Positions 1 to 64,000 of a stretch of DNA of 64,000 bases are shown piece after piece (within the stretch, counting starts at the first letter, position 1; the number at the start of each line of letters is the position of its first letter). Made by a program: the position numbers and the translations under genes. The notes beneath the pieces are model-generated. The model saw only the letters and a list, made by a program, of their open reading frames with translations, had not been told where the DNA came from and made no database searches. Source of the DNA: Eledone cirrhosa (taxonomy: Eukaryota). Location: contig OZ024740.1 of the NCBI GenBank assembly GCA_964016885.1, positions 279,496,001 to 279,560,000 on the forward strand, in the 5' to 3' direction.

Positions 1-346
1 ATCCATTTTTTATTTGGGTGATCCATTTTTTATTTGGGGGATCCATTTTTTATTTGGGGGATCCATTTTTTATTTGGGGGATCCATTTTTTACTTGGGTG
101 ATCCATTTTTTATTTGGGGGAACCAGTTTTAATTTGGGTGATCCATTTTTTATTTGGGGGATCCATTTTTTATTTGGGTGATCCATTTTTTATTTTGAGG
201 ATCCAGTTTATATTTGGGGGATCCATTTTTTATTTGGGGGATCCATTTTTTATTTGGGTGTTTCATTTTTTATTTGGGTGATCCATTTTTTATTTGGGGG
301 ATCCATTTTTTATTTGGATGATCCATTTTTTATTTGGGAGATCCAT

Positions 347-557
347 CAAATAAAAAATGGATCCCCCAAATAAAAAATGGATCCCTCAAATAAAAAATGG
401 ATCACCCAAATAAAAAATGGATCACCCAAATAAAAAATGTATCCCCAAATAAAAAATGGATCCCCCAAATATAAAATGGATCCCACAAATAAAAAATGGA
501 TCACCCAAATAAAAAATGGATCCCCCAAATAAAAAATAGATCACCCAAATAAAAAAG
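347..557 (-). repeat. Short inverted satellite tract, type A (~211 bp, ~10.5 monomers); first of 19 copies
   Basis: Reverse-complement monomers (CCAAATAAAAAATGGATC) lie between junctions GGGAGATCCATCAAAT and AAAAAAGGGATCCATT. Markers: CCCTC, TGTATCCCC, AAATATAAAA, CCCAC, TAGATC. Copies start near 347, 1942, 5029, 8316, 10304, 14466, 16672, 19959, 23026, 25874, 29061, 34440, 39814, 42537, 45624, 48891, 54265, 57352, 60639. Confidence 0.95.
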
Positions 558-1224
558 GGATCCATTTTTTATTTGGGTGATCCATTTTTTTATTTGGGTG
601 ATTCATTTTTTATTTGGGGGATCCATTTTTTATTTGGGTGATCCATTTTTTATTTGGGTGATCCATTTTTTATTTGGGGGATCCATTTTTTATTTGGGTG
701 ATCCATTTTTTATTTGGGGGATCCATTTTGTATTTGGGTGATCCATTTTTTATTTGAGCGATCCATTCTTTATTTGAGGGTTCCATTTTTTATTTGGGTG
801 ATCCATTTTTTATTTTGGTGATCCATTTTTTATTTGGGGGATCCATTTTTTATTTGGGCGATCCATTTTTTATTTGGGTGATCCATTTTTTATTTGGGGG
901 ATCCATTTTTTATTTGGGTGATCCATTTTTTATTTGGGTGATCCATTTTTTATTTGGGGGCCCATTTTTTATTTGGGTGATCCATTTTTTTATTGGGCGA
1001 TCCATTTTTTATTTGGCTGATCCATTTTTTATTTGGGTGATCCATTTTTTATTTGGGGGATCCATTTTTTATTTGGGTGATCCATTTTTTATTTGGGTGA
1101 GCCATTTTTTATTTGGGGGATCCATTTTTTATTTGGGTGATCCATTTTTTATTTGGGTGATCCATTTTTTATTTGGGAATCCATTTTTTATTTGGGTGAT
1201 CCATTTTTTATTTGGGAGATCCAT

Positions 1225-1415
1225 CAAATAAAAAATGGATCCCCCAAATAAAAATCGGATCACCATATAAAAAATGGATCACCCAAATAAAAAATGGATC
1301 CCCCAAATAAAAAATGGATCACCCAAATAAAAACTGGATCCCCCAAATAAAAAATGGATCACCCAAATAGATAATGTATCCCCCAAATAAAAAATGGATC
1401 CGCCAAATAAAAAAG
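1225..1415 (-). repeat. Short inverted satellite tract, type B (~191 bp, ~9.5 monomers); first of 22 copies
   Basis: Same two junctions as type A. Markers: AAAATCGGATCACCATAT, AAACTGG, AAATAGATAATGTA, GGATCCGCC. Copies start near 1225, 2820, 5907, 6246, 11182, 11521, 17550, 17889, 23904, 26752, 27091, 29939, 30278, 35318, 43415, 46502, 46841, 49769, 55143, 58230, 58569, 61517. Confidence 0.95.
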
Positions 1416-1941
1416 GGATCCATTTTTTATTTGGGTGATCCATTTTTTATTTGGGGGATCCATTTTTTATTTGGGTGATCTATTTTTTATTTGGGTGATT
1501 CATTTTTTATTTGGGTGATCCATTTTTTATTTGGGTGATCCATTTTTTATTTGGAGGATCCATTTTTTATTTGGGTGATCCATTTTTTATTTGGGTGATC
1601 CATTTTTTATTTGTGGGATCCATTTTTTATTTGGGTGATCCATTTTTTATTTGAATGATCCATTTTTTATTTGGATGATCCATTTTTTTGGGGGAGATCC
1701 ATTTTTTATTTGGGTGATCCATTTTTTATTTGGGGGATCCATTTTTTATTTGGGTGATCCATTTTTTATTTGGGTGATCCATTTTTTATTTGGGGGATCC
1801 ATTTTTTATTTGGGTGATCCATTTTTTATTTGGGGGATCCATTTTTTATTTGGAGGATCATTTTTTATTTGGGTGATCCATTTTTTATTTGGGGGATCCA
1901 TTTTTTATTTGGATGATCCATTTTTTATTTGGGAGATCCAT

Positions 1942-4900
1942 CAAATAAAAAATGGATCCCCCAAATAAAAAATGGATCCCTCAAATAAAAAATGGATCAC
2001 CCAAATAAAAAATGGATCACCCAAATAAAAAATGTATCCCCAAATAAAAAATGGATCCCCCAAATATAAAATGGATCCCACAAATAAAAAATGGATCACC
2101 CAAATAAAAAATGGATCCCCCAAATAAAAAATAGATCACCCAAATAAAAAAGGGATCCATTTTTTATTTGGGTGATCCATTTTTTTATTTGGGTGATTCA
2201 TTTTTTATTTGGGGGATCCATTTTTTATTTGGGTGATCCATTTTTTATTTGGGTGATCCATTTTTTATTTGGGGGATCCATTTTTTATTTGGGTGATCCA
2301 TTTTTTATTTGGGGGATCCATTTTGTATTTGGGTGATCCATTTTTTATTTGAGCGATCCATTCTTTATTTGAGGGTTCCATTTTTTATTTGGGTGATCCA
2401 TTTTTTATTTTGGTGATCCATTTTTTATTTGGGGGATCCATTTTTTATTTGGGCGATCCATTTTTTATTTGGGTGATCCATTTTTTATTTGGGGGATCCA
2501 TTTTTTATTTGGGTGATCCATTTTTTATTTGGGTGATCCATTTTTTATTTGGGGGCCCATTTTTTATTTGGGTGATCCATTTTTTTATTGGGCGATCCAT
2601 TTTTTATTTGGCTGATCCATTTTTTATTTGGGTGATCCATTTTTTATTTGGGGGATCCATTTTTTATTTGGGTGATCCATTTTTTATTTGGGTGAGCCAT
2701 TTTTTATTTGGGGGATCCATTTTTTATTTGGGTGATCCATTTTTTATTTGGGTGATCCATTTTTTATTTGGGAATCCATTTTTTATTTGGGTGATCCATT
2801 TTTTATTTGGGAGATCCATCAAATAAAAAATGGATCCCCCAAATAAAAATCGGATCACCATATAAAAAATGGATCACCCAAATAAAAAATGGATCCCCCA
2901 AATAAAAAATGGATCACCCAAATAAAAACTGGATCCCCCAAATAAAAAATGGATCACCCAAATAGATAATGTATCCCCCAAATAAAAAATGGATCCGCCA
3001 AATAAAAAAGGGATCCATTTTTTATTTGGGTGATCCATTTTTTATTTGGGGGATCCATTTTTTATTTGGGTGATCTATTTTTTATTTGGGTGATTCATTT
3101 TTTATTTGGGTGATCCATTTTTTATTTGGGTGATCCATTTTTTATTTGGAGGATCCATTTTTTATTTGGGTGATCCATTTTTTATTTGGGTGATCCATTT
3201 TTTATTTGTGGGATCCATTTTTTATTTGGGTGATCCATTTTTTATTTGAATGATCCATTTTTTATTTGGATGATCCATTTTTTTGGGGGAGATCCATTTT
3301 TTATTTGGGTGATCCATTTTTTATTTGGGGGATCCATTTTTTATTTGGGTGATCCATTTTTTATTTGGGTGATCCATTTTTTATTTGGGGGATCCATTTT
3401 TTATTTGGGTGATCCATTTTTTATTTGGGGGATCCATTTTTTATTTGGAGGATCATTTTTTATTTGGGTGATCCATTTTTTATTTGGGGGGATCTATTTT
3501 TTATTTGGGTGATCCATTTTTTATTTGGGTGATCCATTTTTTATTTGGGTGATCCATTTTTTATTTGGTGGATCCATTTTTTATTTGGGAGATCCATTTT
3601 TATTTGGGGGTCCATTTTTTGGGGGGTGATCCATTTTCCATTTGGGTGATCCATTTTGTATTTGGGTGATCCATTTTTTATTTGGGTGATCCATTTTTTA
3701 TTGGGGGGATCCATTTTTTATTTGGGTGATCCATTTTTTATTTGAGTGATCCATTCTTTATTTGAGGGATCCATTTTTTATTTGGGTGATTCATTTTTCA
3801 TTTGGGTGATCCATTTTTTATTTGGGGGATCCATTTTTTATTTGGGCGATCCATTTTTTATTTGGCTGATCCAGTTTTTATTTGGGTGATCCATTTTTTA
3901 TTTGGGTGATACATTTTTTATTTGGGGGATCCATTTTTTATTTGGGGGATCCATTTTTTATTTGGGTGATCCATTTTTTATTTGGGTGATCCATTTTTTA
4001 TGTTTTGGATCCATTTTTTATTTGGGGGATCCATTTTTTATTTGGGTGATCCATTTTTTATTTGGGTGATCCATTTTTTATTTGGAGGATCCATTTTTTA
4101 TTTGGGTGATCGAATTTTTATTTGGAGGATGCATTTTTTATTTGGGTGATCCATTTTTTATTTGGGTGATCAATTTTTTATTTGGGGGATCCATTTTTTA
4201 TTTGGGTGATCCATTTTTTATTTGGGTGTCCATTTTTTATTTGGGTGATCCATTTTTTATTTGGGGGATCCATTTTTTATTTGGGGGATCCATTTTTTAT
4301 TTGGGTGATCCATTTTTTATTTGGGGGATCCATTTTTATTTGGGTGATCCATTTTTTATTTGGGTGATCCATTTTTTATTTGGGGGATCCATTTTTTATT
4401 TGGGTGTTCCATTTGTTATTTGGGTGATCCATTTTTTATTTGGGGCTCCATTTTTTATTTGGGTGATCCATTTTTTATTTGGGGGATCCATTTTTTATTT
4501 GGGGGATCCATTTTTTATTTGGGTGATCCATTTTTTATTTGGGGATCCATTTTTTATTTGGGCGATCCATTTTTTATTTGGGTGATCCATTTTTTATTTG
4601 GGTGATCCATTTTTTATTTGGGTGATCCATTTTTTATTTGGAGGAGACATTTTTTATTTAGGGATCCATTTTTTATTTGGGGATCCATTTTTTATTTGGG
4701 TGATCCATTTTTTATTTGGGGGATCCATTTTTTATTTGGGGGATCCATTTTTTATTTGGGGGATCCATTTTTTACTTGGGTGATCCATTTTTTATTTGGG
4801 GGAACCAGTTTTAATTTGGGTGATCCATTTTTTATTTGGGGGATCCATTTTTTATTTGGGTGATCCATTTTTTATTTTGAGGATCCAGTTTATATTTGGG

Positions 4901-5028
4901 GGATCCATTTTTTATTTGGGGGATCCATTTTTTATTTGGGTGTTTCATTTTTTATTTGGGTGATCCATTTTTTATTTGGGGGATCCATTTTTTATTTGGA
5001 TGATCCATTTTTTATTTGGGAGATCCAT
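1942..5028. repeat. Representative basic higher-order repeat unit (~3.1 kb, ~155 monomers): invA - forward - invB - long forward tract
   Basis: Spacing between successive type A inversions is 3087 (1941-5028, 42536-45623, 54264-57351), 3287, 3267, 3187 and 2848. Diagnostic monomers keep the same order (GAGCG, GGGCC, GAATG, TTTCCA, ATGTTTT, GATCGAA, GGAGAC, GAACCAG). Confidence 0.88.
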
Positions 5029-5869
5029 CAAATAAAAAATGGATCCCCCAAATAAAAAATGGATCCCTCAAATAAAAAATGGATCACCCAAATAAAAAAT
5101 GGATCACCCAAATAAAAAATGTATCCCCAAATAAAAAATGGATCCCCCAAATATAAAATGGATCCCACAAATAAAAAATGGATCACCCAAATAAAAAATG
5201 GATCCCCCAAATAAAAAATAGATCACCCAAATAAAAAAGGGATCCATTTTTTATTTGGGTGATCCATTTTTTTATTTGGGTGATTCATTTTTTATTTGGG
5301 GGATCCATTTTTTATTTGGGTCATCCATTTTTTATTTGGGTGATCCATTTTTTATTTGGGGGATCCATTTTTTATTTGGGTGATCCATTTTTTATTTGGG
5401 GGATCCATTTTGTATTTGGGTGATCCATTTTTTATTTGAGCGATCCATTCTTTATTTGAGGGTTCCATTTTTTATTTGGGTGATCCATTTTTTATTTTGG
5501 TGATCCATTTTTTATTTGGGGGATCCATTTTTTATTTGGGCGATCCATTTTTTATTTGGGTGATCCATTTTTTATTTGGGGGATCCATTTTTTATTTGGG
5601 TGATCCATTTTTTATTTGGGTGATCCATTTTTTATTTGGGGGCCCATTTTTTATTTGGGTGATCCATTTTTTATTTGGGCGATCCATTTTTTATTTGGCT
5701 GATCCATTTTTTATTTGGGTGATCCATTTTTTATTTGGGGGATCCATTTTTTATTTGGGTGATCCATTTTATATTTGGGTGAGCCATTTTTTATTTGGGG
5801 GATCCATTTTTTATTTGGGTGATCCATTTTTTATTTGGGTGATCCATTTTTTATTTGGGAATCCATTTT

Positions 5870-6560
5870 TTATTTGGGTGATCCATTTTTTATTTGGGAG
5901 ATCCATCAAATAAAAAATGGATCCCCCAAATAAAAATCGGATCACCATATAAAAAATGGATCACCCAAATAAAAAATGGATCCCCCAAATAAAAAATGGA
6001 TCACCCAAATAAAAACTGGATCCCCCAAATAAAAAATGGATCACCCAAATAGATAATGTATCCCCCAAATAAAAAATGGATCCGCCAAATAAAAAAGGGA
6101 TCCATTTTTTATTTGGGTGATCCATTTTTTATTTGGGGGATCCATTTTTTATTTGGGTGATCTATTTTTTATTTGGGTGATTCATTTTTTATTTGGGTGA
6201 TCCATTTTTTATTTGGGTGATCCATTTTTTATTTGGGAGATCCATCAAATAAAAAATGGATCCCCCAAATAAAAATCGGATCACCATATAAAAAATGGAT
6301 CACCCAAATAAAAAATGGATCCCCCAAATAAAAAATGGATCACCCAAATAAAAACTGGATCCCCCAAATAAAAAATGGATCACCCAAATAGATAATGTAT
6401 CCCCCAAATAAAAAATGGATCCGCCAAATAAAAAAGGGATCCATTTTTTATTTGGGTGATCCATTTTTTATTTGGGGGATCCATTTTTTATTTGGGTGAT
6501 CTATTTTTTATTTGGGTGATTCATTTTTTATTTGGGTGATCCATTTTTTATTTGGGTGAT
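5870..6560. repeat. 339-bp tandem duplication containing inversion B (17 monomers less 1 bp); seen in 7 HOR copies
   Basis: invB pairs at 5907/6246, 11182/11521, 17550/17889, 26752/27091, 29939/30278, 46502/46841 and 58230/58569 all have offset 339. Confidence 0.92.
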
Positions 6561-9500
6561 CCATTTTTTATTTGGAGGATCCATTTTTTATTTGGGTGAT
6601 CCATTTTTTATTTGGGTGATCCATTTTTTATTTGTGGGATCCATTTTTTATTTGGGTGATCCATTTTTTATTTGAATGATCCATTTTTTATTTGGATGAT
6701 CCATTTTTTGGGGGGAGATCCATTTTTTATTTGGGTGATCCATTTTTTATTTGGGGGATCCATTTTTTATTTGGGTGATCCATTTTTTATTTGGGTGATC
6801 CATTTTTTATTTGGGGGATCCATTTTTTATTTGGGTGATCCATTTTTTATTTGGGGGATCCATTTTTTATTTGGAGGATCATTTTTTATTTGGGTGATCC
6901 ATTTTTTATTTGGGGGGATCTATTTTTTATTTGGGTGATCCATTTTTTATTTGGGTGATCCATTTTTTATTTGGGTGATCCATTTTTTATTTGGTGGATC
7001 CATTTTTTATTTGGGAGATCCATTTTTATTTGGGGGTCCATTTTTTTGGGGGTGATCCATTTTCCATTTGGGTGATCCATTTTGTATTTGGGTGATCCAT
7101 TTTTTATTTGGGTGATCCATTTTTTATTGGGGGGATCCATTTTTTATTTGGGTGATCCATTTTTTATTTGAGTGATCCATTCTTTATTTGAGGGATCCAT
7201 TTTTTATTTGGGTGATTCATTTTTCATTTGGGTGATCCATTTTTTATTTGGGGGATCCATTTTTTATTTGGGCGATCCATTTTTTATTTGGCTGATCCAG
7301 TTTTTATTTGGGTGATCCATTTTTTATTTGGGTGATACATTTTTTATTTGGGGGATCCATTTTTTATTTGGGGGATCCATTTTTTATTTGGGTGATCCAT
7401 TTTTTATTTGGGTGATCCATTTTTTATGTTTTGGATCCATTTTTTATTTGGGGGATCCATTTTTTATTTGGGTGATCCATTTTTTATTTGGGTGATCCAT
7501 TTTTTATTTGGAGGATCCATTTTTTATTTGGGTGATCGAATTTTTATTTGGAGGATGCATTTTTTATTTGGGTGATCCATTTTTTATTTGGGTGATCAAT
7601 TTTTTATTTGGGGGATCCATTTTTTATTTGGGTGATCCATTTTTTATTTGGGTGTCCATTTTTTATTTGGGTGATCCATTTTTTATTTGGGGGATCCATT
7701 TTTTATTTGGGGGATCCATTTTTTATTTGGGTGATCCATTTTTTATTTGGGGGATCCATTTTTATTTGGGTGATCCATTTTTTATTTGGGTGATCCATTT
7801 TTTATTTGGGGGATCCATTTTTTATTTGGGTGTTCCATTTGTTATTTGGGTGATCCATTTTTTATTTGGGGGTCCATTTTTTATTTGGGTGATCCATTTT
7901 TTATTTGGGGGATCCATTTTTTATTTGGAGGAGACATTTTTTATTTAGGGATCCATTTTTTATTTGGGGATCCATTTTTTATTTGGGTGATCCATTTTTT
8001 ATTTGGGGGATCCATTTTTTATTTGGGGGATCCATTTTTTATTTGGGGGATCCATTTTTTACTTGGGTGATCCATTTTTTATTTGGGGGAACCAGTTTTA
8101 ATTTGGGTGATCCATTTTTTATTTGGGGGATCCATTTTTTATTTGGGTGATCCATTTTTTATTTTGAGGATCCAGTTTATATTTGGGGGATCCATTTTTT
8201 ATTTGGGGGATCCATTTTTTATTTGGGTGTTTCATTTTTTATTTGGGTGATCCATTTTTTATTTGGGGGATCCATTTTTTATTTGGATGATCCATTTTTT
8301 ATTTGGGAGATCCATCAAATAAAAAATGGATCCCCCAAATAAAAAATGGATCCCTCAAATAAAAAATGGATCACCCAAATAAAAAATGGATCACCCAAAT
8401 AAAAAATGTATCCCCAAATAAAAAATGGATCCCCCAAATATAAAATGGATCCCACAAATAAAAAATGGATCACCCAAATAAAAAATGGATCCCCCAAATA
8501 AAAAATAGATCACCCAAATAAAAAAGGGATCCATTTTTTATTTGGGTGATCCATTTTTTTATTTGGGTGATTCATTTTTTATTTGGGGGATCCATTTTTT
8601 ATTTGGGTGATCCATTTTTTATTTGGGTGATCCATTTTTTATTTGGAGGATCCATTTTTTATTTGGGTGATCGAATTTTTATTTGGAGGATGCATTTTTT
8701 ATTTGGGTGATCCATTTTTTATTTGGGTGATCAATTTTTTATTTGGGGGATCCATTTTTTATTTGGGTGATCCATTTTTTATTTGGGTGTCCATTTTTTA
8801 TTTGGGTGATCCATTTTTTATTTGGGGGATCCATTTTTTATTTGGGGGATCCATTTTTTATTTGGGTGATCCATTTTTTATTTGGGGGATCCATTTTTAT
8901 TTGGGTGATCCTTTTTTTATTTGGGTGATCCATTTTTTATTTGGGGGATCCATTTTTTATTTGGGTGTTCCATTTGTTATTTGGGTGATCCATTTTTTAT
9001 TTGGGGGTCCATTTTTTATTTGGGTGATCCATTTTTTATTTGGGGGATCCATTTTTTATTTGGGGGATCCATTTTTTATTTGGGTGATCCATTTTTTATT
9101 TGGGGATCCATTTTTTATTTGGGCGATCCATTTTTTATTTGGGTGATCCATTTTTTATTTGGGTGATCCATTTTTTATTTGGGTGATCCATTTTTTATTT
9201 GGAGGAGACATTTTTTATTTGGGGATCCATTTTTTATTTGGGGATCCATTTTTTATTTGGGTGATCCATTTTTTATTTGGGGGATCCATTTTTTATTTGG
9301 GGGATCCATTTTTTATTTGGGGGATCCATTTTTTACTTGGGTGATCCATTTTTTATTTGGGGGAACCAGTTTTAATTTGGGTGATCCATTTTTTATTTGG
9401 GGGATCCATTTTTTATTTGGGTGATCCATTTTTTATTTGGGTGATCCATTTTTTATTTGGAGGAGACATTTTTTATTTAGGGATCCATTTTTTATTTGGG

Positions 9501-12500
9501 GATCCATTTTTTATTTGGGGGATCCATTTTTTATTTGGGTGATCCATTTTTTATTTGGGTGATCCATTTTTTATTTGGAGGATCCATTTTTTATTTGGGT
9601 GATCGAATTTTTATTTGGAGGATGCATTTTTTATTTGGGTGATCCATTTTTTATTTGGGTGATCAATTTTTTATTTGGGGGATCCATTTTTTATTTGGGT
9701 GATCCATTTTTTATTTGGGTGTCCATTTTTTATTTGGGTGATCCATTTTTTATTTGGGGGATCCATTTTTTATTTGGGGGATCCATTTTTTATTTGGGTG
9801 ATCCATTTTTTATTTGGGGATCCATTTTTTATTTGGGCGATCCATTTTTTATTTGGGTGATCCATTTTTTATTTGGGTGATCCATTTTTTATTTGGGTGA
9901 TCCATTTTTTATTTGGAGGAGTCATTTTTTATTTAGGGATCCATTTTTTATTTGGGGATCCATTTTTTATTTGGGTGATCCATTTTTTATTTGGGGGATC
10001 CATTTTTTATTTGGGGGATCCATTTTTTATTTGGGGGATCCATTTTTTACTTGGGTGATCCATTTTTTATTTGGGGGAACCAGTTTTAATTTGGGTGATC
10101 CATTTTTTATTTGGGGGATCCATTTTTTATTTGGGTGATCCATTTTTTATTTTGAGGATCCAGTTTATATTTGGGGGATCCATTTTTTATTTGGGGGATC
10201 CATTTTTTATTTGGGTGTTTCATTTTTTATTTGGGTGATCCATTTTTTATTTGGGGGATCCATTTTTTATTTGGATGATCCATTTTTTATTTGGGAGATC
10301 CATCAAATAAAAAATGGATCCCCCAAATAAAAAATGGATCCCTCAAATAAAAAATGGATCACCCAAATAAAAAATGGATCACCCAAATAAAAAATGTATC
10401 CCCAAATAAAAAATGGATCCCCCAAATATAAAATGGATCCCACAAATAAAAAATGGATCACCCAAATAAAAAATGGATCCCCCAAATAAAAAATAGATCA
10501 CCCAAATAAAAAAGGGATCCATTTTTTATTTGGGTGATCCATTTTTTTATTTGGGTGATTCATTTTTTATTTGGGGGATCCATTTTTTATTTGGGTCATC
10601 CATTTTTTATTTGGGTGATCCATTTTTTATTTGGGGGATCCATTTTTTATTTGGGTGATCCATTTTTTATTTGGGGGATCCATTTTGTATTTGGGTGATC
10701 CATTTTTTATTTGAGCGATCCATTCTTTATTTGAGGGTTCCATTTTTTATTTGGGTGATCCATTTTTTATTTTGGTGATCCATTTTTTATTTGGGGGATC
10801 CATTTTTTATTTGGGCGATCCATTTTTTATTTGGGTGATCCATTTTTTATTTGGGGGATCCATTTTTTATTTGGGTGATCCATTTTTTATTTGGGTGATC
10901 CATTTTTTATTTGGGGGCCCATTTTTTATTTGGGTGATCCATTTTTTATTTGGGCGATCCATTTTTTATTTGGCTGATCCATTTTTTATTTGGGTGATCC
11001 ATTTTTTATTTGGGGGATCCATTTTTTATTTGGGTGATCCATTTTTTATTTGGGTGAGCCATTTTTTATTTGGGGGATCCATTTTTTATTTGGGTGATCC
11101 ATTTTTTATTTGGGTGATCCATTTTTTATTTGGGAATCCATTTTTTATTTGGGTGATCCATTTTTTATTTGGGAGATCCATCAAATAAAAAATGGATCCC
11201 CCAAATAAAAATCGGATCACCATATAAAAAATGGATCACCCAAATAAAAAATGGATCCCCCAAATAAAAAATGGATCACCCAAATAAAAACTGGATCCCC
11301 CAAATAAAAAATGGATCACCCAAATAGATAATGTATCCCCCAAATAAAAAATGGATCCGCCAAATAAAAAAGGGATCCATTTTTTATTTGGGTGATCCAT
11401 TTTTTATTTGGGGGATCCATTTTTTATTTGGGTGATCTATTTTTTATTTGGGTGATTCATTTTTTATTTGGGTGATCCATTTTTTATTTGGGTGATCCAT
11501 TTTTTATTTGGGAGATCCATCAAATAAAAAATGGATCCCCCAAATAAAAATCGGATCACCATATAAAAAATGGATCACCCAAATAAAAAATGGATCCCCC
11601 AAATAAAAAATGGATCACCCAAATAAAAACTGGATCCCCCAAATAAAAAATGGATCACCCAAATAGATAATGTATCCCCCAAATAAAAAATGGATCCGCC
11701 AAATAAAAAAGGGATCCATTTTTTATTTGGGTGATCCATTTTTTATTTGGGGGATCCATTTTTTATTTGGGTGATCTATTTTTTATTTGGGTGATTCATT
11801 TTTTATTTGGGTGATCCATTTTTTATTTGGGTGATCCATTTTTTATTTGGAGGATCCATTTTTTATTTGGGTGATCCATTTTTTATTTGGGTGATCCATT
11901 TTTTATTTGTGGGATCCATTTTTTATTTGGGTGATCCATTTTTTATTTGAATGATCCATTTTTTATTTGGATGATCCATTTTTTGGGGGGAGATCCATTT
12001 TTTATTTGGGTGATCCATTTTTTATTTGGGGGATCCATTTTTTATTTGGGTGATCCATTTTTTATTTGGGTGATCCATTTTTTATTTGGGGGATCCATTT
12101 TTTATTTGGGTGATCCATTTTTTATTTGGGGGATCCATTTTTTATTTGGAGGATCATTTTTTATTTGGGTGATCCATTTTTTATTTGGGGGGATCTATTT
12201 TTTATTTGGGTGATCCATTTTTTATTTGGGTGATCCATTTTTTATTTGGGTGATCCATTTTTTATTTGGTGGATCCATTTTTTATTTGGGAGATCCATTT
12301 TTATTTGGGGGTCCATTTTTTTGGGGGTGATCCATTTTCCATTTGGGTGATCCATTTTGTATTTGGGTGATCCATTTTTTATTTGGGTGATCCATTTTTT
12401 ATTGGGGGGATCCATTTTTTATTTGGGTGATCCATTTTTTATTTGAGTGATCCATTCTTTATTTGAGGGATCCATTTTTTATTTGGGTGATTCATTTTTC

Positions 12501-12519
12501 ATTTGGGTGATCCATTTTT

Positions 12520-14290
12520 TATTTGGGGGATCCATTTTTTATTTGGGCGATCCATTTTTTATTTGGCTGATCCAGTTTTTATTTGGGTGATCCATTTTTT
12601 ATTTGGGTGATACATTTTTTATTTGGGGGATCCATTTTTTATTTGGGGGATCCATTTTTTATTTGGGTGATCCATTTTTTATTTGGGTGATCCATTTTTT
12701 ATGTTTTGGATCCATTTTTTATTTGGGGGATCCATTTTTTATTTGGGTGATCCATTTTTTATTTGGGTGATCCATTTTTTATTTGGAGGATCCATTTTTT
12801 ATTTGGGTGATCGAATTTTTATTTGGAGGATGCATTTTTTATTTGGGTGATCCATTTTTTATTTGGGTGATCAATTTTTTATTTGGGGGATCCATTTTTT
12901 ATTTGGGTGATCCATTTTTTATTTGGGTGTCCATTTTTTATTTGGGTGATCCATTTTTTATTTGGGGGATCCATTTTTTATTTGGGGGATCCATTTTTTA
13001 TTTGGGTGATCCATTTTTTATTTGGGGGATCCATTTTTATTTGGGTGATCCATTTTTTATTTGGGTGATCCATTTTTTATTTGGGGGATCCATTTTTTAT
13101 TTGGGTGTTCCATTTGTTATTTGGGTGATCCATTTTTTATTTGGGGGTCCATTTTTTATTTGGGTGATCCATTTTTTATTTGGGGGATCCATTTTTTATT
13201 TGGAGGAGACATTTTTTATTTAGGGATCCATTTTTTATTTGGGGATCCATTTTTTATTTGGGTGATCCATTTTTTATTTGGGGGATCCATTTTTTATTTG
13301 GGGGATCCATTTTTTATTTGGGGGATCCATTTTTTACTTGGGTGATCCATTTTTTATTTGGGGGAACCAGTTTTAATTTGGGTGATCCATTTTTTATTTG
13401 GGGGATCCATTTTTTATTTGGGCGATCCATTTTTTATTTGGCTGATCCAGTTTTTATTTGGGTGATCCATTTTTTATTTGGGTGATACATTTTTTATTTG
13501 GGGGATCCATTTTTTATTTGGGGGATCCATTTTTTATTTGGGTGATCCATTTTTTATTTGGGTGATCCATTTTTTATGTTTTGGATCCATTTTTTATTTG
13601 GGGGATCCATTTTTTATTTGGGTGATCCATTTTTTATTTGGGTGATCCATTTTTTATTTGGAGGATCCATTTTTTATTTGGGTGATCGAATTTTTATTTG
13701 GAGGATGCATTTTTTATTTGGGTGATCCATTTTTTATTTGGGTGATCAATTTTTTATTTGGGGGATCCATTTTTTATTTGGGTGATCCATTTTTTATTTG
13801 GGTGTCCATTTTTTATTTGGGTGATCCATTTTTTATTTGGGGGATCCATTTTTTATTTGGGGGATCCATTTTTTATTTGGGTGATCCATTTTTTATTTGG
13901 GGGATCCATTTTTATTTGGGTGATCCATTTTTTATTTGGGTGATCCATTTTTTATTTGGGGGATCCATTTTTTATTTGGGTGTTCCATTTGTTATTTGGG
14001 TGATCCATTTTTTATTTGGGGGTCCATTTTTTATTTGGGTGATCCATTTTTTATTTGGGGGATCCATTTTTTATTTGGAGGAGACATTTTTTATTTAGGG
14101 ATCCATTTTTTATTTGGGGATCCATTTTTTATTTGGGTGATCCATTTTTTATTTGGGGGATCCATTTTTTATTTGGGGGATCCATTTTTTATTTGGGGGA
14201 TCCATTTTTTACTTGGGTGATCCATTTTTTATTTGGGGGAACCAGTTTTAATTTGGGTGATCCATTTTTTATTTGGGGGATCCATTTTTT
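12520..14290. repeat. Tandem duplication, period 875 bp
   Basis: Offsets 12783/13658, 12883/13758 and 13061/13936 equal 875. The junction is near 13400-13420, where the GAACCAG block jumps back to the GGCG/GGCTG block. Confidence 0.85.
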
Positions 14291-17200
14291 ATTTGGGTGA
14301 TCCATTTTTTATTTTGAGGATCCAGTTTATATTTGGGGGATCCATTTTTTATTTGGGGGATCCATTTTTTATTTGGGTGTTTCATTTTTTATTTGGGTGA
14401 TCCATTTTTTATTTGGGGGATCCATTTTTTATTTGGATGATCCATTTTTTATTTGGGAGATCCATCAAATAAAAAATGGATCCCCCAAATAAAAAATGGA
14501 TCCCTCAAATAAAAAATGGATCACCCAAATAAAAAATGGATCACCCAAATAAAAAATGTATCCCCAAATAAAAAATGGATCCCCCAAATATAAAATGGAT
14601 CCCACAAATAAAAAATGGATCACCCAAATAAAAAATGGATCCCCCAAATAAAAAATAGATCACCCAAATAAAAAAGGGATCCATTTTTTATTTGGGTGAT
14701 CCATTTTTTTATTTGGGTGATTCATTTTTTATTTGGGGGATCCATTTTTTATTTGGGTGATCCATTTTTTATTTGGGTGATCCATTTTTTATTTGGAGGA
14801 TCCATTTTTTATTTGGGTGATCGAATTTTTATTTGGAGGATGCATTTTTTATTTGGGTGATCCATTTTTTATTTGGGTGATCAATTTTTTATTTGGGGGA
14901 TCCATTTTTTATTTGGGTGATCCATTTTTTATTTGGGTGTCCATTTTTTATTTGGGTGATCCATTTTTTATTTGGGGGATCCATTTTTTATTTGGGGGAT
15001 CCATTTTTTATTTGGGTGATCCATTTTTTATTTGGGGGATCCATTTTTATTTGGGTGATCCTTTTTTTATTTGGGTGATCCATTTTTTATTTGGGGGATC
15101 CATTTTTTATTTGGGTGTTCCATTTGTTATTTGGGTGATCCATTTTTTATTTGGGGGTCCATTTTTTATTTGGGTGATCCATTTTTTATTTGGGGGATCC
15201 ATTTTTTATTTGGGGGATCCATTTTTTATTTGGGTGATCCATTTTTTATTTGGGGATCCATTTTTTATTTGGGCGATCCATTTTTTATTTGGGTGATCCA
15301 TTTTTTATTTGGGTGATCCATTTTTTATTTGGGTGATCCATTTTTTATTTGGAGGAGACATTTTTTATTTGGGGATCCATTTTTTATTTGGGGATCCATT
15401 TTTTATTTGGGTGATCCATTTTTTATTTGGGGGATCCATTTTTTATTTGGGGGATCCATTTTTTATTTGGGGGATCCATTTTTTACTTGGGTGATCCATT
15501 TTTTATTTGGGGGAACCAGTTTTAATTTGGGTGATCCATTTTTTATTTGGGGGATCCATTTTTTATTTGGGTGATCCATTTTTTATTTGGGTGATCCATT
15601 TTTTATTTGGAGGAGACATTTTTTATTTAGGGATCCATTTTTTATTTGGGGATCCATTTTTTATTTGGGGGATCCATTTTTTATTTGGGTGATCCATTTT
15701 TTATTTGGGTGATCCATTTTTTATTTGGAGGATCCATTTTTTATTTGGGTGATCGAATTTTTATTTGGAGGATGCATTTTTTATTTGGGTGATCCATTTT
15801 TTATTTGGGTGATCAATTTTTTATTTGGGGGATCCATTTTTTATTTGGGTGATCCATTTTTTATTTGGGTGTCCATTTTTTATTTGGGTGATCCATTTTT
15901 TATTTGGGGGATCCATTTTTTATTTGGGGGATCCATTTTTTATTTGGGTGATCCATTTTTTATTTGGGGGATCCATTTTTATTTGGGTGATCCATTTTTT
16001 ATTTGGGTGATCCATTTTTTATTTGGGGGATCCATTTTTTATTTGGGTGTTCCATTTGTTATTTGGGTGATCCATTTTTTATTTGGGGCTCCATTTTTTA
16101 TTTGGGTGATCCATTTTTTATTTGGGGGATCCATTTTTTATTTGGGGGATCCATTTTTTATTTGGGTGATCCATTTTTTATTTGGGGATCCATTTTTTAT
16201 TTGGGCGATCCATTTTTTATTTGGGTGATCCATTTTTTATTTGGGTGATCCATTTTTTATTTGGGTGATCCATTTTTTATTTGGAGGAGTCATTTTTTAT
16301 TTAGGGATCCATTTTTTATTTGGGGATCCATTTTTTATTTGGGTGATCCATTTTTTATTTGGGGGATCCATTTTTTATTTGGGGGATCCATTTTTTATTT
16401 GGGGGATCCATTTTTTACTTGGGTGATCCATTTTTTATTTGGGGGAACCAGTTTTAATTTGGGTGATCCATTTTTTATTTGGGGGATCCATTTTTTATTT
16501 GGGTGATCCATTTTTTATTTTGAGGATCCAGTTTATATTTGGGGGATCCATTTTTTATTTGGGGGATCCATTTTTTATTTGGGTGTTTCATTTTTTATTT
16601 GGGTGATCCATTTTTTATTTGGGGGATCCATTTTTTATTTGGATGATCCATTTTTTATTTGGGAGATCCATCAAATAAAAAATGGATCCCCCAAATAAAA
16701 AATGGATCCCTCAAATAAATAATGGATCACCCAAATAAAAAATGGATCACCCAAATAAAAAATGTATCCCCAAATAAAAAATGGATCCCCCAAATATAAA
16801 ATGGATCCCACAAATAAAAAATGGATCACCCAAATAAAAAATGGATCCCCCAAATAAAAAATAGATCACCCAAATAAAAAAGGGATCCATTTTTTATTTG
16901 GGTGATCCATTTTTTTATTTGGGTGATTCATTTTTTATTTGGGGGATCCATTTTTTATTTGGGTCATCCATTTTTTATTTGGGTGATCCATTTTTTATTT
17001 GGGGGATCCATTTTTTATTTGGGTGATCCATTTTTTATTTGGGGGATCCATTTTGTATTTGGGTGATCCATTTTTTATTTGAGCGATCCATTCTTTATTT
17101 GAGGGTTCCATTTTTTATTTGGGTGATCCATTTTTTATTTTGGTGATCCATTTTTTATTTGGGGGATCCATTTTTTATTTGGGCGATCCATTTTTTATTT

Positions 17201-20200
17201 GGGTGATCCATTTTTTATTTGGGGGATCCATTTTTTATTTGGGTGATCCATTTTTTATTTGGGTGATCCATTTTTTATTTGGGGGCCCATTTTTTATTTG
17301 GGTGATCCATTTTTTATTTGGGCGATCCATTTTTTATTTGGCTGATCCATTTTTTATTTGGGTGATCCATTTTTTATTTGGGGGATCCATTTTTTATTTG
17401 GGTGATCCATTTTTTATTTGGGTGAGCCATTTTTTATTTGGGGGATCCATTTTTTATTTGGGTGATCCATTTTTTATTTGGGTGATCCATTTTTTATTTG
17501 GGAATCCATTTTTTATTTGGGTGATCCATTTTTTATTTGGGAGATCCATCAAATAAAAAATGGATCCCCCAAATAAAAATCGGATCACCATATAAAAAAT
17601 GGATCACCCAAATAAAAAATGGATCCCCCAAATAAAAAATGGATCACCCAAATAAAAACTGGATCCCCCAAATAAAAAATGGATCACCCAAATAGATAAT
17701 GTATCCCCCAAATAAAAAATGGATCCGCCAAATAAAAAAGGGATCCATTTTTTATTTGGGTGATCCATTTTTTATTTGGGGGATCCATTTTTTATTTGGG
17801 TGATCTATTTTTTATTTGGGTGATTCATTTTTTATTTGGGTGATCCATTTTTTATTTGGGTGATCCATTTTTTATTTGGGAGATCCATCAAATAAAAAAT
17901 GGATCCCCCAAATAAAAATCGGATCACCATATAAAAAATGGATCACCCAAATAAAAAATGGATCCCCCAAATAAAAAATGGATCACCCAAATAAAAACTG
18001 GATCCCCCAAATAAAAAATGGATCACCCAAATAGATAATGTATCCCCCAAATAAAAAATGGATCCGCCAAATAAAAAAGGGATCCATTTTTTATTTGGGT
18101 GATCCATTTTTTATTTGGGGGATCCATTTTTTATTTGGGTGATCTATTTTTTATTTGGGTGATTCATTTTTTATTTGGGTGATCCATTTTTTATTTGGGT
18201 GATCCATTTTTTATTTGGAGGATCCATTTTTTATTTGGGTGATCCATTTTTTATTTGGGTGATCCATTTTTTATTTGTGGGATCCATTTTTTATTTGGGT
18301 GATCCATTTTTTATTTGAATGATCCATTTTTTATTTGGATGATCCATTTTTTGGGGGGAGATCCATTTTTTATTTGGGTGATCCATTTTTTATTTGGGGG
18401 ATCCATTTTTTATTTGGGTGATCCATTTTTTATTTGGGTGATCCATTTTTTATTTGGGGGATCCATTTTTTATTTGGGTGATCCATTTTTTATTTGGGGG
18501 ATCCATTTTTTATTTGGAGGATCATTTTTTATTTGGGTGATCCATTTTTTATTTGGGGGGATCTATTTTTTATTTGGGTGATCCATTTTTTATTTGGGTG
18601 ATCCATTTTTTATTTGGGTGATCCATTTTTTATTTGGTGGATCCATTTTTTATTTGGGAGATCCATTTTTATTTGGGGGTCCATTTTTTTGGGGGTGATC
18701 CATTTTCCATTTGGGTGATCCATTTTGTATTTGGGTGATCCATTTTTTATTTGGGTGATCCATTTTTTATTGGGGGGATCCATTTTTTATTTGGGTGATC
18801 CATTTTTTATTTGAGTGATCCATTCTTTATTTGAGGGATCCATTTTTTATTTGGGTGATTCATTTTTCATTTGGGTGATCCATTTTTTATTTGGGGGATC
18901 CATTTTTTATTTGGGCGATCCATTTTTTATTTGGCTGATCCAGTTTTTATTTGGGTGATCCATTTTTTATTTGGGTGATACATTTTTTATTTGGGGGATC
19001 CATTTTTTATTTGGGGGATCCATTTTTTATTTGGGTGATCCATTTTTTATTTGGGTGATCCATTTTTTATGTTTTGGATCCATTTTTTATTTGGGGGATC
19101 CATTTTTTATTTGGGTGATCCATTTTTTATTTGGGTGATCCATTTTTTATTTGGAGGATCCATTTTTTATTTGGGTGATCGAATTTTTATTTGGAGGATG
19201 CATTTTTTATTTGGGTGATCCATTTTTTATTTGGGTGATCAATTTTTTATTTGGGGGATCCATTTTTTATTTGGGTGATCCATTTTTTATTTGGGTGTCC
19301 ATTTTTTATTTGGGTGATCCATTTTTTATTTGGGGGATCCATTTTTTATTTGGGGGATCCATTTTTTATTTGGGTGATCCATTTTTTATTTGGGGGATCC
19401 ATTTTTATTTGGGTGATCCATTTTTTATTTGGGTGATCCATTTTTTATTTGGGGGATCCATTTTTTATTTGGGTGTTCCATTTGTTATTTGGGTGATCCA
19501 TTTTTTATTTGGGGGTCCATTTTTTATTTGGGTGATCCATTTTTTATTTGGGGGATCCATTTTTTATTTGGAGGAGACATTTTTTATTTAGGGATCCATT
19601 TTTTATTTGGGGATCCATTTTTTATTTGGGTGATCCATTTTTTATTTGGGGGATCCATTTTTTATTTGGGGGATCCATTTTTTATTTGGGGGATCCATTT
19701 TTTACTTGGGTGATCCATTTTTTATTTGGGGGAACCAGTTTTAATTTGGGTGATCCATTTTTTATTTGGGGGATCCATTTTTTATTTGGGTGATCCATTT
19801 TTTATTTTGAGGATCCAGTTTATATTTGGGGGATCCATTTTTTATTTGGGGGATCCATTTTTTATTTGGGTGTTTCATTTTTTATTTGGGTGATCCATTT
19901 TTTATTTGGGGGATCCATTTTTTATTTGGATGATCCATTTTTTATTTGGGAGATCCATCAAATAAAAAATGGATCCCCCAAATAAAAAATGGATCCCTCA
20001 AATAAAAAATGGATCACCCAAATAAAAAATGGATCACCCAAATAAAAAATGTATCCCCAAATAAAAAATGGATCCCCCAAATATAAAATGGATCCCACAA
20101 ATAAAAAATGGATCACCCAAATAAAAAATGGATCCCCCAAATAAAAAATAGATCACCCAAATAAAAAAGGGATCCATTTTTTATTTGGGTGATCCATTTT

Positions 20201-23200
20201 TTTATTTGGGTGATTCATTTTTTATTTGGGGGATCCATTTTTTATTTGGGTGATCCATTTTTTATTTGGGTGATCCATTTTTTATTTGGAGGATCCATTT
20301 TTTATTTGGGTGATCGAATTTTTATTTGGAGGATGCATTTTTTATTTGGGTGATCCATTTTTTATTTGGGTGATCAATTTTTTATTTGGGGGATCCATTT
20401 TTTATTTGGGTGATCCATTTTTTATTTGGGTGTCCATTTTTTATTTGGGTGATCCATTTTTTATTTGGGGGATCCATTTTTTATTTGGGGGATCCATTTT
20501 TTATTTGGGTGATCCATTTTTTATTTGGGGGATCCATTTTTATTTGGGTGATCCTTTTTTTATTTGGGTGATCCATTTTTTATTTGGGGGATCCATTTTT
20601 TATTTGGGTGTTCCATTTGTTATTTGGGTGATCCATTTTTTATTTGGGGGTCCATTTTTTATTTGGGTGATCCATTTTTTATTTGGGGGATCCATTTTTT
20701 ATTTGGGGGATCCATTTTTTATTTGGGTGATCCATTTTTTATTTGGGGATCCATTTTTTATTTGGGCGATCCATTTTTTATTTGGGTGATCCATTTTTTA
20801 TTTGGGTGATCCATTTTTTATTTGGGTGATCCATTTTTTATTTGGAGGAGACATTTTTTATTTGGGGATCCATTTTTTATTTGGGGATCCATTTTTTATT
20901 TGGGTGATCCATTTTTTATTTGGGGGATCCATTTTTTATTTGGGGGATCCATTTTTTATTTGGGGGATCCATTTTTTACTTGGGTGATCCATTTTTTATT
21001 TGGGGGAACCAGTTTTAATTTGGGTGATCCATTTTTTATTTGGGGGATCCATTTTTTATTTGGGTGATCCATTTTTTATTTTGAGGATCCAGTTTATATT
21101 TGGGGGATCCATTTTTTATTTGGGGGATCCATTTTTTATTTGGGGGATGCATTTTTTATTTGGGTGATCCATTTTTTATTTGGGTGATCCATTTTTTATT
21201 TGGGGGATCCATTTTGTATTTGGGTGATCCATTTTTTATTTGAGCGATCCATTCTTTATTTGAGGGTTCCATTTTTTATTTGGGTGATCCATTTTTCATT
21301 TTGGTGATCCATTTTTTATTTGGGGGATCCATTTTTTATTTGGGCGATCCATTTTTTATTTGGGTGATCCATTTTTTATTTGGGGGATCCATTTTTTATT
21401 TGGGTGATCCATTTTTTATTTGGGTGATCCATTTTTTATTTGGGGGCCCATTTTTTATTTGGGTGATCCATTTTTTATTTGAATGATCCATTTTTTTATT
21501 TAGGTGATTCATTTTTCATTTGGGGGATCCATTTTTTATTTGGGTGATCCATTTTTTATTTGGGGGATCCATTTTTTATTTGGGTGATCCATTTTTTATT
21601 TGGGTGATCCATTTTTTATTGGGGGGATCCATTTTTTATTTGGGTGATCCATTTTTTATTTGAGTGATCCATTCTTTATTTGAGGGATCCATTTTTTATT
21701 TGGGTGATTCATTTTTCATTTGGGTGATCCATTTTTTATTTGGGGGATCCATTTTTTATTTGGGCGATCCATTTTTTATTTGGCTGATCCAGTTTTTATT
21801 TGGGTGATCCATTTTTTATTTGGGTGATACATTTTTTATTTGGGGGATCCATTTTTTATTTGGGGGATCCATTTTTTATTTGGGTGATCCATTTTTTATT
21901 TGGGTGATCCATTTTTTATGTTTTGGATCCATTTTTTATTTGGGTGATCCATTTTTTATTTGGGTGATCCATTTTTTATTTGGGTGATCCATTTTTTATT
22001 TGGAGGATCCATTTTTTATTTGGGTGATCGAATTTTTATTTGGAGGATGCATTTTTTATTTGGGTGATCCATTTTTTATTTGGGTGATCAATTTTTTATT
22101 TGGGGGATCCATTTTTTATTTGGGTGATCCATTTTTTATTTGGGTGTCCATTTTTTATTTGGGTGATCCATTTTTTATTTGGGGGATCCATTTTTTATTT
22201 GGGGATCCATTTTTTATTTGGGCGATCCATTTTTTATTTGGGTGATCCATTTTTTATTTGGGTGATCCATTTTTTATTTGGGTGATCCATTTTTTATTTG
22301 GAGGAGACATTTTTTATTTGGGGATCCATTTTTTATTTGGGGATCCATTTTTTATTTGGGTGATCCATTTTTTATTTGGGGGATCCATTTTTTATTTGGG
22401 GGATCCATTTTTTATTTGGGGGATCCATTTTTTACTTGGGTGATCCATTTTTTATTTGGGGGAACCAGTTTTAATTTGGGTGATCCATTTTTTATTTGGG
22501 GGATCCATTTTTTATTTGGGTGATCCATTTTTTATTTGGGGATCCATTTTTTATTTGGGTGATCCATTTTTTATTTGGGCGATCCATTTTTTATTTGGGT
22601 GATCCATTTTTTATTTGGGTGATCCATTTTTTATTTGGAGGAGACATTTTTTTTTTGGGGATCCATTTTTTATTTGGGGATCCATTTTTTATTTGGGTGA
22701 TCCATTTTTTATTTGGGGGATCCATTTTTTATTTGGGGGATCCATTTTTTATTTGGGGGATCCATTTTTTACTTGGGTGATCCATTTTTTATTTGGGGGA
22801 ACCAGTTTTAATTTGGGTGATCCATTTTTTATTTGGGGGATCCATTTTTTATTTGGGTGATCCATTTTTTATTTTGAGGATCCAGTTTATATTTGGGGGA
22901 TCCATTTTTTATTTGGGGGATCCATTTTTTATTTGGGTGTTTCATTTTTTATTTGGGTGATCCATTTTTTATTTGGGGGATCCATTTTTTATTTGGATGA
23001 TCCATTTTTTATTTGGGAGATCCATCAAATAAAAAATGGATCCCCCAAATAAAAAATGGATCCCTCAAATAAAAAATGGATCACCCAAATAAAAAATGGA
23101 TCACCCAAATAAAAAATGTATCCCCAAATAAAAAATGGATCCCCCAAATATAAAATGGATCCCACAAATAAAAAATGGATCACCCAAATAAAAAATGGAT

Positions 23201-23899
23201 CCCCCAAATAAAAAATAGATCACCCAAATAAAAAAGGGATCCATTTTTTATTTGGGTGATCCATTTTTTTATTTGGGTGATTCATTTTTTATTTGGGGGA
23301 TCCATTTTTTATTTGGGTGATCCATTTTTTATTTGGGTGATCCATTTTTTATTTGGGGGATCCATTTTTTATTTGGGTGATCCATTTTTTATTTGGGGGA
23401 TCCATTTTGTATTTGGGTGATCCATTTTTTATTTGAGCGATCCATTCTTTATTTGAGGGTTCCATTTTTTATTTGGGTGATCCATTTTTTATTTTGGTGA
23501 TCCATTTTTTATTTGGGGGATCCATTTTTTATTTGGGCGATCCATTTTTTATTTGGGTGATCCATTTTTTATTTGGGGGATCCATTTTTTATTTGGGTGA
23601 TCCATTTTTTATTTGGGTGATCCATTTTTTATTTGGGGGCCCATTTTTTATTTGGGTGATCCATTTTTTATTTGGGCGATCCATTTTTTATTTGGCTGAT
23701 CCATTTTTTATTTGGGTGATCCATTTTTTATTTGGGGGATCCATTTTTTATTTGGGTGATCCATTTTTTATTTGGGTGAGCCATTTTTTATTTGGGGGAT
23801 CCATTTTTTATTTGGGTGATCCATTTTTTATTTGGGTGATCCATTTTTTATTTGGGAATCCATTTTTTATTTGGGTGATCCATTTTTTATTTGGGAGAT

Positions 23900-26800
23900 C
23901 CATCAAATAAAAAATGGATCCCCCAAATAAAAATCGGATCACCATATAAAAAATGGATCACCCAAATAAAAAATGGATCCCCCAAATAAAAAATGGATCA
24001 CCCAAATAAAAACTGGATCCCCCAAATAAAAAATGGATCACCCAAATAGATAATGTATCCCCCAAATAAAAAATGGATCCGCCAAATAAAAAAGGGATCC
24101 ATTTTTTATTTGGGTGATCCATTTTTTATTTGGGGGATCCATTTTTTATTTGGGTGATCTATTTTTTATTTGGGTGATTCATTTTTTATTTGGGTGATCC
24201 ATTTTTTATTTGGGTGATCCATTTTTTATTTGGAGGATCCATTTTTTATTTGGGTGATCCATTTTTTATTTGGGTGATCCATTTTTTATTTGTGGGATCC
24301 ATTTTTTATTTGGGTGATCCATTTTTTATTTGAATGATCCATTTTTTATTTGGATGATCCATTTTTTTGGGGGAGATCCATTTTTTATTTGGGTGATCCA
24401 TTTTTTATTTGGGGGATCCATTTTTTATTTGGGTGATCCATTTTTTATTTGGGTGATCCATTTTTTATTTGGGGGATCCATTTTTTATTTGGGTGATCCA
24501 TTTTTTATTTGGGGGATCCATTTTTTATTTGGAGGATCATTTTTTATTTGGGTGATCCATTTTTTATTTGGGGGGATCTATTTTTTATTTGGGTGATCCA
24601 TTTTTTATTTGGGTGATCCATTTTTTATTTGGGTGATCCATTTTTTATTTGGTGGATCCATTTTTTATTTGGGAGATCCATTTTTATTTGGGGGTCCATT
24701 TTTTTGGGGGTGATCCATTTTCCATTTGGGTGATCCATTTTGTATTTGGGTGATCCATTTTTTATTTGGGTGATCCATTTTTTATTGGGGAGATCCATTT
24801 TTTATTTGGGTGATCCATTTTTTATTTGAGTGATCCATTCTTTATTTGAGGGATCCATTTTTTATTTGGGTGATTCATTTTTCATTTGGGTGATCCATTT
24901 TTTATTTGGGGGATCCATTTTTTATTTGGGCGATCCATTTTTTATTTCGCTGATCCAGTTTTTATTTGGGTGATCCATTTTTTATTTGGGTGATACATTT
25001 TTTATTTGGGGGATCCATTTTTTATTTGGGGTATCCATTTTTTATTTGGGTGATCCATTTTTTATTTGGGTGATCCATTTTTTATGTTTTGGATCCATTT
25101 TTTGTTTGGGGGATCCATTTTTTATTTGGGGGATCCATTTTTTATTTGGGTGATCCATTTTTTATTTGGGGGATCCATTTTTATTTGGGTGATCCATTTT
25201 TTATTTGGGTGATCCATTTTTTATTTGGGGGATCCATTTTTTATTTGGGTGTTCCATTTGTTATTTGGGTGATCCATTTTTTATTTGGGGCTCCATTTTT
25301 TATTTGGGTGATCCATTTTTTATTTGGGGGATCCATTTTTTATTTGGGGGATCCATTTTTTATTTGGGTGATCCATTTTTTATTTGGGGATCCATTTTTT
25401 ATTTGGGCGATCCATTTTTTATTTGGGTGATCCATTTTTTATTTGGGTGATCCATTTTTTATTTGGGTGATCCATTTTTTATTTGGAGGAGACATTTTTT
25501 ATTTAGGGATCCATTTTTTATTTGGGGATCCATTTTTTATTTGGGTGATCCATTTTTTATTTGGGGGATCCATTTTTTATTTGGGGGATCCATTTTTTAT
25601 TTGGGGGATCCATTTTTTACTTGGGTGATCCATTTTTTATTTGGGGGAACCAGTTTTAATTTGGGTGATCCATTTTTTATTTGGGGGATCCATTTTTTAT
25701 TTGGGTGATCCATTTTTTATTTTGAGGATCCAGTTTATATTTGGGGGATCCATTTTTTATTTGGGGGATCCATTTTTTATTTGGGTGTTTCATTTTTTAT
25801 TTGGGTGATCCATTTTTTATTTGGGGGATCCATTTTTTATTTGGATGATCCATTTTTTATTTGGGAGATCCATCAAATAAAAAATGGATCCCCCAAATAA
25901 AAAATGGATCCCTCAAATAAAAAATGGATCACCCAAATAAAAAATGGATCACCCAAATAAAAAATGTATCCCCAAATAAAAAATGGATCCCCCAAATATA
26001 AAATGGATCCCACAAATAAAAAATGGATCACCCAAATAAAAAATGGATCCCCCAAATAAAAAATAGATCACCCAAATAAAAAAGGGATCCATTTTTTATT
26101 TGGGTGATCCATTTTTTTATTTGGGTGATTCATTTTTTATTTGGGGGATCCATTTTTTATTTGGGTGATCCATTTTTTATTTGGGTGATCCATTTTTTAT
26201 TTGGGGGATCCATTTTTTATTTGGGTGATCCATTTTTTATTTGGGGGATCCATTTTGTATTTGGGTGATCCATTTTTTATTTGAGCGATCCATTCTTTAT
26301 TTGAGGGTTCCATTTTTTATTTGGGTGATCCATTTTTTATTTTGGTGATCCATTTTTTATTTGGGGGATCCATTTTTTATTTGGGCGATCCATTTTTTAT
26401 TTGGGTGATCCATTTTTTATTTGGGGGATCCATTTTTTATTTGGGTGATCCATTTTTTATTTGGGTGATCCATTTTTTATTTGGGGGCCCATTTTTTATT
26501 TGGGTGATCCATTTTTTATTTGGGCGATCCATTTTTTATTTGGCTGATCCATTTTTTATTTGGGTGATCCATTTTTTATTTGGGGGATCCATTTTTTATT
26601 TGGGTGATCCATTTTTTATTTGGGTGAGCCATTTTTTATTTGGGGGATCCATTTTTTATTTGGGTGATCCATTTTTTATTTGGGTGATCCATTTTTTATT
26701 TGGGAATCCATTTTTTATTTGGGTGATCCATTTTTTATTTGGGAGATCCATCAAATAAAAAATGGATCCCCCAAATAAAAATCGGATCACCATATAAAAA

Positions 26801-29800
26801 ATGGATCACCCAAATAAAAAATGGATCCCCCAAATAAAAAATGGATCACCCAAATAAAAACTGGATCCCCCAAATAAAAAATGGATCACCCAAATAGATA
26901 ATGTATCCCCCAAATAAAAAATGGATCCGCCAAATAAAAAAGGGATCCATTTTTTATTTGGGTGATCCATTTTTTATTTGGGGGATCCATTTTTTATTTG
27001 GGTGATCTATTTTTTATTTGGGTGATTCATTTTTTATTTGGGTGATCCATTTTTTATTTGGGTGATCCATTTTTTATTTGGGAGATCCATCAAATAAAAA
27101 ATGGATCCCCCAAATAAAAATCGGATCACCATATAAAAAATGGATCACCCAAATAAAAAATGGATCCCCCAAATAAAAAATGGATCACCCAAATAAAAAC
27201 TGGATCCCCCAAATAAAAAATGGATCACCCAAATAGATAATGTATCCCCCAAATAAAAAATGGATCCGCCAAATAAAAAAGGGATCCTTTTTTTATTTGG
27301 GTGATCCATTTTTTATTTGGGGGATCCATTTTTTATTTGGGTGATCTATTTTTTATTTGGGTGATTCATTTTTTATTTGGGTGATCCATTTTTTATTTGG
27401 GTGATCCATTTTTTATTTGGAGGATCCATTTTTTATTTGGGTGATCCATTTTTTATTTGGGTGATCCATTTTTTATTTGTGGGATCCATTTTTTATTTGG
27501 GTGATCCATTTTTTATTTGAATGATCCATTTTTTATTTGGATGATCCATTTTTTTGGGGGAGATCCATTTTTTATTTGGGTGATCCATTTTTTATTTGGG
27601 GGATCCATTTTTTATTTGGGTGATCCATTTTTTATTTGGGTGATCCATTTTTTATTTGGGGGATCCATTTTTTATTTGGGTGATCCATTTTTTATTTGGG
27701 GGATCCATTTTTTATTTGGAGGATCATTTTTTATTTGGGTGATCCATTTTTTATTTGGGGGGATCTATTTTTTATTTGGGTGATCCATTTTTTATTTGGG
27801 TGATCCATTTTTTATTTGGGTGATCCATTTTTTATTTGGTGGATCCATTTTTTATTTGGGAGATCCATTTTTATTTGGGGGTCCATTTTTTTGGGGGTGA
27901 TCCATTTTCCATTTGGGTGATCCATTTTGTATTTGGGTGATCCATTTTTTATTTGGGTGATCCATTTTTTATTGGGGAGATCCATTTTTTATTTGGGTGA
28001 TCCATTTTTTATTTGAGTGATCCATTCTTTATTTGAGGGATCCATTTTTTATTTGGGTGATTCATTTTTCATTTGGGTGATCCATTTTTTATTTGGGGGA
28101 TCCATTTTTTATTTGGGCGATCCATTTTTTATTTGGCTGATCCAGTTTTTATTTGGGTGATCCATTTTTTATTTGGGTGATACATTTTTTATTTGGGGGA
28201 TCCATTTTTTATTTGGGGTATCCATTTTTTATTTGGGTGATCCATTTTTTATTTGGGTGATCCATTTTTTATGTTTTGGATCCATTTTTTGTTTGGGGGA
28301 TCCATTTTTTATTTGGGGGATCCATTTTTTATTTGGGTGATCCATTTTTTATTTGGGGGATCCATTTTTATTTGGGTGATCCATTTTTTATTTGGGTGAT
28401 CCATTTTTTATTTGGGGGATCCATTTTTTATTTGGGTGTACCATTTGTTATTTGGGTGATCCATTTTTTATTTGGGGCTCCATTTTTTATTTGGGTGATC
28501 CATTTTTTATTTGGGGGATCCATTTTTTATTTGGGGGATCCATTTTTTATTTGGGTGATCCATTTTTTATTTGGGGATCCATTTTTTATTTGGGCGATCC
28601 ATTTTTTATTTGGGTGATCCATTTTTTATTTGGGTGATCCATTTTTTATTTGGGTGATCCATTTTTTATTTGGAGGAGACATTTTTTATTTAGGGATCCA
28701 TTTTTTATTTGGGGATCCATTTTTTATTTGGGTGATCCATTTTTTATTTGGGGGATCCATTTTTTATTTGGGGGATCCATTTTTTATTTGGGGGATCCAT
28801 TTTTTACTTGGGTGATCCATTTTTTATTTGGGGGAACCAGTTTTAATTTGGGTGATCCATTTTTTATTTGGGGGATCCATTTTTTATTTGGGTGATCCAT
28901 TTTTTATTTTGAGGATCCAGTTTATATTTGGGGGATCCATTTTTTATTTGGGGGATCCATTTTTTATTTGGGTGTTTCATTTTTTATTTGGGTGATCCAT
29001 TTTTTATTTGGGGGATCCATTTTTTATTTGGATGATCCATTTTTTATTTGGGAGATCCATCAAATAAAAAATGGATCCCCCAAATAAAAAATGGATCCCT
29101 CAAATAAAAAATGGATCACCCAAATAAAAAATGGATCACCCAAATAAAAAATGTATCCCCAAATAAAAAATGGATCCCCCAAATATAAAATGGATCCCAC
29201 AAATAAAAAATGGATCACCCAAATAAAAAATGGATCCCCCAAATAAAAAATAGATCACCCAAATAAAAAAGGGATCCATTTTTTATTTGGGTGATCCATT
29301 TTTTTATTTGGGTGATTCATTTTTTATTTGGGGGATCCATTTTTTATTTGGGTGATCCATTTTTTATTTGGGTGATCCATTTTTTATTTGGGGGATCCAT
29401 TTTTTATTTGGGTGATCCATTTTTTATTTGGGGGATCCATTTTGTATTTGGGTGATCCATTTTTTATTTGAGCGATCCATTCTTTATTTGAGGGTTCCAT
29501 TTTTTATTTGGGTGATCCATTTTTTATTTTGGTGATCCATTTTTTATTTGGGGGATCCATTTTTTATTTGGGCGATCCATTTTTTATTTGGGTGATCCAT
29601 TTTTTATTTGGGGGATCCATTTTTTATTTGGGTGATCCATTTTTTATTTGGGTGATCCATTTTTTATTTGGGGGCCCATTTTTTATTTGGGTGATCCATT
29701 TTTTATTTGGGCGATCCATTTTTTATTTGGCTGATCCATTTTTTATTTGGGTGATCCATTTTTTATTTGGGGGATCCATTTTTTATTTGGGTGATCCATT

Positions 29801-31000
29801 TTTTATTTGGGTGAGCCATTTTTTATTTGGGGGATCCATTTTTTATTTGGGTGATCCATTTTTTATTTGGGTGATCCATTTTTTATTTGGGAATCCATTT
29901 TTTATTTGGGTGATCCATTTTTTATTTGGGAGATCCATCAAATAAAAAATGGATCCCCCAAATAAAAATCGGATCACCATATAAAAAATGGATCACCCAA
30001 ATAAAAAATGGATCCCCCAAATAAAAAATGGATCACCCAAATAAAAACTGGATCCCCCAAATAAAAAATGGATCACCCAAATAGATAATGTATCCCCCAA
30101 ATAAAAAATGGATCCGCCAAATAAAAAAGGGATCCATTTTTTATTTGGGTGATCCATTTTTTATTTGGGGGATCCATTTTTTATTTGGGTGATCTATTTT
30201 TTATTTGGGTGATTCATTTTTTATTTGGGTGATCCATTTTTTATTTGGGTGATCCATTTTTTATTTGGGAGATCCATCAAATAAAAAATGGATCCCCCAA
30301 ATAAAAATCGGATCACCATATAAAAAATGGATCACCCAAATAAAAAATGGATCCCCCAAATAAAAAATGGATCACCCAAATAAAAACTGGATCCCCCAAA
30401 TAAAAAATGGATCACCCAAATAGATAATGTATCCCCCAAATAAAAAATGGATCCGCCAAATAAAAAAGGGATCCTTTTTTTATTTGGGTGATCCATTTTT
30501 TATTTGGGGGATCCATTTTTTATTTGGGTGATCTATTTTTTATTTGGGTGATTCATTTTTTATTTGGGTGATCCATTTTTTATTTGGGTGATCCATTTTT
30601 TATTTGGAGGATCCATTTTTTATTTGGGTGATCCATTTTTTATTTGGGTGATCCATTTTTTATTTGTGGGATCCATTTTTTATTTGGGTGATCCATTTTT
30701 TATTTGAATGATCCATTTTTTATTTGGATGATCCATTTTTTTGGGGGAGATCCATTTTTTATTTGGGTGATCCATTTTTTATTTGGGGGATCCATTTTTT
30801 ATTTGGGTGATCCATTTTTTATTTGGGTGATCCATTTTTTATTTGGGGGATCCATTTTTTATTTGGGTGATCCATTTTTTATTTGGGGGATCCATTTTTT
30901 ATTTGGAGGATCATTTTTTATTTGGGTGATCCATTTTTTATTTGGGGGGATCTATTTTTTATTTGGGTGATCCATTTTTTATTTGGGTGATCCATTTTTT
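23900..31000. repeat. Tandem HOR copies, period 3,187 bp (~2.2 copies)
   Basis: Offsets 24330/27517/30704, 25089/28276, 25873/29060 and 26321/29508 equal 3187. The first two copies share loss of the GATCGAA/GATGCA block and the GGGGTATCC variant. Confidence 0.85.
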
Positions 31001-34000
31001 ATTTGGGTGATCCATTTTTTATTTGGTGGATCCATTTTTTATTTGGGAGATCCATTTTTATTTGGGGGTCCATTTTTTGGGGGGGTGATCCATTTTCCAT
31101 TTGGGTGATCCATTTTGTATTTGGGTGATCCATTTTTTATTTGGGTGATCCATTTTTTATTGGGGGGATCCATTTTTTATTTGGGTGATCCATTTTTTAT
31201 TTGAGTGATCCATTCTTTATTTGAGGGATCCATTTTTTATTTGGGTGATTCATTTTTCATTTGGGTGATCCATTTTTTATTTGGGGGATCCATTTTTTAT
31301 TTGGGCGATCCATTTTTTATTTGGCTGATCCAGTTTTTATTTGGGTGATCCATTTTTTATTTGGGTGATACATTTTTTATTTGGGGGATCCATTTTTTAT
31401 TTGGGGGATCCATTTTTTATTTGGGTGATCCATTTTTTATTTGGGTGATCCATTTTTTATGTTTTGGATCCATTTTTTATTTGGGGGATCCATTTTTTAT
31501 TTGGGTGATCCATTTTTTATTTGGGTGATCCATTTTTTATTTGGAGGATCCATTTTTTATTTGGGTGATCGAATTTTTATTTGGAGGATGCATTTTTTAT
31601 TTGGGTGATCCATTTTTTATTTGGGTGATCAATTTTTTATTTGGGGGATCCATTTTTTATTTGGGTGATCCATTTTTTATTTGGGTGTCAATTTTTTATT
31701 TGGGTGATCCATTTTTTATTTGGGGGATCCATTTTTTATTTGGGAGATCCATTTTTTATTTGGGTGATCCATTTTTTATTTGGGGGATCCATTTTTATTT
31801 GGGTGATCCATTTTTTATTTGGGTGATCCATTTTTTATTTGGGGGATCCATTTTTTATTTGGGTGTTCCATTTGTTATTTGGGTGATCCATTTTTTATTT
31901 GGGGGTCCATTTTTTATTTGGGTGATCCATTTTTTATTTGGGGGATCCATTTTTTATTTGGAGGAGACATTTTTTATTTAGGGATCCATTTTTTATTTGG
32001 GGATCCATTTTTTATTTGGGTGATCCATTTTTTATTTGGGGGATCCATTTTTTATTTGGGGGATCCATTTTTTATTTGGGGGATCCATTTTTTACTTGGG
32101 TGATCCATTTTTTATTTGGGGGAACCAGTTTTAATTTGGGTGATCCATTTTTTATTTGGGGGATCCATTTTTTATTTGGGTGATCCATTTTTTATTTTGA
32201 GGATCCAGTTTATATTTGGGGGATCCATTTTTTATTTGGGGGATCCATTTTTTATTTGGGTGTTTCATTTTTTATTTGGGTGATCCATTTTTTATTTGGG
32301 GGATCCATTTTTTATTTGGATGATCCATTTTTTATTTGGGAGATCCATCAAATAAAAAATGGATCCCCCAAATAAAAAATGGATCCCTCAAATAAAAAAT
32401 GGATCACCCAAATAAAAAATGGATCACCCAAATAAAAAATGGATCCCCCAAATAAAAAATGGATCACCCAAATAAAAACTGGATCCCCCAAATAAAAAAT
32501 GGATCACCCAAATAGATAATGTATCCCCCAAATAAAAAATGGATCCGCCAAATAAAAAAGGGATCCTTTTTTTATTTGGGTGATCCATTTTTTATTTGGG
32601 GGATCCATTTTTTATTTGGGTGATCTATTTTTTATTTGGGTGATTCATTTTTTATTTGGGTGATCCATTTTTTATTTGGGTGATCCATTTTTTATTTGGA
32701 GGATCCATTTTTTATTTGGGTGATCCATTTTTTATTTGGGTGATCCATTTTTTATTTGTGGGATCCATTTTTTATTTGGGTGATCCATTTTTTATTTGAA
32801 TGATCCATTTTTTATTTGGATGATCCATTTTTTTGGGGGAGATCCATTTTTTATTTGGGTGATCCATTTTTTATTTGGGGGATCCATTTTTTATTTGGGT
32901 GATCCATTTTTTATTTGGGTGATCCATTTTTTATTTGGGGGATCCATTTTTTATTTGGGTGATCCATTTTTTATTTGGGGGATCCATTTTTTATTTGGAG
33001 GATCATTTTTTATTTGGGTGATCCATTTTTTATTTGGGGGGATCTATTTTTTATTTGGGTGATCCATTTTTTATTTGGGTGATCCATTTTTTATTTGGGT
33101 GATCCATTTTTTATTTGGTGGATCCATTTTTTATTTGGGAGATCCATTTTTATTTGGGGGTCCATTTTTTGGGGGGTGATCCATTTTCCATTTGGGTGAT
33201 CCATTTTGTATTTGGGTGATCCATTTTTTATTTGGGTGATCCATTTTTTATTGGGGGGATCCATTTTTTATTTGGGTGATCCATTTTTTATTTGAGTGAT
33301 CCATTCTTTATTTGAGGGATCCATTTTTTATTTGGGTGATTCATTTTTCATTTGGGTGATCCATTTTTTATTTGGGGGATCCATTTTTTATTTGGGCGAT
33401 CCATTTTTTATTTGGCTGATCCAGTTTTTATTTGGGTGATCCATTTTTTATTTGGGTGATACATTTTTTATTTGGGGGATCCATTTTTTATTTGGGGGAT
33501 CCATTTTTTATTTGGGTGATCCATTTTTTATTTGGGTGATCCATTTTTTATGTTTTGGATCCATTTTTTATTTGGGGGATCCATTTTTTATTTGGGTGAT
33601 CCATTTTTTATTTGGGTGATCCATTTTTTATTTGGAGGATCCATTTTTTATTTGGGTGATCGAATTTTTATTTGGAGGATGCATTTTTTATTTGGGTGAT
33701 CCATTTTTTATTTGGGTGATCAATTTTTTATTTGGGGGATCCATTTTTTATTTGGGTGATCCATTTTTTATTTGGGTGTCAATTTTTTATTTGGGTGATC
33801 CATTTTTTATTTGGGGGATCCATTTTTTATTTGGGAGATCCATTTTTTATTTGGGTGATCCATTTTTTATTTGGGGGATCCATTTTTATTTGGGTGATCC
33901 ATTTTTTATTTGGGTGATCCATTTTTTATTTGGGGGATCCATTTTTTATTTGGGTGTTCCATTTGTTATTTGGGTGATCCATTTTTTATTTGGGGGTCCA

Positions 34001-34510
34001 TTTTTTATTTGGGTGATCCATTTTTTATTTGGGGGATCCATTTTTTATTTGGAGGAGACATTTTTTATTTAGGGATCCATTTTTTATTTGGGGATCCATT
34101 TTTTATTTGGGTGATCCATTTTTTATTTGGGGGATCCATTTTTTATTTGGGGGATCCATTTTTTATTTGGGGGATCCATTTTTTACTTGGGTGATCCATT
34201 TTTTATTTGGGGGAACCAGTTTTAATTTGGGTGATCCATTTTTTATTTGGGGGATCCATTTTTTATTTGGGTGATCCATTTTTTATTTTGAGGATCCAGT
34301 TTATATTTGGGGGATCCATTTTTTATTTGGGGGATCCATTTTTTATTTGGGTGTTTCATTTTTTATTTGGGTGATCCATTTTTTATTTGGGGGATCCATT
34401 TTTTATTTGGATGATCCATTTTTTATTTGGGAGATCCATCAAATAAAAAATGGATCCCCCAAATAAAAAATGGATCCCTCAAATAAAAAATGGATCACCC
34501 AAATAAAAAA
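30330..34510. repeat. Tandem duplication, period ~2,091 bp, with its junction inside a chimeric inverted tract
   Basis: Offsets 31541/33632 and 32349/34440 equal 2091; 30704/32796 equals 2092. Both copies share the GGGTGTCAATT variant. Confidence 0.85.
32349..32560 (-). repeat. Chimeric inverted tract (type A start, type B end); single copy
   Basis: It begins with the A marker CCCTC and lacks the B marker ATCGGATCACCATAT. It ends with B markers AAACTGG, TAGATAATGTA, CCGCC. Confidence 0.9.
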
Positions 34511-36211
34511 TGGATCACCCAAATAAAAAATGTATCCCCAAATAAAAAATGGATCCCCCAAATATAAAATGGATCCCACAAATAAAAAATGGATCACCCA
34601 AATAAAAAATGGATCCCCCAAATAAAAAATAGATCACCCAAATAAAAAAGGGATCCATTTTTTATTTGGGTGATCCATTTTTTTATTTGGGTGATTCATT
34701 TTTTATTTGGGGGATCCATTTTTTATTTGGGTGATCCATTTTTTATTTGGGTGATCCATTTTTTATTTGGGGGATCCATTTTTTATTTGGGTGATCCATT
34801 TTTTATTTGGGGGATCCATTTTGTATTTGGGTGATCCATTTTTTATTTGAGCGATCCATTCTTTATTTGAGGGTTCCATTTTTTATTTGGGTGATCCATT
34901 TTTTATTTTGGTGATCCATTTTTTATTTGGGGGATCCATTTTTTATTTGGGCGATCCATTTTTTATTTGGGTGATCCATTTTTTATTTGGGGGATCCATT
35001 TTTTATTTGGGTGATCCATTTTTTATTTGGGTGATCCATTTTTTATTTGGGGGCCCATTTTTTATTTGGGTGATCCATTTTTTATTTGGGCGATCCATTT
35101 TTTATTTGGCTGATCCATTTTTTATTTGGGTGATCCATTTTTTATTTGGGGGATCCATTTTTTATTTGGGTGATCCATTTTTTATTTGGGTGAGCCATTT
35201 TTTATTTGGGGGATCCATTTTTTATTTGGGTGATCCATTTTTTATTTGGGTGATCCATTTTTTATTTGGGAATCCATTTTTTATTTGGGTGATCCATTTT
35301 TTATTTGGGAGATCCATCAAATAAAAAATGGATCCCCCAAATAAAAATCGGATCACCATATAAAAAATGGATCACCCAAATAAAAAATGGATCCCCCAAA
35401 TAAAAAATGGATCACCCAAATAAAAACTGGATCCCCCAAATAAAAAATGGATCACCCAAATAGATAATGTATCCCCCAAATAAAAAATGGATCCGCCAAA
35501 TAAAAAAGGGATCCATTTTTTATTTGGGTGATCCATTTTTTATTTGGGGGATCCATTTTTTATTTGGGTGATCTATTTTTTATTTGGGTGATTCATTTTT
35601 TATTTGGGTGATCCATTTTTTATTTGGGTGATCCATTTTTTATTTGGAGGATCCATTTTTTATTTGGGTGATCCATTTTTTATTTGGGTGATCCATTTTT
35701 TATTTGTGGGATCCATTTTTTATTTGGGTGATCCATTTTTTATTTGAATGATCCATTTTTTATTTGGATGATCCATTTTTTGGGGGGAGATCCATTTTTT
35801 ATTTGGGTGATCCATTTTTTATTTGGGGGATCCATTTTTTATTTGGGTGATCCATTTTTTATTTGGGTGATCCATTTTTTATTTGGGGGATCCATTTTTT
35901 ATTTGGGTGATCCATTTTTTATTTGGGGGATCCATTTTTTATTTGGAGGATCATTTTTTATTTGGGTGATCCATTTTTTATTTGGGGGGATCTATTTTTT
36001 ATTTGGGTGATCCATTTTTTATTTGGGTGATCCATTTTTTATTTGGGTGATCCATTTTTTATTTGGTGGATCCATTTTTTATTTGGGAGATCCATTTTTA
36101 TTTGGGGGTCCATTTTTTTGGGGGTGATCCATTTTCCATTTGGGTGATCCATTTTGTATTTGGGTGATCCATTTTTTATTTGAGGGATCCATTTTTTATT
36201 TGATGGTTCTT

Positions 36212-37229
36212 CCAAATAAAAAATGGATCACCCAAATAAAAAAATGATCCCCCAAATAAAAAATGGATCACCCAAATAAAAAATGGATCACCCAAATAAA
36301 AAATAGATCCGCCAAATAAAAAATGGATCCCCCAAATAAAAATGGATCCCCCAAATAAAAAATGGATCACTCAAATAAAAAATGGAACACCCAAATAAAA
36401 AATGGATCCCCCAAATAAAAAATGGATCCCCCAAATAAAAAATGGATCACCCAAATAAAAAATGGATCCCCCAAATAAAAAATGGATCACCCAAATAAAA
36501 ACTGGATCCCCCAAATAAAAAATGGATCACCCAAATAAAAAATGGATCCCCCAAATAAAAAATGGATCCCCCAAATAAAAAATGGATCACCCAAATAAAA
36601 AATGGATCCCCCAAATAAAAAATGGATCACCCAAATAAAAACTGGATCCCCCAAATAAAAAATGGATCACCCAAATAAAAAATGGATCCCCCAAATAAAA
36701 AATGGATCACCCAAATAAAAAATGGATCCCCCAAATAAAAAATGGATCCCCCAAATAAAAAATGGATCCCCCAAATAAAAAATGGATCCCCCAAATAAAA
36801 AATGGATCACCCAAATAAAAAATGGATCACCCAAATAAAAAATGGATCACCCAAATAAAAAATGCATCCTCCAAATAAAAAATGGATCACCCAAATAAAA
36901 AAAGATCCTAGCAAATAAAAAATGGATCACCCAAATACAAAATGGATCACGCAAATAAAAAATGGATCCCCCAAATAAAAAATGGATCCCCCAAATAAAA
37001 AATGGATCCCCCAAATAAAAAATGGATCACCCAAATAAAAAATGGATCACCCAAATAAAAAATGGATCACCCAAATAAAAAATGGATCGCCCAAATAAAA
37101 AATGGATCCCCCAAATAAAAAATGGATAGCCCAAATAAAAAATGGATCCCCCAAATAAAAAATGGATCCCCCAAATAAAAAATGGATCACCCAAATAAAA
37201 AATTGTTCACCCAAATAAAAAATGGATCC
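36212..37229 (-). repeat. Long inverted satellite tract (~1,018 bp, ~51 monomers), copy 1
   Basis: Continuous reverse monomers between TTTGATGGTTCTTCCAAAT and AATGGATCCCTTTTTTATTTAGCGG. Confidence 0.95.
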
Positions 37230-38590
37230 CTTTTTTATTTAGCGGATCCATTTTTTATTTCGGTGATCCATTTTTTATTTGGTGGATCCATTTTTAATTT
37301 GGGGGATCCATTTTTTATTTGGGTGATCCATTTTTTATTTGGGGGATCCATTTTTTATTTGAGGGATCAATTTTTTATTTGGGTGATCCATTTTTTATTT
37401 GGGTGATCCATTTTTTATTTGGTGATCCATTTTTTATTTGGGGGATCCATTTTTTATTTGGGTGATCGATTTTTTATTTGGGTGATCCATTTTTTATTTG
37501 GGGGATCCATTTTTTATTTGGGTGATCCATTTTTTATTTGGGGGATCCATTTTTTATTTGGGCGATCCATTTTTTATTTGGGGGATCCATTTTTTATTTG
37601 GGGGATCCATTTTTTATTTGGGGGATCCATTTTATATTTGGGTGATCCATTTTTTATTTGGGTGATCCATTTTCTATTTGGGGGATCCATTTTTTATTTG
37701 GGGGATCCATTTTTTATTTGGGGGATCCATTTTTTATTTGAGGGTCCATTTTTTGGGGGGTGATCCATTTTTTATTTTTTGGATCCATTTTTTATTTGGG
37801 TGATCCATTTTTTATTTGGGTGATCCATTTTCTATTTGGGTGATACATTTTTTATTTGGGTGATCCATTTTTTATTTGGGTGATCCATTTTTTATTTGTG
37901 GGATCCTATTTTTATTTGGGCGATCCATTTTTTATTTGGGGGATTCATTTTTTATTTGGGTGATCCATTTTTTATTTGGGGTATCCATTTTTAATTTGGG
38001 TGATCCATTTTTTATTTGGGTGATCCATTTTTTATTTGGTGGATCCATTTTTAATTTGGGGGATCCATTTTTTATTTGGGTGATCCATTTTTTATTTGGG
38101 GGATCCATTTTTTATTTGGGGGATCAATTTTTTATTTGGGTGATCCATTTTTTATTTGGGTGATCCATTTTTTATTTGGTGATCCATTTTTTATTTGGGT
38201 GATCGATTTTTTATTTGGGTGATCTATTTTTTATTTGGGGTATCCATTTTTAATTTGGGTGATCCATTTTTTATTTGGGTGATCCATTTTTTATTTGGGT
38301 GATCCATTTTTTATTTGAGTGATCCATTTTTTATTTGGGGGATCCATTTTTTATTTGGGTGATCCATTTTTTATTTGGGGGATCCATTTTTTATTTGGGC
38401 GATCCATTTTTTATTTGGGGGATCCATTTTTTATTTGGGGGATCCATTTTTTATTTGGGGGATCCATTTTTTATTTGGGGGATCCATTTTATATTTGGGT
38501 GATCCATTTTTTATTTGGGTGATCCATTTTTTATTTGGGGGATCCATTTTTTATTTGGGGGATCCATTTTTTATTTGGGTGATCCATTTT

Positions 38591-38759
38591 TTATTTGAGC
38601 GATCCATTCTTCTTTATTTGAGGGTTCCATTTTTTAAAAAATGGATCACCCAAATAAAAAATGGATCCCCCAAATAAAAAATGGTTCCCCCAAATAAATG
38701 GTTCCCTCAAATTTTTATTTGAACGATCCATTCTTCTTTATTTGAGGGTTTCATTTTTT
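38591..38759. repeat. Mini-inversion (~76 bp) flanked by a ~45-bp direct duplication, copy 1 (also ~41314-41482 and ~53042-53210)
   Basis: TTATTTGAGCGATCCATTCTTCTTTATTTGAGGGTTCCATTTTT, then inverted monomers, then TTATTTGAACGATCCATTCTTCTTTATTTGAGGGTTTCATTTTT. Confidence 0.9.
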
Positions 38760-39253
38760 ATTTGGGTGATCCATTTTTTATTTTGGTGATCCATTTTTTA
38801 TTTGGGGGATCCATTTTTTATTTGGGGGATCCATTTTTGATTTGGGTGATCCATTTTTTATTTGGGTGATCCATTTTTTATTTGGGTGATGCATTTTTTA
38901 TTTGGGGGAACCATTTTTTATTTGGGGGATCCATTTTTTATTTGGGTGATCCATTTTTTATTTGGGTGATCCATTTTTTATTTGGTTGATCCATTTTTTA
39001 TTTGGTTGATCCATTTTTTATTTGGGTGATCCATTTTTTATTTGGGGGATCCATTTTTCATTTGGGTGATCCATTTTTTATTTGGGTGATCCATTTTTTA
39101 TTTGGGGGCCCATTTTTTATTTGGGTGAGCCATTTTTTATTTGGGGGATCCATTTTTTATTTGGGTGATCCATTTTTTATTTGGGTGATCCATTTTTTAT
39201 TTGGGGGATCCATTTTTTATTTGGGTGATCCATTTTTTATTTGGGAGATCCAT

Positions 39254-39464
39254 CAAATAAAAAATGGATCCCCCAAATAAAAATCGGATCACCATATAAA
39301 AAATGGATCACACAAATAAAAAATGTATCCCCCAAATAAAAAATGGATCACCCAAATAAAAACTGGATCCCCCAAATAAAAAATGGATCACCCAAATAGA
39401 TAATGTATCCCCCAAATAAAAAATGGATCCCTCAAATAAAAAATGGATCCCCCAAATAAAAAAG
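39254..39464 (-). repeat. Short inverted tract, type B' (~211 bp); also 41977-42187 and 53705-53915
   Basis: B markers plus CACAC, a second TGTATC and CCCTC. It has one more monomer than B, the same junctions, and is followed by the T7 monomer seen after type A. Confidence 0.9.
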
Positions 39465-42400
39465 GGATCCATTTTTTATTTGGGTGATCCATTTTTTTAT
39501 TTGGGTGATCCATTTTTTATTTGGGGGATCCATTTTTTATTTGGGGGATCCATTTTTTACTTGGGTGATCCATTTTTTATTTGGGGGAACCAGTTTTAAT
39601 TTGGGTGATCCATTTTTTATTTGGGGGATCCATTTTTTATTTGGGTGATCCATTTTTTATTTTGAGGATCCAGTTTATATTTGGGGGATCCATTTTTTAT
39701 TTGGGGGATCCATTTTTTATTTGGGTGTTTCATTTTTTATTTGGGTGATCCATTTTTTATTTGGGGGATCCATTTTTTATTTGGATGATCCATTTTTTAT
39801 TTGGGAGATCCATCAAATAAAAAATGGATCCCCCAAATAAAAAATGGATCCCTCAAATAAAAAATGGATCACCCAAATAAAAAATGGATCACCCAAATAA
39901 AAAATGTATCCCCAAATAAAAAATGGATCCCCCAAATATAAAATGGATCCCACAAATAAAAAATGGATCACCCAAATAAAAAATGGATCCCCCAAATAAA
40001 AAATAGATCACCCAAATAAAAAAGGGATCCATTTTTTATTTGGGTGATCCATTTTTTTATTTGGGTGATTCATTTTTTATTTGGGGGATCCATTTTTTAT
40101 TTGGGTGATCCATTTTTTATTTGGGTGATCCATTTTTTATTTGGGGGATCCATTTTTTATTTGGGTGATCCATTTTTTATTTGGGGGATCCATTTTGTAT
40201 TTGGGTGATCCATTTTTTATTTGAGCGATCCATTCTTTATTTGAGGGTTCCATTTTTTATTTGGGTGATCCATTTTTTATTTTGGTGATCCATTTTTTAT
40301 TTGGGGGATCCATTTTTTATTTGGGGGATCCATTTTTTATTTGGGGGATCCATTTTATATTTGGGTGATCCATTTTTTATTTGGGTGATCCATTTTCTAT
40401 TTGGGGGATCCATTTTTTATTTGGGGGATCCATTTTTTATTTGGGGGATCCATTTTTTATTTGAGGGTCCATTTTTTGGGGGGTGATCCATTTTTTATTT
40501 TTTGGATCCATTTTTTATTTGGGTGATCCATTTTTTATTTGGGTGATCCATTTTCTATTTGGGTGATACATTTTTTATTTGGGTGATCCATTTTTTATTT
40601 GGGTGATCCATTTTTTATTTGTGGGATCCTATTTTTATTTGGGCGATCCATTTTTTATTTGGGGGATTCATTTTTTATTTGGGTGATCCATTTTTTATTT
40701 GGGGTATCCATTTTTAATTTGGGTGATCCATTTTTTATTTGGGTGATCCATTTTTTATTTGGTGGATCCATTTTTAATTTGGGGGATCCATTTTTTATTT
40801 GGGTGATCCATTTTTTATTTGGGGGATCCATTTTTTATTTGGGGGATCAATTTTTTATTTGGGTGATCCATTTTTTATTTGGGTGATCCATTTTTTATTT
40901 GGTGATCCATTTTTTATTTGGGTGATCGATTTTTTATTTGGGTGATCTATTTTTTATTTGGGGTATCCATTTTTAATTTGGGTGATCCATTTTTTATTTG
41001 GGTGATCCATTTTTTATTTGGGTGATCCATTTTTTATTTGAGTGATCCATTTTTTATTTGGGGGATCCATTTTTTATTTGGGTGATCCATTTTTTATTTG
41101 GGGGATCCATTTTTTATTTGGGCGATCCATTTTTTATTTGGGGGATCCATTTTTTATTTGGGGGATCCATTTTTTATTTGGGGGATCCATTTTTTATTTG
41201 GGGGATCCATTTTATATTTGGGTGATCCATTTTTTATTTGGGTGATCCATTTTTTATTTGGGGGATCCATTTTTTATTTGGGGGATCCATTTTTTATTTG
41301 GGTGATCCATTTTTTATTTGAGCGATCCATTCTTCTTTATTTGAGGGTTCCATTTTTTAAAAAATGGATCACCCAAATAAAAAATGGATCCCCCAAATAA
41401 AAAATGGTTCCCCCAAATAAATGGTTCCCTCAAATTTTTATTTGAACGATCCATTCTTCTTTATTTGAGGGTTTCATTTTTTATTTGGGTGATCCATTTT
41501 TTATTTTGGTGATCCATTTTTTATTTGGGGGATCCATTTTTTATTTGGGGGATCCATTTTTGATTTGGGTGATCCATTTTTTATTTGGGTGATCCATTTT
41601 TTATTTGGGTGATGCATTTTTTATTTGGGGGAACCATTTTTTATTTGGGGGATCCATTTTTTATTTGGGTGATCCATTTTTTATTTGGGTGATCCATTTT
41701 TTATTTGGTTGATCCATTTTTTATTTGGTTGATCCATTTTTTATTTGGGTGATCCATTTTTTATTTGGGGGATCCATTTTTCATTTGGGTGATCCATTTT
41801 TTATTTGGGTGATCCATTTTTTATTTGGGGGCCCATTTTTTATTTGGGTGAGCCATTTTTTATTTGGGGGATCCATTTTTTATTTGGGTGATCCATTTTT
41901 TATTTGGGTGATCCATTTTTTATTTGGGGGATCCATTTTTTATTTGGGTGATCCATTTTTTATTTGGGAGATCCATCAAATAAAAAATGGATCCCCCAAA
42001 TAAAAATCGGATCACCATATAAAAAATGGATCACACAAATAAAAAATGTATCCCCCAAATAAAAAATGGATCACCCAAATAAAAACTGGATCCCCCAAAT
42101 AAAAAATGGATCACCCAAATAGATAATGTATCCCCCAAATAAAAAATGGATCCCTCAAATAAAAAATGGATCCCCCAAATAAAAAAGGGATCCATTTTTT
42201 ATTTGGGTGATCCATTTTTTTATTTGGGTGATCCATTTTTTATTTGGGGGATCCATTTTTTATTTGGGGGATCCATTTTTTACTTGGGTGATCCATTTTT
42301 TATTTGGGGGAACCAGTTTTAATTTGGGTGATCCATTTTTTATTTGGGGGATCCATTTTTTATTTGGGTGATCCATTTTTTATTTTGAGGATCCAGTTTA

Positions 42401-45400
42401 TATTTGGGGGATCCATTTTTTATTTGGGGGATCCATTTTTTATTTGGGTGTTTCATTTTTTATTTGGGTGATCCATTTTTTATTTGGGGGATCCATTTTT
42501 TATTTGGATGATCCATTTTTTATTTGGGAGATCCATCAAATAAAAAATGGATCCCCCAAATAAAAAATGGATCCCTCAAATAAAAAATGGATCACCCAAA
42601 TAAAAAATGGATCACCCAAATAAAAAATGTATCCCCAAATAAAAAATGGATCCCCCAAATATAAAATGGATCCCACAAATAAAAAATGGATCACCCAAAT
42701 AAAAAATGGATCCCCCAAATAAAAAATAGATCACCCAAATAAAAAAGGGATCCATTTTTTATTTGGGTGATCCATTTTTTTATTTGGGTGATTCATTTTT
42801 TATTTGGGGGATCCATTTTTTATTTGGGTGATCCATTTTTTATTTGGGTGATCCATTTTTTATTTGGGGGATCCATTTTTTATTTGGGTGATCCATTTTT
42901 TATTTGGGGGATCCATTTTGTATTTGGGTGATCCATTTTTTATTTGAGCGATCCATTCTTTATTTGAGGGTTCCATTTTTTATTTGGGTGATCCATTTTT
43001 TATTTTGGTGATCCATTTTTTATTTGGGGGATCCATTTTTTATTTGGGCGATCCATTTTTTATTTGGGTGATCCATTTTTTATTTGGGGGATCCATTTTT
43101 TATTTGTGTGATCCATTTTTTATTTGGGTGATCCATTTTTTATTTGGGGGCCCATTTTTTATTTGGGTGATCCATTTTTTATTTGGGCGATCCATTTTTT
43201 ATTTGGCTGATCCATTTTTTATTTGGGTGATCCATTTTTTATTTGGGGGATCCATTTTTTATTTGGGTGATCCATTTTTTATTTGGGTGAGCCATTTTTT
43301 ATTTGGGGGATCCATTTTTTATTTGGGTGATCCATTTTTTATTTGGGTGATCCATTTTTTATTTGGGAATCCATTTTTTATTTGGGTGATCCATTTTTTA
43401 TTTGGGAGATCCATCAAATAAAAAATGGATCCCCCAAATAAAAATCGGATCACCATATAAAAAATGGATCACCCAAATAAAAAATGGATCCCCCAAATAA
43501 AAAATGGATCACCCAAATAAAAACTGGATCCCCCAAATAAAAAATGGATCACCCAAATAGATAATGTATCCCCCAAATAAAAAATGGATCCGCCAAATAA
43601 AAAAGGGATCCATTTTTTATTTGGGTGATCCATTTTTTATTTGGGGGATCCATTTTTTATTTGGGTGATCTATTTTTTATTTGGGTGATTCATTTTTTAT
43701 TTGGGTGATCCATTTTTTATTTGGGTGATCCATTTTTTATTTGGAGGATCCATTTTTTATTTGGGTGATCCATTTTTTATTTGGGTGATCCATTTTTTAT
43801 TTGTGGGATCCATTTTTTATTTGGGTGATCCATTTTTTATTTGAATGATCCATTTTTTATTTGGATGATCCATTTTTTTGGGGGAGATCCATTTTTTATT
43901 TGGGTGATCCATTTTTTATTTGGGGGATCCATTTTTTATTTGGGTGATCCATTTTTTATTTGGGTGATCCATTTTTTATTTGGGGGATCCATTTTTTATT
44001 TGGGTGATCCATTTTTTATTTGGGGGATCCATTTTTTATTTGGAGGATCATTTTTTATTTGGGTGATCCATTTTTTATTTGGGGGGATCTATTTTTTATT
44101 TGGGTGATCCATTTTTTATTTGGGTGATCCATTTTTTATTTGGGTGATCCATTTTTTATTTGGTGGATCCATTTTTTATTTGGGAGATCCATTTTTATTT
44201 GGGGGTCCATTTTTTTGGGGGTGATCCATTTTCCATTTGGGTGATCCATTTTGTATTTGGGTGATCCATTTTTTATTTGGGTGATCCATTTTTTATTGGG
44301 GAGATCCATTTTTTATTTGGGTGATCCATTTTTTATTTGAGTGATCCATTCTTTATTTGAGGGATCCATTTTTTATTTGGGTGATTCATTTTTCATTTGG
44401 GTGATCCATTTTTTATTTGGGGGATCCATTTTTTATTTGGGCGATCCATTTTTTATTTGGCTGATCCAGTTTTTATTTGGGTGATCCATTTTTTATTTGG
44501 GTGATACATTTTTTATTTGGGGGATCCATTTTTTATTTGGGGGATCCATTTTTTATTTGGGTGATCCATTTTTTATTTGGGTGATCCATTTTTTATGTTT
44601 TGGATCCATTTTTTGTTTGGGGGATCCATTTTTTATTTGGGTGATCCATTTTTTATTTGGGTGATCCATTTTTTATTTGGAGGATCCATTTTTTATTTGG
44701 GTGATCGAATTTTTATTTGGAGGATGCATTTTTTATTTGGGTGATCCATTTTTTATTTGGGTGATCAATTTTTTATTTGGGGGATCCATTTTTTATTTGG
44801 GTGATCCATTTTTTATTTGGGTGTCCATTTTTTATTTGGGTGATCCATTTTTTATTTGGGGGATCCATTTTTTATTTGGGGGATCCATTTTTTATTTGGG
44901 TGATCCATTTTTTATTTGGGGGATCCATTTTTATTTGGGTGATCCATTTTTTATTTGGGTGATCCATTTTTTATTTGGGGGATCCATTTTTTATTTGGGT
45001 GTTCCATTTGTTATTTGGGTGATCCATTTTTTATTTGGGGCTCCATTTTTTATTTGGGTGATCCATTTTTTATTTGGGGGATCCATTTTTTATTTGGGGG
45101 ATCCATTTTTTATTTGGGTGATCCATTTTTTATTTGGGGATCCATTTTTTATTTGGGCGATCCATTTTTTATTTGGGTGATCCATTTTTTATTTGGGTGA
45201 TCCATTTTTTATTTGGGTGATCCATTTTTTATTTGGAGGAGACATTTTTTATTTAGGGATCCATTTTTTATTTGGGGATCCATTTTTTATTTGGGTGATC
45301 CATTTTTTATTTGGGGGATCCATTTTTTATTTGGGGGATCCATTTTTTATTTGGGGGATCCATTTTTTACTTGGGTGATCCATTTTTTATTTGGGGGAAC

Positions 45401-48400
45401 CAGTTTTAATTTGGGTGATCCATTTTTTATTTGGGGGATCCATTTTTTATTTGGGTGATCCATTTTTTATTTTGAGGATCCAGTTTATATTTGGGGGATC
45501 CATTTTTTATTTGGGGGATCCATTTTTTATTTGGGTGTTTCATTTTTTATTTGGGTGATCCATTTTTTATTTGGGGGATCCATTTTTTATTTGGATGATC
45601 CATTTTTTATTTGGGAGATCCATCAAATAAAAAATGGATCCCCCAAATAAAAAATGGATCCCTCAAATAAAAAATGGATCACCCAAATAAAAAATGGATC
45701 ACCCAAATAAAAAATGTATCCCCAAATAAAAAATGGATCCCCCAAATATAAAATGGATCCCACAAATAAAAAATGGATCACCCAAATAAAAAATGGATCC
45801 CCCAAATAAAAAATAGATCACCCAAATAAAAAAGGGATCCATTTTTTATTTGGGTGATCCATTTTTTTATTTGGGTGATTCATTTTTTATTTGGGGGATC
45901 CATTTTTTATTTGGGTGATCCATTTTTTATTTGGGTGATCCATTTTTTATTTGGGGGATCCATTTTTTATTTGGGTGATCCATTTTTTATTTGGGGGATC
46001 CATTTTGTATTTGGGTGATCCATTTTTTATTTGAGCGATCCATTCTTTATTTGAGGGTTCCATTTTTTATTTGGGTGATCCATTTTTTATTTTGGTGATC
46101 CATTTTTTATTTGGGGGATCCATTTTTTATTTGGGCGATCCATTTTTTATTTGGGTGATCCATTTTTTATTTGGGGGATCCATTTTTTATTTGGGTGATC
46201 CATTTTTTATTTGGGTGATCCATTTTTTATTTGGGGGCCCATTTTTTATTTGGGTGATCCATTTTTTATTTGGGCGATCCATTTTTTATTTGGCTGATCC
46301 ATTTTTTATTTGGGTGATCCATTTTTTATTTGGGGGATCCATTTTTTATTTGGGTGATCCATTTTTTATTTGGGTGAGCCATTTTTTATTTGGGGGATCC
46401 ATTTTTTATTTGGGTGATCCATTTTTTATTTGGGTGATCCATTTTTTATTTGGGAATCCATTTTTTATTTGGGTGATCCATTTTTTATTTGGGAGATCCA
46501 TCAAATAAAAAATGGATCCCCCAAATAAAAATCGGATCACCATATAAAAAATGGATCACCCAAATAAAAAATGGATCCCCCAAATAAAAAATGGATCACC
46601 CAAATAAAAACTGGATCCCCCAAATAAAAAATGGATCACCCAAATAGATAATGTATCCCCCAAATAAAAAATGGATCCGCCAAATAAAAAAGGGATCCAT
46701 TTTTTATTTGGGTGATCCATTTTTTATTTGGGGGATCCATTTTTTATTTGGGTGATCTATTTTTTATTTGGGTGATTCATTTTTTATTTGGGTGATCCAT
46801 TTTTTATTTGGGTGATCCATTTTTTATTTGGGAGATCCATCAAATAAAAAATGGATCCCCCAAATAAAAATCGGATCACCATATAAAAAATGGATCACCC
46901 AAATAAAAAATGGATCCCCCAAATAAAAAATGGATCACCCAAATAAAAACTGGATCCCCCAAATAAAAAATGGATCACCCAAATAGATAATGTATCCCCC
47001 AAATAAAAAATGGATCCGCCAAATAAAAAAGGGATCCATTTTTTATTTGGGTGATCCATTTTTTATTTGGGGGATCCATTTTTTATTTGGGTGATCTATT
47101 TTTTATTTGGGTGATTCATTTTTTATTTGGGTGAACCATTTTTTATTTGGGTGATCCATTTTTTATTTGGAGGATCCATTTTTTATTTGGGTGATCCATT
47201 TTTTATTTGGGTGATCCATTTTTTATTTGTGGGATCCATTTTTTATTTGGGTGATCCATTTTTTATTTGAATGATCCATTTTTTATTTGGATGATCCATT
47301 TTTTTGGGGGAGATCCATTTTTTATTTGGGTGATCCATTTTTTATTTGGGGGATCCATTTTTTATTTGGGTGATCCATTTTTTATTTGGGTGATCCATTT
47401 TTTATTTGGGGGATCCATTTTTTATTTGGGTGATCCATTTTTTATTTGGGGGATCCATTTTTTATTTGGAGGATCATTTTTTATTTGGGTGATCCATTTT
47501 TTATTTGGGGGGATCTATTTTTTATTTGGGTGATCCATTTTTTATTTGGGTGATCCATTTTTTATTTGGGTGATCCATTTTTTATTTGGGAGATCCATTT
47601 TTATTTGGGGGTCCATTTTTTTGGGGGTGATCCATTTTCCATTTGGGTGATCCATTTTGTATTTGGGTGATCCATTTTTTATTTGGGTGATCCATTTTTT
47701 ATTGGGGGGATCCATTTTTTATTTGGGTGATCCATTTTTTATTTGAGTGATCCATTCTTTATTTGAGGGATCCATTTTTTATTTGGGTGATTCATTTTTC
47801 ATTTGGGTGATCCATTTTTTATTTGGGGGATCCATTTTTTATTTGGGCGATCCATTTTTTATTTGGCTGATCCAGTTTTTATTTGGGTGATCCATTTTTT
47901 ATTTGGGTGATACATTTTTTATTTGGGGGATCCATTTTTTATTTGGGGGATCCATTTTTTATTTGGGTGATCCATTTTTTATTTGGGTGATCCATTTTTT
48001 ATGTTTTGGATCCATTTTTTATTTGGGGGATCCATTTTTTATTTGGGTGATCCATTTTTTATTTGGGTGATCCATTTTTTATTTGGAGGATCCATTTTTT
48101 ATTTGGGTGATCGAATTTTTATTTGGAGGATGCATTTTTTATTTGGGTGATCCATTTTTTATTTGGGTGATCAATTTTTTATTTGGGGGATCCATTTTTT
48201 ATTTGGGTGATCCATTTTTTATTTGGGTGTCAATTTTTTATTTGGGTGATCCATTTTTTATTTGGGGGATCCATTTTTTATTTGGGAGATCCATTTTTTA
48301 TTTGGGTGATCCATTTTTTATTTGGGGGATCCATTTTTATTTGGGTGATCCATTTTTTATTTGGGTGATCCATTTTTTATTTGGGGGATCCATTTTTTAT

Positions 48401-50662
48401 TTGGGTGTTCCATTTGTTATTTGGGTGATCCATTTTTTATTTGGGGGTCCATTTTTTATTTGGGTGATCCATTTTTTATTTGGGGGATCCATTTTTTATT
48501 TGGAGGAGACATTTTTTATTTAGGGATCCATTTTTTATTTGGGGATCCATTTTTTATTTGGGTGATCCATTTTTTATTTGGGGGATCCATTTTTTATTTG
48601 GGGGATCCATTTTTTATTTGGGGGATCAATTTTTTACTTGGGTGATCCATTTTTTATTTGGGGGAACCAGTTTTAATTTGGGTGATCCATTTTTTATTTG
48701 GGGGATCCATTTTTTATTTGGGTGATCCATTTTTTATTTTGAGGATCCAGTTTATATTTGGGGGATCCATTTTTTATTTGGGGGATCCATTTTTTATTTG
48801 GGTGTTTCATTTTTTATTTGGGTGATCCATTTTTTATTTGGGGGATCCATTTTTTATTTGGATGATCCATTTTTTATTTGGGAGATCCATCAAATAAAAA
48901 ATGGATCCCCCAAATAAAAAATGGATCCCTCAAATAAAAAATGGATCACCCAAATAAAAAATGGATCACCCAAATAAAAAATGTATCCCCAAATAAAAAA
49001 TGGATCCCCCAAATATAAAATGGATCCCACAAATAAAAAATGGATCACCCAAATAAAAAATGGATCCCCCAAATAAAAAATAGATCACCCAAATAAAAAA
49101 GGGATCCATTTTTTATTTGGGTGATCCATTTTTTTATTTGGGTGATTCATTTTTTATTTGGGGGATCCATTTTTTATTTGGGTGATCCATTTTTTATTTG
49201 GGTGATCCATTTTTTATTTGGGGGATCCATTTTTTATTTGGGTGATCCATTTTTTATTTGGGGGATCCATTTTGTATTTGGGTGATCCATTTTTTATTTG
49301 AGCGATCCATTCTTTATTTGAGGGTTCCATTTTTTATTTGGGTGATCCATTTTTTATTTTGGTGATCCATTTTTTATTTGGGGGATCCATTTTTTATTTG
49401 GGCGATCCATTTTTTATTTGGGTGATCCATTTTTTATTTGGGGGATCCATTTTTTATTTGGGTGATCCATTTTTTATTTGGGTGATCCATTTTTTATTTG
49501 GGGGCCCATTTTTTATTTGGGTGATCCATTTTTTATTTGGGCGATCCATTTTTTATTTGGCTGATCCATTTTTTATTTGGGTGATCCATTTTTTATTTGG
49601 GGGATCCATTTTTTATTTGGGTGATCCATTTTTTATTTGGGTGAGCCATTTTTTATTTGGGGGATCCATTTTTTATTTGGGTGATCCATTTTTTATTTGG
49701 GTGATCCATTTTTTATTTGGGAATCCATTTTTTATTTGGGTGATCCATTTTTTATTTGGGAGATCCATCAAATAAAAAATGGATCCCCCAAATAAAAATC
49801 GGATCACCATATAAAAAATGGATCACCCAAATAAAAAATGGATCCCCCAAATAAAAAATGGATCACCCAAATAAAAACTGGATCCCCCAAATAAAAAATG
49901 GATCACCCAAATAGATAATGTATCCCCCAAATAAAAAATGGATCCGCCAAATAAAAAAGGGATCCATTTTTTATTTGGGTGATCCATTTTTTATTTGGGG
50001 GATCCATTTTTTATTTGGGTGATCTATTTTTTATTTGGGTGATTCATTTTTTATTTGGGTGATCCATTTTTTATTTGGGTGATCCATTTTTTATTTGGAG
50101 GATCCATTTTTTATTTGGGTGATCCATTTTTTATTTGGGTGATCCATTTTTTATTTGTGGGATCCATTTTTTATTTGGGTGATCCATTTTTTATTTGAAT
50201 GATCCATTTTTTATTTGGATGATCCATTTTTTGGGGGGAGATCCATTTTTTATTTGGGTGATCCATTTTTTATTTGGGGGATCCATTTTTTATTTGGGTG
50301 ATCCATTTTTTATTTGGGTGATCCATTTTTTATTTGGGGGATCCATTTTTTATTTGGGTGATCCATTTTTTATTTGGGGGATCCATTTTTTATTTGGAGG
50401 ATCATTTTTTATTTGGGTGATCCATTTTTTATTTGGGGGGATCTATTTTTTATTTGGGTGATCCATTTTTTATTTGGGTGATCCATTTTTTATTTGGGTG
50501 ATCCATTTTTTATTTGGTGGATCCATTTTTTATTTGGGAGATCCATTTTTATTTGGGGGTCCATTTTTTTGGGGGTGATCCATTTTCCATTTGGGTGATC
50601 CATTTTGTATTTGGGTGATCCATTTTTTATTTGAGGGATCCATTTTTTATTTGATGGTTCTT

Positions 50663-51680
50663 CCAAATAAAAAATGGATCACCCAAATAAAAAAATGATC
50701 CCCCAAATAAAAAATGGATCACCCAAATAAAAAATGGATCACCCAAATAAAAAATAGATCCGCCAAATAAAAAATGGATCCCCCAAATAAAAATGGATCC
50801 CCCAAATAAAAAATGGATCACTCAAATAAAAAATGGAACACCCAAATAAAAAATGGATCCCCCAAATAAAAAATGGATCCCCCAAATAAAAAATGGATCA
50901 CCCAAATAAAAAATGGATCCCCCAAATAAAAAATGGATCACCCAAATAAAAACTGGATCCCCCAAATAAAAAATGGATCACCCAAATAAAAAATGGATCC
51001 CCCAAATAAAAAATGGATCCCCCAAATAAAAAATGGATCACCCAAATAAAAAATGGATCCCCCAAATAAAAAATGGATCACCCAAATAAAAACTGGATCC
51101 CCCAAATAAAAAATGGATCACCCAAATAAAAAATGGATCCCCCAAATAAAAAATGGATCACCCAAATAAAAAATGGATCCCCCAAATAAAAAATGGATCC
51201 CCCAAATAAAAAATGGATCCCCCAAATAAAAAATGGATCCCCCAAATAAAAAATGGATCACCCAAATAAAAAATGGATCACCCAAATAAAAAATGGATCA
51301 CCCAAATAAAAAATGCATCCTCCAAATAAAAAATGGATCACCCAAATAAAAAAAGATCCTAGCAAATAAAAAATGGATCACCCAAATACAAAATGGATCA
51401 CGCAAATAAAAAATGGATCCCCCAAATAAAAAATGGATCCCCCAAATAAAAAATGGATCCCCCAAATAAAAAATGGATCACCCAAATAAAAAATGGATCA
51501 CCCAAATAAAAAATGGATCACCCAAATAAAAAATGGATCGCCCAAATAAAAAATGGATCCCCCAAATAAAAAATGGATAGCCCAAATAAAAAATGGATAC
51601 CCCAAATAAAAAATGGATCCCCCAAATAAAAAATGGATCACCCAAATAAAAAATTGTTCACCCAAATAAAAAATGGATCC
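50663..51680 (-). repeat. Long inverted satellite tract, copy 2
   Basis: Same junctions and markers as 36212-37229 (offset 14451). Confidence 0.95.
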
Positions 51681-54600
51681 CTTTTTTATTTAGCGGATCC
51701 ATTTTTTATTTCGGTGATCCATTTTTTATTTGGTGGATCCATTTTTAATTTGGGGGATCCATTTTTTATTTGGGTGATCCATTTTTTATTTGGGGGATCC
51801 ATTTTTTATTTGAGGGATCAATTTTTTATTTGGGTGATCCATTTTTTATTTGGGTGATCCATTTTTTATTTGGTGATCCATTTTTTATTTGGGGGATCCA
51901 TTTTTTATTTGGGTGATCGATTTTTTATTTGGGTGATCCATTTTTTATTTGGGGGATCCATTTTTTATTTGGGTGATCCATTTTTTATTTGGGGGATCCA
52001 TTTTTTATTTGGGCGATCCATTTTTTATTTGGGGGATCCATTTTTTATTTGGGGGATCCATTTTTTATTTGGGGGATCCATTTTATATTTGGGTGATCCA
52101 TTTTTTATTTGGGTGATCCATTTTCTATTTGGGGGATCCATTTTTTATTTGGGGGATCCATTTTTTATTTGGGGGATCCATTTTTTATTTGAGGGTCCAT
52201 TTTTTGGGGGGTGATCCATTTTTTATTTTTTGGATCCATTTTTTATTTGGGTGATCCATTTTTTATTTGGGTGATCCATTTTCTATTTGGGTGATACATT
52301 TTTTATTTGGGTGATCCATTTTTTATTTGGGTGATCCATTTTTTATTTGTGGGATCCTATTTTTATTTGGGCGATCCATTTTTTATTTGGGGGATTCATT
52401 TTTTATTTGGGTGATCCATTTTTTATTTGGGGTATCCATTTTTAATTTGGGTGATCCATTTTTTATTTGGGTGATCCATTTTTTATTTGGTGGATCCATT
52501 TTTAATTTGGGGGATCCATTTTTTATTTGGGTGATCCATTTTTTATTTGGGGGATCCATTTTTTATTTGGGGGATCAATTTTTTATTTGGGTGATCCATT
52601 TTTTATTTGGGTGATCCATTTTTTATTTGGTGATCCATTTTTTATTTGGGTGATCGATTTTTTATTTGGGTGATCTATTTTTTATTTGGGGTATCCATTT
52701 TTAATTTGGGTGATCCATTTTTTATTTGGGTGATCCATTTTTTATTTGGGTGATCCATTTTTTATTTGAGTGATCCATTTTTTATTTGGGGGATCCATTT
52801 TTTATTTGGGTGATCCATTTTTTATTTGGGGGATCCATTTTTTATTTGGGCGATCCATTTTTTATTTGGGGGATCCATTTTTTATTTGGGGGATCCATTT
52901 TTTATTTGGGGGATCCATTTTTTATTTGGGGGATCCATTTTATATTTGGGTGATCCATTTTTTATTTGGGTGATCCATTTTTTATTTGGGGGATCCATTT
53001 TTTATTTGGGGGATCCATTTTTTATTTGGGTGATCCATTTTTTATTTGAGCGATCCATTCTTCTTTATTTGAGGGTTCCATTTTTTAAAAAATGGATCAC
53101 CCAAATAAAAAATGGATCCCCCAAATAAAAAATGGTTCCCCCAAATAAATGGTTCCCTCAAATTTTTATTTGAACGATCCATTCTTCTTTATTTGAGGGT
53201 TTCATTTTTTATTTGGGTGATCCATTTTTTATTTTGGTGATCCATTTTTTATTTGGGGGATCCATTTTTTATTTGGGGGATCCATTTTTGATTTGGGTGA
53301 TCCATTTTTTATTTGGGTGATCCATTTTTTATTTGGGTGATGCATTTTTTATTTGGGGGAACCATTTTTTATTTGGGGGATCCATTTTTTATTTGGGTGA
53401 TCCATTTTTTATTTGGGTGATCCATTTTTTATTTGGTTGATCCATTTTTTATTTGGTTGATCCATTTTTTATTTGGGTGATCCATTTTTTATTTGGGGGA
53501 TCCATTTTTCATTTGGGTGATCCATTTTTTATTTGGGTGATCCATTTTTTATTTGGGGGCCCATTTTTTATTTGGGTGAGCCATTTTTTATTTGGGGGAT
53601 CCATTTTTTATTTGGGTGATCCATTTTTTATTTGGGTGATCCATTTTTTATTTGGGGGATCCATTTTTTATTTGGGTGATCCATTTTTTATTTGGGAGAT
53701 CCATCAAATAAAAAATGGATCCCCCAAATAAAAATCGGATCACCATATAAAAAATGGATCACACAAATAAAAAATGTATCCCCCAAATAAAAAATGGATC
53801 ACCCAAATAAAAACTGGATCCCCCAAATAAAAAATGGATCACCCAAATAGATAATGTATCCCCCAAATAAAAAATGGATCCCTCAAATAAAAAATGGATC
53901 CCCCAAATAAAAAAGGGATCCATTTTTTATTTGGGTGATCCATTTTTTTATTTGGGTGATCCATTTTTTATTTGGGGGATCCATTTTTTATTTGGGGGAT
54001 CCATTTTTTACTTGGGTGATCCATTTTTTATTTGGGGGAACCAGTTTTAATTTGGGTGATCCATTTTTTATTTGGGGGATCCATTTTTTATTTGGGTGAT
54101 CCATTTTTTATTTTGAGGATCCAGTTTATATTTGGGGGATCCATTTTTTATTTGGGGGATCCATTTTTTATTTGGGTGTTTCATTTTTTATTTGGGTGAT
54201 CCATTTTTTATTTGGGGGATCCATTTTTTATTTGGATGATCCATTTTTTATTTGGGAGATCCATCAAATAAAAAATGGATCCCCCAAATAAAAAATGGAT
54301 CCCTCAAATAAAAAATGGATCACCCAAATAAAAAATGGATCACCCAAATAAAAAATGTATCCCCAAATAAAAAATGGATCCCCCAAATATAAAATGGATC
54401 CCACAAATAAAAAATGGATCACCCAAATAAAAAATGGATCCCCCAAATAAAAAATAGATCACCCAAATAAAAAAGGGATCCATTTTTTATTTGGGTGATC
54501 CATTTTTTTATTTGGGTGATTCATTTTTTATTTGGGGGATCCATTTTTTATTTGGGTGATCCATTTTTTATTTGGGTGATCCATTTTTTATTTGGGGGAT

Positions 54601-57600
54601 CCATTTTTTATTTGGGTGATCCATTTTTTATTTGGGGGATCCATTTTGTATTTGGGTGATCCATTTTTTATTTGAGCGATCCATTCTTTATTTGAGGGTT
54701 CCATTTTTTATTTGGGTGATCCATTTTTTATTTTGGTGATCCATTTTTTATTTGGGGGATCCATTTTTTATTTGGGCGATCCATTTTTTATTTGGGTGAT
54801 CCATTTTTTATTTGGGGGATCCATTTTTTATTTGTGTGATCCATTTTTTATTTGGGTGATCCATTTTTTATTTGGGGGCCCATTTTTTATTTGGGTGATC
54901 CATTTTTTATTTGGGCGATCCATTTTTTATTTGGCTGATCCATTTTTTATTTGGGTGATCCATTTTTTATTTGGGGGATCCATTTTTTATTTGGGTGATC
55001 CATTTTTTATTTGGGTGAGCCATTTTTTATTTGGGGGATCCATTTTTTATTTGGGTGATCCATTTTTTATTTGGGTGATCCATTTTTTATTTGGGAATCC
55101 ATTTTTTATTTGGGTGATCCATTTTTTATTTGGGAGATCCATCAAATAAAAAATGGATCCCCCAAATAAAAATCGGATCACCATATAAAAAATGGATCAC
55201 CCAAATAAAAAATGGATCCCCCAAATAAAAAATGGATCACCCAAATAAAAACTGGATCCCCCAAATAAAAAATGGATCACCCAAATAGATAATGTATCCC
55301 CCAAATAAAAAATGGATCCGCCAAATAAAAAAGGGATCCATTTTTTATTTGGGTGATCCATTTTTTATTTGGGGGATCCATTTTTTATTTGGGTGATCTA
55401 TTTTTTATTTGGGTGATTCATTTTTTATTTGGGTGATCCATTTTTTATTTGGGTGATCCATTTTTTATTTGGAGGATCCATTTTTTATTTGGGTGATCCA
55501 TTTTTTATTTGGGTGATCCATTTTTTATTTGTGGGATCCATTTTTTATTTGGGTGATCCATTTTTTATTTGAATGATCCATTTTTTATTTGGATGATCCA
55601 TTTTTTTGGGGGAGATCCATTTTTTATTTGGGTGATCCATTTTTTATTTGGGGGATCCATTTTTTATTTGGGTGATCCATTTTTTATTTGGGTGATCCAT
55701 TTTTTATTTGGGGGATCCATTTTTTATTTGGGTGATCCATTTTTTATTTGGGGGATCCATTTTTTATTTGGAGGATCATTTTTTATTTGGGTGATCCATT
55801 TTTTATTTGGGGGGATCTATTTTTTATTTGGGTGATCCATTTTTTATTTGGGTGATCCATTTTTTATTTGGGTGATCCATTTTTTATTTGGTGGATCCAT
55901 TTTTTATTTGGGAGATCCATTTTTATTTGGGGGTCCATTTTTTTGGGGGTGATCCATTTTCCATTTGGGTGATCCATTTTGTATTTGGGTGATCCATTTT
56001 TTATTTGGGTGATCCATTTTTTATTGGGGAGATCCATTTTTTATTTGGGTGATCCATTTTTTATTTGAGTGATCCATTCTTTATTTGAGGGATCCATTTT
56101 TTATTTGGGTGATTCATTTTTCATTTGGGTGATCCATTTTTTATTTGGGGGATCCATTTTTTATTTGGGCGATCCATTTTTTATTTGGCTGATCCAGTTT
56201 TTATTTGGGTGATCCATTTTTTATTTGGGTGATACATTTTTTATTTGGGGGATCCATTTTTTATTTGGGGGATCCATTTTTTATTTGGGTGATCCATTTT
56301 TTATTTGGGTGATCCATTTTTTATGTTTTGGATCCATTTTTTGTTTGGGGGATCCATTTTTTATTTGGGTGATCCATTTTTTATTTGGGTGATCCATTTT
56401 TTATTTGGAGGATCCATTTTTTATTTGGGTGATCGAATTTTTATTTGGAGGATGCATTTTTTATTTGGGTGATCCATTTTTTATTTGGGTGATCAATTTT
56501 TTATTTGGGGGATCCATTTTTTATTTGGGTGATCCATTTTTTATTTGGGTGTCCATTTTTTATTTGGGTGATCCATTTTTTATTTGGGGGATCCATTTTT
56601 TATTTGGGGGATCCATTTTTTATTTGGGTGATCCATTTTTTATTTGGGGGATCCATTTTTATTTGGGTGATCCATTTTTTATTTGGGTGATCCATTTTTT
56701 ATTTGGGGGATCCATTTTTTATTTGGGTGTTCCATTTGTTATTTGGGTGATCCATTTTTTATTTGGGGCTCCATTTTTTATTTGGGTGATCCATTTTTTA
56801 TTTGGGGGATCCATTTTTTATTTGGGGGATCCATTTTTTATTTGGGTGATCCATTTTTTATTTGGGGATCCATTTTTTATTTGGGCGATCCATTTTTTAT
56901 TTGGGTGATCCATTTTTTATTTGGGTGATCCATTTTTTATTTGGGTGATCCATTTTTTATTTGGAGGAGACATTTTTTATTTAGGGATCCATTTTTTATT
57001 TGGGGATCCATTTTTTATTTGGGTGATCCATTTTTTATTTGGGGGATCCATTTTTTATTTGGGGGATCCATTTTTTATTTGGGGGATCCATTTTTTACTT
57101 GGGTGATCCATTTTTTATTTGGGGGAACCAGTTTTAATTTGGGTGATCCATTTTTTATTTGGGGGATCCATTTTTTATTTGGGTGATCCATTTTTTATTT
57201 TGAGGATCCAGTTTATATTTGGGGGATCCATTTTTTATTTGGGGGATCCATTTTTTATTTGGGTGTTTCATTTTTTATTTGGGTGATCCATTTTTTATTT
57301 GGGGGATCCATTTTTTATTTGGATGATCCATTTTTTATTTGGGAGATCCATCAAATAAAAAATGGATCCCCCAAATAAAAAATGGATCCCTCAAATAAAA
57401 AATGGATCACCCAAATAAAAAATGGATCACCCAAATAAAAAATGTATCCCCAAATAAAAAATGGATCCCCCAAATATAAAATGGATCCCACAAATAAAAA
57501 ATGGATCACCCAAATAAAAAATGGATCCCCCAAATAAAAAATAGATCACCCAAATAAAAAAGGGATCCATTTTTTATTTGGGTGATCCATTTTTTTATTT

Positions 57601-60600
57601 GGGTGATTCATTTTTTATTTGGGGGATCCATTTTTTATTTGGGTGATCCATTTTTTATTTGGGTGATCCATTTTTTATTTGGGGGATCCATTTTTTATTT
57701 GGGTGATCCATTTTTTATTTGGGGGATCCATTTTGTATTTGGGTGATCCATTTTTTATTTGAGCGATCCATTCTTTATTTGAGGGTTCCATTTTTTATTT
57801 GGGTGATCCATTTTTTATTTTGGTGATCCATTTTTTATTTGGGGGATCCATTTTTTATTTGGGCGATCCATTTTTTATTTGGGTGATCCATTTTTTATTT
57901 GGGGGATCCATTTTTTATTTGGGTGATCCATTTTTTATTTGGGTGATCCATTTTTTATTTGGGGGCCCATTTTTTATTTGGGTGATCCATTTTTTATTTG
58001 GGCGATCCATTTTTTATTTGGCTGATCCATTTTTTATTTGGGTGATCCATTTTTTATTTGGGGGATCCATTTTTTATTTGGGTGATCCATTTTTTATTTG
58101 GGTGAGCCATTTTTTATTTGGGGGATCCATTTTTTATTTGGGTGATCCATTTTTTATTTGGGTGATCCATTTTTTATTTGGGAATCCATTTTTTATTTGG
58201 GTGATCCATTTTTTATTTGGGAGATCCATCAAATAAAAAATGGATCCCCCAAATAAAAATCGGATCACCATATAAAAAATGGATCACCCAAATAAAAAAT
58301 GGATCCCCCAAATAAAAAATGGATCACCCAAATAAAAACTGGATCCCCCAAATAAAAAATGGATCACCCAAATAGATAATGTATCCCCCAAATAAAAAAT
58401 GGATCCGCCAAATAAAAAAGGGATCCATTTTTTATTTGGGTGATCCATTTTTTATTTGGGGGATCCATTTTTTATTTGGGTGATCTATTTTTTATTTGGG
58501 TGATTCATTTTTTATTTGGGTGATCCATTTTTTATTTGGGTGATCCATTTTTTATTTGGGAGATCCATCAAATAAAAAATGGATCCCCCAAATAAAAATC
58601 GGATCACCATATAAAAAATGGATCACCCAAATAAAAAATGGATCCCCCAAATAAAAAATGGATCACCCAAATAAAAACTGGATCCCCCAAATAAAAAATG
58701 GATCACCCAAATAGATAATGTATCCCCCAAATAAAAAATGGATCCGCCAAATAAAAAAGGGATCCATTTTTTATTTGGGTGATCCATTTTTTATTTGGGG
58801 GATCCATTTTTTATTTGGGTGATCTATTTTTTATTTGGGTGATTCATTTTTTATTTGGGTGAACCATTTTTTATTTGGGTGATCCATTTTTTATTTGGAG
58901 GATCCATTTTTTATTTGGGTGATCCATTTTTTATTTGGGTGATCCATTTTTTATTTGTGGGATCCATTTTTTATTTGGGTGATCCATTTTTTATTTGAAT
59001 GATCCATTTTTTATTTGGATGATCCATTTTTTTGGGGGAGATCCATTTTTTATTTGGGTGATCCATTTTTTATTTGGGGGATCCATTTTTTATTTGGGTG
59101 ATCCATTTTTTATTTGGGTGATCCATTTTTTATTTGGGGGATCCATTTTTTATTTGGGTGATCCATTTTTTATTTGGGGGATCCATTTTTTATTTGGAGG
59201 ATCATTTTTTATTTGGGTGATCCATTTTTTATTTGGGGGGATCTATTTTTTATTTGGGTGATCCATTTTTTATTTGGGTGATCCATTTTTTATTTGGGTG
59301 ATCCATTTTTTATTTGGTGGATCCATTTTTTATTTGGGAGATCCATTTTTATTTGGGGGTCCATTTTTTTGGGGGTGATCCATTTTCCATTTGGGTGATC
59401 CATTTTGTATTTGGGTGATCCATTTTTTATTTGGGTGATCCATTTTTTATTGGGGGGATCCATTTTTTATTTGGGTGATCCATTTTTTATTTGAGTGATC
59501 CATTCTTTATTTGAGGGATCCATTTTTTATTTGGGTGATTCATTTTTCATTTGGGTGATCCATTTTTTATTTGGGGGATCCATTTTTTATTTGGGCGATC
59601 CATTTTTTATTTGGCTGATCCAGTTTTTATTTGGGTGATCCATTTTTTATTTGGGTGATACATTTTTTATTTGGGGGATCCATTTTTTATTTGGGGGATC
59701 CATTTTTTATTTGGGTGATCCATTTTTTATTTGGGTGATCCATTTTTTATGTTTTGGATCCATTTTTTATTTGGGGGATCCATTTTTTATTTGGGTGATC
59801 CATTTTTTATTTGGGTGATCCATTTTTTATTTGGAGGATCCATTTTTTATTTGGGTGATCGAATTTTTATTTGGAGGATGCATTTTTTATTTGGGTGATC
59901 CATTTTTTATTTGGGTGATCAATTTTTTATTTGGGGGATCCATTTTTTATTTGGGTGATCCATTTTTTATTTGGGTGTCAATTTTTTATTTGGGTGATCC
60001 ATTTTTTATTTGGGGGATCCATTTTTTATTTGGGAGATCCATTTTTTATTTGGGTGATCCATTTTTTATTTGGGGGATCCATTTTTATTTGGGTGATCCA
60101 TTTTTTATTTGGGTGATCCATTTTTTATTTGGGGGATCCATTTTTTATTTGGGTGTTCCATTTGTTATTTGGGTGATCCATTTTTTATTTGGGGGTCCAT
60201 TTTTTATTTGGGTGATCCATTTTTTATTTGGGGGATCCATTTTTTATTTGGAGGAGACATTTTTTATTTAGGGATCCATTTTTTATTTGGGGATCCATTT
60301 TTTATTTGGGTGATCCATTTTTTATTTGGGGGATCCATTTTTTATTTGGGGGATCCATTTTTTATTTGGGGGATCAATTTTTTACTTGGGTGATCCATTT
60401 TTTATTTGGGGGAACCAGTTTTAATTTGGGTGATCCATTTTTTATTTGGGGGATCCATTTTTTATTTGGGTGATCCATTTTTTATTTTGAGGATCCAGTT
60501 TATATTTGGGGGATCCATTTTTTATTTGGGGGATCCATTTTTTATTTGGGTGTTTCATTTTTTATTTGGGTGATCCATTTTTTATTTGGGGGATCCATTT

Positions 60601-62410
60601 TTTATTTGGATGATCCATTTTTTATTTGGGAGATCCATCAAATAAAAAATGGATCCCCCAAATAAAAAATGGATCCCTCAAATAAAAAATGGATCACCCA
60701 AATAAAAAATGGATCACCCAAATAAAAAATGTATCCCCAAATAAAAAATGGATCCCCCAAATATAAAATGGATCCCACAAATAAAAAATGGATCACCCAA
60801 ATAAAAAATGGATCCCCCAAATAAAAAATAGATCACCCAAATAAAAAAGGGATCCATTTTTTATTTGGGTGATCCATTTTTTTATTTGGGTGATTCATTT
60901 TTTATTTGGGGGATCCATTTTTTATTTGGGTGATCCATTTTTTATTTGGGTGATCCATTTTTTATTTGGGGGATCCATTTTTTATTTGGGTGATCCATTT
61001 TTTATTTGGGGGATCCATTTTGTATTTGGGTGATCCATTTTTTATTTGAGCGATCCATTCTTTATTTGAGGGTTCCATTTTTTATTTGGGTGATCCATTT
61101 TTTATTTTGGTGATCCATTTTTTATTTGGGGGATCCATTTTTTATTTGGGCGATCCATTTTTTATTTGGGTGATCCATTTTTTATTTGGGGGATCCATTT
61201 TTTATTTGGGTGATCCATTTTTTATTTGGGTGATCCATTTTTTATTTGGGGGCCCATTTTTTATTTGGGTGATCCATTTTTTATTTGGGCGATCCATTTT
61301 TTATTTGGCTGATCCATTTTTTATTTGGGTGATCCATTTTTTATTTGGGGGATCCATTTTTTATTTGGGTGATCCATTTTTTATTTGGGTGAGCCATTTT
61401 TTATTTGGGGGATCCATTTTTTATTTGGGTGATCCATTTTTTATTTGGGTGATCCATTTTTTATTTGGGAATCCATTTTTTATTTGGGTGATCCATTTTT
61501 TATTTGGGAGATCCATCAAATAAAAAATGGATCCCCCAAATAAAAATCGGATCACCATATAAAAAATGGATCACCCAAATAAAAAATGGATCCCCCAAAT
61601 AAAAAATGGATCACCCAAATAAAAACTGGATCCCCCAAATAAAAAATGGATCACCCAAATAGATAATGTATCCCCCAAATAAAAAATGGATCCGCCAAAT
61701 AAAAAAGGGATCCATTTTTTATTTGGGTGATCCATTTTTTATTTGGGGGATCCATTTTTTATTTGGGTGATCTATTTTTTATTTGGGTGATTCATTTTTT
61801 ATTTGGGTGATCCATTTTTTATTTGGGTGATCCATTTTTTATTTGGAGGATCCATTTTTTATTTGGGTGATCCATTTTTTATTTGGGTGATCCATTTTTT
61901 ATTTGTGGGATCCATTTTTTATTTGGGTGATCCATTTTTTATTTGAATGATCCATTTTTTATTTGGATGATCCATTTTTTGGGGGGAGATCCATTTTTTA
62001 TTTGGGTGATCCATTTTTTATTTGGGGGATCCATTTTTTATTTGGGTGATCCATTTTTTATTTGGGTGATCCATTTTTTATTTGGGGGATCCATTTTTTA
62101 TTTGGGTGATCCATTTTTTATTTGGGGGATCCATTTTTTATTTGGAGGATCATTTTTTATTTGGGTGATCCATTTTTTATTTGGGGGGATCTATTTTTTA
62201 TTTGGGTGATCCATTTTTTATTTGGGTGATCCATTTTTTATTTGGGTGATCCATTTTTTATTTGGTGGATCCATTTTTTATTTGGGAGATCCATTTTTAT
62301 TTGGGGGTCCATTTTTTTGGGGGTGATCCATTTTCCATTTGGGTGATCCATTTTGTATTTGGGTGATCCATTTTTTATTTGAGGGATCCATTTTTTATTT
62401 GATGGTTCTT

Positions 62411-63428
62411 CCAAATAAAAAATGGATCACCCAAATAAAAAAATGATCCCCCAAATAAAAAATGGATCACCCAAATAAAAAATGGATCACCCAAATAAAA
62501 AATAGATCCGCCAAATAAAAAATGGATCCCCCAAATAAAAATGGATCCCCCAAATAAAAAATGGATCACTCAAATAAAAAATGGAACACCCAAATAAAAA
62601 ATGGATCCCCCAAATAAAAAATGGATCCCCCAAATAAAAAATGGATCACCCAAATAAAAAATGGATCCCCCAAATAAAAAATGGATCACCCAAATAAAAA
62701 CTGGATCCCCCAAATAAAAAATGGATCACCCAAATAAAAAATGGATCCCCCAAATAAAAAATGGATCCCCCAAATAAAAAATGGATCACCCAAATAAAAA
62801 ATGGATCCCCCAAATAAAAAATGGATCACCCAAATAAAAACTGGATCCCCCAAATAAAAAATGGATCACCCAAATAAAAAATGGATCCCCCAAATAAAAA
62901 ATGGATCACCCAAATAAAAAATGGATCCCCCAAATAAAAAATGGATCCCCCAAATAAAAAATGGATCCCCCAAATAAAAAATGGATCCCCCAAATAAAAA
63001 ATGGATCACCCAAATAAAAAATGGATCACCCAAATAAAAAATGGATCACCCAAATAAAAAATGCATCCTCCAAATAAAAAATGGATCACCCAAATAAAAA
63101 AAGATCCTAGCAAATAAAAAATGGATCACCCAAATACAAAATGGATCACGCAAATAAAAAATGGATCCCCCAAATAAAAAATGGATCCCCCAAATAAAAA
63201 ATGGATCCCCCAAATAAAAAATGGATCACCCAAATAAAAAATGGATCACCCAAATAAAAAATGGATCACCCAAATAAAAAATGGATCGCCCAAATAAAAA
63301 ATGGATCCCCCAAATAAAAAATGGATAGCCCAAATAAAAAATGGATACCCCAAATAAAAAATGGATCCCCCAAATAAAAAATGGATCACCCAAATAAAAA
63401 ATTGTTCACCCAAATAAAAAATGGATCC
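62411..63428 (-). repeat. Long inverted satellite tract, copy 3
   Basis: Same junctions and markers (offset 11748 from copy 2). It shares the GGATAC variant with copy 2 only. Confidence 0.95.
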
Positions 63429-64000
63429 CTTTTTTATTTAGCGGATCCATTTTTTATTTCGGTGATCCATTTTTTATTTGGTGGATCCATTTTTAATTTG
63501 GGGGATCCATTTTTTATTTGGGTGATCCATTTTTTATTTGGGGGATCCATTTTTTATTTGAGGGATCAATTTTTTATTTGGGTGATCCATTTTTTATTTG
63601 GGTGATCCATTTTTTATTTGGTGATCCATTTTTTATTTGGGGGATCCATTTTTTATTTGGGTGATCGATTTTTTATTTGGGTGATCCATTTTTTATTTGG
63701 GGGATCCATTTTTTATTTGGGTGATCCATTTTTTATTTGGGGGATCCATTTTTTATTTGGGCGATCCATTTTTTATTTGGGGGATCCATTTTTTATTTGG
63801 GGGATCCATTTTTTATTTGGGGGATCCATTTTATATTTGGGTGATCCATTTTTTATTTGGGTGATCCATTTTCTATTTGGGGGATCCATTTTTTATTTGG
63901 GGGATCCATTTTTTATTTGGGGGATCCATTTTTTATTTGAGGGTCCATTTTTTGGGGGGTGATCCATTTTTTATTTTTTGGATCCATTTTTTATTTGGGT

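What the first reader, a model, noticed from the sequence alone, without database searches (positions are those of the whole stretch)
36180..37260. The 1-kb inversion is a flipped inter-inversion segment: its ends are reverse complements of J1 and J2
Seen: the left end reverse-complemented reads CCATTTTTTATTTGGAAGAACCATCAAATAAAAAAT, versus J1 CCATTTTTTATTTGGGAGATCCATCAAATAAAAAAT (2 differences). The right end reverse-complemented reads GGATCCGCTAAATAAAAAAGGGATCCATTTT, versus the type-B J2 GGATCCGCCAAATAAAAAAGGGATCCATTTT (1 difference). Read on the minus strand, the block is J2 - 1-kb forward tract - J1, an ordinary spacer between two short inversions. It also carries variants seen in forward tracts (rc of GGAGGATGCA, TTTTGTATTT, TGAGTG, GGTGTTCC). 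Inference: existing inverted tracts served as homology arms that let a segment re-insert in the opposite orientation with seamless outer breakpoints. Inversions would thereby propagate further inversions without creating new junction types.
Basis: partly seen in the sequence, partly recalled or inferred. Interest (0 to 1): 0.75.

Follow-up and report, generated by a model that had tools for sequence, protein, structure and literature searches.

The report
Satellite flips recycle old joints
A back-to-front 1-kb patch in a 20-base repeated DNA ends in reversed copies of the array's two common joints and is spliced in without a scar, likely because copying slips between oppositely facing stretches re-plant old joints instead of making new ones, although this particular patch is an old, much-copied one rather than a fresh flip of its neighbours.

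Summary
Observation confirmed: the block's ends are reversed J1 (2 substitutions) and type-B J2 (1); random joins do as well in 187 and 4 of 20,000 trials. The block is not a fresh flip: it has 13 same-orientation homologues in the 224-kb array (96.6-99.9%), and no J2-F-J1 donor with its variant order lies in that array. Its J1-/J2- orientation is the majority one genome-wide (J1 165 reverse, 75 forward). It entered the window's repeat unit through scar-free splices at 36157-36182 and 38492-38597. Three younger events show junction recycling directly: an 8.5-kb inverted duplication (99.76%, 21 old-type junctions), a 0.95-kb flip carrying a foreign polarity marker with a duplicated arm, and a junction-free inverted insert. 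Template switching between oppositely oriented tracts is the likely mechanism. Conserved satellite inversion sites are known from Tribolium, and template switching at inverted repeats is known. This scan already noted junction reuse on other DNA of this genome (e1-9595097, e1-9953286, e1-10311140).

The parts
1..64000 (.). 20-bp satellite, part of a 224-kb array (window coordinates about -19.7 kb to 204 kb); 102 orientation switches in the window: 45 J1+, 45 J2+, 3 J1-, 3 J2-, 3 J3, 3 J4
35292..35327 (+). reference J1 (forward-to-reverse junction, asymmetric join)
35488..35518 (+). reference type-B J2 (reverse-to-forward junction at the monomer's GGATCC, with extra G and CCGC)
35519..36156 (+). 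left flank: first part of an ordinary forward spacer (F1859 type) of the window's J1+/J2+ repeat unit
   Evidence: 35783-36182 matches 8 ordinary spacers exactly; tokens
36157..36182 (.). left scar-free splice interval: last spacer-specific variant at 36156, first J1-arm-specific variant at 36183
36183..36202 (-). retained piece of J1's arm (GAGG monomer), same as in J1+ type A and exact J1- relatives
36193..36228 (-). reversed J1 with 2 substitutions
36203..37229 (-). 1-kb reverse tract (50 monomers); member of an old J1-/J2- family with 13 same-orientation homologues in the array
37220..37250 (-). reversed type-B J2 with 1 substitution (AGCG form; 78 copies genome-wide, 74 in this orientation)
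37251..38491 (+). right flank: forward tract that belongs to the same J1-/J2- family, not to the window's common unit
   Evidence: 37265-38578 matches 89545-90858 at 97.3%; tokens
38492..38597 (.). right scar-free splice interval into the arm of junction J3
50646..51700 (-). second copy of the block (1 substitution), inside a direct duplication 33121-40325 to 47572-54776
62394..63450 (-). third copy of the block (1 substitution), inside a direct duplication 32412-38470 to 58611-64669

Best explanation
The block is an old reverse-oriented copy of the satellite's J2-spacer-J1 unit, spliced scar-free into a forward-oriented unit and then multiplied by direct duplication, and such flips likely arise when copying switches template between oppositely oriented tracts and so re-plants existing junctions. 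Shown: the ends descend from J1/J2; both outer joins lie in consensus monomers; the block has many direct copies; younger inverted copies elsewhere carry only old junction types. Inferred: because every repeat unit holds both monomer orientations, a unit and its reverse complement both offer forward tracts on one strand, so a switch from a forward tract into a reverse tract (and back) copies the intervening junctions backwards with no new join, and later ordinary same-direction exchange can splice the two unit orientations together. Which of these two routes made the splices at 36157-36182 and 38492-38597 is not resolved; same-direction exchange with the neighbouring J1-/J2- domain is the likelier one for the right splice.
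For: Junction descent beyond chance with exact and intermediate forms in the lineage. Relatives of the block at 78917, 91787, 100278 and 114604 keep a 6-monomer J1 arm shared with J1+ at -18103 and -19356. Left splice within 26 bp of consensus. Event 1: 164915-173390 is mirrored at 174035-182513 (8419 identities, 20 mismatches, 99.76%), 21 junctions per arm, all J1/J2 types, both ends scar-free. Event 2: C1:295,303,885-295,304,830 is the reverse complement of a normal unit (99.24%) including a 22-mer and 15-mer satellite that otherwise run one way inside these composite units, and its 0.2-kb arm is present twice (194 of 194 aligned bases identical); this fits the 1-3-4-2 type of the four-point template-switch model (PMC5453318, passages). 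Event 3: 77130-77760 matches the reverse complement of a block relative at 98.5% against 93.6-94.1% for two forward controls, with no junction at either end. 357 of 381 junctions of the array class as J1/J2.
Against: No donor for this block in its own array (best ordinary J2-F-J1 spacer 13.1, null maximum 20.8), so the original flip of this block is not reconstructed. The ancestral state of events 1-3 is inferred from sister units, not from a second genome. Two successive unequal crossovers can mimic a template switch. A palindromic J2 (31 copies) could be re-made independently at GGATCC. One assembly only; no reads examined.
Confidence: 0.65

Rival explanations
1. Reciprocal crossover between inverted tracts (non-allelic homologous recombination) flips an odd number of junctions in place; later unequal crossovers assemble J1-/J2- pairs and the duplicated arms.
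For: Events 1 and 2 flip odd numbers of switches (21 and 3); discordant tracts are common; joins lie in homologous sequence.
Against: A single crossover conserves sequence, whereas events 1-3 each leave duplicated sequence; a block with forward flanks on both sides cannot come from one crossover (logic of parity).
Confidence: 0.2
2. One reading: the local ordinary spacer between two short inversions was flipped en bloc, with the two short reverse tracts as arms.
For: Topology fits; left arm remnant; it fits the shorter R188 block (rc of 143230-143520 matches 6030-6260 at 96.4% with exact J2-B and J1).
Against: No donor; right flank shares only one monomer with the type-B arm and then follows the J1-/J2- family for 1.3 kb; the AGCG junction is spread over three arrays, so it predates the window's units.
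Confidence: 0.07
3. Excised circles or long fragments of the array re-insert in either orientation by homology (eccDNA route proposed for Tribolium).
For: Arrays 16 Mb apart share units in opposite orientation; proposed in PMC12581902 (passages).
Against: Events 1 and 2 sit next to their templates, as local switching predicts; all 240 exact J1 copies lie in three loci of one chromosome.
Confidence: 0.05
4. The junctions are kept by selection as hairpin or protein-binding landmarks.
For: Junction-centred 116-mers fold at -34 to -38 kcal/mol against -6.7 for a one-way stretch; function is proposed for Tribolium sites (PMC13081366, passages).
Against: Any inversion point folds so; the block's J1 has taken 2 substitutions; junction density varies widely between domains; descent alone explains the identity.
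Confidence: 0.03

Closest known systems
Macro-dyad satellite arrays with conserved inversion sites in Tribolium madens (INV_1a, INV_1b, INV_2; PMC13081366, passages seen) and T. freemani (six inversion types; PMC12581902, passages seen)
   Same: Few, highly conserved inversion sites repeated many times, no foreign sequence at the join, intermingled second satellite with fixed transitions (arrays B and C here).
   Different: 20-bp monomer and a switch about every 0.6 kb; the same junction is found in both orientations and young flips can be traced to base level; confined to three loci of one chromosome. The passages seen do not describe junction recycling; their supplementary alignments were not opened and may bear on this.
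Strand switches in human HSat3 (chr9) and beta-satellite (10.1101/2021.07.12.452052, passages; 10.64898/2026.07.22.740206, passages; PMC13684623, passages)
   Same: Hundreds of orientation switches whose number scales with array length, read as by-products of array expansion.
   Different: Those passages count switches; they do not show inherited junctions re-planted in reverse by later events.
Four-point template-switch model (PMC5453318, passages) and inverted-repeat-mediated DUP-TRP/INV-DUP (PMC4352052, abstract)
   Same: Two switches, inverted copy, duplicated arm, breakpoints hidden inside inverted homology.
   Different: Described for short unique sequence or large segmental duplications; here the inverted homology is supplied everywhere by the satellite's own earlier inversions.

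Membership tests
Satellite macro-dyad arrays with conserved inversion sites (Tribolium type) | orientation switches inside one satellite array | tested here: met
   381 switches in 224 kb
Satellite macro-dyad arrays with conserved inversion sites (Tribolium type) | few conserved inversion-site types without foreign sequence | tested here: met
   357 of 381 J1/J2, 21 J3/J4, 3 unclassed; sequences
Satellite macro-dyad arrays with conserved inversion sites (Tribolium type) | multi-kilobase inverted subarrays | tested here: inconclusive
   most tracts are 0.05-3 kb; one 8.5-kb mirrored segment
Satellite macro-dyad arrays with conserved inversion sites (Tribolium type) | present on many chromosomes, (peri)centromeric | tested here: not met
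   all 240 exact J1 and 78 AGCG-J2 copies lie in three loci of contig C1; centromere position not testable
Template-switch inverted duplication | inverted copy with duplicated arm and return to the forward template | tested here: met
   events at C1:295.304 Mb and 165-182 kb; not shown for the 1-kb block itself
Template-switch inverted duplication | formation during replication or repair synthesis | not testable with these tools
   needs pedigree or cell-line data
   693 tracts searched; none in array A above the null
Foldback-type transposon ends | paired inverted termini around an internal non-repeat body | tested here: not met
   the gaps in arrays B and C are other satellites (22-mer, 15-mer) and the bordering J1 copies face the same way

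The most novel reading that the evidence does not exclude
Satellite inversions are self-propagating: once an array holds one inversion, its two junctions become heritable parts that template switching re-plants in either orientation at any scale, so 'conserved inversion sites' in satellites generally, including the Tribolium centromeric ones read as functional, need no selection, and the rate of new flips rises with the number already present.
Probability: 0.35. Interest if true: 0.6.

Novelty: new variant of a known kind. Interest (0 to 1): 0.35.

Why it matters
Conserved inversion sites in satellites have been read as possible structural landmarks (PMC13081366, PMC12581902; passages). Here asymmetric junctions act as orientation marks, and one event carries a foreign polarity marker, so it can be shown at base level that new inversions reuse old junctions. 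That gives a neutral null model and a simple test (do asymmetric sites occur in both orientations with discordant pairs?) for other satellites. It also warns that counting junction types undercounts inversion events. No function is shown.

Tried and rejected
Donor search by BLAST and by monomer-level alignment with a shuffled null: no ordinary spacer donor. One search used a pattern that I mis-composed and that is not in the block; its zero result says nothing. The first distances printed were out of register and were recomputed. Trees of junction contexts gave 25 (J1, 219 rows) and 19 (J2, 140 rows) orientation changes, but one multi-junction inversion counts many times and no shuffled control was printed, so they are not event counts. 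Transposon-end reading of arrays B and C rejected. Assembly chimera for the 8.5-kb mirror judged unlikely (20 mismatches, two 20-bp indels, no N) but not tested with reads. Literature: monomer strings found in no paper; 22-mer and 15-mer strings only in one unrelated paper; term searches listed no paper on junction recycling in satellites; most subscription journals are outside the library. One paper id was not held; its preprint was read instead. The stretch beyond C1:296.33 Mb was only sampled (10 x 10 kb) and was not part of the donor search.

Full report
Setting. The window is a 20-bp satellite from end to end in a 3.0-Gb eukaryote genome, at C1:279,496,001-279,560,000 of a 443-Mb contig. 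The array (A) runs from about -19.7 kb to 204 kb in window coordinates between a 19-bp and a 196-bp satellite. Coordinates outside 1-64000 below continue the window's scale. Two more junction-bearing arrays lie at C1:295.24-295.37 Mb (C) and from 296.15 Mb (B). F is the T-rich orientation, R its reverse; J1 is the F-to-R and J2 the R-to-F junction; + and - give their direction.

Observation. The left end (36193-36228) is J1 reversed with 2 of 36 differences; the right end (37220-37250) is type-B J2 reversed with 1 of 31. In 20,000 simulated independent inversions of real forward tracts, 187 came that close to J1 and 4 to J2-B; forced through the monomer's GATC, 322 and 0. Exact J1- junctions and a one-substitution intermediate occur in relatives of the block.

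What the block is. It occurs three times in the window, inside 5-7-kb direct duplications, the copies differing by 1 substitution. Among 693 tracts of the three arrays, 13 other reverse tracts of array A align to it above the shuffled-monomer maximum of 20.8, all bounded J1-/J2-; the 12 that I aligned at base level are 96.6-99.9% identical. Three forward tracts pass: an internal piece of the tract at 76826-78924, not bounded by J2+/J1+, and two 525-bp J2+ F J1+ tracts in array B. The latter sit in an inverted copy of the whole neighbourhood, flanks included (97-99%), so they are sisters, not donors. The best ordinary J2-F-J1 spacer in array A scores 13.1.

Polarity is relative. Exact J1 occurs 75 times forward and 165 times reverse genome-wide, all in A, B and C; the block's AGCG form of J2 occurs 74 times in the block's orientation and 4 times opposite. 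In C and the left of B, J1- R J2- F J1- is the standard unit, alternating with 22-mer and 15-mer satellites. The block has the majority orientation; the window's common J1+/J2+ units are the reverse of it. Which is ancestral cannot be told from one genome.

Outer breakpoints. Left: 35783-36182 matches 8 ordinary forward spacers exactly; the last spacer-specific variant is at 36156 and the first J1-arm variant (GAGG monomer, 191 of 10,659 monomers in A) at 36183, so the splice lies in 26 bp of consensus. Relatives keep 6 monomers of that arm, shared with J1+ copies at the array's left edge. Right: the flank shares only its first monomer with the type-B arm and follows the J1-/J2- family to about 38.58 kb; the switch into the J3 arm lies in 38492-38597. 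The foreign segment is thus about 2.4 kb, not 1 kb, and both joins are forward-to-forward.

Is junction recycling real? In array A 357 of 381 junctions class as J1 or J2, 21 as a second pair J3/J4, 3 unclassed; 32 of 143 reverse tracts and 50 of 137 forward tracts with two oriented ends are discordant, each marking a splice, or a copy of one, between opposite unit orientations. Three younger events show the process. (1) 164915-173390 is mirrored at 174035-182513 at 99.76%; each arm holds 21 old-type junctions, and both ends of the copy pass into neighbouring sequence within one or two consensus monomers. (2) At C1:295,303,885-295,304,830 a unit is reversed together with its 22-mer and 15-mer pieces, which fix the polarity; its 0.2-kb arm is present twice, as an exact mirror. 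(3) 77130-77760 is an inverted copy of the block family's interior with no junction at all (98.5% against controls of 93.6 and 94.1%).

Mechanism. A single reciprocal crossover conserves sequence and flips an odd number of junctions; it cannot give a block with forward flanks on both sides, nor duplicated arms (logic). Two template switches can: event 2 has the 1-3-4-2 order of the four-point model (PMC5453318, passages), if its ancestral state was like the sister units in B (inferred). Once both unit orientations exist, same-direction unequal exchange suffices to splice them. I put template switching plus direct exchange at 0.65, multi-step crossover at 0.2. Junctions fold as strong hairpins, as any inversion point would; this is no evidence of function.

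Comparison. Conserved satellite inversion sites are described in Tribolium (PMC13081366, PMC12581902; passages), length-scaled strand switches in human HSat3 and beta-satellite (passages), and homology-hidden template switches at inverted repeats (PMC4352052, abstract). My searches listed no description of this monomer or of junction recycling; supplements of the Tribolium papers were not opened and those of preprints are closed. Earlier unreviewed notes of this scan reached similar readings further along this array and in another satellite of the genome; I saw them after my analysis was done.

Verdict. Real feature, correctly seen; the general inference is supported by other events, the specific history of this block is not as proposed. 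A new variant of a known organisation, useful as a neutral model for conserved inversion sites. Interest 0.35.

Noticed in passing
G000:C1:279,660,915-279,678,513 (L017-L018): 16.7-kb near-perfect palindrome inside the array (8.5-kb arms, 99.76%); it marks the change from a forward-dominated to a reverse-dominated domain.
   Followed up: yes
G000:C1:279,666,954-279,667,879 (L017): Small fold-back of about 0.45-kb arms (99.3%) centred on a J2 junction.
   Followed up: partly
L064-L076 and L055-L060: Composite satellite: 22-bp tract, five 15-bp units, then J1-/J2- tracts of the 20-mer, with fixed transitions; just upstream in L061-L063 the 15-mer runs in the opposite direction.
   Followed up: partly
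window 38590-38720, 41312-41443, 53040-53171: Second junction pair J3/J4 around a 2-3-monomer inversion with a locally duplicated CTTCTT variant; 12 J3 and 9 J4 in array A.
   Followed up: no
L081-L086 (C1:296.33-296.6 Mb) and L019-L020: Large nearly one-way domains dotted with tiny inversions bounded by a J1 variant and a perfectly palindromic J2; possibly the simplest or oldest state of the junction pair.
   Followed up: no
L005:620-660: The J1+ at the array's left edge shares the GGAAGA change with the block's reversed J1, although the block's older relative lacks it: homoplasy or conversion.
   Followed up: no
window 27271, 30458, 32550: J2+ with an extra A-to-T change, and a hybrid type-A/type-B short inversion at 32331-32557.
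   Followed up: no
L001-L005, L021-L028, L041-L044, L077-L080: Neighbouring satellites of 19, 196, 32, 24 and 27 bp abut the arrays directly; the region is a satellite mosaic. Short repeats near L052-L054 resemble octopus SINEs (recalled, untested).
   Followed up: no
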